Virus record (IMG/VR): IMGVR_UViG_3300031998_000008
Coordinates: 143,930 to 207,929 of that record
Length of the DNA stretch: 64,000 nt
Strand: one strand, 5' to 3'
From: a virus
Lineage: Duplodnaviria > Caudoviricetes
Shown piece after piece: positions 1-64,000 of this stretch. Positions within the stretch are counted from its first letter, which is position 1, and each line of letters starts with the position of its first letter. The notes beneath the pieces were generated by a model, which made no database searches, was not told the origin of the DNA, and saw nothing but the letters and a program-made list of their open reading frames with translations. Both the position numbers and the translations under genes were made by a program.

Positions 1-1606
1 GGATGAAATCAAGAAATATAGGAATTTCATTTTATTCATGGATAATATTGGTGCAATTCTTGCTGATAAAGGTAAGAATGACTATGAAATCTCTTCAATG
101 CTTTCACGTGGTCTTGAAACCGGTGAAATCCAAGTAATCGGTACTTCAGATTTTGCTTCTTATAGAAAGACATTCGATAAAGACCCAAGTTTGGCAAGAC
201 GTTTCCAAAAGATTATTGTTGAATCACCAAGTATTGATGAATCAATTAGAATTTTGGATGGCATTAAGGAATCATATGAGACCTACCATAAGGTTAGATA
301 TGAAGATGGTGTTATCGAAGCATGTGTAAAACTTGCGGATAAGTACATTTCAGAACGTAATTTGCCTGATTCAGCAATTGATATTCTTGATGAAATTGGT
401 TCATTGAATGGTACATCAAACGAGCCTACTGCTCTTAAAGAACTGAAGGCCCGTATTACGTTATTTGAGGATAAGATGGATGAAGCAAAGAGGGAAAAGG
501 ATTATGAAAGTGCTGATGCTATTTCAAAAGAAATTATTTTGTTGAAGAAACAATATAACGAGGAAAAGGATAGTTACGAAAAGGACCGTAACGAAAACCA
601 TATTCCTGTAACTGTTAATGACATTCTTAACCTTATTTCAGTTAAAACAGGTATTCCTGTAAGCAATCTTAATTCAGATGACAAGAAGAAATTGTCAGGA
701 ATGAATGATAGGCTTAAAGAAAGTGTTGTTGGTCAAGATGAGGCAATTGACACTGTTTGCAAGGCGTTGAAACGTAATAGAGTTGGCCTTAGCAATAATG
801 GTTGCATGTATAGTTACATGGCAATTGGTAAAACAGGTACAGGTAAAACCTTGTTGGCAAAGAAACTTGCTAAAGAGTTATTCGGTGATGAAAAGGCCCT
901 TGTTAGATTTGATATGTCTGAATATTCAGATAAGGTTTCAGTAAACAAACTTATTGGCTCAAATCCTGGTTATGTTGGATATGAAGAGGGTGGACAATTG
1001 ACTGAAACAATCAAAAATAAGAAACATTGCGTTCTTTTGCTTGATGAAATTGAAAAGGCTGACCCTGAGGTTTACAACATTTTCTTACAGGTTCTTGATG
1101 AAGGATTCTTAACAGATAACTCTGGCCAGCGTGTGGATTTCAAGAATGTAATCGTGGTATTTACATCAAACGTTGGTGCAAAGGCTGCAAGTGAATTTGG
1201 TAAAGGAATCGGATTTGCTAACGATGAGGAAGAAAATACAAAGAGAATCTTGTTGAAACAACTTAAAAATAGATTTCCACCTGAATTTCTTAACCGTATC
1301 AATGATGTTATATACTTTAACACATTGAATGACGATGACCTTAATTCAATTATTAAGATTGAAATTGGTAAACTTGAGAGCAGGTTAAATGGAATGGGAT
1401 ATTCCATGGAATATGACAACGATGTTGTTCAATACATTCTTAAAGAAATACAAGATGAAAAAGACTTCGGTGCAAGACCTATTATTAGGTGTATTCAAGA
1501 AAACATCGAAGACAAACTAACGGACAAACTTCTTGAGAATGATTACGAAAAAGGATATGTGTTCAAAATTTCTTGTCCTGAATTAAGTGCCGTAACAGTC
1601 GCTTAA
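1..1606 (+). CDS. clpC: ClpC-like AAA+ unfoldase (5' truncated by window)
   Basis: Frame open from window start; DPSLARRFQ, ERNLPDSAID, UVR-like coil (EKDYESAD), NBD2 Walker A GKTGTGKT, LLLDEIEKA, IGF ClpP-docking loop (GKGIGF), GARP. Confidence 0.9.
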   Translation, partial: DEIKKYRNFILFMDNIGAILADKGKNDYEISSMLSRGLETGEIQVIGTSDFASYRKTFDKDPSLARRFQKIIVESPSIDESIRILDGIKESYETYHKVRYEDGVIEACVKLADKYISERNLPDSAIDILDEIGSLNGTSNEPTALKELKARITLFEDKMDEAKREKDYESADAISKEIILLKKQYNEEKDSYEKDRNENHIPVTVNDILNLISVKTGIPVSNLNSDDKKKLSGMNDRLKESVVGQDEAIDTVCKALKRNRVGLSNNGCMYSYMAIGKTGTGKTLLAKKLAKELFGDEKALVRFDMSEYSDKVSVNKLIGSNPGYVGYEEGGQLTETIKNKKHCVLLLDEIEKADPEVYNIFLQVLDEGFLTDNSGQRVDFKNVIVVFTSNVGAKAASEFGKGIGFANDEEENTKRILLKQLKNRFPPEFLNRINDVIYFNTLNDDDLNSIIKIEIGKLESRLNGMGYSMEYDNDVVQYILKEIQDEKDFGARPIIRCIQENIEDKLTDKLLENDYEKGYVFKISCPELSAVTVA

Positions 1607-1608
1607 TA

Positions 1609-1638
1609 AAAAAGCCCGATTTAGTTCGGGCTTTTTTT
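1609..1638. terminator. Bidirectional intrinsic terminator
   Basis: AAAAAGCCCGA-TTTAGT-TCGGGCTTTTTT between convergent genes. Confidence 0.8.
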
Positions 1639-4148
1639 TATTTCATTCTTGCTCTTTTTGGAATTTCAAAACTAAAATTCTTATTTTGAGGAACAAATAA
1701 TGTATTAGTTGATAGAACATTTGTTAATTCCTTGAAAGCTGAAGAATTTGCTGAATGTATATAATACATTGGTATTTGTTCACCATGCTTTTTGCAATAA
1801 TTCACTAAGAATATAGCACAATCTTTTGAACTTTTCCCATCAGTTGATGCAGCGCCTAAATCCCTATCAAATGATATGAATTCAGGAACACCATTTTTCT
1901 GTATGTATTCAACAAACTCAGTGTAATTATGCACACAGTCAAACATTATATTATATTTTTTCATTAGTTCAACAAACGCAATTTGGTTGTTCATTCCAAC
2001 TTTACTTGTTTGTTTTCCTTGTGCGGCTAATTCAAATTGTTTGAATGGCTTTCTTGTATCATCAACCCATAATATTTTTAGGTTTTGCTTTCTCTTGCTG
2101 TATCCATTTACAAACTCTGAGCCGTATTCAATGTTCGTTGACAATTTCTTTATTTCTTGTTCTTCAGGTGAAACTTCACGTCTTGACGGTGATAAAGATG
2201 GGTCGTTTGTAAAATTAAATCCACCTTCAGGTTTAAATAATGGTATTCTTCCAAGAGTCCAACTTTCTGACATTTGTCCAAAAGTTATCGGAAGCATATA
2301 TCTCTTTTCTATTCCTTTTTGCATAAATTGATAGCAAACATCAGATAATGTTGAACCACCGCTTATGTTATCATCAAAAACAATAAATAATGTTCCTTTT
2401 ATTCTTTCCAATTCTTCTTGTACATGCTTTATTGTCTCAGGACTTGTTGTGTGTGGGTCATCATCAAATCTGTATATGTTTCTAAGTCCCATTCTTTCAC
2501 CGTTTGATATTTTTTTGATTTCAAATGGTGATGGCCTCCATTCACATATTTCATATGGGTTTTTCAAATAAGGTTCACCATCAATTTCACTTCTTTCACC
2601 CCATAGGCGTGTTTTAATCATTTCAATAATTTTTCTTGTTCTGTTTTCTATTGATGGGCCTTTTGAATATTTGATAGGTTTAATTATCTTATATAAAGTA
2701 ACTTTTGAGTCTTCATCAGTTATTTCGTTGTGATAATGTGCATCACGTATTATTTGCTTTATGTAATCAGCATAAAGTTTGTAATGTTCTGCAATTCTGT
2801 CTATTGCGGTTTCTTGATTTTTTGCATATTTTAAGTTTTGGATACAATGAAGTATTTTTTTCGTTTGTAAGTTTACTAAATTAATTGTTTGTTGTGCTTT
2901 TTGTATGTTTGTGCTTCTGTTTATATCGTTTTGTAGGAAGTTCATAACAGAAGTTTCTCTCTTTGACCTTGGTGAATCATAAAATCCTTGATTCATTCTA
3001 ACAAAATCTGAGTCAATTTGAAGATTGTTCAAGTCTTTTGTGAGTATATTTGTGTCAATTGCTTGAATTGGCATTCCACATACTTGTAACTTTGATAATT
3101 CTTGTGCCATTTTTACATTAAAGTTGCTTGAACTTTTTATTGGATAAATTGATATGGCCCTAAATTCTGTATCAGGACGCATTCTTAAATCCTTCATATA
3201 ATCTTCAACGACAATTTCAATTTTTCTTTTGAATTGATTCATGAAATCATTAAACTCGTTTGCTTCCATGTCCATTTCATATTCCTTGCCACCAATTTCT
3301 GCTTTTGCCTTTTGTGAATCAAAATAGTGTTTGAAATATTGCATTACGTATTCACCTTTAATTGATGTTATGTTATATGACATCAATCCGCCTTTTAATT
3401 GTACTTTGTATGTGTCGTTGTTTGATTTATCCATTAAGTCGGTTTTAAGTTTTTCACCACTTAAAAGATTTCCTTTTGCACGGTCAGTTCCGTTATCACC
3501 GTTTTTCTCATAATGAATCATTGCTTTTTTACCTTTAATCCTGTCAATATATGCAGATTCATTAAGTTTACTTTCTTCTAATTTTTTCTTTTGGATTTCA
3601 ACGTAGTCAGCGAAAGGTTTTCTTTGCTTATTGCCCCTGTAAAGCCATTTTTTGAATAGTCTTAAAGAAACACCAGTAATAGACCTAAACCCAGTCCAAC
3701 CTTTATTGTAGTTTGATAAATATGCACTTTTTGCTTCTTCTTTTGACTTGAAGCCAATCATAACTTTACTTTCGTCAAATTCACCATCTTTGTTGTTTTG
3801 GTCAATGACATATACTTTATCAAAGTCATCTGGATATGGGCCAATGAAAACATCAACGGCATCACCGTCTTTTCCGTTACCACTTGTGTTCCTAAAGTAT
3901 CCATAGTGATTTTGCATGGTTACTTCACCATATCCTTTATCGTTTTTGTATTTTCTAACTGAGCCTTTGGGGTTTTCTATTGAAATTGGCATGCCTTTAA
4001 CTGAAAAATGACCCATTTTATAGTTTCCGGCTTCTTTTTGCGCATCCGTTGGGGTCAAATTAACATTCTTGCACTCAGCGTCAATTTCTGACGTTGAAAC
4101 TTCAGATATAAGGTGTTTGAACTGTTCTTCTGTCAATATAATTTTCAT
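1638..4148 (-). CDS. Multidomain protein: inorganic-pyrophosphatase-like domain + PRTase-like domain + cyclic-phosphate-processing receiver-like domain
   Basis: ISIENPKGSVR..HYGY..DGDAVDVFIG..FDESKVMIGF; IVFDDNISGGSTL; ILWVDDTR..ISFDRDLG..YIHSAN. Confidence 0.7.
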   Translation of the reverse strand: MKIILTEEQFKHLISEVSTSEIDAECKNVNLTPTDAQKEAGNYKMGHFSVKGMPISIENPKGSVRKYKNDKGYGEVTMQNHYGYFRNTSGNGKDGDAVDVFIGPYPDDFDKVYVIDQNNKDGEFDESKVMIGFKSKEEAKSAYLSNYNKGWTGFRSITGVSLRLFKKWLYRGNKQRKPFADYVEIQKKKLEESKLNESAYIDRIKGKKAMIHYEKNGDNGTDRAKGNLLSGEKLKTDLMDKSNNDTYKVQLKGGLMSYNITSIKGEYVMQYFKHYFDSQKAKAEIGGKEYEMDMEANEFNDFMNQFKRKIEIVVEDYMKDLRMRPDTEFRAISIYPIKSSSNFNVKMAQELSKLQVCGMPIQAIDTNILTKDLNNLQIDSDFVRMNQGFYDSPRSKRETSVMNFLQNDINRSTNIQKAQQTINLVNLQTKKILHCIQNLKYAKNQETAIDRIAEHYKLYADYIKQIIRDAHYHNEITDEDSKVTLYKIIKPIKYSKGPSIENRTRKIIEMIKTRLWGERSEIDGEPYLKNPYEICEWRPSPFEIKKISNGERMGLRNIYRFDDDPHTTSPETIKHVQEELERIKGTLFIVFDDNISGGSTLSDVCYQFMQKGIEKRYMLPITFGQMSESWTLGRIPLFKPEGGFNFTNDPSLSPSRREVSPEEQEIKKLSTNIEYGSEFVNGYSKRKQNLKILWVDDTRKPFKQFELAAQGKQTSKVGMNNQIAFVELMKKYNIMFDCVHNYTEFVEYIQKNGVPEFISFDRDLGAASTDGKSSKDCAIFLVNYCKKHGEQIPMYYIHSANSSAFKELTNVLSTNTLFVPQNKNFSFEIPKRARMK

Positions 4149-4150
4149 TT

Positions 4151-5140
4151 TTACATCAAAAAATTACTGTCAAGCGTTCCATGTACGCCAATTTTATTAT
4201 TCAACCAAGCATCCATGACTTTTGTCAAGAATAACTCACGTTCTGTTTTATCCAAGAACATTTTTTGGAATGTATCAATAAGATAATCTTTCAAATCGTC
4301 AGTGTACATATATTTTAACACATTATCACCATCCATCATACCGACAATTTTGATTTTCTTTTTCTTACCACCTTCCAATGTTGTATAATTGAATTGTCTG
4401 AAGTTGTTATCAAGGTGTTTTTTGACTATAAGAACCTTTTCAGGGTCTATACAATACGGCTTGTTCATTTTTTTATCAACAGGCATTTGCGCTTTTTGTA
4501 TATCTGATTCTTTTAGAAGTTCTATAAGTCTTTTTTCCTGTTCTTCTGATATTATGAGTTTTTTACATTCGTTCATTTGTCTTGCTTGTTGTATTTTTGC
4601 TAACCTTTCTCTGCATTGTTGTAATTCAGCGAACATTTTTTGTGCTGTTTCATTGAAATCAGAACCATTCATTATTTTGTCACCTTGGTTTTCCTTATCA
4701 TTTAAAATGTCAGGTATTTTTTCACCTTGGATTAATATGTCTGTGTCGCTTTTATCGTTTTTTTCTGATATTTGCCAACCGTCTTGGTTAATTTTTTCCG
4801 CCAATTGGTTAAACTCTTGTCCATGTTCTGGAACAATTTTCAAAACGAATAAACAATACATGTGAATCATTTCATGGAGCAATGAGTTTTGTATTGATGA
4901 TTCGGTCCTGTAATATCTGTTTGTAAATGCCATTTCACCTGATGATGTGACGTTGGTGATTTTGTTTCCATTATACTCAGCCGTTTCGTTATTATAACAG
5001 GCCCAATTATTAGCAGGACACCTATAACTAAATTTTGGCATTGGTAATTTACCACCAAAATACTTGGTATTAAATGCCTTGAAATTAGTTACAAGCCACT
5101 GTGTATTTGGGACCATTTTATTTTTATCGTATTGCTCCAT
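4151..5140 (-). CDS. SprT-like zinc metalloprotease domain protein
   Basis: FNTKYFGGKLP, LLHEMIH, HGQEF; start likely at MEQY. Confidence 0.75.
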   Translation of the reverse strand: MEQYDKNKMVPNTQWLVTNFKAFNTKYFGGKLPMPKFSYRCPANNWACYNNETAEYNGNKITNVTSSGEMAFTNRYYRTESSIQNSLLHEMIHMYCLFVLKIVPEHGQEFNQLAEKINQDGWQISEKNDKSDTDILIQGEKIPDILNDKENQGDKIMNGSDFNETAQKMFAELQQCRERLAKIQQARQMNECKKLIISEEQEKRLIELLKESDIQKAQMPVDKKMNKPYCIDPEKVLIVKKHLDNNFRQFNYTTLEGGKKKKIKIVGMMDGDNVLKYMYTDDLKDYLIDTFQKMFLDKTERELFLTKVMDAWLNNKIGVHGTLDSNFLM

Positions 5141-5346
5141 GCAAATTTTCGGTTTTATCTTTAAGTATAAATAGTTTAAGGGCATAAAAAAAGCAGACCG
5201 AAGTCTGCTAAAAACTATTCGAGTAAACGGCGCTCGGTAACATACTTTAATATGCGCTCACTATACTAAATGTTTTGCTATAATTATCATTTACTTTGTA
5301 AAAAGATATTTTTTTTGTATAATTTATATGAAAATTTTTAAAAAGA

Positions 5347-6075
5347 ATGAAATATCAGGGAAATAAGAATAGAATTGTTGATGATATATTGCCTATCTTG
5401 TTGAAAAACAGAAAGGAAGGCCAATGGTATGTTGAGCCTTTTTGTGGAAGTTGTTCTGTGATTCAGCGTGTTAGTGGAAATAGGCTTGCGTCTGATAAGA
5501 ACAAGTATTTGGTTGCTATGTGGAAATCTTTAATTGAAGGAAAAGAAATGCCAACAAACATACCAAAGGAATATTATGATGATGTTAGAGATTGTTTCCA
5601 TGGAAGAAATGATAGGTACACTGATGATATAATCGGATGGGTTGGATATATGGCATCATTTAATGGCAGATTTTTCGATGGAGGATATTCTGGCCACAAT
5701 GTTGTTGGTAAAAACGGAAAGGCGAGAGATTATATTGCTGAGAACATTGCAAACACAATGAAGCAGCCTGAATATCTTAAAGACGTTGTGTTTACAAGTG
5801 GCGATTATGATACAATAGAAATTCCTGATAATTCAATTATATATTGTGACCCACCTTACAGGAACACGAAACAATATCAATTTTCAAGAGATTTTGATTT
5901 TGATAAATTCTATATATGGTTAGTTGAAATGGCAAAGAAAGGACATGAGGTTTATATATCAGAGTATGCAATGCCTGATAATTTTGAATGTATATGGTCA
6001 AAGGAAGTGACTAATGCCATGAATCCAACAATCACAAAACAAACAGTTGAAAAATTATTTATACCAAAAATATAA
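5347..6075 (+). CDS. DNA adenine methyltransferase (Dam/D12 class)
   Basis: MKYQGNK, YVEPFCGSCSV, IYCDPPY. Confidence 0.9.
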   Translation: MKYQGNKNRIVDDILPILLKNRKEGQWYVEPFCGSCSVIQRVSGNRLASDKNKYLVAMWKSLIEGKEMPTNIPKEYYDDVRDCFHGRNDRYTDDIIGWVGYMASFNGRFFDGGYSGHNVVGKNGKARDYIAENIANTMKQPEYLKDVVFTSGDYDTIEIPDNSIIYCDPPYRNTKQYQFSRDFDFDKFYIWLVEMAKKGHEVYISEYAMPDNFECIWSKEVTNAMNPTITKQTVEKLFIPKI

Positions 6076-6077
6076 TA

Positions 6078-7667
6078 ATGGGAGAAATAAAGTTTAGTGA
6101 AGAGCAAAACGCAATATTTGATTTTGCTGAGCATGGTATATTAAACATGATTATTCAGGCAGTTGCAGGTGCAGGAAAAACAACAACACTGGTTGAATGC
6201 GCAAATAGGATTAAGACTGATAAGCGTGTTATGCTTTTGGCCCACAATAGGTCAACAAGAGATACCTTAGTTGAAAAGATTGGGGATAGAAAGAATGTGA
6301 AGGTATATACAATCCATGGACTTGCATATAGAATGTTTGTTGAACATTTTGAATTCAATCCAAATATTGATGATGACAAATACAGGAACTACATAAACAA
6401 AAACATGGATGAACTTGCAAGCGAAGAATATTTGGCAATGCCAAGGAATGCAAGGATGATGTATAAGTCCAATGTTTTTGATTTGATAAATAAGGCCCGC
6501 CATAATCTCAAAAAGTCTGAGCGTGAGTTAAAAAGACTTGCCGAAAAGAAATATGGAATGATATTGCTTGCAGATGAATGTGCATTTGTCAGCAAGATTC
6601 TTGATTGGGGGTATAAAACAACAGACATTGTTGATTTTCAGGATTTGCTTTGGTATCCAAGCCAATATGGATATTATACAAAGAAATATACGGCAGACAT
6701 AATAATGCTTGATGAAGCACAAGATGCTTCTATAGCACAACAAGACGTTATTAGTAGGTGTTTTAAGCGTGAAACAAGAATGTTCTCTTTTGGCGATAGG
6801 GACCAAACAATCAATTCATGGTGCGGAAGTGATACTGCATCATTTGAGCATCTTAAAGATAAGGATTTGTTCAGGCGTGACTCTAAAGAGTTTCCATTGA
6901 CAACAAATTATAGGTGTGGAACGAGAATCATAGATTATGCAAAACAATATACAAATAACAATATCCATGCAAGGGAAGATGCTCCTGAAGGTGAAATAGT
7001 GTTTGGGGCCCATGTAAGCGACATTAAGAATGGCGATATGGTGTTGTGTAGAAACATATCTCCATTGATGGAGTTTTACAGAATGGGCGTTGCAAACGGT
7101 AAAAAGATGTATTTCAAAGGTGAAGAACTTGGTAAATCAATTATCACAGCAATAGACTGTTCATATGGTGATACACCTGCTGAAATATTGGATAGTTTGA
7201 AGCGTAGGCTTATTGCTACATGGGATTTTCTAACTGAGGAAACTGGCCTTGATAAACATGAAACAATGTCAAATCCAATTATAATTTCACTATTGGATAC
7301 GATAAAAACTATAGAAAATTTTCCAAAAACAGTTGAAAATAGAGAAGATATTGAGAAATTTATAAATGAGATATTTTCAAATGAGGAAAATGGCGGTATT
7401 GAATTATCAACCATACACAGGGCAAAGGGACTTGAATCTGAAAATGTATTTATAATATGCCCGTCATTGATTCCAAGTAAACTTGCTGAAAGCGATTGGG
7501 AAATAGAAGAGGAAAAGCATCTTCAATATGTTATGTGTACAAGGGCCAAGAATAGTCTTAATTTTGTATCCGAACAAGAAATAAAGCCAAGAACGTTCTT
7601 TTCAGAAAAGAACATACTATATAAAGAATTAGAAACAATTAGAACAGAAATATCAAAAAATGAGTAA
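6078..7667 (+). CDS. UvrD/Rep-like SF1 helicase
   Basis: AVAGAGKTTT, LDEAQD, GDRDQTI, LTTNYRC, STIHRAKGLE, YVMCTRAK. Confidence 0.9.
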   Translation: MGEIKFSEEQNAIFDFAEHGILNMIIQAVAGAGKTTTLVECANRIKTDKRVMLLAHNRSTRDTLVEKIGDRKNVKVYTIHGLAYRMFVEHFEFNPNIDDDKYRNYINKNMDELASEEYLAMPRNARMMYKSNVFDLINKARHNLKKSERELKRLAEKKYGMILLADECAFVSKILDWGYKTTDIVDFQDLLWYPSQYGYYTKKYTADIIMLDEAQDASIAQQDVISRCFKRETRMFSFGDRDQTINSWCGSDTASFEHLKDKDLFRRDSKEFPLTTNYRCGTRIIDYAKQYTNNNIHAREDAPEGEIVFGAHVSDIKNGDMVLCRNISPLMEFYRMGVANGKKMYFKGEELGKSIITAIDCSYGDTPAEILDSLKRRLIATWDFLTEETGLDKHETMSNPIIISLLDTIKTIENFPKTVENREDIEKFINEIFSNEENGGIELSTIHRAKGLESENVFIICPSLIPSKLAESDWEIEEEKHLQYVMCTRAKNSLNFVSEQEIKPRTFFSEKNILYKELETIRTEISKNE

Positions 7668-7890
7668 GTTAATAAGACGTGCTAAAAAACTAAATTCTGA
7701 CACCGAAAACCATTTTATATATGAAGAAGGTGAGGTTGCAAAGATAGGGCCAGTTCCCTATGATGGCGATTATGATTTTAGTAAAAATGGCGCATCATAT
7801 ATAACTGAAGGCTTGTATTTTTCTGATAATAACTTTTTCCCAAGAAGAAGCTTCGAGGGAAATGACATAAAACATCCATATAAGATATGA
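7660..7890 (+). CDS. hypothetical protein
   Basis: ORF overlapping helicase stop, operon-like. Confidence 0.55.
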   Translation: MSKLIRRAKKLNSDTENHFIYEEGEVAKIGPVPYDGDYDFSKNGASYITEGLYFSDNNFFPRRSFEGNDIKHPYKI

Positions 7891-8111
7891 AATCAAAAAA
7901 AGAGTATGCAATGACCGATAACATGTATTCGGTTTACATGTACGAAGAAAATCATTATCAGTATAAGCATATATTTATGCCGAATGCAATATCTGGGAGA
8001 AATTCAGCAAGTCATATAATAAATGGAAACGGGTTTAATGGCCCACAAAGAGCACGTAGCCTTTTTGATTTAACAAGATGGCTTCTTTATGAATCTTGGG
8101 AAAAAATTTGA
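7887..8111 (+). CDS. hypothetical protein
   Basis: ATGA overlap with previous ORF. Confidence 0.55.
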   Translation: MKSKKEYAMTDNMYSVYMYEENHYQYKHIFMPNAISGRNSASHIINGNGFNGPQRARSLFDLTRWLLYESWEKI

Positions 8112-8316
8112 TAATATGAAATGCGAAAAACTTATAAAAGATTCTCCATGCTATGTTATTACATATGACTTTGTAAAGAATAAACTGAAATGGGGCCCGA
8201 TAAAAAGATTCTCATTTTCAAATGTGAAAAGCTCATTAAAGAATATTCTTGAATATAAGAACTTATATAAGGTACATGGAATTGGGGATTACAATAAAAT
8301 CAATAAAAGATTTTGA
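8089..8316 (+). CDS. hypothetical protein
   Basis: Operon-like packing. Confidence 0.5.
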   Translation: MNLGKKFDNMKCEKLIKDSPCYVITYDFVKNKLKWGPIKRFSFSNVKSSLKNILEYKNLYKVHGIGDYNKINKRF

Positions 8317-8318
8317 CC

Positions 8319-8504
8319 ATGGGAAAATTTGTTAGGGATAACCTCCATTATTCATATAGATTAGGAAAAAGAAAACCTGTCGTGTCAAAATATAGCGGGT
8401 CGTTTTTTCAAATAAGGGATGAAGTATCTTTTGAAAGAAACGGAAACAGATTCTCAATTGAAGATAATTACTACAAAGTGTATAGGATAAGAAAAAGAGT
8501 TTAA
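8319..8504 (+). CDS. hypothetical protein
   Basis: Operon-like packing; ATG at 8319. Confidence 0.45.
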   Translation: MGKFVRDNLHYSYRLGKRKPVVSKYSGSFFQIRDEVSFERNGNRFSIEDNYYKVYRIRKRV

Positions 8505-8562
8505 TTAATTTTGAAAAAATAATTTTTATTTGTATAATATAGTAAATAATTTTGATTAACAC

Positions 8563-9678
8563 ATGATTGAAGGAATTAAAAAGATTGAAAACATCAAATT
8601 ACCATTCGAAAGTTCAGGCAGATATGGCGATGTTGATGGAATTTCATTACAAAACTTATTTTACGCTAAGAATGGCTATTTTCCTGGATGCTATCTATTC
8701 GATTATGAATCAAGAACAAACGGTGACTACAAGTTTGATACCAAGAAAATAGCAAAGTACCTTTTGGAAAATACGCCAAAAGATGAAAACATTGAATTTA
8801 CTCCTTATTTTACAACAGTTCTTGGAAACAAGGAAGATAAGACAAATCTTGGTTTCTGTATTATTTTGAATAAAAGTAACATTTATGCAAGATTTGAAAC
8901 CTCAGTAACGGAATCATATGTTCTTTTTGACAACAAGCACATTGATGAATTGAATTCATTTGTTGAATCAGTTCTTCAATTCTATATTGCTCCTGAGGGT
9001 GAAGAAAACAATATTTGGAGATTGTGCAGTAGTCAATCTGGATATTATCTTGATAAGGGTAAGGTTAAGATTTATCAAAACTTTGATATTAATAAACTTT
9101 ACAACGATGGATTTGAAGTTGAGGATGAAAAAATCCGTAATTTCATTGCTGAAGATGATAAAAGTGGTCTTGTTATTCTCCATGGAGAAAAGGGTACAGG
9201 AAAAACTTCATACATCAAACACCTTGTCAATTTATTCCCGAATAGAAAGTTTGTGTATGTTCCTGCAAGTATGATTAGCCTTTTGGGTGAACCATCATTC
9301 GGCTCATTCCTTATCACATTGAACAACCATGTTATTGTTCTTGAAGACTGTGAGAATGCAATTAGGGATAGAAGAGAAAATGGTAGTGCATCTGCCGTTT
9401 CATTGCTTCTTAACATGACCGATGGATTGCTTTCAGATGACCTTGGAATGAAATTCATCTGCACATTCAACGAAGACATGAAGAATATTGACCCTGCTCT
9501 TTTGAGAAAAGGTAGATTGATGTCAAAATATGAGTTTAAGGAGTTGGCAACAGATAAGGCTGAGGCAATTCTTAGTGAACGTGGAATTGAAACAACACTT
9601 ACAAAACCAATTACTCTTGCAGAAATTTTCCACTATGGAGAAGCTGGCTATGAGACTGTTAAAAAATCAATTATTTAA
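8563..9678 (+). CDS. AAA+ ATPase
   Basis: [35 protein letters not shown]. Confidence 0.85.
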
Positions 9679-9896
9679 TGGGTAAGAAAGATTTAATAGT
9701 ACAGGAAGGATTAGTAATACAAGCATTACCAAATGCCATGTTCAAGGTTGAACTTGATGATAGTGGTATAGTGTTGTTATGTGTTATAAGTGGGAAGATT
9801 AGGCAAAACTATATAAAGATACTTGAAGGTGATAGGGTGAGGGTTGAAATTTCACCCTATGACCTAACAAGAGGTCGTATTGTAACAAGATTATAA
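9678..9896 (+). CDS. infA: Translation initiation factor IF-1
   Basis: [43 protein letters not shown]. Confidence 0.95.
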
Positions 9897-9917
9897 ACTT
9901 TTTTAAATATTAGTACT

Positions 9918-10283
9918 ATGTTAGAAAGATTATTTAATTTACTTCAAAGTAAGTCATTTGAAGATGAAATGGCTTCAATGTTTGACAATGTAAAACTTAT
10001 TGCTCCATTTTGGGGCGTATCAACGTTTAACAATGTTTCAAACTTTGCATTAAAAGATGGCGTTTATGAACTTTCAATGGATGTTGATGACAACGCCACA
10101 GCAGACAATGTTGAAATCAATCTTGACAAGAAAAATGTGTTGAGCATTAAGTATTCAGTTAAGACTGTTTCATCAGAACGCATGGTAAGCGTAAGAGAAT
10201 CACTTCCTGAAGATTGTGATTCAGACACACTTGATGCATCAATTAAAAATGGTAAACTTGTTGTTACTGTAAACCAAAAGTAA
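9918..10283 (+). CDS. Hsp20/alpha-crystallin small heat-shock protein
   Basis: C-terminal LPEDCD..LDASIKNGKLVVTV. Confidence 0.75.
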   Translation: MLERLFNLLQSKSFEDEMASMFDNVKLIAPFWGVSTFNNVSNFALKDGVYELSMDVDDNATADNVEINLDKKNVLSIKYSVKTVSSERMVSVRESLPEDCDSDTLDASIKNGKLVVTVNQK

Positions 10284-10350
10284 TACAGGAATACTTAAAA
10301 TAAAAAAGGAGAGCTTAACAGCCCTCCTTTTTTTATTTAATATAATTATT

Positions 10351-11187
10351 TTATTTCTTTATTGAATCCAAATATTTTATGATTCCATCAACGTGCGTTT
10401 TGATAACGGCTTCTCTACCTTCATCAGATAAAATGTATTTAACATCATCAACATTGTCATAGAAGAAGTTTTCTGTCAAAACAGCAGGACAATATGTCTT
10501 ATATATGATATAGAAGTTTGATTCCCAATCACTATCTCCATCTGTCTTGTCAGTTCTTATTTGATGACCAACGAAGTTCTTTTTTGCCTCATCATATAGG
10601 CATTCAGCAAAAGCATCACTTTTTGTTGTTCCTTTTGTTGTGAATGCACACCAGCCTCTTGCTGATTTCCATTCTCTTCCGTTTCCTGCGGCATTTGCGT
10701 GAATTGAAATTAGTATTACATTTGATGTACCGACTTCATTACATATTGCATTTGCCCTGTTTGCACGTTCCTTTAATGAAATATCAATTTCCTCAGGTAC
10801 AAGTATTCTTGCGTCATATCCAAGGTCTTTTAGCCTTTTATGGACTTCATTTGATATTTCTCTATTCCATTTGTATTCGTAAAATTCTATTTCAGGTTTA
10901 ACACCGTAGCAAGAATATGGGCTTTTCTTCCCTGGCGTGTTATACCCGTGTCCGTTGTCAATTAAAATAACCATCTTACAATCGTTAGATGTTGGTTCTC
11001 CTGATTGGCCTAAATTTGGTTCATCATTTGGCTCATCATTGGGGTCATCAATGGGCTCATAATTAGGCTCATCATCGTTTACAATCGTGTCATTCTCATT
11101 ACTGATAATCTCAGTGTCTTTAGGCTCTTCCTTTTTACCGAATAGAGACTTAAAAAAATTAATAATAGCCATAAAAATTTTTTTCAT
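10351..11187 (-). CDS. N-acetylmuramoyl-L-alanine amidase (Amidase_3; endolysin candidate)
   Basis: LIDNGHG, E.KWN, LKERANRAN, ISIHANA, PAVLTENFF; N-terminal amphipathic helix and DEPN linker. Confidence 0.9.
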   Translation of the reverse strand: MKKIFMAIINFFKSLFGKKEEPKDTEIISNENDTIVNDDEPNYEPIDDPNDEPNDEPNLGQSGEPTSNDCKMVILIDNGHGYNTPGKKSPYSCYGVKPEIEFYEYKWNREISNEVHKRLKDLGYDARILVPEEIDISLKERANRANAICNEVGTSNVILISIHANAAGNGREWKSARGWCAFTTKGTTKSDAFAECLYDEAKKNFVGHQIRTDKTDGDSDWESNFYIIYKTYCPAVLTENFFYDNVDDVKYILSDEGREAVIKTHVDGIIKYLDSIKK

Positions 11188-11214
11188 TTTTTTTACGTTT
11201 TTTAATAAATAGTG

Positions 11215-13758
11215 TTAAAACTTCACATCGTTTATTCTTTTTAACATTGAGTTGAAACTTTCACGTATTTGATTGATTGGTTGAAATTGTTTAAGCCAAT
11301 TTATATCTTGTTCTTGATTATTTCCACTGTATGAGTTTACTGTAAAAACACCATTTTCGTCAACGCTAAAGTTCATTTTGCTACCTGAAGCAAGTACTAT
11401 TACAAATTGATTCTCATACCTGCATTTAAACGATGCAACAGAGGCCCTATCAATACCATTAATAACTATTTTTGGGTCATAACTTGACCAATAATAAGTG
11501 TATATTTTGTTTCCTTTTATAAAGGTAGTGAAATATCTTGAAGAGCCACCATCAACTAATTCATCATATGCTATTTTATGCGTGAAGTCTGGGCCTTCAT
11601 AATCTGCCAATATCATAATCTTCTCGCCATTTACTAATTCAAATTTTGCAATATTTGAATAATCCATTGAAGACATTTCTTTAATACCTGACAATACAAC
11701 TTTTCTTTGTGGTATGTCATATATGAACTTTGTAGTATCAGGCTTTGTCAATAGCAAGTATTTATAAAAGTTTTTCACTGATAATTTTCTTGGAGCAAAA
11801 TAATGTTCGCTCACCTCTTCTATATTCAAAAACTCTTCATCGAATAATGGCGTAAAATCAAAATTAAGAATAATATAATAACCATTTTTTGATGTTGTCA
11901 CAAAGAATTTTCCTTCTTTACTTACAGAGATAACCATGTCAAAATTTTTCATAAAGTCGCCATTCATGTTTAAAACATCAACCTGAGTTCCTTTGTAACA
12001 AAAATACATGTTAAATCCGTTTTCTTTTTGTGCAGGAATAATGTTTTCATACATTGACGAAACAATTTTGTCATATCTAAAGTTAAATAGGGCCTTTTCA
12101 GAATCATTGAATTTAAGAACCCATGTTTCATCTGTTTTTTCAACGACATCTACTTGTTTGAATGGTTTTTTTAGAATCATTTTTTCTTTTTTACCATTGT
12201 AGATGTTATAAAAATCTTCCCATTCACCACTTGTATATTTTACTATTGCGTGAATACCATCTCCATAACTGTAACTGAAAATGTAGTCAGTTGCATTGCT
12301 CTCTATATTTTCTAATTTATGGGTAAAATATGTTCCACGGATTATTTCTTCACCGTTTTTAACAGTTACGACAAATCCACGTTTTTCATCAATTGGGACA
12401 TCAGACTTTACTATTACTTTAAATTCCATTGCCGTTTCATCAAAAGCCAATAATCCATATGCGCTATCTTGCCTTACTGTTAAGAATGGTGTGTCGGTAT
12501 GTAGTATAGCGCCATTTTCTGAAGGTATCCCCATGGTTATATCTATTCCCTCGTTTGAGTTTTTAGCTGTTACTATTTTGGCACAGTCGTTTGTTTTCAA
12601 GTTAAACGCATAAATACTATTTGGGCCGTTTTGTACAAACAATATGTCACCGATTTGCTCTTGATAATACACACTTTCAAGTGTTTGCCAATTACTGCTA
12701 TATCCGTTTTGTTTTTCAACGTATGCTATGACTTTATCAACATCGTTTCCTGCTACATTTAATTCTATAAGAGAACAACTTTCATAATTCTTGCTTATTG
12801 GCTCGTTAATATTGATGTCAACATATGATATTGGGTCTGTTGAATCCATTCCTGTATCATATAGGTAATAATTGTCATTTACATCGAATACATAATCATT
12901 ATTCCATTCAGGCATAAGTTCCAAGTAGCAACCATCATATTCTTTTAGTAGATATGAATGGTTACTTCTTTCTTCGTCATAGCGTTCATACCTTTCTTCA
13001 TCGCTGATTAATGTATTTTCTAATTTATCTTTATAATTCTCGTTTTGTTCTCCGTAAAATTCAAGAACATCGTCAGGCATTTCAATGTCTTCAATTGAAT
13101 TAATGGATTCATCATTAGAATCTCTAAAATCTCCTGATTCAAAACAGAATTGATACCTTGTATATGGATATTCTTTGTTATTTGTTGGCGATGTTTCTCC
13201 TTTTCTCATGTCAAAGTTAATCCATAGCGGGCCTTGCCTTGTATATTGATTATAATAACTAAGCCCGTTTCTATATGCACCTGCTGTACACCATCTACAT
13301 CCTTGTCCTAATTTTTCAGACGCTTCATATGTGTGTGGTACTGCCACTTTCCAATCAGGCGTATCATAAACAATATCATAATCATCTTCAGGTCCACCGT
13401 TTCCGTTTTTTTCTAAAACGGGGTCAAAATCAGGCATCATTTCTATCGCTTCTTTAACACTTCCAATGTTAACCAAATTCAATCCATTATTTTGTCTTGA
13501 TTGAAAGTATTGGAAAAGCCTTGCAACTTCTTGTTTTTGTACCAAATCAACTATTAACTTTTTCTCACTTTCCCAATGGCTGAGTAGCCACCTTGTGTAT
13601 GATTTTTTCTTTGTAGGGTCAGCACCTAATATATAATAAAATATGCTTTCAGGTACGTTTTTACCTTGAACGAATTGATAGTGTAATATCTTTTGAATTT
13701 CTTCTGGAGATTTTGCCTCAAGAATCAGATTATCATAAAATTCATCTAAACCTAACAT
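11215..13758 (-). CDS. Large hypothetical protein, paralog of 13762-16422
   Basis: Shared N-terminal ~250 aa (ADPTKKKSYT.W, VYDTPDWK.AVPH, LGQGC.WCTAGA, YQF). Confidence 0.85.
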   Translation of the reverse strand: MLGLDEFYDNLILEAKSPEEIQKILHYQFVQGKNVPESIFYYILGADPTKKKSYTRWLLSHWESEKKLIVDLVQKQEVARLFQYFQSRQNNGLNLVNIGSVKEAIEMMPDFDPVLEKNGNGGPEDDYDIVYDTPDWKVAVPHTYEASEKLGQGCRWCTAGAYRNGLSYYNQYTRQGPLWINFDMRKGETSPTNNKEYPYTRYQFCFESGDFRDSNDESINSIEDIEMPDDVLEFYGEQNENYKDKLENTLISDEERYERYDEERSNHSYLLKEYDGCYLELMPEWNNDYVFDVNDNYYLYDTGMDSTDPISYVDININEPISKNYESCSLIELNVAGNDVDKVIAYVEKQNGYSSNWQTLESVYYQEQIGDILFVQNGPNSIYAFNLKTNDCAKIVTAKNSNEGIDITMGIPSENGAILHTDTPFLTVRQDSAYGLLAFDETAMEFKVIVKSDVPIDEKRGFVVTVKNGEEIIRGTYFTHKLENIESNATDYIFSYSYGDGIHAIVKYTSGEWEDFYNIYNGKKEKMILKKPFKQVDVVEKTDETWVLKFNDSEKALFNFRYDKIVSSMYENIIPAQKENGFNMYFCYKGTQVDVLNMNGDFMKNFDMVISVSKEGKFFVTTSKNGYYIILNFDFTPLFDEEFLNIEEVSEHYFAPRKLSVKNFYKYLLLTKPDTTKFIYDIPQRKVVLSGIKEMSSMDYSNIAKFELVNGEKIMILADYEGPDFTHKIAYDELVDGGSSRYFTTFIKGNKIYTYYWSSYDPKIVINGIDRASVASFKCRYENQFVIVLASGSKMNFSVDENGVFTVNSYSGNNQEQDINWLKQFQPINQIRESFNSMLKRINDVKF

Positions 13759-13761
13759 ACA

Positions 13762-16422
13762 TTAAAATTTTGTTTTACTTATTTTGTTGTATATTTTGTT
13801 AAAGTTTTCGGCCATTTGTGTTATCTGACTGTTTACTATGGCATCAACTTTTTGTTGGTTTGCTTGTGTATTTGGTGCGGCAGGTGTTGTTATTGCTGTC
13901 AATCTGTTTTTATCTGCATAGAATCTACATTCAATATCATTACCTGTTTCATCGTCTTGTAAGTTCATTGTTACAAGCATTATACCTGCACCCACATGTA
14001 CATCCTTTATATATTCTTTGTTTATACCGTTTGTTGACGGGAATATTATATTTTTGCTTCCAATTAAAAATAGCCTTGTGTTGAAGAACATAACCTTATT
14101 GTCTGTTGTTGTGAATGCAAATGAGTGGTCTGGAAGTTCTGCTATTATTTTATTTGCTGTCTCAGGTATTAAAAGAGCGCCTTTATAGAAAACGTTCACT
14201 TTTTCATCTTTATATATCTTATATGCATATCCATCAGATATTATGTTACAACCATTCATTCTTTTTATGCCTGTCATTATAATTTTTTGGTATTTTGAAT
14301 CATATATGCACATTTGAAGTTCCTCATTCCAAAATACAATGTATTCACCATAATCACCGATAACGCCATATTTTTCAAAATTATATTCAGATGCATATAG
14401 TTTTGCATCATTGGCATCAAATAGACCGAGGTAAGGTTCTTGTTCGTTAATTTTAACCACGAATCTTCCATTGTGTAATGTTTTTTCTATATTAGCAAAA
14501 CTTCCTATTATTTTACCATTTTCCAAGAATATTGATACCCCATTTTGTATATCGCCATTGTTAAGCATCATATTATACCCAACATAAAAGTCAGTTCCGT
14601 TAACAAAGTCAATTTTTTGAAATCTTTCTTTTCTTAATGTTTTGATGTTTAAGAAATCAACGAAACCTTCTCTAAAATAAACCAAAGCAGAATATGCATT
14701 CTTAGATGGTCTTATTTTACTTGGTAGTTTTTCTATATCGCTTGAATCGTATAAGAATTCATTTTTATCTTTTAGATATATGTTATAATATTTACCGTCA
14801 CCCGAATGTCTGTACCTTACGATATAGGCATTGTCTTGTAATTCTTCTTCAAGGTCATATGAATAATTAACAGGTGTTCCCCAGTGATTTGCACTAAGAT
14901 AATGCACACCAAATCTACCTCTAATATAACACATATCTTTTTCTTCGTCATATTCTATTTTATATCCCTCATCATAGAATGGGGCATCTTTTGAAATGAC
15001 TGTTTCAAAATCGTCTTTTTCAATATAGAACAATGCACTATAGCCATTTGAATAATTTACTTGAATGAATGAGCCATCTGAGTAATAATCAAGGTATCCG
15101 TCACCTCTTGATATTTCGCTATATAAAAATTCGGGATTTACAATGACATCATAATCAGACATTGTATTAAGGTCCCCAACCGGTATCATGTAATCACATT
15201 CACTTTTTTCATCACACACAAACAATGTGTTTCTGTCGGTGATAAACCAAGCAAGACTGCCTGTTCCATATGACTGTTCATTTTTAAGTGGTGATGCTGT
15301 CCAATATGACGAATTTCTGCTTCCATTATTTTCTTTATAGCAAGCAAAAAACTCGTTTGCTGTTGTTCTTAATATAATACATGGATAAGCATCTTCTCCA
15401 TAATATTCATTGTAGAATGGCTCAACAACACAGTCTTCTGGATTGTTTGGCACTGGTTTAAGGCAAATTGGGTCTGATTCATCATCACCATCATAAACAA
15501 ACCATTCACCGTCAGGACTATAAACAGGAACTTCATCGTTTGATTTTACCAATAACAATAATTCATGGTAACTATCTTCACTTCCTTTCAATGTATATCC
15601 GTTTTCACGTCTTATTACATAGTAATCATTCCAATCATCTTCTGTGTATTCTCTTTCTCTTTCATATTCACCGTTGATTACTTGTGCGTATCTTTCATCC
15701 TGTTCACCATAGAAATCAACAACCTCTTGCGGCATGTGAATATTTTCAAATTCAACTCTATTATCTCTTGAATCCATTAACTCGCCATAGAAATTTCTAT
15801 ACTCGAAAAGGAATTGATACCTTTTATATGGATATTCTTTTTTATCAACGGGGCATATTTCGCCTCTTCTCATGTCGAAGTTAATCCATAATGGTCCATA
15901 TTCGGTATATCTTCTATAATATCCTGGCCCATCACCAAATGCACCTGCCGTACACCATTTACACCCTTGTCCTAATTTTACTGATGCTTGATATGAATGA
16001 GGTACTGCTATCTTCCAATCTGGGGTGTCATACACAATTTCATAATTATCCTCAGGACCGCCATTTCCAACTTTTGTTAAAACGGGGTCATTTGTTGGGA
16101 GCATTCTTACGGCTTCCTCTATTGAGCCAACACTTGATAGGTTTAATCCACTGTTTTGTCTTGATTGGAAATACTCAAAAATCTCTCTGAATTTATCTTC
16201 TTTAACTAATTTTACAATTAATTTACTTTCAGAATCCCAATGTATTAAAGCCCATTTTGTATATGATTTTTTCTTTGTTGGGTCAGCGTTTAGTATATTT
16301 TCAAATATTTCCTCAGGAACGCCCTTTCCCTCAACAAATTGATAATGTAATATCCTTTTTATTTCTTCGGGTGATTTTGCTTCGTTCAATAAATCATTAT
16401 AATATTCTTCTAATCCAAACAT
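13762..16422 (-). CDS. Large hypothetical protein, paralog of 11215-13758
   Basis: Same conserved N-terminal domain; divergent beta-rich C-terminus. Confidence 0.85.
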   Translation of the reverse strand: MFGLEEYYNDLLNEAKSPEEIKRILHYQFVEGKGVPEEIFENILNADPTKKKSYTKWALIHWDSESKLIVKLVKEDKFREIFEYFQSRQNSGLNLSSVGSIEEAVRMLPTNDPVLTKVGNGGPEDNYEIVYDTPDWKIAVPHSYQASVKLGQGCKWCTAGAFGDGPGYYRRYTEYGPLWINFDMRRGEICPVDKKEYPYKRYQFLFEYRNFYGELMDSRDNRVEFENIHMPQEVVDFYGEQDERYAQVINGEYEREREYTEDDWNDYYVIRRENGYTLKGSEDSYHELLLLVKSNDEVPVYSPDGEWFVYDGDDESDPICLKPVPNNPEDCVVEPFYNEYYGEDAYPCIILRTTANEFFACYKENNGSRNSSYWTASPLKNEQSYGTGSLAWFITDRNTLFVCDEKSECDYMIPVGDLNTMSDYDVIVNPEFLYSEISRGDGYLDYYSDGSFIQVNYSNGYSALFYIEKDDFETVISKDAPFYDEGYKIEYDEEKDMCYIRGRFGVHYLSANHWGTPVNYSYDLEEELQDNAYIVRYRHSGDGKYYNIYLKDKNEFLYDSSDIEKLPSKIRPSKNAYSALVYFREGFVDFLNIKTLRKERFQKIDFVNGTDFYVGYNMMLNNGDIQNGVSIFLENGKIIGSFANIEKTLHNGRFVVKINEQEPYLGLFDANDAKLYASEYNFEKYGVIGDYGEYIVFWNEELQMCIYDSKYQKIIMTGIKRMNGCNIISDGYAYKIYKDEKVNVFYKGALLIPETANKIIAELPDHSFAFTTTDNKVMFFNTRLFLIGSKNIIFPSTNGINKEYIKDVHVGAGIMLVTMNLQDDETGNDIECRFYADKNRLTAITTPAAPNTQANQQKVDAIVNSQITQMAENFNKIYNKISKTKF

Positions 16423-16520
16423 TCCAAATGCTATATTTAATGATAAATAGTTTTGACAAATGAATTGTTTTTTTTTATGTATTTTATTAAAATAAACTAT
16501 TTATAAAAAAATAAAAAAAT

Positions 16521-16892
16521 ATGAAAAAATACTATATAGATTTTATATGCGCATTACATGGATATTCAATAAGAGTTAAAGAAATCCATTGGAATACAAC
16601 AAGTAATGCGGAACATCTTATATGTGATGAAATAAATAATTGTATTTCTGATTTTGAAGACAATTTCACTGAGTGTTGTATGGGTATTGAAGGTAAACAT
16701 TTTCAAATTGGAAAATTACTACCAATGTTACCAAATTCAGAAAGTCTTATTCCATTGTTAAAGGAGTTAGAAAAAGATATTTTAAAAATGAAAAAATTAT
16801 GTAATGATACAACTGAAAGTGGATTGGTAAATATATTAGATGATGCAATGCAAAATATAAGCAAATATAAGTATAGAGCAAGCCAAAAATAA
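16521..16892 (+). CDS. Ferritin/Dps-like four-helix protein (DUF5856-like)
   Basis: KEIHWNT..AEHLICDE..FTE..MG; C-terminal KYKY. Confidence 0.6.
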   Translation: MKKYYIDFICALHGYSIRVKEIHWNTTSNAEHLICDEINNCISDFEDNFTECCMGIEGKHFQIGKLLPMLPNSESLIPLLKELEKDILKMKKLCNDTTESGLVNILDDAMQNISKYKYRASQK

Positions 16893-16910
16893 AAAAAAAA
16901 CAATAATAAA

Positions 16911-17102
16911 ATGTCTAAATATATAAATGACCCAAGAGAAATTGCCATAAGGCCGGAAAGTGGTGTTACTCTTGAAGAAGACAATAGAATTGAAACCATG
17001 TATCATTGGGGTGCTAAAGTTCTTGATTTGTGTGATTTACCTATTGAAGAATATATGAAACCCATGACTGTAAATATAAATGGTATTAATCCAGAAAGCT
17101 GA
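16911..17102 (+). CDS. hypothetical protein (possibly truncated)
   Basis: 63 aa ORF followed by about 330 nt of AT-rich non-coding sequence. Confidence 0.5.
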   Translation: MSKYINDPREIAIRPESGVTLEEDNRIETMYHWGAKVLDLCDLPIEEYMKPMTVNINGINPES

Positions 17103-17510
17103 TAGACTGGTTCAACATTGTTTATTTATTATTCATTTTATCCAAAATCATAAAAGTATTTTTATTCAAAAATATTAAATTTTACATTTGAAAATGCTAA
17201 AGATGAAGAAGGCGTTGAAATTTTATTAAATACAAACATATCAAATGAATATGTTTCTGAAGCAGAAAAATTTGATAATGAAATAGCCCATTATAATGGA
17301 GATAACGCACAAGAATTATTGTATAAATGGATTTATGACTACAAACTTTTAGATAAATATATTTTAAAGACATATATTCCGTATCAAATTGAAGAAAATA
17401 GAGAATTTTAATCATAGTTAATTATTAAAAAGAAATCCCATGACTTTTAGTTGTGGGATTTTTTGTTTTTTAAGGATTTTATTTGTATTATTAAACAAAA
17501 TGTACATTTA

Positions 17511-18557
17511 ATGCAACGAATTTACAAAATGATAACGAATTTGCTTGGTGAAAGCAAACAAGGTTCTTATGATAACGGCATAACTCAATATCAGTTCAAT
17601 TGTCCTAATTGTGCTGAGGAAAAGGGCTATGTTGATAATAAGTACAATTTGGAAATTTCGTTCTCAATTGGAAAGTATCACTGTTGGTCATGCGGAATCT
17701 CAGGTAATTTATCATCTTTGATAAAATCGTTAGGTGGAAAAGAAATGTACAATGAATATTTTAGGATTATTACTGATATTAAAGAAAGTAAGTATTATAA
17801 TCTTGATTTATTCAAAGATAACGGTGATATTTTTGATGAAAGATTCTTAAAATTACCGCCAACATTCACAAAGATTGACTTGAATACCAATATAAATAAA
17901 AATCTTAGAGCATATCTTGAAAAGAGAAAGATAACTCAGGACATAATTGACTTTTATAATATTGGAATAACAAGATGGGATGGAGAAGAATATAAATGGA
18001 GAAACAGAATTGTAATACCTTCATATAACTCAGCAGGTGACTTGAATTACTTTATTGGTAGAACGTATGCTGAAAACGATAAAAGGCGTAAATACATGAA
18101 CTGTGATGCAAATAAAAACGATATAGTTCTCCATGAAGACAAAATTCAATGGGATTGCGACATTTATCTTGTTGAAGGTGCTATTGACTGTATATATTAT
18201 CCTAATTCAATTGGAATGATGGGTAAATTTATAGATGATGATAGTGAGTTATATAAAAAATTAGTACAAAAGGCTAATGCAAATGTAATAATTTGCCTTG
18301 ATAGTGATACTGATATTAATGATACGAAGAGAATTTATTTAACTCTTAATAAAGGCAGATTATATAATAAGATAAGATATATAAGATTGGGAACAGATGA
18401 ATTGCCATGGAAAGACTTTGGTGAAATATATGAAGAATGTGGCAAGGATGGAATAATAAAAGCCATGAGAACAGCCAAACAATTTAGTACAATAGAATTA
18501 ACAGTTAATTATGATAACAAAAATAAAAAATATAGCAAGTATTTTATGAAAAATTAA
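17511..18557 (+). CDS. DNA primase (zinc finger + TOPRIM)
   Basis: CPNC..HCWSC, YLEKRKIT, RIVIPSY, GRT, LVEGAID, CLDSD, KDFGE. Confidence 0.85.
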   Translation: MQRIYKMITNLLGESKQGSYDNGITQYQFNCPNCAEEKGYVDNKYNLEISFSIGKYHCWSCGISGNLSSLIKSLGGKEMYNEYFRIITDIKESKYYNLDLFKDNGDIFDERFLKLPPTFTKIDLNTNINKNLRAYLEKRKITQDIIDFYNIGITRWDGEEYKWRNRIVIPSYNSAGDLNYFIGRTYAENDKRRKYMNCDANKNDIVLHEDKIQWDCDIYLVEGAIDCIYYPNSIGMMGKFIDDDSELYKKLVQKANANVIICLDSDTDINDTKRIYLTLNKGRLYNKIRYIRLGTDELPWKDFGEIYEECGKDGIIKAMRTAKQFSTIELTVNYDNKNKKYSKYFMKN

Positions 18558-18591
18558 AATTACATAACTATTTATAATAAAATACTTATAT

Positions 18592-19509
18592 ATGAAAAAG
18601 CTTTCTAATATTGAATTTATTGAACGTTCAAAAAAAATACATGGTGATAAATATGACTATTCAAAAGTTGAATATGTAAATAATAAAACGAAAGTATGTA
18701 TAATTTGTCCTGAACATGGAGAATTTTGGCAAAAGCCTGAAATTCATTTAATGGGCTGCGGATGTCATGAATGTAAATCAGAAAATATAAAGAAAAGTAA
18801 AACGACTTCATTTTATGAATTTGTTGAAAAAGCAAATAAAGTGCATAAAGGAAAATATGCTTACCATGAAGATTCGTATAGTAAAATCGCTAATAAAACA
18901 AAAATAACATGTCCAATACATGGAGATTTTTGGCAAGAAGCAAGGAGTCATTTAAATGGGTTTGGCTGTAAAAAATGTTCACATTTATATATGGATAAAG
19001 AAATTTTTATTACAAAAGCAAATATAATACATAATAATAAGTATGATTATTCAAAAGTTGAATATGTTAATGCAAAAACAAAAGTATGTATAATTTGTCC
19101 TGAACATGGCGTGTTTTGGCAATCGCCAGATAAACATATCTCAAGAAAACAAGGATGCCCAATGTGTTATCAGAGTCATTTGGAAGAGGAAACAATGCGT
19201 TTTTTAATTGAAAACAATATAAAATATGAATTTCAAAAAAAATTTGAATGGCTTGGTAAACAAAGTTTAGATTTTTATTTACCTGATTATAATTTAGGTA
19301 TTGAATGCCAAGGAATTCAACATTTTGAGCCTATTGACTTTGCAAATAAAGGGATTGAATGGAGTAAAAATAATTTTGAAAAAATAAAAAATTTTGATAA
19401 ATTAAAAAAAGAAAAATTAAAAGAAAATAATATTAATTTAGAATATATTGATTATAGAGATAATGTTCAAAATAAATTATTAAACATAATAAAAAAATAT
19501 GATAACTAA
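18592..19509 (+). CDS. Putative homing endonuclease (zinc-ribbon repeats + PD-(D/E)XK/Vsr-like domain)
   Basis: Three repeats of KYDYSKVEY..KVCIICPEHGEFWQ..H..GC; LDFYLPDYNLGIECQGIQH. Confidence 0.8.
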   Translation: MKKLSNIEFIERSKKIHGDKYDYSKVEYVNNKTKVCIICPEHGEFWQKPEIHLMGCGCHECKSENIKKSKTTSFYEFVEKANKVHKGKYAYHEDSYSKIANKTKITCPIHGDFWQEARSHLNGFGCKKCSHLYMDKEIFITKANIIHNNKYDYSKVEYVNAKTKVCIICPEHGVFWQSPDKHISRKQGCPMCYQSHLEEETMRFLIENNIKYEFQKKFEWLGKQSLDFYLPDYNLGIECQGIQHFEPIDFANKGIEWSKNNFEKIKNFDKLKKEKLKENNINLEYIDYRDNVQNKLLNIIKKYDN

Positions 19510-20356
19510 AATAATTGCTTGTGCTGATATTCATATTCCTGCTGTTAAGGGAATTGATGAATTAAAGGAAATTTTATCAAATTTCATTGAACAATGTAGA
19601 AAAATTGTTAATGAGGAAGGAAGTAATTGTGTTAGGATTGTTATAGCTGGCGATATACTTCATAATAAAATTTCTATTACAAACGAATCAATTCTTGCGG
19701 CACATTGGTTTTTTTCACAATTGGACCAAATATGTAAAACATATGTTATAATTGGAAATCACGATTTTTTGATGAATAATATGGATAGGGTTGATTCTTT
19801 AAGTCCTCTTTTTAGTATTGCTGGATATAAACAGGTAGTTTTCTTGGATAAAGAATTGGGCTGTCAATCAGGAATCTATGACGATGAAAATGTGTCATGG
19901 TGTCTCTATTCATCATTTAATGGTTTTAATAGGCCCGATATAGACGCACACAAGGTACTTAATGCTGAAACTGATAAAAAGGATAACTTTTATGTCGGAA
20001 TCATCCACGGTGAAGTAAATGGGGCTATAACGGTAACTAATTACGTTTCCGAAACAGGAGTTTCACAGGATATGTTCGATGGATGCGATTTTGTTATTGC
20101 CGGCCATATACACAAGAGACAGGAACTAAAGAAAAACGATGTGAAAATAGTTTATTGTTCAAGCATTAATCAAAAAGAATATGGTGAATCAATTACTGGC
20201 CATGGATTTGTTCTTTGGGATATTGATGTTGATGATAAACTTGATATATCATATAAATATGTTGATGTGCCAAATCCAAATGGTGGGTTCTATAAATTTG
20301 AAATTAACGACATTTCCGATTTGGAAAAAGACGAAGAAGAATTAATAAATTATTAA
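19499..20356 (+). CDS. SbcD/Mre11-like metallophosphoesterase nuclease
   Basis: ADIH, AGDILH, GNHD, IIHG, AGHIH. Confidence 0.85.
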   Translation: MITKIIACADIHIPAVKGIDELKEILSNFIEQCRKIVNEEGSNCVRIVIAGDILHNKISITNESILAAHWFFSQLDQICKTYVIIGNHDFLMNNMDRVDSLSPLFSIAGYKQVVFLDKELGCQSGIYDDENVSWCLYSSFNGFNRPDIDAHKVLNAETDKKDNFYVGIIHGEVNGAITVTNYVSETGVSQDMFDGCDFVIAGHIHKRQELKKNDVKIVYCSSINQKEYGESITGHGFVLWDIDVDDKLDISYKYVDVPNPNGGFYKFEINDISDLEKDEEELINY

Positions 20357-20366
20357 AATTTACAAT

Positions 20367-21032
20367 ATGAACGAAGATTTTAGAAAATTTGCAGTTAGCC
20401 AAGGTATTAACGGAAATACCTTTGATGCCTATAAAAAGGCTACAAACGGAATTATAAGTCCAACAATTCTTGAGGAAAGACATCTCAATGTTGCAACAAT
20501 GGACATCTTTTCAAGATTAATGTTCGATAGAATTATTGTTCTTGGTACTGAAATTAATGAAGATGTTGCTAACATTGTAACTTCTCAATTAATGTATTTG
20601 AATTCAGTTGATTCTGATTCAGATATTAAGTTGTTCATCAATTCTCCTGGCGGAAGTGTTATTGATGGCCTTGCAATCTATGACATTATGAACTGGGTTG
20701 AGCCTGATGTTGCAACATACACAATGGGTATGGCTGCTTCTATGGGTTCTATTTTGCTTTCTTCAGGTGCAAAAGGTAAAAGATATTCCTTACCGCACAG
20801 CAAAATTATGATTCACCAAGTAAGCGGTTACGCAGGTGGTCAATATTCAGACATTAAGATTTGGGCTGAAGAAATTAAGAAGCACCAAAGCGAACTTTAC
20901 AACATCCTTGCTGAAAACACAGGAAAATCATTTGAGCAAATTGAAAAGGATGCTGACCGTGACCATTGGTTCACAGCAAAAGAGGCTCTTGAATATGGCC
21001 TTATTGACGAAATAATTGAGAAAAAGAAATGA
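20367..21032 (+). CDS. clpP: ATP-dependent Clp protease proteolytic subunit
   Basis: DIFSRLMFDRII, INSPGGSV, GMAASMGS, IMIHQ, ADRDHWF. Confidence 0.95.
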   Translation: MNEDFRKFAVSQGINGNTFDAYKKATNGIISPTILEERHLNVATMDIFSRLMFDRIIVLGTEINEDVANIVTSQLMYLNSVDSDSDIKLFINSPGGSVIDGLAIYDIMNWVEPDVATYTMGMAASMGSILLSSGAKGKRYSLPHSKIMIHQVSGYAGGQYSDIKIWAEEIKKHQSELYNILAENTGKSFEQIEKDADRDHWFTAKEALEYGLIDEIIEKKK

Positions 21033-21036
21033 TTGA

Positions 21037-22050
21037 ATGAATTTAATTGAACCAAAGGCTGAATATATTTCACAAGGATATAGCCTTGAAGACATTTATA
21101 AAAAAATAGAATTTTGCGGAAGAACTTGTTATAAATCAGAAGATAAAATAACAGACACATCATCAACTGATTTTGTCAATAGAATGATTAAATCAGGACA
21201 TGGAGCAATGCTTGAACATGGAACAATTTACTTGAAGTGTGATGACATGGGTCCTGATGAATATGGTCATGTTAATTGTATAATACCGTTAAAGGGAAAT
21301 TATTCAAAGAATCCATATTCAAAAGTTAATTTTGTTAATTGGGAACAAGAGCCTGATGAATTACAAAAAGAGTTCTGTAAGGTAATTCCAAGAACAACAT
21401 TATATATTACTACAAACTTCCGTGTTATTGTTGAAAACGGATGGGAAGAAGACTTGAAATACATTTGTGAGCCAACGGAATTCCATGAAAAGAGATACAC
21501 AGTAAAATTAACTACCGACATTGGCGTAACAAGAGAAGGAAACAGGCATAGAAAAAATTCAATTGCTGAAGAATCAACAAGGTATTGTAATTATACTAAG
21601 GAAAAATTCGGCGGAGAAATAAAAGTTGCAAAACACGCTTGGTTTACTGATGAAGATGTTGATTTCTTGACATCAGAAGATAGAGACTCTATAAAAGATT
21701 TGGAAAATTATTTCAGAATTGTTCTTGAAGAAATTAGAACAGAGAAAACTTTAATGCACCCAATAGATTATTGGTATTTCTCAATGCTTGTTTCAAATTA
21801 CAATTACAACAAACTCATTGAAACCGGGTGGATTGCACAACAAGCACGTACCGTATTAACATTATCAACTAAGTCTGATATTGTTTATACAGCATTTGCA
21901 TCAGATTGGAAGCATTTCTTTAATTTAAGATTGTATGGTACGACTGGAAAACCGCATCCTGATATGTTAGCATTGGCTGAAAAAATGAAGGATGAGTTTG
22001 AAAAGAATGGTGTGTTTGATGACATTATCAATGGCTTCAAATGCCAATGA
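21037..22050 (+). CDS. thyX: Flavin-dependent thymidylate synthase
   Basis: GRTCYKS, GHGAMLEH, RE.NRHR..S..EESTRY, QARTVL, HPDM. Confidence 0.9.
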   Translation: MNLIEPKAEYISQGYSLEDIYKKIEFCGRTCYKSEDKITDTSSTDFVNRMIKSGHGAMLEHGTIYLKCDDMGPDEYGHVNCIIPLKGNYSKNPYSKVNFVNWEQEPDELQKEFCKVIPRTTLYITTNFRVIVENGWEEDLKYICEPTEFHEKRYTVKLTTDIGVTREGNRHRKNSIAEESTRYCNYTKEKFGGEIKVAKHAWFTDEDVDFLTSEDRDSIKDLENYFRIVLEEIRTEKTLMHPIDYWYFSMLVSNYNYNKLIETGWIAQQARTVLTLSTKSDIVYTAFASDWKHFFNLRLYGTTGKPHPDMLALAEKMKDEFEKNGVFDDIINGFKCQ

Positions 22051-22051
22051 A

Positions 22052-22201
22052 TTACATGTGAGACTTAAAAACTATTTGTCTCTTTTGTGTTCTTGAACCT
22101 CTTCTTGTACCATTTGAATAGGTTTGTGCAGGTTTCTTTACAATCTGTTTAACAGATGTAACCTGTCTTGATGATGAAGTATTTCCTTTACATGCGCACA
22201 T
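22052..22201 (-). CDS. Small basic protein (MCACKGNT..., 49 aa)
   Basis: ORF read by eye; preceded by the ACTATTTAT motif seen before other genes. Confidence 0.5.
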   Translation of the reverse strand: MCACKGNTSSSRQVTSVKQIVKKPAQTYSNGTRRGSRTQKRQIVFKSHM

Positions 22202-22347
22202 AATTTAATAATTTTAATTATAAATAGTGTATGTGCTTGATTTTTTGGAAGAAAATTTGTATATTATGATAAAATCAAGGTAATTCCTTGCGTTGCTTTG
22301 GTTTTTGACATTAGCAAGGTAATAATAATTTAATAATTTTTAAAGTT

Positions 22348-22377
22348 ATGAGATACTAGGTTTTGTGGCCCCCTTAA
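22348..22377 (+). promoter_or_regulatory. Putative amber-containing leader ORF MRY(TAG)VLWPP
   Basis: ATG AGA TAC TAG GTT TTG TGG CCC CCT TAA after an A/T-rich leader, upstream of the Pth-like gene and suppressor tRNA. Confidence 0.45.
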
Positions 22378-22452
22378 TCGTTAATTCTTATTATGTTGGG
22401 TTAAAAAATATGTGAAAACAAAAAATAATAATTACAAATAAAAAGATTAACG

Positions 22453-22857
22453 ATGAAAGAAGAAGTAAAACAATTAAGAGAAGAAATTGCAGCCTTGGAA
22501 AAAGAACAAATCAACATGAAGGCTCAAAGAAAGACCGTCAATTTGAAAGTTGAAAGAACGGTCAACCCATTTGAAGCAGCAGATAACGTAAGATACAATA
22601 GAGGTAAATTAAGAGTTATGTATGCTGCATACGGACTGATGAGAGGTAAACGATTCGAGCAAATCGAAAACCACTATGACAAAGAAAATAACGAGATTCA
22701 CCCATTATACGGGCTTGCATCTAACATAAACGACATATTGAAGAAGTATGGCTACACGATGGAGTACGAAGAAGTACAGACATGGTACGGTAAGAGGAAA
22801 GAATTTAAAAAAGATTGCGATGAAAAGATTGTACGTATTGGTGAACAGGAGGCTTAA
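22453..22857 (+). CDS. hypothetical protein
   Basis: 134 aa ORF; LR..Y.AYGLMRGK.F.QIE. Confidence 0.75.
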   Translation: MKEEVKQLREEIAALEKEQINMKAQRKTVNLKVERTVNPFEAADNVRYNRGKLRVMYAAYGLMRGKRFEQIENHYDKENNEIHPLYGLASNINDILKKYGYTMEYEEVQTWYGKRKEFKKDCDEKIVRIGEQEA

Positions 22858-23107
22858 TCCTGTTTATGGATGTGTACAAGGCGGTCATGCAGTCGCTCAG
22901 TTTATGATAGACAACCCTAATCAGGATTGGGGAAACGAGTTTTTGATTTATTTGTACGCAGACGTTGATAGGTGGGCTGATAAATTGAAGAATATGGGTG
23001 TTAAACATTCAATCTTCAAAGAGCCTGATTTGAACAATTCCATAACAGCAATCGCTTGTCAAGATGATTCTGGGGAGTTATTCAAAAATTTAAGCGTAGT
23101 TAAATAA
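22820..23107 (+). CDS. Peptidyl-tRNA hydrolase 2-like protein
   Basis: LYVLV...L.....VQGGHAVAQF..F.EPDLNNSITAIA resembles the Pth2 fold. Confidence 0.65.
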   Translation: MKRLYVLVNRRLNPVYGCVQGGHAVAQFMIDNPNQDWGNEFLIYLYADVDRWADKLKNMGVKHSIFKEPDLNNSITAIACQDDSGELFKNLSVVK

Positions 23108-23146
23108 CTTAAAAAAGGTATATGGGGAACCTATAATCCCCATAAT

Positions 23147-23217
23147 GGTTCATTGGGCCATCGGTTGGCCAGGCGTCTCTAAAACGCTAAAGAAGGGTTC
23201 GACTCCCTTATGAGCCG
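23147..23217 (+). tRNA. Amber suppressor tRNA, anticodon CTA
   Basis: Acceptor GGTTCAT/ATGAGCC, D stem GGCC/GGCC, anticodon GGCGT-CTCTAAA-ACGCT, T arm AAGGG-TTCGACT-CCCTT. Confidence 0.9.
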
Positions 23218-23247
23218 CTACCAATAAGATTAAACAAATACTATGAA

Positions 23248-23655
23248 ATGGGTAGAGCGTGTAAGAAAACTGCTTCAAAAAAGCAAGTTGTAGATGATGA
23301 TTATGAAGATTATGATGACTATGAAGATGATGACAAATTAAAGGATTATAGTTGTTATAATGAAGAAGATGCAAAGAACAAACATGGTATTGAATTCAAT
23401 ATTTCTGTAAATTCTAAAGACGCTGACGCTGTTCGTAATGCGCTTATTAAGGCTGGCCATGTTAAAATAGCAGACAAACTCGAAATAAAACGTGAACTTT
23501 CAATAATGCATGAAGTTATGGCTTGTGAAGGTAGTAATATCTTGCAAAAGGCCGATAATTGCATTGAAAAGTGGAGAAAAGCAAACGATTATAACGTTTC
23601 AACAGACACAAGAGAGCCAAAATATAAAATGGTACATAAGGTTCTTGCAAAATAA
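23248..23655 (+). CDS. hypothetical protein
   Basis: 135 aa ORF with acidic tract. Confidence 0.7.
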   Translation: MGRACKKTASKKQVVDDDYEDYDDYEDDDKLKDYSCYNEEDAKNKHGIEFNISVNSKDADAVRNALIKAGHVKIADKLEIKRELSIMHEVMACEGSNILQKADNCIEKWRKANDYNVSTDTREPKYKMVHKVLAK

Positions 23656-24242
23656 TGAAACATCAAGGGACTACATCAAATGACTATTGGTATGCGCCCG
23701 ATGGAGATAGATATAATTTTGTTAGAATGAAAACCTTACCAGGATACGAATCAAATGATTGTTTTGGCGATTTTGATTTATACAGAGCAAATCCTTATGT
23801 CGGGCCTGTTATTGTAAGTGATATAACATGCGATTATGCTGCACATTCACCTTATGTTGCATCACTTGACTATGATGACTATTTCTATACAAGAGAACAT
23901 TATGGTCCATGTTATAATATGACATTGACTTGCAACAATCCACTTATATTAAGACGAATTCTTGAATTGATAAGAGAATATGATTTTTCAGATTGTGGAA
24001 TTGATTATAAAAAATGTCTAAATACAACTTTAACATATGTTGGTAAAGTTGATAAAGAAGAAGATTTGCCAAAAATTGCAAAACTCGGAGAGGTTTGTAT
24101 TGCAGACAATAAAATGTTTGTTTACGGAGGTGATGGATGGGAAATGATAACTGATATGGTCCAAGAGGAAGAAGAAACTGAATGTAAAATGGAAATCTGT
24201 AAATATAAGAGAAGACATAGAGTTTTGTATGGAGCAATGTAA
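23655..24242 (+). CDS. hypothetical protein
   Basis: TAATG coupling to previous ORF. Confidence 0.7.
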   Translation: MKHQGTTSNDYWYAPDGDRYNFVRMKTLPGYESNDCFGDFDLYRANPYVGPVIVSDITCDYAAHSPYVASLDYDDYFYTREHYGPCYNMTLTCNNPLILRRILELIREYDFSDCGIDYKKCLNTTLTYVGKVDKEEDLPKIAKLGEVCIADNKMFVYGGDGWEMITDMVQEEEETECKMEICKYKRRHRVLYGAM

Positions 24243-24385
24243 ATATTCAATTGGAAAGCCTGAAATAAAAAAGGAAGAAAAAGAAGCATATGACAAAATA
24301 GTATCAGACCTTTCACATTACGTTGATGGCGAGATATTAAAAGAAATAAAAGAATACTATAATAATTATTAAAACACAATTAACT

Positions 24386-24706
24386 ATGAGTAAATTTAAC
24401 AAAATGTTGACCACAACTGGTTCTGACCTTATCGAAAAAAGAGCGCAAAACAGAACCAAGGATGCACAAGAGGCATTTAACGCTGAAAAGCAAGAAACTG
24501 AAAGAAGAATCAGAGAAATCGAAACTGAAGTTTCAGAAATGGAAGACATGGCAGTCCGTTCAACAGATGCACTTGTCGTTGGTGAAAACATCAATATGGT
24601 AGAGTGGACAAGAAAAAGAATCAACCATGAACTTGAATTGAATGACTTGAGAGTTGAACTTGAAATCATCAACAAACTCATCAAGGAATATTTTGAAGAG
24701 GATTAA
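24386..24706 (+). CDS. Coiled-coil hypothetical protein
   Basis: 106 aa, heptad-like and charged. Confidence 0.75.
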   Translation: MSKFNKMLTTTGSDLIEKRAQNRTKDAQEAFNAEKQETERRIREIETEVSEMEDMAVRSTDALVVGENINMVEWTRKRINHELELNDLRVELEIINKLIKEYFEED

Positions 24707-24710
24707 TTTG

Positions 24711-24968
24711 ATGGATTCAGAGAAAGAAATAAAGGAAAATGTGAGCCTCACGTATTTATTCCATGAGGCTCCTGAAATCCTACCACACTTGGCTTGTCAT
24801 CCAGATTACGATGGGACAATTCCATGCTTAGTGCAAAGAGAAGGTTGCAAATTCTACGAAATATTGTACTATGATTGCCATTATAAATGTTGGAATGATG
24901 CTGAAGATGATGACTATGCATATGGCAATGATATAAAATTGAAATATATACAACTTATCGAAGATTAA
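24711..24968 (+). CDS. hypothetical protein
   Basis: ATG at 24711 just after the previous stop. Confidence 0.6.
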   Translation: MDSEKEIKENVSLTYLFHEAPEILPHLACHPDYDGTIPCLVQREGCKFYEILYYDCHYKCWNDAEDDDYAYGNDIKLKYIQLIED

Positions 24969-25038
24969 AATTTTTGAAAAATATTTGCTTTTTTGAAATA
25001 AAGTTTGTATATTAGAATGTGAAACAAAGGTTTCTGAT

Positions 25039-25139
25039 GCCCGCACGATGCGAAGGCGGCAGGTAAAACTGCTAACCCTACGGAGTACAACATGCCACGT
25101 TGAAGTGGAGGTTCTCAGGTTCGAATCCTGATACGGGCA
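25039..25139 (+). ncRNA. tRNA-like element (aberrant D and anticodon region)
   Basis: GCCCGCA/TACGGGC acceptor, TCAGG-TTCGAAT-CCTGA T arm. Confidence 0.55.
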
Positions 25140-25329
25140 CAAGGGAAATGCGGTCCATGAAGCAAGCCGTATTCGTGTGTTAATGAACGAGACAACTCAT
25201 AGGTGAACACGAATTAGTTTAATAGCGAAGAAAAAACGCCCTTTTTTAAAATTTTTTTATTGGTTTTTGAATTTTTTTAAAAAAAAGTATATTTATAAGT
25301 GTAAAATATCGAAAAATTAAAAAGGATTT

Positions 25330-25562
25330 ATGCAAATGATGAGTAAACATATTAATTTGACAGAAAATACATGCGGTAATCTCAAAGGCTACGGCAAGGG
25401 CTCATCATATGCATGCTCACCAAGAGAAGATTGGCACTTTAGGAGTAAAGGGAAACGAGCGATAGGAAGTTGAAAATAAAAAGCACATAGGTTTCTAACC
25501 ACAACATATTCCCGACCTCTGAAAAGTTTCCCAATCAACAAAAACTACTCAGAGGTTTTTTT
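25330..25562 (+). promoter_or_regulatory. Putative leader peptide (47 aa) and attenuator
   Basis: ORF 25330-25473, then ACCTCTGA..TCAGAGGT-T7; GGGAAAC in the ORF complementary to GTTTCCC in the loop. Confidence 0.4.
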
Positions 25563-25598
25563 ATTGCTCAAAATAATAAAAAAATAATCCGAAAATCA

Positions 25599-25844
25599 AT
25601 GAAAGACACATTAAAACAAATCGTAACAGGTAGCGCAAAACTTGACTGCATGAGAAGTGGCGGAATCGCAGAGTATATAATTACTTCAAGCACAGGCAAC
25701 AGATACCTATTGGAGATTGACTTGTCAGACAAATTTGATTGTGGAGAAACGGCAACTTTTAGTCCATACTACGAAAAGGCTATTATATTAATGAGGTGGA
25801 TTAGAAGGGCCATGGAAAAAGAAAATTTGATAGAATTATCATAA
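25599..25844 (+). CDS. hypothetical protein
   Basis: 81 aa ORF. Confidence 0.7.
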   Translation: MKDTLKQIVTGSAKLDCMRSGGIAEYIITSSTGNRYLLEIDLSDKFDCGETATFSPYYEKAIILMRWIRRAMEKENLIELS

Positions 25845-25887
25845 TTTTGAAAGTTTGGCACGATATTTGATAAGTTTCATCACAAAT

Positions 25888-25959
25888 GGGTTTGTAGCTC
25901 AAAGGCAGAGCAACGGTCTGTTAAACCGTAGGTTGAGATTTCGAAATTCTCCATTCCCT
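25888..25959 (+). tRNA. tRNA-Asn(GTT), mismatched acceptor
   Basis: ACGGT-CTGTTAA-ACCGT. Confidence 0.65.
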
Positions 25960-25984
25960 CAATGTTAAACTAAAAATTAAAAAA

Positions 25985-26218
25985 ATGGGAGTGAGAAACA
26001 GAACATATCGGTCACACTACAAAATAGGAATAAATGGTGAATACGAAGAAAAGAAATCGTATGAGACCGAAAAAGAGGCCCTGAAAGTGGCAAGATTCTT
26101 GAATACAAGAGAAAACATAATCCACAAGATGGTAGCCTACAAATGCGTAAAATGCGGCAAGTGGCACGTTGGAAGCAACAACACCGTGCTTGATGAAGAG
26201 GAAAGAAAAAAAATATAA
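25985..26218 (+). CDS. Small zinc-ribbon-like protein
   Basis: K.SY.T..EA...AYKC.KCGKWHVG. Confidence 0.7.
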   Translation: MGVRNRTYRSHYKIGINGEYEEKKSYETEKEALKVARFLNTRENIIHKMVAYKCVKCGKWHVGSNNTVLDEEERKKI

Positions 26219-26289
26219 AAAAAAGTTGCAGAAAAATTTGTGATATTCAAAAATAGTTTGTATATTCACAATGTTCTTTGAAAACAAAT

Positions 26290-26400
26290 GGGCTGTAAAT
26301 CCGAACAAAATAGCGGAGTGACCTGCTGGTCGAAGTATTATGCATAAGAAGACCATACGGTGGCAATGCGGCCACTGGGGTTCGAGTCCCCAACAGTCCA
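26290..26400 (+). ncRNA. tRNA-like element with G3:U70/A73 acceptor
   Basis: GGGCTGT/ACAGTCC-A, TGGGG-TTCGAGT-CCCCA; no normal anticodon arm. Confidence 0.55.
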
Positions 26401-26405
26401 CATAT

Positions 26406-26476
26406 AGGTGGTTGGTGTAACGGTAACATAGCGGTCTCCAAAACCGTTGTTGAGGGTTCGAATCCTTCACCACCTG
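26406..26476 (+). tRNA. tRNA-Trp(CCA)
   Basis: GCGGT-CTCCAAA-ACCGT; full cloverleaf. Confidence 0.92.
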
Positions 26477-26594
26477 CAAATACTGAAGAGTGCTCTTCGG
26501 TACAGAGTGGATAGTTTAAAAGAAGCACTTGGAAAAACATATGGAGTCCAATCCGTAAGATACAAGTTCGAGTCTTGTTCTGCTTGCAAATAAC

Positions 26595-26675
26595 GCTCGT
26601 TAGGTCGTATAGGGGATTAGTACACTATAAGCGGGACGCTAAGAAACACTGGTTCGAAACCAGTCCAAACGAGCA
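26595..26675 (+). ncRNA. tRNA-like element
   Basis: GCTCGTT/AACGAGC with T arm ACTGG-TTCGAAA-CCAGT; no anticodon arm. Confidence 0.45.
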
Positions 26676-26680
26676 AAAAT

Positions 26681-26755
26681 GCACCTGTGGTCGAGTGGTC
26701 AAAGGCAATGGTCTGCAAAACCATACAATCGTTGGTTCGAATCCAACCAGGTGCT
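26681..26755 (+). tRNA. tRNA-Cys(GCA)
   Basis: ATGGT-CTGCAAA-ACCAT. Confidence 0.92.
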
Positions 26756-26764
26756 CAAGAATAT

Positions 26765-26864
26765 GGAGGATGTGATGTAATGGTAGGCATAGCAGGGTAG
26801 ACCTGTCGGGTGTAATAAATTGGCCATGAATAAGCCCGTGAAAGTTCGAATCTTTCCGCCTCCG
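26765..26864 (+). ncRNA. tRNA-like element (Ser/Tyr-type body, 5-nt anticodon loop)
   Basis: GGAGG/CCTCC-G, GCAGG-GTAGA-CCTGT, T arm. Confidence 0.45.
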
Positions 26865-26887
26865 CAAAGAAGTTCTTTGAAAAACAT

Positions 26888-27023
26888 TGAAGCGTGGTGA
26901 AATGGTAGACACGGCGGTAGTAAACAAAACGCTTACAGTGTATGTAAGTTAACAGCAGTTGGTATTACGTTTCAGGTAGAACCGCTGCCAGTGGCGTTGG
27001 AGGTTCGAATCCTTCCGCTTCAA
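26888..27023 (+). tRNA. tRNA-Leu-type gene with ACAGCA-module insert in the anticodon arm (anticodon uncertain, CAG or TAG)
   Basis: Leu D arm GTGAAATGGTAGACAC, long variable arm, GCGGT/ACCGC stem around a ~60 nt insert with GCTTACA/TGTAAGT-TAACAGCAG. Confidence 0.7.
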
Positions 27024-27075
27024 CAAAAAAGTTTGGCACGATTTTTGATATAGTGCTTATGTTCTTTGAAATTAT

Positions 27076-27148
27076 CGGGATGTAGTTCAGTTGGTAGAAC
27101 GCATGGTTTGGGACCACGAGGTCGCAGGTTCGAGTCCTGTCATCCCGA
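27076..27148 (+). tRNA. tRNA-Pro(TGG)
   Basis: CATGG-TTTGGGA-CCACG. Confidence 0.9.
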
Positions 27149-27262
27149 CAGAAAGATGAAGGCAACTGCATGGACATAATCAATGCCACTATGTTGAGCA
27201 CTAGAAAATATGGCAGATAAAGGTCCTTGGACAAACTCAACTACGGTTAAACTTCATCAAAT

Positions 27263-27432
27263 GGTGCTCTGGCAGATATGGTATATGCACCGGACTGAAT
27301 ACAGAATAAACTGTAAATTAAACTTCGTGTTGGCGAAGAGGAAAACGCAAGACGCTAATCGTCTAACTCATCGGTTCAAATCCGATACACGGAGCAAATC
27401 CGGCTAAGGTGGTTCGAGTCCACTGGGCACCA
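27263..27432 (+). tRNA. tRNA-Phe(GAA) with 97-nt anticodon-loop insert containing a nested tRNA-like gene
   Basis: CCGGA-CTGAA[27300-27396]AA-TCCGG; acceptor GGTGCTC/GGGCACC-A. Confidence 0.75.
27324..27394 (+). ncRNA. Nested tRNA-like element (5-nt anticodon loop CTAAT)
   Basis: TTCGTGT/ACACGGA, GCG/CGC D stem, AGACG/CGTCT, ATCGG-TTCAAAT-CCGAT. Confidence 0.7.
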
Positions 27433-27483
27433 CAGAAAATTTGATAATAAAATAGAAATTAAAATAAAAAAATAGGTAATACG

Positions 27484-27519
27484 ATGACACGATTTAAGAA
27501 ACACATAAAACGACTGTAA
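27484..27519 (+). promoter_or_regulatory. Mini-ORF MTRFKKHIKRL followed by a 10-bp hairpin
   Basis: A-rich leader then ATG; hairpin AATGATGGTA/TACCATCATT at 27522-27554. Confidence 0.4.
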
Positions 27520-27566
27520 GTAATGATGGTACACCTTGTAGTTTTACCATCATTCGGGAAGACTAT

Positions 27567-27639
27567 GGGGATGTAGCAGACACGGTTGTTGCGTGTGACT
27601 GAAAATCACAAGAAGTTGGGTCAGCACCAACCATCCCCA
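27567..27639 (+). tRNA. tRNA-Phe(GAA), atypical T loop
   Basis: TGTGA-CTGAAAA-TCACA; T loop GTCAGCA. Confidence 0.75.
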
Positions 27640-27645
27640 CAATAG

Positions 27646-27719
27646 GGGCTCATAGCATAATTGGTAGTTGCACCTGACTTTTAATCAGGGGGTTCTGGGT
27701 TCGAGTCCCAGTGGGCCCA
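27646..27719 (+). tRNA. tRNA-Lys(TTT)
   Basis: CCTGA-CTTTTAA-TCAGG. Confidence 0.92.
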
Positions 27720-27728
27720 CAAGCAAAT

Positions 27729-27804
27729 GCGCTTGTAACTCAGTGGTTTTCAGAGTACTTGACTTTTAATCAAGGAGTCGTGGGTTCGAGTCCCACCAGG
27801 CGCA
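27729..27804 (+). tRNA. tRNA-Lys(TTT)
   Basis: CTTGA-CTTTTAA-TCAAG. Confidence 0.92.
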
Positions 27805-27810
27805 CTAAAT

Positions 27811-27882
27811 GCCCCAATGGTGTAATGGATAGCACTAAAGTCCACGGAACTTTCAGTGAGGGTTCGAATCCTTCTTGGGGTA
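27811..27882 (+). tRNA. tRNA-Arg(ACG), C33
   Basis: AAAGT-CCACGGA-ACTTT. Confidence 0.85.
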
Positions 27883-27894
27883 CTTTTGACAAAC

Positions 27895-27965
27895 GTCCCT
27901 GTAGGTCAACGGTAGACTAGGTGACTCTTAATCATCGGATTTGGGTTCGAATCCCAGCGGGGGCA
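27895..27965 (+). tRNA. tRNA-Lys(CTT)
   Basis: GGTGA-CTCTTAA-TCATC. Confidence 0.9.
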
Positions 27966-28015
27966 CAAAACTTGGCACGGTTTTTGATAATGTGCAAACG
28001 TTCTTTGAAAAACAT

Positions 28016-28087
28016 GGCTCCATAGTTCAAGGGATAGAACGAGTGCCTTCTAAGCACCAAATCTAGGTTCGAGTCCTAGTGGGGCTA
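28016..28087 (+). tRNA. tRNA-Arg(TCT)
   Basis: AGTGC-CTTCTAA-GCACC. Confidence 0.9.
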
Positions 28088-28095
28088 CAAAACAT

Positions 28096-28167
28096 GCTCC
28101 TATAGTTCAAGGGAGAGAATAGAAGTTTCCTAAACTTTTGATTTAGGTTCGAGTCCTAATAGGAGTA
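28096..28167 (+). tRNA. tRNA-Arg(CCT)
   Basis: GAAGT-TTCCTAA-ACTTT. Confidence 0.9.
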
Positions 28168-28188
28168 CAAACTTAAATTAAATAGAAT

Positions 28189-28359
28189 ATGGGACTTACA
28201 TATGGCGAAGAGCCTGAACCTTGGATGAATAGCGATGCCCATAACAGGCATTGTTCACGTAAAAAAATTAAACGTGAGAGACATAAAAAACTCAGAAGAA
28301 TACCTCTTGACAAAGATGTCAGGTCAATGTTAAAAAGGTACTCAGGCTGGGAATGGTAA
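28189..28359 (+). CDS. Small basic hypothetical protein (56 aa)
   Basis: MGLTYGEEPEPW...RYSGWEW read by eye. Confidence 0.5.
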   Translation: MGLTYGEEPEPWMNSDAHNRHCSRKKIKRERHKKLRRIPLDKDVRSMLKRYSGWEW

Positions 28360-28363
28360 ATAT

Positions 28364-28435
28364 GCGGCGTTAGTACAACGGTTAGTATATCAGCTTGCCA
28401 TGCTGAAGATGTCGGTTCGATTCCGATACGCCGCT
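28364..28435 (+). tRNA. tRNA-Gly(GCC)
   Basis: TCAGC-TTGCCAT-GCTGA. Confidence 0.92.
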
Positions 28436-28557
28436 CTAAGGTAACTTTAGATTACCTGAAGGTGATATGTGGCATCCTCAAGTACAAGGGACACACCATA
28501 CTTTAGATGGTTATCGCTTTCCCTAGGGCGATTTTAAAATAGCACAGTAGGGGTGTA

Positions 28558-28628
28558 GGCGATGTAGTCTAACGGTAGAACGGGGCTCTCATAAGGCCCA
28601 TACGGAAGTTCAACTCTTCCCATCGCCA
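28558..28628 (+). tRNA. tRNA-Met/Ile2(CAT)
   Basis: GGGCT-CTCATAA-GGCCC. Confidence 0.85.
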
Positions 28629-28951
28629 CAAAAAAAAATAAAAAAAAAAGATTTGCTTTTTACAAATTCAATTTGTATATTTGCAATATCAAAAGTTCTT
28701 TGAAAGAATATATCAAGCCGCCCAGTCGGTAGTCGCAGATTACGGTTTGCGATAAAAGTGGTACTTGGAAGCTAATCCGCTCAGTCGGTAAAAGGTAAGG
28801 TGAGAGAGGTCATCTTTAAAACGTCAATTCGTAAGCCTGAAAAGTGATACTTAGCGTTTTCTCAAAAGGACAGAGTTCTTTGACATATTGTGAAATCTGA
28901 ATAAATACAACTTCTAAAGGTTGTCTGTAGTGATACACGCAACCTTCTTAC

Positions 28952-29038
28952 GGAGGCGTGGCTGAGTGGTTTAAGGCGGCGGTCTTGAAAACCGTTGGCC
29001 TCGTAAGGGGCCCGCAGGTTCGAATCCTGCCGCCTCCG
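28952..29038 (+). tRNA. tRNA-Ser(TGA)
   Basis: GCGGT-CTTGAAA-ACCGT, long variable arm. Confidence 0.93.
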
Positions 29039-29105
29039 CAAAAAAAATCTATAACGAGAATACGACATCCTGTAGTAGAGCACTTAGTATTTAAGTTATA
29101 GTAAT

Positions 29106-29233
29106 GCTGGAATCGTCTAATGGATTAGGACACGTAGCAAACAAAATGATTTCAGTCGGAAATGAAATTTAACAGCAGAATTTAGCAATGAAATTCCAAT
29201 TCCGAAATGGGGGTTCGAATCCCTCTTCCAGCT
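29106..29233 (+). tRNA. tRNA-Gly(TCC) with 55-nt ACAGCA-module insert (29135-29189)
   Basis: Removing the insert gives CGGAA-ATTCCAA-TTCCG; acceptor GCTGGAA/TTCCAGC-T. Confidence 0.8.
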
Positions 29234-29235
29234 CT

Positions 29236-29361
29236 TGCAAGTTGGTGTAGTGGCAGCACACGTAGCGACTAATTAGATTTCAGACATGGAATTAGACAGC
29301 AATATTTAAAATGCGATGAAACCATAATTCCGTGACAGAGGTTCGATTCCTCTACTTGCAA
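29236..29361 (+). tRNA. tRNA-Met/Ile2(CAT) with 55-nt ACAGCA-module insert (29263-29317)
   Basis: Removing the insert gives CGGAA-ACCATAA-TTCCG. Confidence 0.78.
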
Positions 29362-29373
29362 CTATTTAAGATT

Positions 29374-29495
29374 TGGGATGTGGTGTAACGGTAGCACACG
29401 TAGCACTTTATGATTTCAGACACGGAATTTTACAGCAATTATTTTAGCGATGAATTTGGGTTTCCGTGGTTTTGGTTCGACTCCAGACGTCCCGA
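29374..29495 (+). tRNA. tRNA-Pro(TGG) with 51-nt ACAGCA-module insert (29401-29451)
   Basis: Removing the insert gives CGGAA-TTTGGGT-TTCCG. Confidence 0.8.
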
Positions 29496-29517
29496 CATGT
29501 TTTTCAGGTTAAGGTAA

Positions 29518-30029
29518 TGAAATCCCAAGTGGGGCCCAATATATAACAGTCCTTGCTATATGGCGTGAGGATAAAGTTGGGAAAATATAGGTAAAAAATG
29601 CATTCTTACGCCCTAATGGTTGATATATTGTGGTATCAATGGTGTGTTTTTATGTGTGTGACTACGCAAATCACACAGATTTCAATCTAATGAAATACCA
29701 AGTGGGTCCTGATATAGCATATTCACAAAAAATGGTTTGTGAAGAAGTCAGGAAAATAGTGGTGAAGATGATTATTCAGTTAATCCTTAACGTTGGCATA
29801 TCGTGGAGCCAACTGTTCGTCTTTGTGTGCGTGACTACGCAAGTCGCACATATTTCGTCATAATGAAACCCCAAGTGGGACCCAATATACAATAGCCTTT
29901 GCTATATGGCGTAAAGGTAAAGTTGGGGTAATATAGGTAAAAATGCTTGGTTGCGCCCTAATGGTTGATATATCGTGGTATCAACAGTGTGTTTTTATGT
30001 GTGTGACTCCGCAAATCACACAGGTTTCA
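29518..30029 (+). ncRNA. Three tandem copies of a ~167-nt structured RNA (29518-29684, 29691-29857, 29864-30029)
   Basis: 173-nt period; closing stems TGAAATC/GATTTCA, TGAAATA/TATTTCG, TGAAACC/GGTTTCA; conserved CCAAGTGGG and GTGACT(A/C)CGCAA. Confidence 0.8.
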
Positions 30030-30116
30030 TTTTTTTTTGGTACACGTTAAAATGTTTTTTTTTATTCGCCTTTACTAATTTTTAAATTTCATTATATTTA
30101 TATAAAAATATTTATA

Positions 30117-30686
30117 ATGAAAAAGAATTTTAGAACAAAAGAAGAATATATTGAGGCTGCAAAGATGGCTCATAGTGTTGCTGAAATGTGCAGATTACTT
30201 GGTAGAAATCCATGTGGCGCTGGATATTATATTATGAAAAAGAAAATCAAAGAATATGATATAGATATAAGTCATTTTCTTGGGCAAGGATGGAATAAGG
30301 GTTTAAAGATGAACCCTAATGAGGGAAAAATTAAAAAATTAGAAGAAATATTAGTAGAAAATTCCACATATGCTAATTGTAATTGTTTAAAAAAAAGGTT
30401 ATTAAAAGAAGGTGTTAAAGAATATAGGTGTGAGTGTTGTGGGTTGACTGAGTGGAACGGTAAAGAAATTCCTTTAGAAATACATCACATAAATGGTGTT
30501 AGAAATGATAACAGGATTGAAAATCTTCAATTATTATGCCCAAATTGCCATGCTCAAACAGATAATTATTGTTCTAAAAATATGAAGAATGGCGGAGTGG
30601 TGGAATTGGTAGACACGACTGTCCCAAAAGCAGTTGCCGAGAGGCGTGTGGGTCCGACTCCCACCTCCGCTACAGAACTTAAATAA
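30117..30686 (+). CDS. HNH homing endonuclease
   Basis: CECCG..EWNG..LEIHHING..NDNRIENLQLLCPNCH. Confidence 0.9.
   Translation: MKKNFRTKEEYIEAAKMAHSVAEMCRLLGRNPCGAGYYIMKKKIKEYDIDISHFLGQGWNKGLKMNPNEGKIKKLEEILVENSTYANCNCLKKRLLKEGVKEYRCECCGLTEWNGKEIPLEIHHINGVRNDNRIENLQLLCPNCHAQTDNYCSKNMKNGGVVELVDTTVPKAVAERRVGPTPTSATELK
30591..30672 (+). tRNA. tRNA-Leu(CAA), C33, T loop TCCGA; lies inside the HNH ORF 3' end
   Basis: ACTGT-CCCAAAA-GCAGT; Leu D and variable arms. Confidence 0.85.
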
Positions 30687-30704
30687 TAATTAAAAATTAA
30701 CAAA

Positions 30705-31340
30705 ATGAAGAAAGTATTTATTTTATTGATGGCAATTTCTTTGATGTTTTCATTCAATTCTTGCGATTGGTTTAACAAGAACAAGGATAATGAGAAAAAA
30801 GAAATTATCGTGGAAAACGTAGTTAAAGCAGACAGAGACTACATGACAGAAAATTATGGTAATACCTACGTATGGTATGAAACACAAATTTCTTTGAATG
30901 ACTATCTTGATGAAGAATGCGATGGCTCATTCTCAGAGATTGTAGATGTGTTCCAAGTTATCACTACAACTGACAGTGTAACATTTGATACCAAAGTAAT
31001 TAAGATGTACCATGTTGCTGATTCTTCATACATTGAAGAAATTGAAGGTTTCTGGGTTGAAGACATGAATATGAACGATGAAATCATTTCAGTCACTTAC
31101 AAACAAGCATTCCAACTTATTAATGAAGTAAACTTCCCAAAACCACATTCAAAGAATTGTGTTTTGAGAAAAGAAGTTGGCCCAATTGAAGCTAATCCTC
31201 AGTATATCTTTGGCAACATTGAATCACAATTGTATGTTGATGCATTGACAGGTGATGTAACTGATGAAAGCCCAAGTTTCTGTGACGAAGTTATTGAAAA
31301 CGACAGCATCGAAGATGTAAACACTCAATTTGGTGAGTAG
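30705..31340 (+). CDS. Putative lipoprotein
   Basis: MKK + hydrophobic stretch + FNSC lipobox; acidic mature part. Confidence 0.75.
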   Translation: MKKVFILLMAISLMFSFNSCDWFNKNKDNEKKEIIVENVVKADRDYMTENYGNTYVWYETQISLNDYLDEECDGSFSEIVDVFQVITTTDSVTFDTKVIKMYHVADSSYIEEIEGFWVEDMNMNDEIISVTYKQAFQLINEVNFPKPHSKNCVLRKEVGPIEANPQYIFGNIESQLYVDALTGDVTDESPSFCDEVIENDSIEDVNTQFGE

Positions 31341-31372
31341 CCGTAATTAAATAAAAAAAGATATAAAAATTA

Positions 31373-31439
31373 GAAAACCTAACAGCAACTTTTAGTAATA
31401 ATCAGGACTTTCATTCCCGACAATAAACTAATGGTTTTC
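31373..31439 (+). ncRNA. ACAGCA-stem RNA displaying a Glu(TTC) anticodon arm
   Basis: GAAAACC-TAACAGCAA ... CAGGA-CTTTCAT-TCCCG ... GGTTTTC. Confidence 0.7.
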
Positions 31440-31458
31440 GTTTTTTAGAACCCATATA

Positions 31459-31529
31459 AGTAATCCTACAGCAACATTTCAACAAAACCTTTGATTGCAA
31501 TTCAAAACCATGTTAACAAACGGATTACT
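31459..31529 (+). ncRNA. ACAGCA-stem RNA displaying a Cys(GCA) anticodon arm
   Basis: AGTAATCC-TACAGCAA ... TTTGA-TTGCAAT-TCAAA ... GGATTACT. Confidence 0.75.
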
Positions 31530-31535
31530 GTAAAT

Positions 31536-31607
31536 GCCTCCTTAGTATAACGGTTATTATATCGGCTTTGTAACCCGAAGATGGCAGTCCGATTCTGCCA
31601 GGGGGCT
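31536..31607 (+). tRNA. tRNA-Thr(TGT), T loop TCCGA
   Basis: TCGGC-TTTGTAA-CCCGA. Confidence 0.82.
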
Positions 31608-31729
31608 CAAAACATTCGAGGGATTGAGGCTTGGTTTCCTATTCTGACCTTTTGACGAATTGTGTTGGAATACGAATAAGGAGCAAGAGGCTTGCATGCA
31701 CCTGGCTTGCTGTGTAGAGTGTTTTTAAT

Positions 31730-31813
31730 GGGAGCGTAACCGGTAATTGGTAGCCGCACGGACTGTAAATCCGTTCCCTTTTGGGACTGGTGGTTCGAGT
31801 CCACCCGCTCCCA
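31730..31813 (+). tRNA. tRNA-Tyr(GTA)
   Basis: ACGGA-CTGTAAA-TCCGT. Confidence 0.92.
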
Positions 31814-31905
31814 CAACAAGCACAAGTCTTTAGGCCCCCACACACATGGCAGCATAAGACTATATAAGTGGGAATACAAGCAAGAATTCTAAAGTGTTTG
31901 TTAAT

Positions 31906-31976
31906 GCGTTGTTAGTACAACGGCAGTATATTGGCTTCCCAAGCCGAAGATGTCAGTTCGATTCTGATACAGCGCT
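31906..31976 (+). tRNA. tRNA-Gly(CCC)
   Basis: TTGGC-TTCCCAA-GCCGA. Confidence 0.9.
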
Positions 31977-31984
31977 CATGTTTT

Positions 31985-32066
31985 CGGCTTGTGGTGGAAC
32001 TGGTAGACACGCATGTCTTAGGAACATGTGCCGAAAGGCGTGTGGGTTCGACTCCCACCTTGCCGA
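31985..32066 (+). tRNA. tRNA-Leu(TAG)
   Basis: CATGT-CTTAGGA-ACATG; two T-T mismatches in acceptor. Confidence 0.85.
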
Positions 32067-32192
32067 CTGAAAATATATCAACGAAGCTTTGACTAATGAA
32101 GCCATGGATTTTACTGTGAGAAGTCCTATTGTGGACCGTTGATTTTTTAGATTATACTTTTTAGTTGATTATACTTTTTAGTTGAAAATATA

Positions 32193-32283
32193 AGGAAACT
32201 TGCAGCAAATTTAATTAGGTTCAATAAATTTAACTTCCAATTAGATTTTAGATGGTTCGAGTCCATTACAAACAAGGTTTCCT
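32193..32283 (+). ncRNA. GCAGCA-stem RNA with Gly(TCC) anticodon arm and T arm
   Basis: AGGAAACTT-GCAGCAA ... TTTAA-CTTCCAA-TTAGA ... GATGG-TTCGAGT-CCATT ... AGGTTTCCT. Confidence 0.75.
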
Positions 32284-32289
32284 GAGTTT

Positions 32290-32363
32290 GGGAGAGTAGC
32301 GTAGCTGGTTAGCGCAACGGACTGTTAATCCGTGGGTCGTGGGTTCGATTCCCACCTCTCCCG
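32290..32363 (+). tRNA. tRNA-Asn(GTT)
   Basis: ACGGA-CTGTTAA-TCCGT. Confidence 0.92.
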
Positions 32364-32368
32364 CACAA

Positions 32369-32511
32369 AGTAAGCTTGCAGCAATAATTCAGTTTATTTT
32401 CGCAGATACCGAAGAGATGTCGGTTCGATTCCGGCCCCCCATACAAATTTAACTTTCTTATCATATGGGGGTAGTTTAATGGTAGAATATTACAAACAAC
32501 AAAGGCTTACT
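32369..32511 (+). ncRNA. Circularly permuted tRNA mimic (GAT loop) on a GCAGCA stem
   Basis: Order: stem, anticodon arm, T arm, CCCCCAT, linker, ATGGGGG, D arm, stem (AGTAAGCT/GGCTTACT). Confidence 0.8.
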
Positions 32512-32527
32512 GTCAATACAAAGCAAA

Positions 32528-32620
32528 AGAAATCTTACAGCAAATATCAACTTGATTAGTTCGATTCTAATATTAGCCGCCATAAACAGGCTGATTGCAA
32601 AGGTGCAGTTAATGATTTCT
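32528..32620 (+). ncRNA. Permuted tRNA mimic (T arm, closed acceptor, D-like arm; no anticodon) on an ACAGCA stem
   Basis: AGAAATC/GATTTCT; ATTAG-TTCGATT-CTAAT; ATTAGCC-GCCA..GGCTGAT; TGCA/TGCA. Confidence 0.75.
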
Positions 32621-32635
32621 GAATGCTTTTTTTAT

Positions 32636-32709
32636 AGGGGTATGGTTGAATTGGTTACAAGTACCGGCCTGTCACGCCGGTGGTGCGGGTTCGAGTCCCG
32701 TTATCCCTG
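32636..32709 (+). tRNA. tRNA-Asp(GTC)
   Basis: CCGGC-CTGTCAC-GCCGG. Confidence 0.92.
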
Positions 32710-32719
32710 CAATAGATAA

Positions 32720-32849
32720 AGGAATTCAACAGCAACTTTTAATTTCGTTTGACTGTAAATCAAAAGGTTATTGGTTCGAATCCAGTTGTTGCATTAGAGA
32801 AATCGAAGGCGACATAGCTCAATTGGTAGAGTAAGAAAAAGTGATTCCT
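32720..32849 (+). ncRNA. Circularly permuted tRNA-Tyr(GTA) mimic on an ACAGCA stem
   Basis: AGGAATT/GATTCCT; TTTGA-CTGTAAA-TCAAA; T arm; TGTTGC..GCGACA; TAGCTCAATTGGTAGAGT. Confidence 0.82.
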
Positions 32850-32866
32850 GTGCATCTATTTTTTAT

Positions 32867-32940
32867 GGGCCTGTGGTTGAATGGTTTACAATGCCGCCCT
32901 GTCACGGCGTGTGGTGCGGGTTCGAATCCCGTCAGGCCCG
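32867..32940 (+). tRNA. tRNA-Asp(GTC)
   Basis: CGCC-CTGTCAC-GGCG. Confidence 0.9.
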
Positions 32941-32951
32941 CATAGATTGAA

Positions 32952-33106
32952 AGAAATTTAACAGCAAGAGACTTTATGGTAAACACATTTCTCTGCAAAA
33001 GAAAGATTGTTGGTTCGAGTCCAACTGTAGCATTGAAGACGGAGCCCTCATTTAGCGAGGTGCGAGTTTTTGGCTGCATAGTGAAATTGGAAAAAGAATG
33101 ATTTCT
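32952..33106 (+). ncRNA. Circularly permuted tRNA-Cys(GCA) mimic on an ACAGCA stem (break in the D loop)
   Basis: AGAAATT/GATTTCT; TGGTAAACAC; TTTCT-CTGCAAA-AGAAA; T arm; TGTAGC..GCTGCA-TAGTG. Confidence 0.8.
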
Positions 33107-33234
33107 GTAAATCTATAACATAGGAAACAAAGGACACACGTACCTTAAACAAGTACGAAAAGTTAGTGCAAGCCGAATAAAGTCGCCAAGCGTCTCAGGT
33201 CGGTAGCATGATAGTGAAATGTAAATTTCTTAAT

Positions 33235-33307
33235 GGGGAGTTCATTTAGCGGTTTAGGATGCAGGTTCGACAGACCTGTCACTATGGTTCGATTCCATAA
33301 CACCCCA
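33235..33307 (+). tRNA. tRNA-Val(GAC), C33
   Basis: CAGGT-TCGACAG-ACCTG. Confidence 0.7.
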
Positions 33308-33310
33308 CAA

Positions 33311-33661
33311 TCGGATGTTGTTGATATTCAAAGAAAAGTCCGTAAGACGAGGGTTCGACTCCCTCCGGGTCCACCATATTGGGTGCGCCATGTTGAGTAC
33401 CAACCATACTAGTTATACGGTTCTTATGATTCATGGTACAATACCAAGTAATTTGAAAAACTTGGTTCGGGTTTAAAATTGGGGTTCAACTCCCTGGCAT
33501 CCAACAACTTTCAAACATGGGCCCGCTTGGATTTGATTGCGAATGAATACAATGGAAGGAGATATTCGAGAAGCCAATAAATGGCAATGAAAATTATGCA
33601 TATGCAGTTGCAGCCTAAGCTAGGTTAGCAAATGCAGGTTGGCAGCGAACCAAATCGCTGC
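33311..33661 (+). ncRNA. ssrA: Two-piece (circularly permuted) tmRNA
   Basis: Acceptor piece ends T arm-CGGGTCC-ACCA at 33376; coding piece starts GGGCCCG..GGATTTGA at 33519 (G3:U70); tag GNENYAYAVAA-stop at 33583-33618. Confidence 0.88.
33380..33504 (+). ncRNA. tRNA-like element in the tmRNA intervening segment
   Basis: TGGGTGC/GCATCCA-A, TGGGG-TTCAACT-CCCTG, ACCAAGT/ACTTGGT hairpin. Confidence 0.55.
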
Positions 33662-33665
33662 AAAT

Positions 33666-33738
33666 GGCGGGTTCGTATAATAGGTTAGTACGCCACCCTC
33701 TCAAGGTGGAAATAGAGGTTCGAACCCACTACTCGCTA
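33666..33738 (+). tRNA. tRNA-Glu(CTC)
   Basis: CCACC-CTCTCAA-GGTGG. Confidence 0.82.
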
Positions 33739-33748
33739 CAAAATACAT

Positions 33749-33820
33749 CGTGCCATCGAATAATGGTTAGTTCGCTGCCCTTTCACGGCAGTAATACGGG
33801 TTCGAGTCCCGTTGGCACGA
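33749..33820 (+). tRNA. tRNA-Glu(TTC)
   Basis: CTGCC-CTTTCAC-GGCAG. Confidence 0.92.
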
Positions 33821-33894
33821 CTCTCGCCGAGTTAGTTTCTAATCCGGAGCGCTTAACGTACACACGTTAGTAAGTAGGAAACAAGGCGAGTTTT

Positions 33895-33969
33895 CGGCTA
33901 GTGGTGTAATTGGTTAGCACGTCACCCTGATAAGGTGAAAGTTTGGTGGTTCGAGTCCACCCTAGCCGA
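33895..33969 (+). tRNA. tRNA-Ile(GAT)
   Basis: TCACC-CTGATAA-GGTGA. Confidence 0.92.
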
Positions 33970-34167
33970 CAAAATATGCAAAAATTTGTGAAATAATTTA
34001 TTTTTTTGTATATTTATAAAACAAGAAAGTAGTATTCCTGTCAAGGGCGAAACAATTGATGGGTTAGAGCCATACCGTTAGAAACACGGTCATAATGTTA
34101 GGGTACAAGTCGGGTAAAACTGACACCAGTCGGAATGACAAGTTAAATTATGGTTCACTTTCTAAAT

Positions 34168-34242
34168 GGGGCGTTAGCTCAGTCTGGCTAGAGCGGTAGC
34201 TTTGCAAGCTTCAGGTCGTGGGTTCGAATCCCACACGCTCCA
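34168..34242 (+). tRNA. tRNA-Ala(TGC)
   Basis: GGGGCGT/ACGCTCC (G3:U70), loop TTTGCAA. Confidence 0.9.
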
Positions 34243-34608
34243 CAAAACATATTCAGGTATAGAAGACGCAAATTCTAAGAGACTGCTCTGTGTTTTGGAC
34301 GATATATGTGTACCAAACCAATGTTCAAGTTGCGTATTGAACTGAGGGCATGTATAATCGAAAAAAAGTGTCTATGGTGTAAGTGGTGAGCACACCCAAT
34401 GGAGGGAGGTACGGTTCGAGTCCGTGGATTACTTCAATTTTTTTCTTATTATTTAAAAGGATGAAGTTGGTAGCGCCACAACGTAATGTAACAAGTCCCT
34501 GAAATGGTCATTTCAAACTGTGTTCCTTATCGTAGTTAAGGGAAAGTCTTTTACGGTTTCTATAATGCGAAAGCCAAAATGTATCAAAGGAAGCAAACCG
34601 TTTTATTT

Positions 34609-34735
34609 GGAGGTATAGTTTAGTGGTAGAATGACGTAAAATGAAAATAGCATTTTGGTCATTTAAAAATGTTAACAGCATATGAGTTCAATGCCTTTCC
34701 CGCCGTTGATGTAGGTTCGATTCCTGCTGCCTCCG
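34609..34735 (+). tRNA. tRNA (TTC, Glu) with 56-nt ACAGCA-module insert (34637-34692)
   Basis: Removing the insert gives ACGGC-CTTTCCC-GCCGT. Confidence 0.75.
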
Positions 34736-34889
34736 CTATGAGATACCAATAGGTTTACTTAATCATATGTCAGAAGTACAATGACGTTAGAGTATGGGAT
34801 TGCCGGAAGCTAACGGTGTGATACATAACTTCGCACAATTGGTAACAATTCATGTTAGTTGCAAATGACATGATGCTCATTTTTTTTAT

Positions 34890-35021
34890 TGGCCAGTAGC
34901 TCAGTTGGCAGAGCAACGGAATGAAAAGAAAACGCATTTTGGCCTAAAGATGTTAACAGCAATGAAAAATTTTCGACTGTTAATCCGTGGGCCGCAGGTT
35001 CGAGTCCTGCCTGACCAGCCA
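34890..35021 (+). tRNA. tRNA-Asn(GTT) with 56-nt ACAGCA-module insert (34920-34975)
   Basis: Removing the insert gives ACGGA-CTGTTAA-TCCGT; encoded GCCA end. Confidence 0.82.
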
Positions 35022-35131
35022 ATATGTCTTGTGTTGGTGCGTAACCATCGGGCACTAAATGTTGAAACAAACAGGATTAAGTTCCTCGAAAGCCATTAAT
35101 CAGTTCAACTCTGATGGGACATATTTTTTAT

Positions 35132-35207
35132 GCATGTATGAAGCAGATTGGATGTGCTACCAGCGTGATAAGGCTGGGCTATGTTGGTTCGAATCCAACT
35201 GCATGCG
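35132..35207 (+). tRNA. Atypical tRNA-Ile(GAT)-like, 8-nt anticodon loop
   Basis: CCAGC-GTGATAAG-GCTGG; GCATGTA/TGCATGC. Confidence 0.55.
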
Positions 35208-35248
35208 CAAATTACCTGAACACATAGGGTGATTTATCTGTACAGATT

Positions 35249-35402
35249 GGGTGTGTAGACTGAATGGGAAAATTGGTATCAAAAGTACATTCGGATATGA
35301 CTGAAATGCAGATAGGTCATATTGACGGGATGCAACTTGAGAAGATTTGAAGATGCGCCCGGTAAGCTCCGGGAGATACGGGTTCGAATCCCGTCACACT
35401 TA
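35249..35402 (+). ncRNA. tRNA-like element with a large D-arm insertion
   Basis: GGGTGTG/CACACTT, CCCGG-TAAGCT-CCGGG, ACGGG-TTCGAAT-CCCGT. Confidence 0.5.
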
Positions 35403-35407
35403 CAATA

Positions 35408-35474
35408 GGAAAACATACAGCAACTTTAATTCAGTTACAATCTTTTAAATTGTGGGACTAAAATTTCGTTTTCC
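35408..35474 (+). ncRNA. ACAGCA-stem RNA displaying a Lys(TTT) anticodon arm
   Basis: GGAAAAC-ATACAGCAA ... ACAAT-CTTTTAA-ATTGT ... GTTTTCC. Confidence 0.78.
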
Positions 35475-35561
35475 GTTTAATATATGGTTGGCAAAGATGA
35501 GTTAGCTAGCAAACATTACCCCAAAAGTTATTCATACTTAGGTTATAACGCCAATCATTAT

Positions 35562-35643
35562 GGGGAAGTGGTGGAACTGGTAGACACGTATGCCCAAGGA
35601 GCATATGCCGAAAGGCGTGTGGGTTCGACTCCCACCTTCCCTA
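35562..35643 (+). tRNA. tRNA-Leu(AAG), C33
   Basis: TATGC-CCAAGGA-GCATA; Leu D and variable arms. Confidence 0.85.
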
Positions 35644-35793
35644 CTTAATATGCCCTGTAGTCAAAGTTGTAGAACAACTATTACGTATGTCGTTGTTTCT
35701 GTAATTTCTGGTGATTTATTTGACCGTACTTTGTTAATACATGTTAATACGAAGTATGAAGGTTCGATTCCTTTACTGAGGCGCAAGGAGAAA

Positions 35794-35864
35794 GCCTTGT
35801 TAGTTTAGTGGTAGAATGATACCCTCGTAAAGTATAGACGATGGTTCGATTCCATCACTTGGCT
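35794..35864 (+). tRNA. tRNA-Thr(CGT)
   Basis: ATACC-CTCGTAA-AGTAT. Confidence 0.72.
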
Positions 35865-35896
35865 CAATATTTATTAAAGAACAAAAAAGATTATTT

Positions 35897-36157
35897 ATGA
35901 AAAAGTTATTTTTAACAATTACTATTGTTTTTGCATTGCTTACAAGTTGCATTGCACAAAATGGAGGAGGATTATTCCAAAGGGGTGAAAATCCTGAAAG
36001 TGAAAAAACCCAAGTTATTTATAACAGAGAAGGGGGATTTCCTGGTCTTCCGCCACACGGAGAAGAAGGCGACCAACCTGCACCTGTAGGCGCAGGAACT
36101 GTTTTACTTATTGGCTTTGGTGCTGCTTATGCAATGTACAAGAAAAACAAAAAGTAA
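35897..36157 (+). CDS. Small secreted protein with PID-CTERM-like C-terminal sorting signal
   Basis: Signal peptide; PVGAGTVLLIGFGAAYAMYKKNKK. Confidence 0.7.
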   Translation: MKKLFLTITIVFALLTSCIAQNGGGLFQRGENPESEKTQVIYNREGGFPGLPPHGEEGDQPAPVGAGTVLLIGFGAAYAMYKKNKK

Positions 36158-36455
36158 AGAAAACTCAACGCTGATGAGTATAAATAAGACAGCCGTACAG
36201 CCATCGTGAACGGTAGCAGTACTGGACTAAACTGTTAAAATAAAGGCCCTAAGGGAGAGGTAACGTTACTCCTTAAAACTAGCGAATTTCAAGTAGATTC
36301 ATGGGTTATCGAAAGGCTTTAGAAATGTTAAGTAAAAAGACCTTATGCCAGCGATTGACACTCTACACGGGGAGTGTAGGCCACGAAAAATGTGGTGGTT
36401 GAAAAAGTACCAGGGTTCGACTCCTATATCAATCAAGGAAATCCATTTTTCAGAT

Positions 36456-36533
36456 GGTGTCTATAGTGTTAGTGGTCGAGCACGCAAGTTTGTGGCACTT
36501 GTAGCCTCAGTTCGAATCTGAGTAGACACCCCA
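36456..36533 (+). tRNA. tRNA-His(GTG) with G-1
   Basis: CAAGT-TTGTGGC-ACTTG; C73-CCA encoded. Confidence 0.92.
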
Positions 36534-36534
36534 A

Positions 36535-36838
36535 TAGCAAGTACGGACCACATAGTAGTGTTCAGGGTAAGCCGTAAAGGTATCAGCTGTAGGGTTACGG
36601 TGTAGTCAGGGACCCATGTCCCCCAGCCTGATGAAGGAGTGTTGGTAATTTGCGAATCTCGTAAATTAAAGGTGAACTGCAACCGATTCCGTGAGGGGCC
36701 ATAAGATGACAAGCAACAGGAGCGTAAAAGTAGAGAAAAATGTGCAATCTGCATCAAGGTCTAGGTTAGCCCTCTCCCCATTGCACACTTACCACATAGT
36801 GGTTGTTCTCGCCTTGTCTCGTGAATTTACCTTGCTAT
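36535..36838 (+). ncRNA. Unidentified ~300-nt structured RNA
   Basis: GC-rich spacer closed by ATAGCAAG/CTTGCTAT, with internal hairpins. Confidence 0.45.
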
Positions 36839-36843
36839 TTTAT

Positions 36844-36929
36844 GGAGATGTGGCCGAGTGGTTTAAGGCGGCTCTCTGCTAAGGAGTTGGGCCCATAAAG
36901 CCCCGCAGGTTCGAATCCTGCCATCTCCG
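36844..36929 (+). tRNA. tRNA-Ser(GCT)
   Basis: GCTCT-CTGCTAA-GGAGT, long variable arm. Confidence 0.92.
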
Positions 36930-37059
36930 CAGAACGTGGCCAAAGCACGTTTTTAACACAAAAATTAAAGTGTTGGAGTATAATAAAGTGAAAATGTGGT
37001 CTGCAAGCCCATCGGTAAGCCAACGTGCTTTGAAAGTTCTTTGCCTTTGCAGGGGCAAT

Positions 37060-37132
37060 TTGTTTATGGTGTAACAGGGAGCATGCCTGTCGTGAAGACA
37101 GGAGGAGTCGGGTTCGAGACCCACTGAGCAGC
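37060..37132 (+). ncRNA. Atypical tRNA-like element
   Basis: CCTGT-CGTGAAG-ACAGG, GGGTTCGAGACCC. Confidence 0.45.
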
Positions 37133-37312
37133 TAAATAATTGAGAGGGAGTTGTCTGTTGAGAATCAAGCTTACTCAGTGGAAACGGATAGCGGGAAAAT
37201 GGTTACTACCGAAACTTCATTACGGGGTGTGTGACAAAGGAGTATTAGGTGTATGAAGGAAACTAATACGTGTATCAATTATTTTTTATTTCAGATTTCA
37301 CGATGTCAAAAA

Positions 37313-37344
37313 TAAAGGTCGCTGAGTTTTCAACGACCTTTTTT
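37313..37344. terminator. Terminator closing the RNA array
   Basis: AAAGGTCG..CGACCTTTTTT. Confidence 0.7.
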
Positions 37345-37345
37345 G

Positions 37346-39406
37346 TTATTCTATTGTGTTAAGTATCCGAGCAAGTTCACATGAATACATTCCCGTTGCT
37401 TCAGGAAACATATATTCGCCAAATTCTTCACAAAGTTCTTCCTCGTTTATTTCTCCATCATTATAATCGTGTATAAATTCTTCTATTTCTCCATTATCTT
37501 CATCGAAATAGTCAATCAGATAATCAACTAATCCATGGGCTATCTCATGGCCTATAGAAATCCTCGCCTGAGCCTTTATATTGAAATCATCGGTATCTAT
37601 ACCATTTTTAACCATTAATGCGTGTATGAGCCCCAAATTGACCCCTATTGGGATAATTTTCTCACCTATTAAGTTTCTTGAACGCTCGTAAACGGCAAGC
37701 CAATTTTTATCACCAAAATTATAATTGTAATCAAGTTCAACCGAAATACCCAATCTTCTCAAAAATTCATTCTCCAAATCATTAACACACTCATAGGCAT
37801 GTTCCATGAATTTACGTTTCCAAATGTCAAATGAATTAACTGATTCGTTCAATTCTTCTTTACCTTCAAGTCTATCTGCCAAAGTTTGTATGCTGACACA
37901 ATTTTTGTCTTGAAGTGTAAAGTGGCTTCTTTCTATATAGAAATAAATCGGCACTCTTTGGGCAAATTCACTCTTTGATATTTTCAATAATGCCTTTTTG
38001 TCTGCATCAAATTGTTTGAAACCCATCATCAAAGAATCATAATCAGGATAGTATATATCAACACGGTTCAAATAAGCGCTGACGTGAGTAAGGTTATCTC
38101 TATATGGTAGTTGTAATCCTTCTTCTGCTTGGTTTTGGTATTCATGTCTTTGAAGTGAACCAAGATTAAGTTCTTTTGGTAGCCCCAACTTAACAGGTGC
38201 TAAACCCATTCTTCTTTGCTTTTCGTAATAATATTCTTTGTCTTGGTATCTTGACTTGCTTGATTCGTTACCAGGAATTTGTCTGTTGAATGCGGCATCG
38301 TATCTATCTCTCTTTGGAGAATAGTATTCCATTGGCTTAACATTCAATACATCGTGATTTGAATTGAGTTTATCTGTGTTAAATTCAAGCCTTACAAATG
38401 GATGCATTCTATAATATGATGCATTGGCAAATCCCTCAAAGTCACTTCTATGTCTTGTCAATGATATGTGTGAATTACCATCCCAATATTTAGTGTTATA
38501 AAATGCCGAATACAGTTCATCAGATTCAGCAATAAGACTAAATCTGTATAAGGTTGTGAAATGATACAAAGATTTCATGTTTGTGTGCTCGTTCAATGTA
38601 CACTCTTCCAAATCATTTATGTTTCCTAAAAATTTTTCAAACCTCTTTCCATGGATGTCTTTTATGCTTCCATAAGTGTTATTTAGGAATTCAAGCATAT
38701 CTTTTAGTTTTACACAATGCTTGTCCTGCAAAGCAAAATTCCTTGCATTGGTGTAAACAAATATAGGCACGTAATTTGCAAATACGCTATCACCTATTTC
38801 TTGATATTCGGATAATAAGTTATTCCATCCATCGTAATCTTTAAGTACTTCGTTAAATTCTTTAAACAAAATATCTATTCTGTCAATATACTTGTGTATA
38901 TTTTTTAACTTTGGCCTGTATTTATCATTCTTAATTTGCAACCCTTCTTCAGCCTGATTGTGAAACTCAATCCTGTCGCCATTTTCTTCCCTATAAAACG
39001 GGTTCTGATAATGGGCCTTTGACGTTGTGTAATGAGAAAACATATAAGCGCCATGTCTTTTTGGAGAATAAAACTCCATTGGCTTTATGTTCAAAACATC
39101 ATGCTTTGAATTTAATTTTTCTATGTTAAATTGTATCCTTACATTGTTGTTTCTTTCGTTGGCAAAAGCAAACCCCTCAAAATTGCTTTTATGCCTTGTC
39201 AATGATATGTGGCTATTGTTATCCCAATAATCCTTCAGGTAGTTTGCACCCAACAATTCATCAGTGTTAACAATTTCACGTAAACTGTATATTGACGTGA
39301 AATGATACAAAGATTTCATGTTAGTGTGCTCATCAATTATATTCTTAACACACTCGCTTACTATCTTTTCAATGTCTTCTATTGTGTATTCAATCAATTT
39401 TTCCAT
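37346..39406 (-). CDS. Two tandem ADP-ribosyltransferase-like domains + C-terminal HEXXH domain
   Basis: Duplicated NMKSLYHFT..HISLTRH..FN..KLNS.H..NQAEE; GHEIAH. Confidence 0.55.
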   Translation of the reverse strand: MEKLIEYTIEDIEKIVSECVKNIIDEHTNMKSLYHFTSIYSLREIVNTDELLGANYLKDYWDNNSHISLTRHKSNFEGFAFANERNNNVRIQFNIEKLNSKHDVLNIKPMEFYSPKRHGAYMFSHYTTSKAHYQNPFYREENGDRIEFHNQAEEGLQIKNDKYRPKLKNIHKYIDRIDILFKEFNEVLKDYDGWNNLLSEYQEIGDSVFANYVPIFVYTNARNFALQDKHCVKLKDMLEFLNNTYGSIKDIHGKRFEKFLGNINDLEECTLNEHTNMKSLYHFTTLYRFSLIAESDELYSAFYNTKYWDGNSHISLTRHRSDFEGFANASYYRMHPFVRLEFNTDKLNSNHDVLNVKPMEYYSPKRDRYDAAFNRQIPGNESSKSRYQDKEYYYEKQRRMGLAPVKLGLPKELNLGSLQRHEYQNQAEEGLQLPYRDNLTHVSAYLNRVDIYYPDYDSLMMGFKQFDADKKALLKISKSEFAQRVPIYFYIERSHFTLQDKNCVSIQTLADRLEGKEELNESVNSFDIWKRKFMEHAYECVNDLENEFLRRLGISVELDYNYNFGDKNWLAVYERSRNLIGEKIIPIGVNLGLIHALMVKNGIDTDDFNIKAQARISIGHEIAHGLVDYLIDYFDEDNGEIEEFIHDYNDGEINEEELCEEFGEYMFPEATGMYSCELARILNTIE

Positions 39407-39407
39407 A

Positions 39408-40370
39408 TTAAACCTTCAATGGGTCATAATCTACTATTTCATCAAATGAGTTTGATAATTCTTTTTTTGCAATTTCAACCAAGTCGTTTGAACTTACAAA
39501 CAATCCAGAATCTTTCTTGACTTCAACTTTTGCCATGTCGTTTATATAGTAATATGGTTTTCCGTTAACTGTTGCAACAATTGACAATATCTTGTCCAAA
39601 TTGAATGCTTTTCCTTGGAATGTCTTATCCAATTCTGCCTTTTCTTTCATGTATAGTTCAAGTGCTTCACCTGACAACACATCGGTAACGGCTTTTTCAG
39701 GCTTTGGCGCTTGGAAAGGTGTGCTCATTGCATTTACAACGCTTGATGGTATTTCACCAATTACTTGTCCATTTGTTCCGATTACATAGAATTTTGATTT
39801 TGATGCTGGACTACCTGCTGCATTGAAACGCTTTTCAACATCACCTCTTGTGTTTGTTACAACATTTGATGATGCATCGTTCTTTTCTACTTGATGCATT
39901 GGGTCCCCTAAAATACCTGCTGTTTGAATACCAACTCCGTTTCTCATTCTCAAATCACGTAATTTGTCGGCATATGCTCCATATGCTTTTCCATAGTTCT
40001 TTTCTGTTGTCCAATGCAAAACATATCTTGTAACCATGATAATACCTGCAATTCCTTGAAGTTTCTTAATTTTGCCTTCAGCATCGTCATTGAATTGCTT
40101 TATTTGTGGATACCAATGCTCGTTGCCTTCTTCACCATATCCATTAAGTGCTTTTGTCATATCGTCAGTTCTCCAACTTCTCTTTGTTCCATAGAATGAC
40201 TTACCTGTTACATATGTTAATGAAACATAACATCCTGCATTTGTTTCATCTTGTGCATCCAAAATATCTATAATATCGTTCCTGCCGACTTGCTTTCTTT
40301 CAATTTTAACCCCCTCATATAAGTTCATTCTATTCATGAGACTTAGGGCTTCATTCAACTGTTTATCCAT
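39408..40370 (-). CDS. hypothetical protein (probably virion-associated)
   Basis: 320 aa; ACTATTTAT upstream; QLNE N-terminus. Confidence 0.8.
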   Translation of the reverse strand: MDKQLNEALSLMNRMNLYEGVKIERKQVGRNDIIDILDAQDETNAGCYVSLTYVTGKSFYGTKRSWRTDDMTKALNGYGEEGNEHWYPQIKQFNDDAEGKIKKLQGIAGIIMVTRYVLHWTTEKNYGKAYGAYADKLRDLRMRNGVGIQTAGILGDPMHQVEKNDASSNVVTNTRGDVEKRFNAAGSPASKSKFYVIGTNGQVIGEIPSSVVNAMSTPFQAPKPEKAVTDVLSGEALELYMKEKAELDKTFQGKAFNLDKILSIVATVNGKPYYYINDMAKVEVKKDSGLFVSSNDLVEIAKKELSNSFDEIVDYDPLKV

Positions 40371-40465
40371 AATCTACTCTATATTTTAAAATAAATAGTT
40401 TGAAAGTTTTGTTATTACATTTTTTATTTGTATATTCAACATGTTAAATGATAAAATTTTAATAA

Positions 40466-40711
40466 ATGATTACATTCCATTTTGTGTTCATGTCAACAAT
40501 TCAATTGTTCTTCTTATTCATTGTATTCGTTGCCATAGTCTATATAACGAAATGTATTGACTTATGGCTTGATTCAAGGAAGAAAGAACATTTTACCATT
40601 AGGTTTATTAACTTATTGATTTGTGACATGGCATCAAACCTTGCAATCATTATGCCTTTCTTAATAGTTGCGTATATTTTGATAATGACAGTAGTATTAA
40701 TTTGTTTGTAA
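40466..40711 (+). CDS. Small membrane protein
   Basis: Two hydrophobic segments. Confidence 0.6.
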   Translation: MITFHFVFMSTIQLFFLFIVFVAIVYITKCIDLWLDSRKKEHFTIRFINLLICDMASNLAIIMPFLIVAYILIMTVVLICL

Positions 40712-40712
40712 T

Positions 40713-41234
40713 ATGTGTTTATACAGTAAAACGGGAAAACTTGAAGTAGCAGAAAAAGACCTTGACTGCTACAAAGTAGTATGTAAATCAAAGTTTGTTG
40801 AATTCGATGAATTTGGCTTAGGAATTATTCCATGGATTAGCCCAATAAAAAAGTTCTTTAAAAGGCTAAGAAGGTCAAGGTACTTTACACCGTATCAACA
40901 AAAGAGAATAACAAATTCAGTTATTAAAGGTAATGAAAATCTAATTGCAGAAGGTAACGAGGTAATTGAAGACCCAAGATATAGTTGGAACAACACTTAC
41001 AGCGTATCAGAAGGCTTTATCCACTCATTTAGGGGCCTTTCAGTAATACTAAAACACTTTGAAAACGCAAGTTTATTCATGTCAAGAGACGATAAGTCAT
41101 ATGAACTGTATAAATGTGTAATTCCTAAAGGAACAACATATATTTCAGGCGTTGATAATGATGGAGTTACTTGTTATGCATCCAAAGAAATTAAGTTTGT
41201 TGAAAAAATTGCAGAAAGATTAATCGAAAAATAA
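40713..41234 (+). CDS. Paralog 1 of MC..IPKGT family
   Basis: MCL..CYK..TP..GFIHS..KCVIPKGT.Y..YAS. Confidence 0.8.
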   Translation: MCLYSKTGKLEVAEKDLDCYKVVCKSKFVEFDEFGLGIIPWISPIKKFFKRLRRSRYFTPYQQKRITNSVIKGNENLIAEGNEVIEDPRYSWNNTYSVSEGFIHSFRGLSVILKHFENASLFMSRDDKSYELYKCVIPKGTTYISGVDNDGVTCYASKEIKFVEKIAERLIEK

Positions 41235-41240
41235 AATACC

Positions 41241-41678
41241 ATGTGTACAATTGTTAAAAGCAGAATTTCAAAACGTAGTGAAGGAGATTTAGTATGCTAC
41301 AAAATTCTTGAAATTGAGTTTGGAAATAGAGTTTATCAAACTCCTTTCACTTATTTTCCTGTTTCAACGGATATTATTAATGGTAAAGAGCCTTTAATTG
41401 CCAAAAATAAGAAGCCATTAAGAAAGTGTCAGTTTGAAAATGGAGCATATTGGAGTGTTAATAGCGGATATATCCACACATATATGGATTTGGAATGTGC
41501 TAAAAACAAAATCTTATCATTAAGAGAAACATATGACACCTCAATATTCACTTTGTTCAAATGTGTCATTCCAAAAGGAACAAAATACTATGTTGGATTT
41601 AATGATGGATTCCTGCTTGAAGAAGCGGAAACATATGCATCTGAGAAAATTTCATTTGTTGAGCAAGTAGATTTTTAA
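41241..41678 (+). CDS. Paralog 2 of MC..IPKGT family
   Basis: Same motifs. Confidence 0.8.
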   Translation: MCTIVKSRISKRSEGDLVCYKILEIEFGNRVYQTPFTYFPVSTDIINGKEPLIAKNKKPLRKCQFENGAYWSVNSGYIHTYMDLECAKNKILSLRETYDTSIFTLFKCVIPKGTKYYVGFNDGFLLEEAETYASEKISFVEQVDF

Positions 41679-41680
41679 TT

Positions 41681-42112
41681 ATGTGCTTATTTTCAAGAAT
41701 TAAAACAAACGCAAAAAAAGATTTGATTTGCTATAAAATTATTGAACGTTACAAGAATTTTTATGGCGAATATTGCTATAAAACGCCATTCCAAGGCACT
41801 CCTGTTTCCATTAAAGTGATAGAGGGTCAAGAATTTAAGCCTGACCCATTTATATCTATAGGTGCTGATAGAAAATCAGATGGTCATTATGAGGTTTATG
41901 ATGGATTTATCCACTCATATAAAACAAGATGGAAAGCAAGAAAAATGGCAAAATACATACGAGAAACCCTTTTTAAAGGTGAAGATAGATGGTATGACGT
42001 GTATAAATGCATTATTCCAAAAGGAACTGAATATTTTGATGGCGTTGATGAAAACGGGTTCGGTGCTTATGCTTCAAAATCAATTAAAATTATCAAAAAG
42101 ACATGTGCTTAA
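41681..42112 (+). CDS. Paralog 3 of MC..IPKGT family
   Basis: Same motifs. Confidence 0.8.
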   Translation: MCLFSRIKTNAKKDLICYKIIERYKNFYGEYCYKTPFQGTPVSIKVIEGQEFKPDPFISIGADRKSDGHYEVYDGFIHSYKTRWKARKMAKYIRETLFKGEDRWYDVYKCIIPKGTEYFDGVDENGFGAYASKSIKIIKKTCA

Positions 42113-42591
42113 TTTGTACTGATTCAATAAGAAGAGAAGCGTTTGAAGACATTATGTGCTTCAAAGTGCTTAAACTGTCATCAATTGGCTACATGACACC
42201 TTGTGTAGAGGCTGTAATTTATGATGAAGACAATGTTTTGCACCATAAAAAGCCATTTGTCGCATCTGACGAAGTTGAAATAGTACACACACAAAATGGC
42301 CTTGAAATAAATAACGGATATATCCATGTATTCCGAAAATTGGAAGATGCTGCCGTATATTCAAAGTATCTTGAAAGTATTGATGACACCAATTCGCCAA
42401 TGAGAGTGTTCAGGTGTATGATTCCGAAAGGAACTGTATATTTCCAAGGATATTATGAACACTATGGACCAAGAGATTCATTTGCAGCAAAGCAGATTGT
42501 ATTTATTGAGCAAATGCAATTGAATTTTTTAAACTGTGATGAATTTGGGTATAACCTAAATATGCCACGAAGAGATTTCTATTATAACTAA
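42103..42591 (+). CDS. Paralog 4 of MC..IPKGT family
   Basis: Same motifs. Confidence 0.8.
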   Translation: MCLICTDSIRREAFEDIMCFKVLKLSSIGYMTPCVEAVIYDEDNVLHHKKPFVASDEVEIVHTQNGLEINNGYIHVFRKLEDAAVYSKYLESIDDTNSPMRVFRCMIPKGTVYFQGYYEHYGPRDSFAAKQIVFIEQMQLNFLNCDEFGYNLNMPRRDFYYN

Positions 42592-42695
42592 AAAGGCAAC
42601 TAACAATTGCCTTTCTTTTTTTTAAATAAGGTGCTATTTAATTGCGCTTAATTAGATATTTATATAAAAAATAAGATTAAAACAAAAAGATAAAT

Positions 42696-44177
42696 ATGCC
42701 AGGATTTGTAAGAAGAGGATGGGGACAAGGCGCTCAACAAAAGCCAGCCGGTGCTCCACAAGATGACAGATGGTCTTTAAACGCAAAATTTGCACAATAT
42801 ACAGATAAAGGAAACCTTGTATTCAAATTATCAGGTTTCAAATACGAAGACATTGAAAAAGTAAACAAAATCAAGCCTGATGTTTTCAAGGTTTTGAAGA
42901 ACGAAAAGACAGGTTCAATTTGCTTAATTGTAAAACCAACGGCACTTGAAGATTTCAAGAACGTATTGCCTACATTGGTTGATGAATTGAGAAAGTTCAA
43001 TCACTATAACGACAAGTCTCTTGATGAGTTTGAAGAAAAGATTCTTTCAATTATTGAAAAAACTCCTACACAAGAAGAACTTGCAGCAAACGAAAAGACA
43101 GTTATTTCCAACTGGAAACAATTGCTTGAAACATTGAATGACCCTGAAACTAAAAAGAAATTCTTGGCATTCCAAACAACTTATATTTGCCAAAACTCAT
43201 TCAGTGATGCTGCTTTGTCACCATCAAACGTTGTTGAAGTTAGATTGGCAGACCCACAAGCATCATTCGTTACAGATGCTGCTACATGGAAAAACAGATT
43301 TAACCGTGTAATCACACCAGGTTCACCTTTTGTTATTATTACAAAGCCTGAGCAATCAATCCCGCCAATTAAGTTATTGGAAGCAGACCCTGTTGTAAGA
43401 GGTAAAGGTGGATGGAACAAATTGTGTAAAGATTCAGGTGGTCCATGGTACGGTGAAGCATGGGCAGCAATCAAGCGTGTTAGAATCAAGAACAACTTGA
43501 GAACAACTTACTATAAATCAAAAGTTTATGACGTTAGATTCACACAGCCTATTGACCCTAATAATGACCCGTTCTTGAAAGTTGCTAACTTGGTCAATAA
43601 CTTGACAGGTGAACTTAACCAAGTTGCTAAGGAAATGATGATGAAGAACGCTGCACTTACTGGTCAAGAAAAGCCTGACTTTGAAGCAAAGAAAGAAGGT
43701 CTTCAAACAAGTGATGAATTGATGAAATATAAACAATATATTTTGGCAAAATGTAAGTCAAAGAAAATTGATATTCCTGAAGTCGGTTCAGACAATGAAA
43801 TCATTGCAAGCGCAATTTATGCATACGCATACAAGATTGCTGAGGAATACAATGTTTTGTCACCAAAGGCTAAAGGTGCTTTCGCATCAGCAGTTCTTTA
43901 CAGTGTCGCTTACAGCATCGGCCTTGAATCATCAAAGGTTTCACAAGCAGCTGACATCTTCGGAAAGATTAGTCCTGAAGAAGGTGAGGAATTAATTCAA
44001 AAGACTTTTGAAATATACAAACAATTGGCAACACACCAAGTAAATGAATCAATGGGTAATGGCATCATGTCATTTGAACAATACCATGAACTTATGTCTA
44101 AGTTATTGCCAAGCAGAGAAACCATCAAACAAAGATTTGATGAAATGAATGACAGATTAAACAACGTTGAATTTTAA
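42696..44177 (+). CDS. hypothetical protein (possible ArdC-like ssDNA-binding segment)
   Basis: 493 aa; S.SN....LADPQASFV....WKNRFNRVI..G. Confidence 0.75.
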   Translation: MPGFVRRGWGQGAQQKPAGAPQDDRWSLNAKFAQYTDKGNLVFKLSGFKYEDIEKVNKIKPDVFKVLKNEKTGSICLIVKPTALEDFKNVLPTLVDELRKFNHYNDKSLDEFEEKILSIIEKTPTQEELAANEKTVISNWKQLLETLNDPETKKKFLAFQTTYICQNSFSDAALSPSNVVEVRLADPQASFVTDAATWKNRFNRVITPGSPFVIITKPEQSIPPIKLLEADPVVRGKGGWNKLCKDSGGPWYGEAWAAIKRVRIKNNLRTTYYKSKVYDVRFTQPIDPNNDPFLKVANLVNNLTGELNQVAKEMMMKNAALTGQEKPDFEAKKEGLQTSDELMKYKQYILAKCKSKKIDIPEVGSDNEIIASAIYAYAYKIAEEYNVLSPKAKGAFASAVLYSVAYSIGLESSKVSQAADIFGKISPEEGEELIQKTFEIYKQLATHQVNESMGNGIMSFEQYHELMSKLLPSRETIKQRFDEMNDRLNNVEF

Positions 44178-46177
44178 TGTACACATATACAGTAGGTAAG
44201 AAAAGTCAAATAGATAGCGTATTCACTAATGGTTATAGCAGACAATTCGCAGGTGAGGCTGAAGGAGTTGACTATGGCATTGGTGTATATTGCAATATTT
44301 CCTACAATGACAAAGAAACGCCTGTTGAATCTTTAGCAAGGTACAGAAGAGACCCACAAAACAACTGCATATTCAGAAATGAATTGAAAGGTGGTCTTGA
44401 CAGATTCTTGATTTTCGATGAAAGATTTGCAAGAAAAGTATATGGAGAACATTATCTTATAAAGGACCAAGTATTTGCTTTGTTCCCTGAGAATGTGGCT
44501 AAAAATTTATGGAATGACATGAAATATTACATGTCTCTTGATACGTCACCTGAAGGTAATGGAAACCATATGAAAGGCAGAACAGCAGGATTGCTTCAAT
44601 TCATGATGTCAAAACACCTTAGAGGAAATGTTGCAAACCCAAAGAAATACGAAAGCATCTTTGGACAATACAATGTAAGAGGCGCTATCTATAGAGGTAG
44701 GGGTGATGGTTTCTGCATGGTTGTTTATAACTATGATGAAATCGTTCCTGTTGGATATTCTCTTGACGGTGGTAGAACCTACAAAATGAAAACCGTTCAA
44801 TATACATATCCTGATGTCGTAAGGAAATTAAGGCATAAATACAGAAAAGTAGATTATCCAATTGCATTGCAAGGCGATGATAGGGTATATTATTTTGCAA
44901 AAGTCCAAAAAGAAAACGGCAAATGGAATTACATTGACGCATCAACTGGCCAGGAAATATCAGTTGTTGATTTTGATTCTTGTACGTCAATAAATCCAAA
45001 TGATGGAATGTTCCAAGTTGAATATAAAGGAAAATTCTACCAAGCATGCCCTGATGGTTTTTTCGATGAGAACGATGAGGGCCATACATGGGATGAGTTA
45101 CCAATGTTCGATGAAGAATTTTTAGGTGATATTGATGAAGAGACAAAACAATATGATAAGATGCTAACAGAAAGCATTAAAAATGTTCTTGGAGAATTTT
45201 CCATGTATTATAATATGTTAAATGAAGATATTGACGAAAATATGGAAGATGAAATAGCATATTATCATTATGACGTTCCGGATAAGTCATATTTCGATTC
45301 GCCAAAAATTCCATCTATCTACCATGTAACAGAATCAAACGTAGTGAATGACATCTTCAGAAATGGACTTGACAGAGAGTTTTTGAGAACATTCGTATAT
45401 GGTAAAGGCGTTTATGCCGCATACAGTGTCGAAGATTCTAAGAACCAATTAGGGCCTTACGGAAATGTAATTCTTCAATTGAAATTAATCGGTGGCTATG
45501 ACAGATTCATAATATTCCCAAATAGCGAACAGACAAAGAGAATTGCTATGAAATATTATGGCCATAACATTGATATATTCGACCAACTCAAATCATTCTT
45601 GCCATATAAAGAAGCAAAGGATTTGTACGAAAGATGTGGTAATAGAATTGAAGCATATTCACACTATGCATCAAAATACCATCTAAGAGGCGCAATATAT
45701 CAATGGGGACCAACCGTTGCTGTATTGCCTTATGACTTTTCTTCAGTTGTCCCATATGCGGTATCAATGGATAGAGGAATGACTTTCAAAAAGAAATTCG
45801 ATGAAAGAACTTGGGAAAGATTCCTTACAAACGTTGATGTTGAATGGAGATACGGAAGAAAGTACAAGAAAGTGGAAAAGCCAATTCTTGGATATAACGC
45901 TGATGGACAAAAGACAGGCTATTCAAGAGCCCAAAAACATAACGGAAAATGGAATATCATAGACATACAGACAGGAAATGAAGAATTGCCATTTGACTTC
46001 GATTCATTAACAACCATGAATCCAAACAACGGTGAATTCCAAGCAGAATACAACGGAGAAATATTCAATGCATGCCTTGACGGTTTCTATGACAATAACG
46101 GTGATGGACACCCATGGGATGAACTTGAAGAATACTTGGCGAACAACAAAGAAGATTTTAGCGACATAGATTTCTAA
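44177..46177 (+). CDS. Internally duplicated protein: (ART-like domain + WG-like repeat) x2
   Basis: YHVT..IF.NG..YGKGVY / YGIGVY; GKWN.ID..TG.E...DFDS.T..NP..G.FQ.EY.G. Confidence 0.6.
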   Translation: MYTYTVGKKSQIDSVFTNGYSRQFAGEAEGVDYGIGVYCNISYNDKETPVESLARYRRDPQNNCIFRNELKGGLDRFLIFDERFARKVYGEHYLIKDQVFALFPENVAKNLWNDMKYYMSLDTSPEGNGNHMKGRTAGLLQFMMSKHLRGNVANPKKYESIFGQYNVRGAIYRGRGDGFCMVVYNYDEIVPVGYSLDGGRTYKMKTVQYTYPDVVRKLRHKYRKVDYPIALQGDDRVYYFAKVQKENGKWNYIDASTGQEISVVDFDSCTSINPNDGMFQVEYKGKFYQACPDGFFDENDEGHTWDELPMFDEEFLGDIDEETKQYDKMLTESIKNVLGEFSMYYNMLNEDIDENMEDEIAYYHYDVPDKSYFDSPKIPSIYHVTESNVVNDIFRNGLDREFLRTFVYGKGVYAAYSVEDSKNQLGPYGNVILQLKLIGGYDRFIIFPNSEQTKRIAMKYYGHNIDIFDQLKSFLPYKEAKDLYERCGNRIEAYSHYASKYHLRGAIYQWGPTVAVLPYDFSSVVPYAVSMDRGMTFKKKFDERTWERFLTNVDVEWRYGRKYKKVEKPILGYNADGQKTGYSRAQKHNGKWNIIDIQTGNEELPFDFDSLTTMNPNNGEFQAEYNGEIFNACLDGFYDNNGDGHPWDELEEYLANNKEDFSDIDF

Positions 46178-46274
46178 CATGTATATTATAAATGTAAGGT
46201 CAGTCTTGTAAAAGGCTGACTTTTTTTTGTTTTATTCAAATTTGTTTTGTATATTAAAAGCAAATATGTGAATT

Positions 46275-46478
46275 ATGACAATAGAATTCAGGAATAGAGA
46301 CGATGATTATATCAAGCAGTGGCCAAATTGGACAGGAGCAATTCCGCTTAAAGGCGATACAGTTGTCATTCACTTTGGAGATTATGCTGAGGCATCATAT
46401 TCATACGAGGTAGAAGAACGAATCATTGACGGAACAAATCCTGATAAGGTAGTTCTTATTATTAATTATGAAATTTAA
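46275..46478 (+). CDS. hypothetical protein
   Basis: 67 aa after TTTGTATATT motif. Confidence 0.6.
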   Translation: MTIEFRNRDDDYIKQWPNWTGAIPLKGDTVVIHFGDYAEASYSYEVEERIIDGTNPDKVVLIINYEI

Positions 46479-46512
46479 TAAATTATTTTTTAATATTAAA
46501 AATTTTAATAGA

Positions 46513-47073
46513 ATGAAAAATGTTTTAGATTCAAAATTTGAAGAACTTCATCGCCTTATTATTAAAGAAGGCAAAAAAGACAGCAAAATTGAAAAAAAGC
46601 AAATTGAGATTTTATCTACTATTCTTGGTAAACTAAAATCTTATTATGGAAGAAAAGTTGAAATTGATTACACTAGATTCAACACTAAACTTAAAGAAAA
46701 TTGGTATAGAATTGACCAAAATGGAGTTATTAAGCAAGGTGACTACAAAGATTGTGGAAACAAATGGTATGATTCAAAAACATTTGATGCAATTATTGAT
46801 TTAATAATTGGAAACAAAGAATATTCATTATTTTTTGTTTTAAAAAGCGCACAAGAAGCAGGTGGCACACAAGATTATGCAATTAAAGAAATTGGACAAT
46901 ATTCAAAATCAATGCAAAAAAACACAGATGAAAACTTACATTTTGTTTTTGTACTTGATGGCGAGTACATAAATTCAGAAATAGACAAACTGGATAAAAG
47001 CAATAAATACGAAACTTGTACTTCTGAAACATTAGAGAATTCACTTAAATCATTCATCAACTCAAAACTTTAA
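46513..47073 (+). CDS. Putative PD-(D/E)XK restriction-like endonuclease
   Basis: SKTFD....LK...EAGGTQD...E...FVLDG. Confidence 0.5.
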   Translation: MKNVLDSKFEELHRLIIKEGKKDSKIEKKQIEILSTILGKLKSYYGRKVEIDYTRFNTKLKENWYRIDQNGVIKQGDYKDCGNKWYDSKTFDAIIDLIIGNKEYSLFFVLKSAQEAGGTQDYAIKEIGQYSKSMQKNTDENLHFVFVLDGEYINSEIDKLDKSNKYETCTSETLENSLKSFINSKL

Positions 47074-47078
47074 TCACA

Positions 47079-48380
47079 ATGGCAAAAATTAAAAATAAGC
47101 TTGAAAACGATAATAGCCATTATTTTACACAATGGGGCTCTAGAAATGTAAAACTTACATTTAACGAAGAAATGGACAATATACTTGGCGCAAAGCCTAC
47201 CATTGCAGGTGTGTCATTTAAAGAAGAAATTGTTGGAAATACGAATACAATGGAAACATTTAATGACGGGATGATTCCAAGCCATACTAGAGTTAGAGAT
47301 ATGTACAAAATTGGACGAACCATGTCTGATAATCATGGCGTTTCAATTTGCGGTGTTGGACAAATTGAGTCAATTGTGGCCGGTAGAAAATCGGCAAAGG
47401 CAATTGGAACTTTAACAGTAAAAGTTGTGTATAATGGCGAATATAGCGTTTTTACTTGCATAGCAAATGGAAAAGATTTTTCAATTAACTGTGAATATGA
47501 TGAGCCAAAACCATGTGACGAACCGAATTGCATAAAGAAAACATTCGAAGGCCAAAAAAAACTTACAAAAAAAGAATTGGAAGAATTAAAAATAATTGCT
47601 GCGATAAAAATTTATCCATATTCTTTAGAAAATCCAAATTTTAAATTTTATTTTAATAACGAACTACTTGACCCATTTGATGTTATGTATGGTGATGTTG
47701 TTGATGACAGATTGAAAAGGTTCAAAAAGGATTATAATCTTAAATTTCATAACAAAACAATATCTTGTAAACTACATATGATTGATTGTGCAAGATATGT
47801 AAAACCAAACGGGTTTGAAATTGACGAAGATAACGCAAACGATTTTGACAAATTTTATAGAATGTCAAGTGATTGCACCGGCGCTTTTGTTAACTATGAC
47901 AATAATCTTGTTATGTATGGCGGTGAATCTTCGTGGGGGTTCTTTGGAGATAAATACCATTCAACACACAACGGGCAAAAAGTAATGCTTACTTTTGGAT
48001 GTAATAATGACTTAAAATCTGAAATATTTTCAGAAAGTCCCGACAAGAAAAATGTAAAATTCGGAATTCAAGATGTTGTTGATTACGATGGAACAAAAAT
48101 CTTTGAAGAGGTTATTTCAGATATTAACGAACATATTGAACAATGGACAGAAGAACGTTCAAAAGTTGATGAAAATGGTGAAAAAATAGATAGTGAAAGT
48201 GAAAAGAAAATATACGAAAGCATTTTACAAGATGAAAAAATTGCAAATTTATTAAAAAATTTGTACACTTCTTTAAGTAAAGAACAGTTTTTCGTTTTTT
48301 CAAAGAAAAAAATGAACACCATTTTCAATGATACAGGGTGTACTAAAAATAAGTGTGTACAATGCAAATTAAATGTCTAA
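47079..48380 (+). CDS. GHKL/MORC-like ATPase-fold protein (degenerate)
   Basis: FNEEMDNI, FNDGM, HGVSICGVG. Confidence 0.45.
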   Translation: MAKIKNKLENDNSHYFTQWGSRNVKLTFNEEMDNILGAKPTIAGVSFKEEIVGNTNTMETFNDGMIPSHTRVRDMYKIGRTMSDNHGVSICGVGQIESIVAGRKSAKAIGTLTVKVVYNGEYSVFTCIANGKDFSINCEYDEPKPCDEPNCIKKTFEGQKKLTKKELEELKIIAAIKIYPYSLENPNFKFYFNNELLDPFDVMYGDVVDDRLKRFKKDYNLKFHNKTISCKLHMIDCARYVKPNGFEIDEDNANDFDKFYRMSSDCTGAFVNYDNNLVMYGGESSWGFFGDKYHSTHNGQKVMLTFGCNNDLKSEIFSESPDKKNVKFGIQDVVDYDGTKIFEEVISDINEHIEQWTEERSKVDENGEKIDSESEKKIYESILQDEKIANLLKNLYTSLSKEQFFVFSKKKMNTIFNDTGCTKNKCVQCKLNV

Positions 48381-49353
48381 TAAACGTGAATTAGGACAAT
48401 ACTATACAATAGAAAATCCATTTAACCATCCACTCTTTCATGAATGGATGGATTTTGTGGATAAAAACATTCAAATATTGGAACCGTTTGCTGGTGCAAA
48501 CAATATTTTGAAACTTGTTGAAGAAAGTGGATATAATTTAAATTGGTCATGTTATGACATTAGTCCATCAGACAAACCTGTATATGAATGTAACATAACA
48601 AAACAAGACACAATAGAGAATTTTCCATTAGGATATGAAACTTGTATAACAAATCCACCATATCTTGGAAAAAGTTCAGCAAGAAGAAGGCACATAGATT
48701 ATCCATGGGAAGAAGATGACCTATATAAAGTATGCATGAATCTTATTTTGGACAATTGCAATTATGCTGCATTAATCATACCTGAAAGTTTCATAACATC
48801 AGACATTCATCACAAGACTGAAAACACAAAAAGACTATGGGGAGTTATATCACTTACAAACAAAATGTTTAATGACACTAATTGCCCTGTTTGCCTTGCA
48901 ATGTTTACACCTGAAGGAACTGATAACGTAAAAGTATATTCAAATGACATTTTTCTTGGAACGTTGTCAGAATTGCAAAATATTGATGTAACAGGATGTA
49001 CAACTTCAAATCAGTGGGTGTTCAATGATAAAGAAGGAAATATAGGAGTTAAAACAGTTGACGGTCAAATAGAATCTGATTGCAAATTTTTCCATGGAGA
49101 AGAAATAGACCCATCATTGATTAAAATATCAAGTAGAGCATTCTCAAGAATATCCGGCCTACCATCAAACATTGACCGTGATGAATTTATCCATGAATGT
49201 AACAATATACTCAACGAATACAGGGAACAGACAAAAGACGTAATGCTTACATCATTCAAGGGCCTTAGAAAAGATGGAAAATATAGAAGAAGACTTGACT
49301 TCAAAACAGTTAAATGCATAATGAATAAAGCATTAATAAATTTGAAAAAGTAA
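48373..49353 (+). CDS. N6-adenine DNA methyltransferase
   Basis: LGQYYT, LEPFAGAN, ITNPPY, IIPESF. Confidence 0.85.
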   Translation: MSNKRELGQYYTIENPFNHPLFHEWMDFVDKNIQILEPFAGANNILKLVEESGYNLNWSCYDISPSDKPVYECNITKQDTIENFPLGYETCITNPPYLGKSSARRRHIDYPWEEDDLYKVCMNLILDNCNYAALIIPESFITSDIHHKTENTKRLWGVISLTNKMFNDTNCPVCLAMFTPEGTDNVKVYSNDIFLGTLSELQNIDVTGCTTSNQWVFNDKEGNIGVKTVDGQIESDCKFFHGEEIDPSLIKISSRAFSRISGLPSNIDRDEFIHECNNILNEYREQTKDVMLTSFKGLRKDGKYRRRLDFKTVKCIMNKALINLKK

Positions 49354-49411
49354 AAACAATAATCCCTAATAGAGTACTGTTAATTCAGTTTTTCTATTAG
49401 GGATTTTTTCT

Positions 49412-50554
49412 TTATTGAAGCGGTGAGTATAAACCTAAATTCATATCAGGTGTAATCTCGGCATCACCATTCATTTCCATGTTCTTCATACCCTCGTTGG
49501 CAATAAACTCATCTATGACTTCGTTTATTATGCTTTTCATGTCTTTTTTGCCCTCGCTGACATAATTTGACGGGTTGCTTATAATCCTACTAACTGTTTC
49601 GTCACTCATCTTTGGAAAACGTTCCTTAATTTTGCTTATTAATTCGCTCTCAGACGTGAATTCACATTCAAATGACCCATTAGTCGTTTTTATCACAAAA
49701 ATGCGTCTGGGGGCCATTTCTGCGTCTATATCGGCATTATTATCATTATCATTTCCATCATCTTCTCCAATATTCAATAATTTTTTCAATTCATCTATCC
49801 AAGGCTTGTCTGTAATATCCCAATATCTCCATGTTCTCATTATTTTAGTATAGCCTTTTGAAAACAAAAAATCAATTACATCTGAATTGTTTGTAACAAT
49901 ACTTGGTTCACCTTTTTTTGAATGATGAAGACTTATTGAATTAACCAAATTTTGGTCCTTTGAAATTGTCAAACGTATTTCTCCATTTTTAAGGAACGTA
50001 ACAACAGCATATGATGCTGATTTCTTATTTGCAAGCCTCTTTTCTTTTCTTGCTTTCATTTCATCGTTCAATTCCAATTCTGACATCTGTTCGGCGCTTG
50101 CAAGCCTTTGTATGGTAAACAAGCCATTGGACCTTGCTGATACAATTTGGCCTATCTCCCTAAATTCCCTACCATGGGCTTGTGTAGGAGCCCAACCATA
50201 CATATATGTATAATAGTGGCACATCTCATGGGCCAAAGTACAAAGGAATCCATGTTCAGTACCTGAATAATTTCCATTCAATTCAATTTTAGGAATACAT
50301 ATATTAACAAAATTATCTTTGTCAATATATTCCCTATTGTAATAATTGTCTTGGTACATTCTCCTTGTACGCCTGTCTATCCTAATTCTGCTTCCTGTAA
50401 TCTTAAACCAACCAAGAACACCACCACCTGAGCCTCTTCCTGTTGTGAATATTCCAAATTTACACTCCATCAAACGCCCATTGAATAATGTGGCATTTAA
50501 TTCATCATACTTCTCAGACATCCATTGCTCGTTTGGAACAAAATTCTTTTCCAT
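49412..50554 (-). CDS. SprT-like zinc metalloprotease domain protein
   Basis: LNATLFNGRL, TLAHEMCH, AHGREF. Confidence 0.8.
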   Translation of the reverse strand: MEKNFVPNEQWMSEKYDELNATLFNGRLMECKFGIFTTGRGSGGGVLGWFKITGSRIRIDRRTRRMYQDNYYNREYIDKDNFVNICIPKIELNGNYSGTEHGFLCTLAHEMCHYYTYMYGWAPTQAHGREFREIGQIVSARSNGLFTIQRLASAEQMSELELNDEMKARKEKRLANKKSASYAVVTFLKNGEIRLTISKDQNLVNSISLHHSKKGEPSIVTNNSDVIDFLFSKGYTKIMRTWRYWDITDKPWIDELKKLLNIGEDDGNDNDNNADIDAEMAPRRIFVIKTTNGSFECEFTSESELISKIKERFPKMSDETVSRIISNPSNYVSEGKKDMKSIINEVIDEFIANEGMKNMEMNGDAEITPDMNLGLYSPLQ

Positions 50555-50563
50555 ATAAAAATT

Positions 50564-50884
50564 TTATTTATTCAATCCATTATATTTTTCACCTAACATA
50601 TCAGATACTATAGTTTCACAATATTCCTTGAATCCACCAGGATATTGTGATTTATATTCGTCATCCAAATCATTTTCCCATTCCTCTAATAAATGACGAT
50701 AGAACTGAAATATTTCTTCCTCATCATCCCTGTACCTGTCTTCTATCTCTCTGTACATAGACAAAAAATCTTCAGGAGAATAATCATCATCATTATCATT
50801 GTTAAAATAGTTCTCATTTAACAATTTAATAACAGACCCTGAAATAACACGTGCCAATCGTGATTCATTTATATTAATTTTCAT
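50564..50884 (-). CDS. hypothetical acidic protein (probably virion-associated)
   Basis: MKININESRL...KLLNE leader; ACTATTTAT upstream. Confidence 0.7.
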   Translation of the reverse strand: MKININESRLARVISGSVIKLLNENYFNNDNDDDYSPEDFLSMYREIEDRYRDDEEEIFQFYRHLLEEWENDLDDEYKSQYPGGFKEYCETIVSDMLGEKYNGLNK

Positions 50885-51350
50885 TATATTTCATTTTCAC
50901 ATAAATAGTCTAATTTTACACTAAAAAAATATATGGAAAAATTTTTTCGAAAAGTAGTACCTACTGAAAAAAAAGACCCCCCCCTCATGGAAAATCGTTT
51001 TTTTTAGGTGTTATCCGTGGAATTTTTTTTGAATTTTAATTTTAATTGGTCTTACCCTACGTTTGGCCGAAATTTCCGGAAAAAATTTTCACACGCAATT
51101 GTGCGGGCCTATTTGAAAAAAGTGCCGTGGGGGACTCGGTGAGGGGGATAACGCCACCACATAGCCCCCATATAGCCCCCACAAGTATATTTTTTTCTTC
51201 CATATTGTTGCAGTTTGGCACGATTGTTGCAGTGTATTGTAGTGTTCATTCTGTTCTTGATTAAGGAAACAAAAAAAAAGTTTCAAGCCGTGAGCAGTTT
51301 GGCACAATTATTGTAAGAGTAATAGTATAACCAATTAAAATTAAAAAGTC

Positions 51351-51932
51351 ATGGAAACAACCGCAAGAAAGTACAAGAAAGAAACCTTCATTGAATATGC
51401 CAAGCACATTGTAGAAGGATATAAGACAATCATTGCAGCCTACGGAGTAATTTCGAAGGTTGGCTTGACGATGCACGGAAAAGTTTTCAACAAGCGTTTT
51501 GAAAGTGAGATTGAAAAACACTGCAAGGAAGAAGGTATCAATGTTTCTATTTGGGTGAACGACCAATATAATATGGGGTATAAAGATTTGAAGATTTACC
51601 TCCAAGACAGGTCTTTCAATGGCGGCGATTGTTGGATTTACTTCGACAATGACATCTACCACAACAACATTCACAACTGCAACAATGCCTTCGTTGATGG
51701 CGACAATAGAATCATTGGCGTTAAGGTTGCCGAAACTTGCAATGAATATATTGAACTTTGCAAGAAAGACATGACAAAGTGGCAGGATGCGGCAGACAAC
51801 TATGACAAATATGCAGAGCAGGTGACAGCCGCTTTGAAGCAGTTGAATGAAGCCTTTGAAGGTCTTAACTCACTTTTCAAGCCTTACACCATTTCCCAAT
51901 ATGATTGGGAGAATGAAGCGAAGAAAAAATAA
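51351..51932 (+). CDS. hypothetical protein
   Basis: Follows promoter motif and A-rich leader. Confidence 0.8.
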   Translation: METTARKYKKETFIEYAKHIVEGYKTIIAAYGVISKVGLTMHGKVFNKRFESEIEKHCKEEGINVSIWVNDQYNMGYKDLKIYLQDRSFNGGDCWIYFDNDIYHNNIHNCNNAFVDGDNRIIGVKVAETCNEYIELCKKDMTKWQDAADNYDKYAEQVTAALKQLNEAFEGLNSLFKPYTISQYDWENEAKKK

Positions 51933-52073
51933 TATACGCAAATGCGTACTTTGGCACGGAATTTGTAAGTAGTAATATCGAAACAATCAATAACCCAAAA
52001 CACTGACGGAGGCGGTTGGTGTCCACAAACAAAGTGGTTTAATTACCTTGAAGGAAGGATAGCCTAAAACAAC

Positions 52074-52403
52074 ATGGTTAAAATGATTCTCGTTGCTATG
52101 GTTGGAAAACTCGCTCAAACCATTATGAACATGATGGGCGTTCCGAACTCCACTGAAAACACCGAAAAAGCCCTCGCCATTGCCGAATGCGTTGTTTCGG
52201 TTGAAATGGGTGAAAAGAAAACGAAGGCAATCTCAAAACTCTATCGTGACCTCGGCTTGAATGGTTGGCGCAACGAAGCCATGACACACGCCACCATCGA
52301 AGCCTACGAGAATGTCAAAAAGTCAGGCGGTGACGAATTGGCAGTTTTGCTCGAAGTTGAGCGATTGAGAACGGGAGCCGACTTTGTGGGTCTTGAACTC
52401 TAA
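52074..52403 (+). CDS. hypothetical protein
   Basis: Follows promoter motif; terminator after. Confidence 0.75.
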   Translation: MVKMILVAMVGKLAQTIMNMMGVPNSTENTEKALAIAECVVSVEMGEKKTKAISKLYRDLGLNGWRNEAMTHATIEAYENVKKSGGDELAVLLEVERLRTGADFVGLEL

Positions 52404-52528
52404 ACGAACAAGGGAAAAGGGGAAGCAAAAAAAAGTTTCCCCTTTTTTCGTTTTTTGAAAATCCTGGCACAATTATTGCTTATATTGTAGTGAACATTAT
52501 TTATTAACCCAATTAAAAACACAAAACT

Positions 52529-52804
52529 ATGAAAATGAAAGCCACTTTTTTCGTAATGTCAATGACTGAATTTGTTGATGGAGTTGAATACCACAACAAG
52601 CCGACAGCGCACAGCAACGAACAAGAAGCCGAAGCAGCCATGAACAAAAAGGCTGATGAATGGATTTCAACATTCAAGGGGATTGATGATTTCAAGCCGA
52701 AAGATGCAAGAACTTGCGACACCATCGAAGTCAAAGATGAAAACGCACCCGACACCTACATCAAGATTTGGATTGACAAGGTGAGTTTGGAAGTTGAAAT
52801 TTAA
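52529..52804 (+). CDS. hypothetical protein
   Basis: Follows promoter motif; terminator after. Confidence 0.75.
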   Translation: MKMKATFFVMSMTEFVDGVEYHNKPTAHSNEQEAEAAMNKKADEWISTFKGIDDFKPKDARTCDTIEVKDENAPDTYIKIWIDKVSLEVEI

Positions 52805-52907
52805 TCAACAAAAAAAAATAATGGCGGTGCTAAAAAAAGTGCCGCCATTTTTCATTTTTGGAATGGTTTTTGTATTCTATTGTAGTGAACACTAAAACAC
52901 AAATGCT

Positions 52908-53195
52908 ATGTTTACGAAGTATCGCAAAAGAAACAATCAAAGACTTCTATTCATTGACAACACAATAATGATTGAAGAGGGCAGTACTATCATTGCCATT
53001 GGCAGAGAGAACAAAATGTTTTCAACTGAAAAGACCATTGCCTTTGACATTGCCACCATTGAGGGAGCAGACAAGAATATGATAAAAAGGTTTGTCAAGA
53101 CCGCATTACTTTACAATAACGATAAACGGATTTTAAATTATAATTTTTTGGAAGAAAAAGAATTAAATTACAAGCCAAAACTTACATTTTCGTGA
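52908..53195 (+). CDS. hypothetical protein
   Basis: Follows variant promoter motif. Confidence 0.7.
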   Translation: MFTKYRKRNNQRLLFIDNTIMIEEGSTIIAIGRENKMFSTEKTIAFDIATIEGADKNMIKRFVKTALLYNNDKRILNYNFLEEKELNYKPKLTFS

Positions 53196-53243
53196 ATTTT
53201 TGGCATGATATTTGTGTATTATTATAGTGAACATTAAAAACGA

Positions 53244-53480
53244 ATGACTATGAACTACGAAGAACTTGTTTCCAAAGTTGGCGAAGAGAACGTACATTGC
53301 TGCAACATTTGTGGCAAACCGCTTGAATGGGACGATAACATTTGGATAAATTCCAATTTTGGAGTTTGTGAAGATTGTTACAACAAAATTCCCCAAAGGA
53401 TTCAAGATAAGATAGAAGAAGAATTGTACGAGGAGGAAGAGGTGAAAAATTATCTTGATTCAGTTGGCGCAATCTATTAG
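53244..53480 (+). CDS. Small zinc-finger-like protein
   Basis: CCNICG..VCEDC; TAG stop. Confidence 0.7.
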   Translation: MTMNYEELVSKVGEENVHCCNICGKPLEWDDNIWINSNFGVCEDCYNKIPQRIQDKIEEELYEEEEVKNYLDSVGAIY

Positions 53481-53530
53481 TTTGGCACGATTATTGATGT
53501 ATATTAAAGTGAACGTAAAAACACAAAACC

Positions 53531-53764
53531 ATGAGTAAATTAGTCAATGGCACTTGCCCCGAAAACGAAAAGCGTTTTGCTATCATTAACCCTACATCAT
53601 ATAATTGTGATGGTAATTGGGCGGTCACTATCTGCGAAAGCAATGAACTTGGCGACCTCGGTCTTGACGATGACGAAATCAAGCAGGTTGAGCAGTTGGA
53701 AGTTGGCGAAAGATGGGCGGAATCTTTTTATGGATTGAACGCACAAATTGTTAGGTTGGGATAG
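53531..53764 (+). CDS. hypothetical protein
   Basis: Follows promoter motif; TAG stop. Confidence 0.7.
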   Translation: MSKLVNGTCPENEKRFAIINPTSYNCDGNWAVTICESNELGDLGLDDDEIKQVEQLEVGERWAESFYGLNAQIVRLG

Positions 53765-53956
53765 CAGTTTGGCACGATTGTTGCTTATTATTTCAGTGAA
53801 CAATTAAATAACAAAAGCAATGGGAGAGTTTATACTTGGTTTTTTAGTTGGATTTATGGCAATGTTCTTGATTGCTTGCAAGATGGATGAACCTACAAAA
53901 TAGTTTTGGCACGATTATTGTAAGTAATATAGTGTAACCAATTAAAATTAAATACC

Positions 53957-54133
53957 ATGAGTAAAGTTTATATGAAGGTCACGCTCAACTTGATTGTTGA
54001 TACTGACATTCCCGAAACGGCAGACATTATGGAAGGTCTTGATTTTGAAGTCACTCCTAATGGTGAGGCTGACGATGACATTGAAGTTTACGATGTGGAA
54101 GTGGAAGATTACGAAGTAACCGATTCAAAATAA
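53957..54133 (+). CDS. hypothetical acidic protein (58 aa)
   Basis: MSKVYMKV...VTDSK read by eye after promoter motif. Confidence 0.65.
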   Translation: MSKVYMKVTLNLIVDTDIPETADIMEGLDFEVTPNGEADDDIEVYDVEVEDYEVTDSK

Positions 54134-54139
54134 AAAGCC

Positions 54140-54334
54140 ATGAGACTTAAAATAATAGAATTGATTTGGTCAGCCATTTTGGTAATTGCTTGCATTTCAA
54201 TTTTGATTTGGCAGATTATCATTAAGTCACCGATTTTCGTAATTGGAATGTTCGCTTTCATGGCAATTATGGCCTTGATTATTCTTGTCCATATCATCAA
54301 AGAAATAAAGGAGGAAAAACATGGGAAACAATAG
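54140..54334 (+). CDS. Small membrane protein
   Basis: Two hydrophobic segments. Confidence 0.65.
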   Translation: MRLKIIELIWSAILVIACISILIWQIIIKSPIFVIGMFAFMAIMALIILVHIIKEIKEEKHGKQ

Positions 54335-54593
54335 CCTTTGGATTGTGAAGTTTGCAAGTGAGAAACGGGAGCAGCCGAATTTCCCCAATTTTACGAATCT
54401 CAATGCAGCCAAAACGTACTGCAATTCAGTCCTTTCCGATTACGGCAAGAAAAAGCATTTGGACGGAGGCGAAATTCTCCACGTTGTAAATGGCGAAATC
54501 ATTTCAAAGGTTGCTGTGGACTACGTTGGATTTGATGAATTGTATTACAGCGATGTTCACATTCTCCATAAAAAAATCCCATACAAAGGATAA
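54321..54593 (+). CDS. hypothetical protein
   Basis: Overlaps previous stop. Confidence 0.65.
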   Translation: MGNNSLWIVKFASEKREQPNFPNFTNLNAAKTYCNSVLSDYGKKKHLDGGEILHVVNGEIISKVAVDYVGFDELYYSDVHILHKKIPYKG

Positions 54594-54668
54594 TATATAC
54601 GCAATTGCGTACTACTTTGGCACGATATTTGATTATAATTAAAGTGAAATCATTAAATAATTAGAATT

Positions 54669-54869
54669 ATGACTTTTGTAGCAGCCATTCAATTAATTTT
54701 ATTGTGCATCCAACTAACGTTCTTGGCAGGAACGATTTACTCAACCACTAAAAAGGGCGAGGAACAAATCAAGAAAGAATTTAAAATGGAAACCCAAAAG
54801 TTCAGAAACATTTGCCTATACGGAAACTTGGGTTGCATGGCAATCATTTTGTTGCTGAATCTTTTCTAA
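54669..54869 (+). CDS. Small membrane protein
   Basis: Follows promoter motif. Confidence 0.65.
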   Translation: MTFVAAIQLILLCIQLTFLAGTIYSTTKKGEEQIKKEFKMETQKFRNICLYGNLGCMAIILLLNLF

Positions 54870-55070
54870 AAGTTTGGCACGATATTTGATAAAGAAACAA
54901 TGACGATGTTATCGGGAATGGTAAGTTCGCCCTATGCGAAGGGAGGTCTTTGGTGAGATTCCAAAGGGTAGCGCTAATCGTCATGCTTGCGCAAGCCCCC
55001 CATGTGTCCCTTGGTCGCAATACAAGGGACACCCTTGGGGAATAGAAAACAACAACAAAAACATAAAACT

Positions 55071-55394
55071 ATGAGAATCAATTTCAACATCAAGCCATAC
55101 TCCGATTTTACGGGAATTGGCACTAAAAAAGAAGCACTTGCACGTCTTGAAAGCCGATGGGGACTTCGTGCGGTTCCTAATTGCTTTTCGACTTATGGAG
55201 ATTTCCAACATCGTGGACTTGACAATGATACCGCTTGGCTCTACACCATTCAAGTGTATAAGCACGGCAAGCATCGCAAATGCAAGAATTATCATGTTTG
55301 GGTCTATCGTGTTCCGATTAAGACTTTGGAAGTTCTTGGAATCAAGATGAGCCAAATGCGCAACGGAATCAAGATTGAAAAACTCAATAAGTAA
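55071..55394 (+). CDS. hypothetical basic protein
   Basis: ATG after A-rich leader at 55071. Confidence 0.65.
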   Translation: MRINFNIKPYSDFTGIGTKKEALARLESRWGLRAVPNCFSTYGDFQHRGLDNDTAWLYTIQVYKHGKHRKCKNYHVWVYRVPIKTLEVLGIKMSQMRNGIKIEKLNK

Positions 55395-56014
55395 ACCATG
55401 TTGTTTGCAGGGGAGGGACAAAAAAGTTTCTCCCCTTGCCCATTTTGGCACGATTCTTGTGTATTATTGTAGTGACAATTAAAATTAAAAGCCATGACAA
55501 AAGCAGAATGTATTTCAAGAGGTTGCCCGATGCTCATCAAAAAGAGAGACAAGGTTACGATGTTGCCTTATTGGGTCTGCGGTGTAACCAACCAAGACGT
55601 TAAGAAAGTCCATAACTGCGTAAACAAGCCACATTAAACCATGAACAAAGAAAGATTTATTGAAATTCTATCCAAGCCGATGAGCGAGGTAATGAATGAC
55701 CCAACTATCTCCGATGAAGAGTTTTCATTTTGCATGGAAAACTGCGAAAAAAATATTGACGAAATCGAATTTGACGAATAGTTTGGCATAGATTTTGATT
55801 ATTATTTTAGTGAACATTAAAACAAAACAACATGGGAACAAAGACTTACAAAGTAAACCGAAAAAAGGCAATCGAACTTGCCATGAATCATAACAATGTG
55901 ACAAGGGAGGTTGCTGAACGTTACACCGATAGCGAACTGAAGGAAGTGCTTGCTCATCTTTCGGGCAGATTCTTTAAGATGGAAGCCGATTTCTAACCAT
56001 TAAAACAATTAGCC

Positions 56015-56320
56015 ATGCAATTCAGCGAATTAAGAGAAAACATCATCACCAATCTTTGCACCGACATCATCAATAAGCAATTAGCGGCAATGTTAGCCAT
56101 GAATATTGACATGGAAACTTCGTTTGAAGAAAGCAAGGAGGAAATTGTAATCTTTACCAATTCCCATGTTGGATTTATCGGTGTTTCTTTCATTGAAGGA
56201 AATCTGCGCTTCATCAAAGGCGATGGTACAACCGTGTTGGCAAAAGATTATATTTCAAACGAATATTATTACGAAACCGTACTTCAAATTTGGTATGCTT
56301 TTCGGCACGATAGCAAATAG
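56015..56320 (+). CDS. hypothetical protein
   Basis: 101 aa; TAG stop. Confidence 0.7.
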   Translation: MQFSELRENIITNLCTDIINKQLAAMLAMNIDMETSFEESKEEIVIFTNSHVGFIGVSFIEGNLRFIKGDGTTVLAKDYISNEYYYETVLQIWYAFRHDSK

Positions 56321-56370
56321 TTTGGCATGATTATTGCTATAATTGAAGTGTAACAATTAAAATTATAATT

Positions 56371-56592
56371 ATGGCTACACAATCCGACATTGCGCTGATT
56401 AGTTCTAATCCATTTGTCATTAAAAAGGAGCATGGAACGAGACCTTCATATTTGAAGTCATTGCCGAATCATTTTACCGATGACATTTCGGAAGCGAGAA
56501 AGTTTGCGACTGAAACGGCAGCAAAGAACAATATGCTCAAAATCACAACCTATTCACTGAATCCAAACCATTATTCAATCATTAGGCTATGA
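56371..56592 (+). CDS. hypothetical protein
   Basis: Follows promoter motif. Confidence 0.65.
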   Translation: MATQSDIALISSNPFVIKKEHGTRPSYLKSLPNHFTDDISEARKFATETAAKNNMLKITTYSLNPNHYSIIRL

Positions 56593-56783
56593 GCAAAGAA
56601 AGAGACTTTAAGGGTGAACTGAAAGCCCTTCTTGAAGATGTTGCAAAAAGCGGATGGGAGGCAGCAATCCCCTCATTGATTGCAGAGTGCTTGAAAGACG
56701 GAAAGTTTGAAAATATCTCAAATTGGGATTTGTTGGACTGCACGGCTTATCAATGCCATAAGTATAAAAAGCAAATAAAATAA
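56589..56783 (+). CDS. hypothetical protein
   Basis: ATGA overlap. Confidence 0.65.
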   Translation: MSKERDFKGELKALLEDVAKSGWEAAIPSLIAECLKDGKFENISNWDLLDCTAYQCHKYKKQIK

Positions 56784-57194
56784 GTGTTCATATCTTTTGT
56801 GTTTTTGGCCGGAAATTTCTTGTAAGTTTCCGACTTTTTTTTATTACTTTGGCATGGTTTTTGTGTATTATTGTAGTGTATATTAAAACGAATCACCATG
56901 AACGACACACAAAAGATTGAAGCAATCAAAAAAGAGATTGAAAGCACTCACTTGAATACATTGGAGGATATGGGCGAAATGCTTGATAGCATCATCCGTA
57001 TTGTCTATGGAGTTGAAAAGACAAAACCATTATTTGAAAAGAAAGGGATTTGATTATGGAAATTTTATGTGCTTTTTTGCTTTTGTGTGTTATTGCAATG
57101 ACAATTACCTGCATTTATGTATCAAACAAAAGTCAAAAGGAAAATGATGAATTGAGGAAAGAACTCAATGAATTAAAATCTCAAATAGATAGTT

Positions 57195-57473
57195 ATGGTA
57201 ACGATAGATAGTTTGTTTCACTTGGTAAAGCATTATCATTTGGACGATGATGAAAATTGCTTTGACAAGGCGATAGAAATGGCAAGCAACCAACTTTCCG
57301 ATGTGTTGGAAAAGGAAAGGGAATATCCACCATTTATTTACTATTTGTGCTTGGAGCAAATGGAGAAGAATCCAAAGTACAAGTTTGGCAAAACATTTCA
57401 TTCAATGAATGATGAAGAAAAAACTTGTGTATTCAATGAAACAATTTCAGCATTGAAAGCACTTTTGGCATAG
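57195..57473 (+). CDS. hypothetical protein
   Basis: 92 aa; TAG stop. Confidence 0.65.
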   Translation: MVTIDSLFHLVKHYHLDDDENCFDKAIEMASNQLSDVLEKEREYPPFIYYLCLEQMEKNPKYKFGKTFHSMNDEEKTCVFNETISALKALLA

Positions 57474-57530
57474 TTTTTGATTATAATTTGAGTACAAACA
57501 AACACATTATTAACTTAAATCTAAATTACA

Positions 57531-58040
57531 ATGAAGAAAATCTTTTTTGCTATCGCCATTATTTTTGCCACTACACTTGTTGGCTTCGCACAATCAACGG
57601 CTATCCATTTTGATAATGGAAAATATGACATGATGCTTCACCCGAAAAACCCAACGGGTCAAAACATCGAAGTTGTCACTTTCATTGGCTATGATGCAAT
57701 TTCGCAAACTCGTTCAACGAAGAAAATCGAAGTTGATTACGAAGTTATTGATGGCGTTCAATATGCTTTGGAGAACTCAAAAAGAATGAAAAAGTTTGCT
57801 ACTACTGAACTAATAGGTCTTGGCGTTTGCCTTGCAGGTGGAGAACTAATGCACTATTCATACAAACAATTTGGCAAGCACCCGAATGACCATTATAAAA
57901 ATTTAGCCTATGTTGGAGGTGCGGTTGCTATGGCAGGTGCTTTGACTTGTATTTTAGGCTATATTCCGCTATTGAATGACCATGTTTATGTTACAAACAA
58001 TGGGATTGGAATACGATACAAGATTAAAAGTTTGAATTGA
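57531..58040 (+). CDS. Secreted/membrane protein
   Basis: MKKIFF..GFAQ signal peptide; two C-terminal hydrophobic segments. Confidence 0.75.
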   Translation: MKKIFFAIAIIFATTLVGFAQSTAIHFDNGKYDMMLHPKNPTGQNIEVVTFIGYDAISQTRSTKKIEVDYEVIDGVQYALENSKRMKKFATTELIGLGVCLAGGELMHYSYKQFGKHPNDHYKNLAYVGGAVAMAGALTCILGYIPLLNDHVYVTNNGIGIRYKIKSLN

Positions 58041-58151
58041 CCCCATGCGAGAATGTAAATATTTGTAAAAAAGTCACTTTTCGGAGTGGCTTTTTTCATT
58101 TTTGGCATGGTATTTGTATTATATTGAAGTGAACACTAAACACAAAAGACT

Positions 58152-58457
58152 ATGGCTAATAACATTGAAAATTACCAAAAGTGCCAATGCGGTGCAATAA
58201 CTTTCTACTTTGAAGATGGAAGTTCAAGCAGTATGCGCCAACGCACTGCAAAGAAGATGGGAATTGATTTGAGGCACTATAAGAGCCTTAGACCAACTTG
58301 GAATTGCAATCATTGTGTTAATCATTGGGGAACTGACATCTGCGAATGTGGCAGTGGTGAAAAGGTTGGAAAATGTTCTTGCGGCTCCAATAGACCAATG
58401 CAAGAGTTTGGCATAAATTTTGATTCATTTAGCCGTATAATTCAAAACTTTTGCTAA
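58152..58457 (+). CDS. Cys-rich zinc-binding protein
   Basis: CQCG, CNHCVNH, CECGSG, CSCG. Confidence 0.75.
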   Translation: MANNIENYQKCQCGAITFYFEDGSSSSMRQRTAKKMGIDLRHYKSLRPTWNCNHCVNHWGTDICECGSGEKVGKCSCGSNRPMQEFGINFDSFSRIIQNFC

Positions 58458-58458
58458 C

Positions 58459-58869
58459 ATGGAATTGAACGAGATAAGGAATAAAATGGCTCAACTTTTG
58501 GAAGAGCATAAAGCCCTTGAAGAAGAGTTGAAGAACGCTATGGTGGCTATCATCAATGAGACAGCAGAAGAAAGCCCGAATAAGAAAAAGAGAATAGCCA
58601 AGCATATTTTTATTCTTAATGCTTCTGACATCATGGGTAATCCGTGGAATGTAGAGTTTTACGATTGGGAGGCTTCTGCAAAGGTTGTCTTGGATTATCT
58701 TGAATTGAAACCTATCTACGATTGGAAAGCATTGTTGGAAAAGAAGTTAGAAGAAGCCAAACGTAATGTGGTAGAGTTTAAGAAAATATCATCTTGCATG
58801 GGTTACAAAACTACCTATGTAATTCCAATTAGCAAAGAATTTGTTGAAAAAATTGTAGCCAAAATGTAA
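58459..58869 (+). CDS. hypothetical protein
   Basis: 136 aa. Confidence 0.7.
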   Translation: MELNEIRNKMAQLLEEHKALEEELKNAMVAIINETAEESPNKKKRIAKHIFILNASDIMGNPWNVEFYDWEASAKVVLDYLELKPIYDWKALLEKKLEEAKRNVVEFKKISSCMGYKTTYVIPISKEFVEKIVAKM

Positions 58870-58923
58870 TGTTTTGGCACGATTATTGTTTATTATTATA
58901 GTGTAATCTAAAAACGCAAAAAA

Positions 58924-59259
58924 ATGATACACGCAACTTTTAAAACGATTGATGATATAATCAATAATTTTAATTTGGTTGGTGGAATGAGTTTGTCGTT
59001 TGGTGATAACAGCAAATTTTCCACTTCCCATTTTGACATCAATGCAAATAATGATTCAATTCCATTTAAGGAGGGTTGGATTAAAAACATTAGTCTTTAC
59101 TATGCGGAGAACGAGGAAACGGGTAAAACTGAACTGCGAACTGACATCAAAATTGAACTTAAACTATATTGTTCTTGTGCTGAAAGACCTACAATGATAG
59201 TCAATAAATCTTGGTTTGATAAAAATGTATCAAACATTAGTGTTTGGGGCATCAAATGA
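58924..59259 (+). CDS. hypothetical protein
   Basis: Follows promoter motif. Confidence 0.7.
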   Translation: MIHATFKTIDDIINNFNLVGGMSLSFGDNSKFSTSHFDINANNDSIPFKEGWIKNISLYYAENEETGKTELRTDIKIELKLYCSCAERPTMIVNKSWFDKNVSNISVWGIK

Positions 59260-59316
59260 TTTATTTTGGCATGATTTTTGTGTATTATTTTCAACGTAAA
59301 TTAAAACCAAAATACA

Positions 59317-59628
59317 ATGAGCAAAGTAAGAGAATTAGAAGATAATGTTTCGCAAGACAATTTGTTTACCATTGGTAAGCAACTTATTCAGTGTATTGGG
59401 TTTATGGATTGGTGCTATTGTCAATACAACACCGATAAAAGAACAACCGAGGATTTAGTCCTGCACAATGAAAATGCAAGGTACGATAGTCCCGATAGAT
59501 GGTGGAGGTATCGCTTTTTCCGCCTTTGCCGACTGCCTTTCAAGGTCAAATACAAGTGGGTTGGCTATGACCACGTTTTCAAAGTAAGACCCGAAATTTG
59601 GATTAGGCTTTATCACATCAAAGACTGA
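59317..59628 (+). CDS. hypothetical protein
   Basis: Follows promoter motif. Confidence 0.7.
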   Translation: MSKVRELEDNVSQDNLFTIGKQLIQCIGFMDWCYCQYNTDKRTTEDLVLHNENARYDSPDRWWRYRFFRLCRLPFKVKYKWVGYDHVFKVRPEIWIRLYHIKD

Positions 59629-59679
59629 TTTGGCACGATTCTTGTAGTATATTGTAGTGACAATTAAAATTAAAATACC

Positions 59680-59886
59680 ATGAAAGGAATAGACATTATT
59701 AATTATATCAAAGAGAACAACCTTGAAGATGCAGAGGTAAGTGTGACCGCTACAATCTACCGACAAGGCGACCACGATTGCAGAACAACAACAAATGTTT
59801 CCGTTATGGAATCGTCAGTCTATGACGATGAACAAAGGAAATATGTTCCTGCCATTGATTTCTATGTGGATGATGAATTGTATTGA
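59680..59886 (+). CDS. hypothetical protein
   Basis: Follows promoter motif. Confidence 0.7.
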   Translation: MKGIDIINYIKENNLEDAEVSVTATIYRQGDHDCRTTTNVSVMESSVYDDEQRKYVPAIDFYVDDELY

Positions 59887-59938
59887 GTTTGGCACAAAAT
59901 TTGTAGTAATTGAAGTGTAACCTTAAAAACATCGAACT

Positions 59939-60211
59939 ATGAAAAAGACAGCAAGGATTTCAAGAATCAACGCAATGTTGGATAGTCATTTCAAGTCCAA
60001 TCATGGCGCATGGTGGGTTTCCAACAGCAACGGCTATAAGGAAATGATTGAATTGCACCGAGGTCAAGGTGGCGACAAAATCAATCCCGTTTGGATAGCC
60101 AAATACATTTTCCGCCACGAAGCAAGTGTAAACATCATTCACTTTGCAGGTTGTTGCATGGTCTATACGAGAGAGAGCGTAAAACTTTACGATAGAGCCG
60201 TGAAAAAGTAA
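59939..60211 (+). CDS. hypothetical protein
   Basis: Follows promoter motif. Confidence 0.7.
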   Translation: MKKTARISRINAMLDSHFKSNHGAWWVSNSNGYKEMIELHRGQGGDKINPVWIAKYIFRHEASVNIIHFAGCCMVYTRESVKLYDRAVKK

Positions 60212-60264
60212 AAATTGGCACGATTTTTGATTATAATTGTAGTGTAACCTAAAAACATCGAACT

Positions 60265-60690
60265 ATGAGAAACGAAGTCGTAACCATCCAAGTCCCTAAT
60301 GTTGGAACTATCAACGTTTCCTCCACAATGAGAGGCGAATGTAAGGGAACTAAAATGTTTGACCTGCGCCACTACGTTTATAGGCTGCGCATTTGGAGCG
60401 AACACGATAAAATGACCTGCAATTTCCATGACTGCGCCTTCAATTATCCGAGAGTTAAGAAACTCAATAGGGAGGCTTTGCTCAACGCTTTAGATTGTGT
60501 TTTGTCCGATATTTCCATGTATCTTAACGATGAAATCAAATGGAATTATGACGATGAGGATGCAGCCCTTATGAGAATTGCCGAAAAGGGATGCAAGCGT
60601 GAATCCGAGGCATTTTCAAAAGTCGTTGGCGGTGACGATAATCTTTGGACTGCCATAGAATTTTTGACAGATTACATCAACAACCATTGA
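60265..60690 (+). CDS. hypothetical protein
   Basis: Follows promoter motif. Confidence 0.75.
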   Translation: MRNEVVTIQVPNVGTINVSSTMRGECKGTKMFDLRHYVYRLRIWSEHDKMTCNFHDCAFNYPRVKKLNREALLNALDCVLSDISMYLNDEIKWNYDDEDAALMRIAEKGCKRESEAFSKVVGGDDNLWTAIEFLTDYINNH

Positions 60691-61223
60691 TTTTGGCATA
60701 GTTTTTGTTTATATTTGTAGTGTAAATAAAACTCAAAATTATAGATGAAAAAGAAAAATTAAACGCAATTAGAACTGAAATAGACAAGTGGTTTTCCGAT
60801 GAAGAAAAGTCAGCAGTTGACACCTTGAAAAGAATCTCCAACATTCTCAAAAGGAATGATTTCGATATGGATGAATACTGCGAACAACTTCACGATTCAG
60901 TAAATGTGTAACAATGAAAAAAGAAGAAATCATCAAAATGGCTAAAAGCCTTGCGGAGCGTCATTTGATTGACCCCTATATCCCCGATGTGCTAACTGAT
61001 GGCTCAACGTATGCGGAGGAATTTCTTGCAAAGTTGTCAGTAGCCGAAACCGAAGATGGATTGCTGAAAAGAATCCAAGAGGTAATGAGTTAGAGAATTA
61101 TCATAGTCGAGTTTTTAATATGCGGTTGGGTGTGGAAACTTTCTCCTTTCAATTCCACACCCACGCTGTAAGGTTTGGCACGATTATTGCTTATATTGTA
61201 GTGAACAATTAAAATTAAATACT

Positions 61224-61463
61224 ATGGGTTGGGTAAAAAAAGAAACCATTAAAGATGAAAAACTTTTGAAAGAATTAAAAGAAGTTTTTCCCGACAAATT
61301 TTCCATTTTAAGAGGTGTTACAAGAAGTTGCAGCAGTTCAGTCTATGAGTATCTTACGGACTATATTCGTGACTATTACGATGTAACGTTGGCTCAATGT
61401 GACCGAGTTTCCAAGCGGATTGCTCAACATTACGAAATCAAGCAGTTTTACCATAAACACTAA
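61224..61463 (+). CDS. hypothetical protein
   Basis: Follows promoter motif. Confidence 0.7.
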   Translation: MGWVKKETIKDEKLLKELKEVFPDKFSILRGVTRSCSSSVYEYLTDYIRDYYDVTLAQCDRVSKRIAQHYEIKQFYHKH

Positions 61464-61648
61464 AAAAACGGCTGTAAGTATTCCTATCAAATAAATGAAA
61501 AAGCGGTGCAACAATGTACCGCTTTTTTTGTGCATAAGATTCACAACAATACACCACAATATCCGTGCCAAAGTGGTGAAAATCTTGAAAAAAGTTTGGC
61601 ATGGTTTTTGATGTATATTGTAATGCAAACCAATTAAAATTATAATCC

Positions 61649-61912
61649 ATGAGCAAAACCACCGATGAACTTATCCAAGATAGGATAGACAGCGCAAATA
61701 AAGATTTTAGAGAAAACGAAACAAGCATGATTGCCGAAATCTACGACCTTCAAACAATGGTAGTTTGTATTGTAATTGAATGGGGAGATTGGAAGCATGA
61801 GCATGGCTATGCTGATTATATCATGGAACAGCATGGATTCAAGAAATTAAAGGAAGATGTGACGGAGGAAGATGGAAGCGATTGTTATTCCTCAATTCAT
61901 TATTATAAATGA
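61649..61912 (+). CDS. hypothetical protein
   Basis: WGDWKHEH..EEDGSDCYS. Confidence 0.75.
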   Translation: MSKTTDELIQDRIDSANKDFRENETSMIAEIYDLQTMVVCIVIEWGDWKHEHGYADYIMEQHGFKKLKEDVTEEDGSDCYSSIHYYK

Positions 61913-61967
61913 AAAGTTTGGCATAATTTTTGATATAATAATAGAGTAATCAATTAAAATTAAAGAT

Positions 61968-62327
61968 ATGAAAAACTTTATTCAAAATGAACTTGTTTGC
62001 CTTCGTGCGTTAGAGCCGATTGGCTGCGATAGATACGAGGAACTTTCAAAGGCTATTCAATGGCTTGACGAAAACACCTTGAAAGAGGGAGAGAAAAAAG
62101 AAGAGGTTAATAAGCCCCAATACGCCCATACTACAATCCGTTGGAAAGATGACAATAGCGAAGAGGAAACCATCATTGCCATTGGTTGCCCTTACATTGA
62201 AAAGTACGATGAGCAAATTCTTTTCTACTGCGAAAACCAAGAAGATTTTGAAAACTTGAAGCACTACGAAAACGGACAAGATTTCTACATTGATGGCTGC
62301 ACCATGTTCACTGAAACATTGGATTAG
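61968..62327 (+). CDS. hypothetical acidic protein
   Basis: Follows promoter motif; TAG stop. Confidence 0.75.
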   Translation: MKNFIQNELVCLRALEPIGCDRYEELSKAIQWLDENTLKEGEKKEEVNKPQYAHTTIRWKDDNSEEETIIAIGCPYIEKYDEQILFYCENQEDFENLKHYENGQDFYIDGCTMFTETLD

Positions 62328-62379
62328 TTTGGCACGAAATTTGATGTAGTAAGAGAGTAACCAATTAAAATTAAAAACT

Positions 62380-62829
62380 ATGACTATTGAACTTCAAAAT
62401 CAATTAAAGCCTTTTGAGATTTTCATGGAAAAAATGGAAGTCATTGTTGAGGCTATTAAGAATAATGAAGAGAATATCAAGAATGGTTGGGGAGTTGAAA
62501 GATTTGATTTGAGAGACGATGCAATCGGCATGGTTGGTAGTATTCCAACAACGATTAAAGAATATGCTGAACTTTGGGATTATGTTCAAGAAAGATACAA
62601 AGAATATCTTGCAGGTTGCGAAAATCCGCTTATGCCAAATGAAATGTTCTTTGATGTCTATTGGAATGACCCCGAAGCAAATAGGGCAGAATACGATGAT
62701 TTGACCCTTTGGGTTTTCTTTGACTACGAATATGGCATCTACTATTTGGAAGATGATGAAATCTTGGAAAAGATTAAAAAGAGAGACGAAGAATTAGCAA
62801 AGGCTGAAAATGCCACAAGAGGCTACTAA
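62380..62829 (+). CDS. hypothetical acidic protein
   Basis: Follows promoter motif. Confidence 0.75.
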   Translation: MTIELQNQLKPFEIFMEKMEVIVEAIKNNEENIKNGWGVERFDLRDDAIGMVGSIPTTIKEYAELWDYVQERYKEYLAGCENPLMPNEMFFDVYWNDPEANRAEYDDLTLWVFFDYEYGIYYLEDDEILEKIKKRDEELAKAENATRGY

Positions 62830-62903
62830 TATATACGCAAATGCGTACTGATTTGGCACGATATTTGTAAGATAGTAAGCATAACAAATTAAAATTAAAA
62901 TCC

Positions 62904-63332
62904 ATGAATCAATCCGAGTACAATAGAATTAACGAAGGCAACGTTCTCATTAGTGGTATTATGAGAGATATTCACAGCATGGAGGGCAAGTTGCGCAATA
63001 AGATGGAAACATCTATTTTCGACATGGTTACTGCTATGGGCGGTAGGCTTGAAGTTGATGTTGACAATGACGATATTCCTATCGTAACTTACGATGGCGG
63101 CAGACACCCCGAATATAACGCCACGCCTTGCGCCCAAGTCCAAGTTATTGAGCCATTGGAAAAGAACGGCTTCAAACGTTTTCGTGTGGACATGGACGTT
63201 TGCGAAGAGTACGAATCGGATAGATTTGACATTGAATCAGTCGAAGTCATTTTTGACTATGTTTATTGGAAGTTTGACGATTACTGCGAACAATTAGGTC
63301 TTGCTGTGGAAGTTATCAAAGAGTTTACCTAA
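62904..63332 (+). CDS. hypothetical acidic protein
   Basis: Follows promoter motif. Confidence 0.75.
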   Translation: MNQSEYNRINEGNVLISGIMRDIHSMEGKLRNKMETSIFDMVTAMGGRLEVDVDNDDIPIVTYDGGRHPEYNATPCAQVQVIEPLEKNGFKRFRVDMDVCEEYESDRFDIESVEVIFDYVYWKFDDYCEQLGLAVEVIKEFT

Positions 63333-63396
63333 TAGACCAACTTTGGCACGATTTTTGTTAGTATTATAGTTGTCTAACCAATTAAAAACACGCACT

Positions 63397-63750
63397 ATGA
63401 ATTACATTACCAATTCAAAAGAAGTCCCCTTCACGCTCAATGACTTTTACAATCACACGCATTTTTCCCTTCGTTCAAGCGGAAACGGCTATAAGATTTG
63501 CCATGTATTGCTCAACGACTACAATACAGACCAACAAGGTATTACTACAATGTCAGTAACGATTTGGGAAAGCCTACGCCAACGTGGAAGGCATACTTTA
63601 ACCATCGAAGAGATTTCAAGCAAAATCAACATGAGGGATTTGCTTATGGAAATTTCGGCAAAGTTAGCCCACAATGAATTTGAAGATGGGGATTGCTACA
63701 TTGAAGTAGATATGCCCACATCAAGCGGAAAAAGAAGTTTCACATTCTAA
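63397..63750 (+). CDS. hypothetical protein
   Basis: ATG at 63397 after promoter motif. Confidence 0.7.
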   Translation: MNYITNSKEVPFTLNDFYNHTHFSLRSSGNGYKICHVLLNDYNTDQQGITTMSVTIWESLRQRGRHTLTIEEISSKINMRDLLMEISAKLAHNEFEDGDCYIEVDMPTSSGKRSFTF

Positions 63751-63802
63751 CATTTTGGCACGATTCTTGTACTAATAGACATAACCATTAAAAATTAAAA
63801 TT

Positions 63803-64000
63803 ATGGAAAAAGCAAAAATCCAAGAAATCAAAGACAAGTTAGGTAAGTTTATCAAAGTTGAGCCTATCCTTTCACCCCGAAGTGGTGAAGCAGTCCGTAA
63901 TCAGTACGAAGTTCGTTTTGAAAACGGCAACCTTTTTCAGTCATTCGATACCTTGATTGGTATTCGGACAGGCGGCAAACTCTATCTTACGAGAAGCCAT
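63803..64000 (+). CDS. hypothetical protein (3' truncated)
   Basis: MEKAKIQE... open to the window end. Confidence 0.65.
   Translation, partial: MEKAKIQEIKDKLGKFIKVEPILSPRSGEAVRNQYEVRFENGNLFQSFDTLIGIRTGGKLYLTRSH

Follow-up and report, generated by a model that had tools for sequence, protein, structure and literature searches.

A circularly permuted tmRNA gene with a variable spacer in T4-type phages of the ruminant gut

Introduction

Among permuted RNA genes, those for two-piece tmRNAs are the textbook example, and they are usually credited to three bacterial lineages and to organelles. In a 64,000-nt stretch of DNA (here called the window; positions 143,930 to 207,929 of IMG/VR virus record IMGVR_UViG_3300031998_000008), the T arm and CCA end of a tmRNA lie upstream of its 5' end, and an earlier note on this DNA had read the arrangement as a two-piece permuted tmRNA in a phage, with a tRNA-like element between the two halves. 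The locus raises the question of whether this gene order is real, what the element between the halves contributes, and where the permutation came from.

Transcripts of permuted tmRNA genes are cut by tRNA-processing enzymes into two base-paired pieces (PMC11915505). The earlier note gave alphaproteobacteria, some cyanobacteria and betaproteobacteria, and jakobid mitochondria as known sources, and omitted the phage two-piece tmRNAs already published for Methylophilales phage Melnitz and for pelagimyophages, which are aquatic T4-like myophages (PMC9004378). The rumen-phage tmRNA family described here is a variant of these already known two-piece phage tmRNAs. Nothing is overturned by it: there is one earlier report of two-piece tmRNAs in phages and one of a tRNA lying within a tmRNA spacer.

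Results

A permuted tmRNA gene between two tRNA genes

ARAGORN and Rfam family RF04321 (tmRNA_permuted) both place a circularly permuted tmRNA at 33308-33665 on the plus strand of the window, with an RF04321 score of 63.4 bits (gathering score 47; E = 6.6e-10). These are checks of the kind that the earlier note had named, and they bear out its reading of a permuted tmRNA, the two-piece state of which is presumed; the T arm, 3' end, 5' end, tag, pseudoknot and spacer all lie where it had placed them. The tmRNA is also carried by a phage, as claimed: the source, a giant phage of the cattle rumen, is a 208-kb IMG/VR virus record, 56% complete, and encodes a T4-type major capsid protein. The features of the locus are as follows.

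33235..33307, plus strand: tRNA-Val(GAC), abutting the tmRNA acceptor piece (ARAGORN; Rfam tRNA, 41 bits)
33308..33376, plus strand: tmRNA acceptor piece, 69 nt (RF04321 alignment, covariation counts)
33313-16 with 33326-29, plus strand: 5' hairpin of the acceptor piece
33338-45, plus strand: P2a 3' strand, in the acceptor piece
33349-33365, plus strand: T arm, in the acceptor piece
33366-33372, plus strand: P1 3' strand CGGGTCC, in the acceptor piece
33373, plus strand: discriminator A
33374-33376, plus strand: encoded CCA
33377..33518, plus strand: intervening segment (spacer), 142 nt, predicted not to be retained in the mature tmRNA
33380..33504, plus strand: element A, a conserved tRNA-shaped RNA of 125 nt (covariation in 4 sequences)
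33519..33665, plus strand: tmRNA coding piece, 147 nt (ARAGORN, Rfam, covariation)
33519-33525, plus strand: P1 5' strand GGGCCCG, then CTTGGATTTGA
33537-44, plus strand: P2a 5' strand, after a D-loop analogue that follows P1
33553-68, plus strand: hairpin
33583..33618, plus strand: tag reading frame from resume codon GGC (33583), GNENYAYAVAA then UAA (ARAGORN)
33603-33636, plus strand: helix 5, with the tag stop codon at its top
33637..33661, plus strand: H-type pseudoknot, read directly from the sequence; a 4-nt tail follows
33666..33739, plus strand: tRNA-Glu(CUC), starting 4 nt past the pseudoknot (ARAGORN; Rfam, 53.2 bits)

The motif CGGG[TC]CC occurs once in the whole 64-kb window, at 33366, so that no downstream strand is able to pair with the 5' end at 33519; the conventional arrangement, a downstream T arm and CCA pairing with 33519, which the earlier note had named as refuting its reading, is not present. 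The plus strand from tRNA-Val to tRNA-Glu has no site resembling a promoter or a terminator. The array around the tmRNA gene amounts to roughly 37 phage tRNA genes.

Nine further distinct relatives of this tmRNA were found in ruminant-gut phage contigs, drawn from phage contigs, IMG/VR contigs, JGI contigs and one contig binned with a Bacteroidales MAG. They score 48.2-74.7 bits against RF04321 and always lie between tRNA-Val(GAC) and tRNA-Glu, the tRNA-Val(GAC) being upstream in every relative with enough upstream sequence. A neighbouring 686-aa protein is 53-91% identical in syntenic phage contigs. The ends of the tmRNA gene directly adjoin tRNA-Val and tRNA-Glu, with a variable 3' tail of 4 nt; permuted tmRNA genes can, it seems, be punctuated entirely by neighbouring tRNA genes. 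The CCA is encoded in the window phage and its closest relative only; the other relatives end in AC, and 3' maturation must therefore differ within the family. Nothing was found among INPHARED phages by blastn and megablast with the locus and 13 kb of neighbouring genes, in IMG/VR with an exact T-arm 27-mer and with a gapped pattern for the tRNA-like domain, or in a search for related loci with the single 686-aa neighbour protein. Three of four genome-contig matches to a 20-mer of the pseudoknot (in Thermoplasmatota, Desulfocapsaceae and one Bacteroidales MAG) had no tRNA or tmRNA nearby and were discarded as chance.

Compensatory changes in the tmRNA helices

Folding of single sequences gave no signal (z-scores: spacer, -1.5; acceptor piece, -0.06; coding piece, -1.0), and RNAalifold on the re-ordered tmRNA pieces missed P2. 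The tmRNA helices were set by hand and then tested by pair counts in 10 distinct homologues. Relative to the 26-44% of cells paired when partners were slid by 1-3 columns, overall pairing reached 96.3% of cells. Double-sided changes occur in ten pairs. On four of five measures, the observed values were reached by 0-1 of 500 shuffles; on the fifth, further standard pair types, 9 of 500 did so.

P1 forms across the spacer as 7 bp (33366-72 with 33519-25) that include G3:U70, and is 100% paired in 10 distinct sequences with two covarying pairs (C-G/A-U and G-C/U-A/A-U exchanges). The G3:U70 that the earlier note had derived from this pairing was recovered in 10/10 sequences (as U.G, columns 66 and 319), and a discriminator A follows the acceptor strand in all of them. 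The alanine identity elements, G3:U70 and the discriminator A, are present, and the RNA is predicted to be an alanine acceptor. In the same 10 sequences, the 8-bp P2a has 4 pairs changed on both sides, with 96.3% of cells paired, and the T arm has 2 pairs with double changes. The 5' region of the acceptor piece seems to form a hairpin of its own (87.5% of cells paired), and P2b and P2c of the Rfam model have no covariation support in the rumen-phage family. Because of the pairing and covariation of the acceptor helix, the invariant G3:U70 and the covarying P2a, we conclude that the tmRNA gene order is real and under selection. Selection thus maintains permuted tmRNA genes in phages of the gut, the hosts of which are probably Bacteroidales.

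The tag and a reduced coding piece

The tag read in the earlier note, GNENYAYAVAA followed by a stop codon, is the frame that ARAGORN gives at 33583-33618. Tags of the relatives are GNENYAYAVAA, GNENYAYARVAA or GNENYAYAYAAA, the variants ending in RVAA or YAAA; wherever ARAGORN gives a tag in a relative, the frame is intact, ends in AA and stops at UAA. The pseudoknot-like complementarity reported earlier (GGTT/AACC and GCAGCG/CGCTGC) proved to have true H-type topology, with S1 GGUU (33637-40)/AACC (33648-51) interleaved with S2 GCAGCG (33642-47)/CGCUGC (33656-61). All 10 of its pairs are invariant in 10 relatives, i.e., conserved with zero covariation; the resume-codon hairpin is invariant too, and both are hence conserved without being proven helices. 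No convincing PK1 was found, the interval between P2a and the tag holding only a 4-5 bp hairpin. The window tmRNA is minimal, at about 216 nt in total with a single pseudoknot, which indicates how far permuted tmRNAs can be reduced. The family is a compact natural system in which to ask what a minimal tmRNA needs, and how a CCA end matures with or without an encoded CCA.

A variable spacer with an optional tRNA-shaped insert

The earlier note had placed a tRNA-shaped element at 33380-33504 within the 142-nt spacer, and its shape is backed by six covarying pairs in four sequences. In these 4 distinct sequences of element A, 99% of the cells of its four helices are paired, and the 6 pairs with double changes include pair 1:72 (U-A to C-G) and one T-stem pair (G-C to U-A). 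The acceptor-like stem has 7 bp with G4:U69; the D-like arm is long, closed by GCCAUG/CAUGGU, and encloses about 43 nt; the anticodon-like arm has 7 bp and a conserved UUUGAAA in its loop, which is 10 nt long in the window copy; a 13-nt linker and a T arm of UGGGG / UUCAACU / CCCUG complete the fold. Element A has the form of a tRNA-like minihelix, in which an acceptor stem of 7 bp runs on into a T stem of 5 bp that is closed by a 7-nt UUCNANU loop. It falls outside the canonical definition of a tRNA, given its expanded D-like arm and the lack of a 7-nt anticodon loop in the window copy, and neither ARAGORN (default thresholds, introns allowed or not) nor the Rfam tRNA model at E<=1 reports it as a tRNA. 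A search with model R1 matched element A only inside tmRNA spacers. It is a genuine four-helix tRNA-shaped RNA.

Counted from the discriminator, the spacers of the relatives are 22, 27, 97, 145-151 or 241 nt long, with the same flanking tmRNA. The short spacers of 22 nt (L020) and 27 nt (L017, L018) have no tRNA-shaped fold, and the 97-nt spacer of L014 carries only element B, which is unrelated to element A. L013, L019 and L024 carry elements A and B, both of them structured non-coding RNAs, in tandem; and L026 has element A but no encoded CCA. The spacer is a variable slot, and element A is an optional insert in it.

This variation bears on the proposal in the earlier note that the embedded fold supplies processing signals. 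If element A were required, RNase P and RNase Z acting on it would release the CCA terminus and also generate the start of the coding piece. The smallest substrate shape for both enzymes is an acceptor stem with a T arm stacked on it; element A has this shape, in a fold that is conserved with covariation. It may also offer an RNase P site 3 nt past the encoded CCA, and the restriction of an encoded CCA to the window phage and its closest relative hints at local dependence. Even so, we regard such a requirement as improbable. The same tmRNA core occurs with foldless spacers of 22 or 27 nt and, in one relative, with the unrelated element B only; L026 retains element A where no CCA is encoded; and the coding piece has a standard RNase P site of its own at its 5' end. 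Bacterial and other phage permuted tmRNAs mature with short, unstructured spacers (PMC11915505; phage contigs scanned here). Because the shortest spacers among the relatives have no such fold, element A is optional rather than a required processing signal, and this part of the earlier proposal is not supported. The tmRNA can apparently mature without element A, which is more likely to be a small RNA in its own right, set free as a by-product. Conserved non-coding RNAs can thus reside in the discarded spacer of a permuted tmRNA and be gained and lost between close relatives.

An intact tRNA-Ala gene lies in the permuted tmRNA spacer of GCA-2688965 sp002688965.2, where it was called a unique feature (PMC11915505). 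The phage locus resembles it in that a tRNA-type fold is nested in the spacer of a permuted tmRNA. However, the spacer tRNA of GCA-2688965 sp002688965.2 is canonical and high-scoring, whereas element A is recognised by no tRNA detector, has the expanded D-like arm and, in the window copy, the 10-nt anticodon-like loop, and is present or absent among close relatives.

Comparison with other tmRNAs and origin of the permutation

The Melnitz-type tmRNA resembles that of the window phage in being a circularly permuted ssrA of a T4-type phage that passes the general permuted model, with a spacer between a short acceptor piece and a coding piece, and with no implied need for a phage SmpB. The Melnitz ssrA is reported to be of the alphaproteobacterial type, and it is a solitary gene next to a glutamine riboswitch and driven from an early promoter (PMC9004378), whereas the window tmRNA fails the alpha_tmRNA model at 14.4 bits, has a Bacteroidota-like tag, lies inside a tRNA array with tRNA genes at both ends and has a structured RNA in its spacer. 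With the permuted tmRNAs of RF04321 it shares the order T arm and acceptor 3' strand, spacer, acceptor 5' strand and tag, together with P1/P2 and G3:U70. Unlike the permuted tmRNAs of the alpha-, beta- and cyanobacterial clades, it scores below all three gathering scores, lacks covariation in P2b/P2c, has one pseudoknot, is phage-borne and comes from a gut habitat.

We also compared the family with a sample of 28 one-piece Bacteroidales tmRNAs (RF00023). Common to both are the tag style G(E/D/N)NNYA..AA, the resume context AACUGGC and a CCA that is usually not encoded; the short-spacer relatives further share the 5' motif UGG(A/U)UUUGACAGC and the 3' motif UUUGGAC before the T arm. In contrast to the permuted phage RNA of about 216 nt, the Bacteroidales tmRNAs have the standard gene order and about 370-400 nt, a length in which the usual four pseudoknots have room, and the acceptor-stem pair 4:69 is inverted between the two.

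An independent permutation, as inferred in the earlier note, would mean that a captured one-piece Bacteroidota tmRNA was rearranged separately from the alpha-, beta- and cyanobacterial events and from those in other phages. We hold this to be possible, with more doubt than confidence. The window tmRNA falls below the clade models (alpha_tmRNA, 14.4 versus 50 bits; beta_tmRNA, 32.2 versus 84) and gave no match at its locus to cyano_tmRNA (gathering threshold 70). Its tag is Bacteroidota-like, as the note had remarked, the sampled Bacteroidales tags being GENNYALAA, GDNNYALAA, GNDYNYALAA and similar. Over the first 30 nt, L017 and L020 have 26-27 matches to the best Bacteroidales tmRNA and 18-19/31 to the RF04321 consensus, a comparison that uses the consensus line only and the figures for these two relatives, three other sequences having been dropped because of end-gap scoring. 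As read from the sequences, the P2a opening (C-G, A-U, G.U, bulged U, C-G) is common to these short-spacer relatives and to Bacteroidales tmRNAs. The CCA is mostly not encoded in either group, and one family member lies on the contig binned with a Bacteroidales MAG.

Against this, the UUUGACAG motif was considered as a Bacteroidales-specific proof of origin and rejected as such, since a true beta-type tmRNA of a phage shares it, as do many further phage tmRNAs. At least 39 other IMG/VR contigs with the permuted tRNA-like-domain arrangement carry it; in the pattern scan ARAGORN gave a permuted tmRNA in 33 of them, and one is a true beta_tmRNA at 116.8 bits. Seven such contigs outside the family passed only RF04321 among Rfam models, beta being the best clade model at 35-49 bits, and several have a similar layout, with a spacer of 15-45 nt and a tag start about 165-200 nt into the gene call. 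Likeness of the tag and the tRNA-like domain to those of the host could reflect adaptation to host SmpB, AlaRS and proteases. The failed clade models and the Bacteroidales-like domain speak for the earlier inference and the spread of the motif speaks against it. Because at least 39 other permuted contigs carry UUUGACAG and the seven tested pass only the general model, a shared phage-borne ancestor of the permuted phage tmRNAs is equally possible.

Proposed maturation and function

We consider it likely that the locus encodes a functional circularly permuted tmRNA of a family of huge T4-type phages of the ruminant gut, probably with Bacteroidales hosts, and that it matures and acts as follows. 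The gene is probably transcribed as part of the phage tRNA array. Host tRNA-processing enzymes would cut the transcript into tRNA-Val, the 69-nt acceptor piece, the spacer, the 147-nt coding piece and then tRNA-Glu. The 5' end of the acceptor piece would be set by 3' processing of tRNA-Val, the 5' end of the coding piece at G33519 would be made by RNase P, and the 3' end of the coding piece would be set by the RNase P cut at the 5' end of tRNA-Glu. Held together by P1 (7 bp, with G3:U70) and P2a (8 bp), the two pieces would yield a tRNA-like domain that accepts alanine, connected to a short mRNA-like part in which a hairpin is followed by the tag ORF, helix 5 and a single pseudoknot.

With host SmpB, this RNA may enter stalled ribosomes and add (A)GNENYAYAVAA. 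Host SmpB is proposed because none was found in the phage: a search for smpB (PF01668), a check that the earlier note had named, gave no match in the window record (56% complete) or in the 302-kb record of a relative (82% complete). A CCA-adding enzyme (PF01743) was likewise not found in the window record. Tagged proteins could pass to Clp proteases, possibly to a phage ClpP acting with its ClpA/C-like ATPase, the genes of which lie wholly or partly in the window.

1..1606, plus strand: 3' part of a two-AAA+ Clp ATPase gene (Pfam AAA_lid_9, AAA_2, ClpB_D2-small)
20367..21032, plus strand: ClpP protease gene (Pfam CLP_protease, 245.6 bits)

The whole ATPase gene, read as a full ORF, has ~861 codons, begins upstream of the window and encodes two Walker A motifs and a GIGF motif, the latter in the second AAA+ module. 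The ClpP-docking loops of ClpA and ClpC lie in the second AAA+ module. The phage ClpP is a possible downstream partner for tagged proteins, and the locus raises the question of whether a tagging RNA and a Clp protease that are both phage-encoded work together.

Two other fates of the RNA were weighed against a functional two-piece tmRNA. An RNA cutting-and-ligation system could rejoin the halves into a one-piece tmRNA, and there are signs in the array that lend themselves to this idea: two tRNAs have 58- and 67-nt inserts in the anticodon region, and a [TA]ACAGCA-type motif has 14 occurrences. We find it barely credible here, as no such motif module stands at either end of the tmRNA gene, the only weak match, GGCAGCGA at 33641, being inside the pseudoknot; the gene ends abut tRNA-Val and tRNA-Glu with only the short variable tail; and all characterised permuted tmRNAs remain two-piece (PMC11915505). 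Very improbable, too, is a non-working rescue RNA, be it a relic in decay or a decoy titrating host SmpB to block host trans-translation. The much reduced form of the RNA, with one pseudoknot and no clear PK1, would suit this, as would the failure to find a phage smpB and the precedent of mycobacteriophage DS6A, whose RNA consisting of a tRNA-like domain only was proposed to be a decoy (PMC4131195). However, every relative with an ARAGORN tag retains the tag frame, the context of the resume codon, a UAA stop within helix 5 and a hydrophobic terminus ending in AA, despite divergence of neighbouring proteins to about 50% identity; P1, P2a and the T arm have been preserved through compensatory changes; and the coding part would be superfluous for a decoy.

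A more far-reaching extension of the functional two-piece tmRNA, which we think unlikely, combines a fourth, phage-borne permutation from a Bacteroidota tmRNA with a spacer serving as a slot for structured RNAs, an element A that acts as a tRNA mimic, and a self-contained tag-and-degrade module of tmRNA, phage ClpP and ClpA/C-like unfoldase. If so, element A might be, e.g., a decoy for host anticodon nucleases or for a tRNA-binding factor, released stoichiometrically with the tmRNA, and the tag-and-degrade module would act during infection.

The locus in RNA libraries

Parts of the locus were found in four ruminant metatranscriptome runs as assembled contigs (depth 2.5-7), in which RNA ends are not resolvable. 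One of these contigs spans 33358-33690 uncut, which fits a precursor or carried-over DNA. Another joins 33374 to 33518 with unknown letters between, and probably derives from a strain whose spacer is different. The 33-nt pieces at 33346-33378, present at very high depth, have 1-3 mismatches and are probably the tmRNA or tRNA of other organisms.

The tmRNA gene is permuted and lies between two tRNA genes

The window is the final 64 kb of a 207,929-bp IMG/VR virus record (56% complete by CheckV estimate), in which a major capsid protein of T4 type is encoded (Gp23, 213.7 bits). The earlier note had read a two-piece permuted tmRNA gene here, and this is borne out by two tools: ARAGORN called a permuted tmRNA with the proposed tag GNENYAYAVAA, and RF04321, the general permuted tmRNA model of Rfam, matched at 33314-33618 with 63.4 bits (gathering score 47; E = 6.6e-10). 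Reading of the sequence gave the following gene order (window positions):

33235-33307, tRNA-Val(GAC), first in gene order
33308-33376, acceptor piece: T arm (33349-65), strand CGGGTCC (33366-72), discriminator A and encoded CCA
33377-33518, spacer, 142 nt
33519-33665, coding piece: GGGCCCG, D-loop analogue, P2a strand, small hairpin, tag frame (33583-33618, its UAA stop lying at the top of helix 5), helix 5 and H-type pseudoknot (33637-61)
from 33666, tRNA-Glu, adjoining the 3' end of the coding piece

A downstream acceptor strand pairing with 33519 would speak against permutation; the whole window contains CGGG[TC]CC just once (at 33366-72), so that such a partner is absent from it. Relatives were traced to contigs of other samples through homologues of a 686-aa protein encoded 3.7 kb downstream; more were retrieved from IMG/VR, JGI metagenomes and GTDB genomes with a 20-mer taken from the pseudoknot. 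In every contig with enough upstream sequence tRNA-Val(GAC) lies directly 5' of the tmRNA gene, and in most contigs, not L018, tRNA-Glu lies directly 3'. Runs with the locus come from the gut metagenomes of cattle, goats and sheep, and a contig binned with a Bacteroidales MAG carries one family member. This two-piece tmRNA family of ruminant-gut T4-type huge phages is reduced, Bacteroidota-like and punctuated by tRNA genes, and its spacer hosts conserved structured RNAs. Permuted tmRNA genes, their processing and a merged Rfam model are established (PMC11915505), as are phage tmRNAs (PMC4131195, PMC7162821); a two-piece tmRNA was reported in phage Melnitz, and of 133 unique tmRNA sequences from phages, 53 were flagged as two-piece (PMC9004378).

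Helices and tags are conserved across the family

Pairs were counted on ten distinct sequences (alignment A3), with the structure set by hand. Paired cells made up 96.3% overall, against 26-44% with partners slid by 1-3 columns, and ten pairs had changed on both sides. Shuffles reached the observed values in 0-1 of 500 cases on four of five measures; the fifth, the count of further standard pair types, was reached by 9 of 500. In the acceptor helix P1, whose strands lie on either side of the spacer, 100% of cells are paired and two positions show exchanges; each variant of its 5' strand (GGGCCCG, GGGCCAU and GGGCCUG) has a matching 3' strand. G3:U70 is conserved in 10/10. Four covarying pairs fall in P2a, the helix joining the tRNA-like domain to the rest, and two in the T arm; the pseudoknot and the resume-codon hairpin are invariant among the ten sequences. 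Their pair counts gave no support to the outer part of P2 as the Rfam model draws it, and the acceptor piece seems to have a hairpin of its own at its 5' end. Tags across the family read GNENYAYAVAA, GNENYAYARVAA or GNENYAYAYAAA. In view of the conserved helices and tags among relatives, a reading of the gene as a relic was rejected: it is under selection. This comparative evidence backs the permuted tmRNA well, and we regard it as real.

The spacer carries optional structured RNAs

The earlier note had further proposed that a tRNA-like fold in the spacer supplies processing signals. This element A (33380-33504) has four helices. Its acceptor-like stem and its anticodon-like arm, the loop of which contains a conserved UUUGAAA, have 7 bp each; the other two are a long D-like arm and a T arm. 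In an alignment of just four distinct sequences, 99% of cells are paired, and double changes affect six pairs, at least one per helix. As a tRNA, element A had no Rfam match at E<=1 and no ARAGORN call at default thresholds, introns allowed or not. Its covariance model found copies inside tmRNA spacers only, with none in the remainder of the virus record or in a 302-kb short-spacer relative. Spacer lengths, measured from the discriminator, fall into five states:

22 nt, without fold: L020
27 nt, without fold: L017, L018
97 nt, structured element B, unrelated to A: L014
145-151 nt, element A: window, L012, L026
241 nt, B then A: L013, L019, L024

The fold of element A is thus real and conserved but optional, given the short-spacer relatives without it. 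The element can present RNase P with a site 3 nt past the encoded CCA; apart from the window phage, only its closest relative encodes CCA. Maturation of the tmRNA probably does not depend on element A in general: the proposed fold stands, while its role as a required processing signal is unlikely, as the 22- and 27-nt spacers do not have it. A canonical tRNA-Ala within a permuted tmRNA spacer has been noted once, as a unique feature (PMC11915505).

Element B (L014:17116-17211 (-) and the first half of the L013 spacer) has compensatory changes in its closing helix, CAGGUU/AACCUG (UAAGUU/AACUUA in L013), and inner hairpin, GUAGG/CCUAC (GAGA/UCUC in L013), and its flanks are similar to the tmRNA's own pseudoknot (GGUUGGC...GCGAACC). 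In the metatranscriptome run X18, one contig links 33374 (the initial C of CCA) to 33518 (the last base before the coding piece), with 143 nt skipped and unknown letters between; it is probably from a strain with a different spacer.

Origin of the permutation

An independent permutation from a Bacteroidales source, the first part of which the earlier note had put forward, is unproven. The RNA failed the models of all three bacterial clades (alpha_tmRNA, 14.4 bits against 50; beta_tmRNA, 32.2 against 84; cyano_tmRNA likewise). The likeness of the tag to Bacteroidota tags held: in a sample of 28 one-piece tmRNAs from Bacteroidales, the tags are of the kind of GENNYALAA, a 5' motif UGG(A/U)UUUGACAGC is present, UUUGGAC precedes the T arm and CCA is usually not encoded, and their 5' end is identical to that of the short-spacer relatives at 26-27 of 30 positions. 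The gut origin of the runs and the MAG-binned contig point the same way. This evidence is not decisive, however, because the UUUGACAG domain also occurs on 39 other IMG/VR contigs, in which a pattern scan found the permuted tRNA-like-domain arrangement with 15-45-nt spacers; ARAGORN called a permuted tmRNA in 33 of these 39 (L080-L118). Descent from a wider phage-borne permuted lineage is accordingly as possible as an independent permutation. Seven pattern-scan tmRNAs outside the family, tested with Rfam, behave as the family does: RF04321 is the one model that they pass, and beta scores best of those below threshold. Another of the 39 contigs carries a true beta-type gene (116.8 bits). L080-L118 may form a large group of phage-borne tmRNAs that stands apart from the three bacterial clades; many of them have tags of the GEQVEMAMAA, GTQVEMAMAA or GEQVEYAMAA type. 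In Bacteroidota genomes, 48 permuted instances have been counted, uncommented (PMC11915505), and relatives of the family may be among these.

A different permuted tmRNA was seen on a contig of another Bacteroidales MAG (L038:1410-1896 (-); RF04321, 51.1 bits; tag GNKIESKIAA). Its spacer of roughly 200 nt is closed by a long hairpin, it has its own terminator and does not lie in a tRNA array, and its T arm is identical to that of the window.

Proposed maturation and function

No promoter-like or terminator-like site was found between the pieces on the + strand, and tRNA genes adjoin both gene ends. RNA-library contigs cover the locus, and such contigs cannot reveal RNA ends. In the simplest model that we infer, the tmRNA would be transcribed together with the tRNA array, the pieces released by RNase P and tRNA 3'-end enzymes and held together via P1 and P2a, and alanine charging would follow from G3:U70. 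It would work with host SmpB; the suggested search for smpB found no gene in the 56%-complete record or in an 82%-complete relative. The phage encodes ClpP (20367-21032) and a Clp ATPase of 861 aa (window 1-1606, starting upstream at about 142953 of the full record). The ATPase contains two AAA+ modules and, where ClpP-docking loops sit, a GIGF loop, so tagged proteins might pass to a phage-made protease.

Other features of the tRNA array

Two tRNA genes (34609-34735 and 34890-35018) reach 43.7 and 49.3 bits in Rfam only by skipping inserts of 67 and 58 nt in the anticodon region. ARAGORN finds neither; AUGUUAACAGCA is present in both inserts, and the second gene restores an arm for Asn(GUU), as found in the intact gene at 32290. 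Long tRNA matches of a similar kind occur in L012 (5465-5593, 5737-5863), L013 (16484-16604, 16611-16738) and L014 (15324-15445, 15451-15574). The motif [TA]ACAGCA or TGCAGCAA has 14 copies within the array (23044-35416), none of them flanking the tmRNA; on one hand reading, 32369-32520 is compatible with a permuted tRNA gene whose two ends can pair beside this motif. An HNH endonuclease gene lies within the array at 30117-30686. The tRNA at 23147-23218, labelled Pyl by ARAGORN, has a CUA anticodon and is a possible amber suppressor, which suggests possible readthrough or recoding of TAG in part of the phage. In two relatives (L012:5160-5231, L013:16371-16441), at one and the same place in the array, ARAGORN called a tRNA with a two-base 'anticodon' (ta), suggesting an odd anticodon loop.

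Follow-up and report, generated by a model that had tools for sequence, protein, structure and literature searches.

The window analysed here, 64 kb of DNA from an uncultured jumbo phage that probably infects Bacteroidota (G000, T4-type by its Gp23 capsid), ends in an array of small early genes, most of which have their own copy of the motif TGGCAY-N5-TTG. We identified 34 matches in the window versus 1.66 expected from shuffled sequences (shuffle maximum 6), an enrichment of about 20-fold, and only three further copies in the remaining 144 kb of the contig, whose completeness is rated at 56%. Thirty of the 34 are located on the + strand between 51216 and 63769, which is the coding strand. Three others, also on the + strand, lie 18-29 nt from the 5' ends of tRNA genes: 25856..25869 is 18 nt upstream of the tRNA-Asn gene (25888), 27034..27047 is 28 nt upstream of tRNA-Pro (27076), and 27973..27986 is 29 nt upstream of tRNA-Arg (28016). 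The last one is inverted (61557..61570, - strand) and is predicted to yield a transcript of roughly 50 nt that terminates in a hairpin (fold z-score -3.1) and a U run. The preliminary description had reported about 30 copies with fixed spacing, three more in the tRNA array, and one inverted, and all of these were recovered. A low-threshold weight-matrix scan yields a single extra, degenerate copy (TGGAAT at 52859), and the promoter family is thus sharply bounded. An unbiased hexamer count in the regions upstream of array genes, the kind of motif search that had been proposed, ranks TTGGCA, TTTGGC, and TGGCAC first or nearly so (22 of 27 regions). All array copies but one face genes.

The array starts with a tandem pair of putative sigma-54-type promoters on the + strand, as are all those that follow. 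The first (51216..51229) is followed by an AGTG box and, 84 nt downstream, by the next motif (51300..51313), which lies 37 nt from the ATG of ORF 51351-51932 (193 aa); homologs of this ORF in the related phages G002 and G049 retain the motif. A 19-nt palindrome at 51932 precedes the promoter at 51952..51965, which has a 108-nt leader before ORF 52074-52403. Terminator hairpins are located directly 5' of the promoter at 52465..52478 (ORF 52529-52804) and of the degenerate copy at 52859..52872 (ORF 52908-53195). Based on motif match and distance to the ATG, promoters were assigned at 53201..53214 (ORF 53244-53480), 53483..53496 (ORF 53531-53764), and 53907..53920 (ORF 53957-54133 plus the next two genes), and the motif match at 53770..53783 heads a short ORF, some 28 codons long, with a hydrophobic product. 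The promoter at 54618..54631 (ORF 54669-54869) is preceded by a palindrome at 54595, and the motif match at 54875..54888 has a 113-nt leader, with no Rfam match and no unusual fold, before ORF 55002-55394.

Further along, a hairpin precedes 55446..55459 (ORF 55494-55637), and terminator hairpins precede both 56850..56863, which serves three genes (ORFs 56898-57473) whose G049 homologs share 87-90% identity and retain the motif, and 58103..58116 (ORF 58152-58457). The latter assignment also draws on comparison with G049 homologs, as do those of 58409..58422, situated within the end of the previous ORF and heading ORF 58459-58869, and of the motif matches at 60216..60229 (ORF 60265-60690), 61919..61932 (ORF 61968-62327), and 62330..62343 (ORF 62380-62829). 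Motif match and distance to the ATG again define the promoters at 55784..55797 (ORF 55832-55996), 56323..56336 (ORF 56371-56592), 57466..57479 (ORF 57531-58040), 58875..58888 (ORF 58924-59259), 59631..59644 (ORF 59680-59886), 59890..59903 (ORF 59939-60211), 61176..61189 (ORF 61224-61463), 61597..61610 (ORF 61649-61912), and 63344..63357 (ORF 63397-63750). Another promoter lies at 59267..59280 (ORF 59317-59628). The motif match at 60694..60707 has no clear ORF directly behind it, the next being ORF 60914-61093. A palindrome at 62831 precedes 62854..62867 (ORF 62904-63332), and the promoter at 63756..63769 heads an ORF from 63803 onward, where the array continues off the contig end.

The repeated module is about 60 nt long and consists of TT-TGGCAY-N5-TTG, some 10 nt rich in A and T, an AGTG box, and an A-rich leader of 22-24 nt without a Shine-Dalgarno sequence. 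Counting the degenerate copy, 30 of the 31 array promoters have an intact TGGCA, and every one has TTG. These two parts carry 1.5-2.6 bits, and the AGTG and AT-rich parts carry 0.2-0.8 bits. For about 24 genes, the G of TTG lies 33-39 nt from the ATG, which is therefore about 50 nt from the motif start, within the 45-55 nt first described. The downstream elements noted earlier (TATT..AGTG(A/T)AAC..TTAAA) also proved to be real repeat families, namely an AT-rich stretch, an AGTG(A/T)AAC box, and a AATTAAAA leader.

Promoters recognized by sigma-54 (RpoN) share the -24/-12 consensus TGGCAC-N5-TTGC, in which GG and G(C) are one helical turn apart. TGGCA and TTG occur at exactly this spacing in 30 of 30 array sites, and the AGTG box, 10-11 nt after TTG (sd 0.3-0.5), coincides with the expected sigma-54 +1. 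At the tRNA-Asn gene, any start must fall within 18 nt of TTG. The housekeeping sigmaA promoter of Bacteroidota has a different geometry, with TAnnTTTG about 7 nt before the start and TTTG 19-21 nt upstream. This -33/-7 arrangement, which the preliminary description had named as grounds for abandoning a sigma-54 reading, fails because all 30 sites have G or A where TAnnTTTG requires its first T; no conserved TTTG was found 19-21 nt upstream of the TTG part at the array sites, and a sigmaA box is also present at only one motif-bearing gene. No other host-type promoter class is visible for the array genes.

The motif closely resembles bacterial sigma-54 promoters. In 28 of 29 sampled Bacteroidales genomes, groES is preceded by TTTGGCAY followed by R, W, W, and T-n-T-G, positioned as in the phage. 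A weight matrix made solely from the groES promoters of 27 genomes of Bacteroidales, the candidate host group, gives phage sites scores of 13.8-21.7 compared with 13.3-22.4 for the bacterial sites, and finds 38 hits in the phage versus 2.4 in shuffles. The likeness reaches flanks that were not used for finding the sites. Taken together with the consensus at exact spacing, these scores argue for the sigma-54-type reading proposed at the outset. In Flavobacterium psychrophilum, start-site mapping assigned sigma-54 promoters to groES, dnaK, lon, clpB, and htpG (PMC9723704), and a chaperone and envelope-stress sigma-54 regulon is enriched across Bacteroidota (PMC12316311). Promoters of this regulon (SM4 of F. 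psychrophilum) resemble the phage sites in their -24/-12 elements, spacing, and T-rich 5' flank, but differ in that the phage has one site per small gene in arrays of at least 30.

Several differences from the bacterial promoters were also found. The groES promoters are located 58-78 nt before the ATG, and 27 of 28 have upstream TGTCA repeats as a candidate enhancer, whereas the phage copies are closer to the ATG (33-39 nt), with no enrichment or pairing of TGTCA across the array. Between -12 and +1 the phage copies are 83% AT versus an AT fraction of 0.60 in groES promoters, which makes AT richness from -11 to -1 a feature of the phage alone. The C at -12 is present at 5 of 30 sites in G000. 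The suggestion that its frequent loss may relax activator dependence gains no support as something peculiar to the phage, as the groES promoters (n = 28 genomes) lack it as often as the phage sites, and 13 of 19 sites in the related phage G052 have TTGC. Enterobacterial psp promoters, which are of sigma-54 type and are induced by phage secretin stress through PspF, offer another parallel: at pspA and pspG the sites end in TTGT rather than TTGC, like those of the phage, and the idea of infection stress tied to a sigma-54 response is common to both cases. However, psp promoters drive proteobacterial host genes whose activator and enhancer are known, whereas the phage sites head phage genes. The phage site at 59267 is identical over 15 bases to a Salmonella pspG sigma-54 site listed in PMC3844500.

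Related T4-type jumbo phages (G002, G049, and G052) retain motif arrays, whereas the genes behind the motifs have been shuffled or replaced. Among 35 early proteins of G000, one has a homolog in G002, none in G001, and 16 in G049, where their order is scrambled; in homologous gene pairs of G000 and G049, the motif is kept in 8 of about 10 despite diverged flanks. Across four phages, the motif varies only within its spacer and at the C of TGGCA. In G052 (rated 100% complete) the downstream box differs and the AGTG and AT-rich parts are largely replaced, but the -24/-12 core persists. We note that repeated cassettes in one genome can look conserved by common descent alone. The invariant positions of the motif are exactly the sigma-54 contact positions. 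The early array of G001, a relative without motif arrays, relies on textbook sigmaA promoters (TTTG-N20-TAnnTTTG). SigmaA -7 boxes precede 21% of genes in G001, and are at chance level in G000, G002, and G052.

The cross-phage pattern bears on an alternative, considered unlikely here, in which a phage factor and host core polymerase jointly read a phage-specific promoter whose resemblance to sigma-54 sites is a coincidence or a vestige. The candidate factor would be a compact sigma70-family protein of 238 aa, which may enter along with the DNA, or an unknown MotA-like activator binding TTTGGCAY. Orthologs of the 238-aa protein in array-bearing phages share 74, 74, and 61% identity, compared with 34% in G001 and no ortholog in G051; therefore, it could be the reader. 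The TA of the AGTG box follows the TTTG of the motif at a distance of 20-21 nt, which equals the sigmaA geometry of G001, a TATWAT-like stretch follows TTG, a sigma70-type scan finds TTGGCA-N16-18-TATAGT at several sites, and the failure to find a sigma-54 activator (see below) also favours this view. However, the -24/-12 core would then fall in a sigma70-type spacer, and the elements that such a factor would use are those weakly conserved and largely replaced in G052, while the core stays. A -35/-10 promoter at the tRNA-Asn site would start inside the tRNA, and the match to independent bacterial sigma-54 sites, flanks included, is hard to reconcile with coincidence. A phage sigma factor also needs prior transcription, yet sigmaA-type promoters in G052 do not exceed chance, and in G049 and G052 a sigma70-family gene is itself behind the motif.

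T4 middle promoters, which combine a MotA box near -30 with a sigma70 -10 element and act with AsiA, invite comparison. The modules resemble them in belonging to a T4-type phage and in having, some 10 nt downstream of a conserved box, an AT-rich stretch that looks like a -10 element. In the phage, however, the box equals the -24 element of sigma-54 promoters and always comes with TTG at the spacing of that class. Searches of G000 and the related phages detected no phage RNA polymerase, MotA, or AsiA, distant analogs of the latter two aside: PF09114 had no match, and the sole PF09010 hit, in G001, was sub-threshold (14.8 bits) and contained stops.

Transcription by sigma-54 requires an ATPase activator. 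A search for RpoN or GAFTGA-containing ATPases had been suggested, and neither was found in G000 or in relatives rated 99-100% complete: Sigma54 DBD, CBD, and AID domains are lacking in the contig and in three such relatives, and PF00158 matches in G000 and the complete relatives are only of ClpB type, with no GAFTGA loop. The earlier proposal that host or phage sigma-54 drives these genes thereby narrows to the host, and the RpoN DNA-binding domain is encoded in 41 of 41 genomes sampled from the Bacteroidales-type order. No conserved upstream element or enhancer-like site was detected in the phage array. An AAA+ domain acting from solution, with no enhancer, is able to activate sigma-54 promoters (PMC3844500); without an activator, the sigma-54 holoenzyme forms stable inactive closed complexes (PMC11704786).

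Such closed complexes might themselves be the function of the sites: they would act either as a sink, depriving the host stress regulon of sigma-54, or as roadblocks or insulators between cassettes, with the genes transcribed from elsewhere. Strong sites numbering over 30 could be enough to titrate a scarce factor, and the lack of a detected activator or enhancer is consistent with this. We consider it highly improbable, as neither role depends on orientation or register, yet all array copies but one face the genes, at 33-39 nt from the ATG or 18-29 nt from tRNA 5' ends, and no other promoter class is visible from which the genes could be read. In addition, upstream read-through would be blocked at several sites because terminator hairpins precede them.

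The array also recalls the promoter-early stem-loop (PeSL) cassettes described from hyperplastic regions of T4-type phages (PMC2839356; Arbiol et al. 2010), in which repeated early promoter modules head small non-essential genes where such genomes vary. It fits this pattern: small orphan genes of a T4-type phage each have a strong conserved promoter module, some modules follow a terminator hairpin, and gene content and order are shuffled between relatives. The PeSL unit, however, joins a sigma70-like promoter to a terminator stem-loop, whereas the phage module is of sigma-54 type and a hairpin adjoins only about 6 of 31 modules. The repeats could be regarded chiefly as recombination cassettes that shuffle small genes, with their sequence reflecting recent spread rather more than selection for one particular polymerase. 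The scarcity of homologs in G002 and G001, the scrambled order in G049, the roughly 60 nt common to the cassettes, and the behaviour of PeSL elements in T4-type coliphages (PMC2839356) agree with this. Because PeSLs are themselves promoters, such a role can coexist with promoter function rather than supplant it, and recent spread leaves unexplained both the invariance of exactly the sigma-54 contact positions and the confinement of variation, across four phages, to the spacer and the C of TGGCA; as the chief explanation, it is barely credible.

We favour the reading, with a probability of roughly 0.65 judged from sequence comparisons, that host sigma-54 (RpoN) polymerase transcribes an early gene class of this phage. 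Each small gene, and some tRNA genes, would have its own promoter module of about 60 nt for this polymerase. Given that no phage sigma-54 or activator is recognisable, the phage probably starts infection on a host transcription route; it would make no sigma-54 of its own, so that the incoming DNA would be read by pre-existing host sigma-54 holoenzyme. Early products may include the phage sigma70-family factor, as in G049 and G052, passing transcription to later gene classes. Activation is the least certain step. Our best guess is a host stress-responsive enhancer-binding ATPase acting from solution, perhaps that serving the chaperone and envelope-stress regulon, with the AT-rich region helping melting; alternatively, a phage factor of an unrecognised family may serve.

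No published precedent for sigma-54-type promoters heading phage early genes was found in the phage literature. The odds appear about even that a T4-type jumbo phage clade of Bacteroidota moved its whole early class from the housekeeping sigma to host sigma-54, using enhancer-less, easily melted promoters fired by an infection- or stress-activated host ATPase or an unrecognised phage activator. The promoter type is the one that likely hosts use for heat-shock genes. If true, the phage would have a private channel surviving the shut-off of sigmaA transcription, and the switch to sigma-54 would be recent enough to trace, because the sister lineage G001 is still on sigmaA promoters.

The window, the terminal 64 kb of a 207,929-bp viral contig (CheckV completeness 56%, GC about 33%), carries an array of small early-type genes and, in addition, a large tRNA array. 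The phage is of the T4 type, with a Gp23 capsid gene that is likewise found in the relatives used for comparison, and no near-identical records exist in the phage collection. TGGCAY-N5-TTG occurs 34 times in the window versus 1.66 expected, which bears out the roughly 30 copies of fixed spacing claimed in the preliminary description. Thirty of these 34 copies lie on the + strand at 51216-63769; the three copies reported from the tRNA array, located 18-29 nt upstream of tRNA genes, and the single inverted copy (61557-61570, - strand) were found as well. The remaining 144 kb of the contig contains three further copies. A lone promoter copy outside the window (G000:C1:100472-100485, G000 being the contig under study) sits deep within the late/structural region of the genome, 34 nt ahead of a gene whose 85-aa product is predicted to be a membrane protein. 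For about 24 genes, the G of TTG is 33-39 nt 5' of the ATG. Because a low-threshold weight-matrix scan adds one degenerate copy only (52859), the motif family has sharp limits, and the search pattern itself does not account for the invariance of TGGCA and TTG. The motif is also recovered by an unbiased hexamer count 5' of the array genes, in which TTGGCA, TTTGGC and TGGCAC rank at or near the top. The array genes are small orphans, and the ten largest early proteins match no Pfam or PHROG family.

The flanks of the motif fit the extended sigma-54 consensus, with T ahead of TGGCA in 29 of 30 sites, then G/A and then A/G. One phage site is identical over 15 bases to a listed Salmonella pspG site, and the accepted sigma-54 sites pspA and pspG likewise end in TTGT (PMC3844500). 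Start-site mapping in Flavobacterium psychrophilum places groES, dnaK, lon, clpB and htpG on sigma-54 promoters (PMC9723704), and a 2025 survey found a sigma-54 chaperone regulon to be enriched across Bacteroidota (PMC12316311). We sampled 41 genomes of the order Bacteroidales, reached via a ClpB-like query. In 28 of the 29 groES genes examined, TTTGGCAY followed by R, W, W and T-n-T-G is present in identical register, 58-78 nt upstream of the ATG. A matrix made from 27 of the bacterial groES sites only, with no phage sites, gives scores of 13.8-21.7 for the phage sites versus 13.3-22.4 for the bacterial sites, and yields 38 matches on the + strand of the contig versus 2.4 in shuffles. Of 28 bacterial groES sites, 14 have A, 8 have C and 5 have T directly after TTG, so that the lack of the -12 C, which the preliminary description suggested may relax the need for an activator, is not phage-specific. 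This agrees with a strict search for TGGCACG-N4-TTGC in two Bacteroidota genomes, which returned 0 and 1 sites, as the full -12 TTGC is rarely kept by these bacteria. ClpB as a path to host clpB promoters was uninformative, the bacterial matches being ClpC-like genes with sigmaA boxes. A 34.6-kb contig binned in an uncultured Bacteroidales genome (CALAVA010000010.1) encodes a ClpB-like protein 83% identical to that of the phage, and four perfect promoter copies are found on another contig of that bin; these contigs are probably related phage DNA and weak evidence for the host.

Other promoter readings were rejected. The Bacteroidota sigmaA -7/-33 geometry, which the preliminary description had named as a competing outcome, does not match the sequence: the base that would open a TAnnTTTG box is never T, and a TTTG 19-21 nt 5' of that box is lacking. 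An E. coli-type -35/-10 promoter (TTGGCA-N16-18-TATAGT) would have an unconserved -11 and leave the invariant TTG unexplained, and its box is absent in G052, a 361-kb relative. Genes with a sigmaA -7 box within 60 nt upstream, compared with chance from shuffles, number 11 of 246 in G000 (chance 4.5%), 3 of 123 in the relative G002 (4.3%) and 20 of 429 in G052 (3.6%), all at chance level. The array-bearing phages thus appear to have no other host-type promoter class. The count is 88 of 428 (chance 3.8%) in G001, a complete 295-kb relative with scattered sigma-54-type matches only, in whose early array (130-160 kb) a textbook TTTG-N20-TACCTTTGCA promoter precedes 36 of 70 small genes. On the evidence of these sigmaA promoters, the host phylum is Bacteroidota. 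A near-perfect sigma-54-type site with TTGC occurs in G001 ahead of a small ORF of about 85 aa (G001:C1:287673-287686, - strand).

Relatives were retrieved with a 380-aa neighbour protein as query. G002 (63% identity) has the module about 25 times at the end of its contig, G049 (302 kb) has 56 copies, and G052 (rated 100% complete) has an array of about 20; the exact 16-mer occurs in 67 stretches of viral contigs, including several jumbo ones. Homologs of the early proteins are found for 1 of 35 in G002, 0 of 35 in G001 and 16 of 35, in scrambled order, in G049. A promoter-swap comparison at G000/G001 orthologues was impossible because no early protein is common to both. Between G000 and G049, the motif is kept in 8 of about 10 homologous gene pairs, their flanks having diverged. 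The downstream box is largely different in G052 and the -24/-12 core persists, reading TTGC at 13 of 19 sites; what the lineages have in common is therefore exactly the sigma-54 recognition part. At the array end, a gene of the sigma70 family lies directly behind the motif in both G049 (295 aa) and G052 (292 aa), which suggests a cascade.

Several other features of these genomes were recorded. The ClpB-like gene of G049 (G049:65375-68701) looks split, its C-terminal half (372 aa) forming a separate ORF; it is flanked by a Dam-type methyltransferase gene on one side and, on the other, by a 353-aa ORF with weak, below-cut-off matches to endonuclease-type domains. The window encodes a tRNA with anticodon CTA (23147-23218; amber suppressor, called Pyl by ARAGORN), and the G001 homolog of a 238-aa sigma factor (G001:C1:129146-129802) contains one in-frame TAG, which together hint at TAG read-through in this clade.

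In the module, TTG is followed by an AT-rich stretch, an AGTG(A/T)AAC box and a AATTAAAA leader. The AT content of the 12 nt 3' of TTG is 83% in the phage versus 60% in bacterial promoters. Since the AGTG box is fixed relative to TTG (10-11 nt past it, sd 0.3-0.5) and variable relative to the ATG, it marks the predicted +1. The same box allows another reader of the module: TTTG at the motif start lies 20-21 nt 5' of TA in the box, which is the geometry of the G001 sigmaA promoters, and the array-bearing phages have in common a compact 238-aa sigma70-family factor (61-74% identity; 34% in G001), so that this phage factor, rather than host sigma-54, could recognize the module. However, conservation of the box is weak, and G052 has lost it, whereas the strongly conserved core would land in the spacer, its likeness to independent bacterial sigma-54 sites would be coincidence, and expression of the phage factor would itself first require a promoter. 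In G000, a TTGTTTT-N15-TGTATATTA-like motif is found repeatedly, at 46367, 47664, 52186 (- strand) and 190156 (+ strand). This motif, whose looser form gives 9 matches versus 3.2 in shuffles, may represent a promoter class read by the phage's own sigma factor.

Host sigma-54 as the reader raises the matter of activation, because sigma-54 holoenzyme binds in a closed, silent state and requires ATP-driven remodelling. The preliminary description had left the source of sigma-54 as host or phage. The choice narrows to the host: RpoN is encoded in 41 of 41 sampled genomes, and no Sigma54 DBD, CBD or AID domain was found in the contig or its relatives. Nor was an enhancer-binding ATPase found in them, the PF00158 matches being ClpB-type proteins (one of them split), and the GAFTGA loop that was to accompany it is absent from all six frames of G000, G001 and G002. 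Searches of the contig and its relatives likewise found no MotA or AsiA and no beta, beta-prime or T7-type RNA polymerase domain, although the T7-type model was run with no positive control and highly diverged polymerases would go unnoticed. Upstream of the bacterial groES promoters, TGTCA repeats (27 of 28) are likely an enhancer; TGTCA shows neither enrichment nor pairs in the phage array, where no other conserved upstream element was seen.

Directly observed are the equivalence in sequence, the placement and conservation of the sites, and the lack of alternatives. We propose that host sigma-54 holoenzyme would bind the incoming DNA at the motif sites and transcribe the early genes and some tRNAs, and that a phage sigma factor, itself a product of the early class, would then take over. 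With a truncated AAA+ domain, sigma-54 promoters can be activated even when no enhancer is present, if about tenfold less effectively (PMC3844500), which makes it plausible that a stress-activated host ATPase, acting from solution, serves these easily melted promoters. It is just as possible that the phage encodes an activator of unrecognised type.

Some local elements accompany the array. A TAAC(C)AATTAAAA leader element lies about 20 nt 5' of the ATG in phage early genes (window array genes); it also precedes sigmaA-driven G001 genes, and a TGTYTAAC-AAAA form is found in many Bacteroidales groES leaders (L051-L080). It may be a translation-related signal of organisms without Shine-Dalgarno sequences. 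Three promoters are preceded, at a distance of about 3-6 nt, by a 19-nt element (51932-51950, 54595-54613 and 62831-62849) that contains a perfect 6+6 palindrome (TACGCA-nn-TGCGTA), and a similar palindrome in G049 and G052 lies directly 3' of a promoter; the element may be an operator or an RNA hairpin. Within 61495-61570 on the - strand, the inverted promoter is followed about 35 nt further on by a stable hairpin (fold z-score -3.1) that carries a U run; this may reflect an antisense small RNA of about 50 nt, or else a bidirectional terminator. The 660-nt non-coding region heading the array includes, directly 5' of the first tandem promoters, an unusually G+C-rich stretch (51090-51200) with repeated GGGGG/CCCCC runs and a fold z-score of -1.8. 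Two leaders (54889-55001 and 51966-52073) are 108-113 nt long versus the usual 22-24 nt. These leaders, of promoters 54875 and 51952, fold no better than shuffles, an Rfam search of 50.5-64 kb gave no match, and each possibly holds an unannotated small ORF or RNA.

The closest known systems are the chaperone-regulon sigma-54 promoters of Bacteroidota, which share the promoter type, and the PeSL early-promoter cassettes of T4-type coliphages (PMC2839356). The present phage combines such sigma-54 promoters with PeSL-like cassettes. Our literature search found no published work on phage early genes under sigma-54 promoters, its matches concerning receptors, ribosome modulation proteins and host regulons. 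In the phage programmes known to us, infection begins with the host's primary sigma factor or with a polymerase that the phage makes or its virion carries. If a whole early programme does run on sigma-54, one of three things would follow: the host activator is triggered by infection itself, phages possess an activator of a new class, or certain promoters are exempt from the activator rule. Any of these would be new to sigma-54 biology and to phage biology alike. The module would also provide a sequence signature predicting Bacteroidota hosts of uncultured phages, and comparison with G001 amounts to a natural experiment in how a virus swaps its promoter class.
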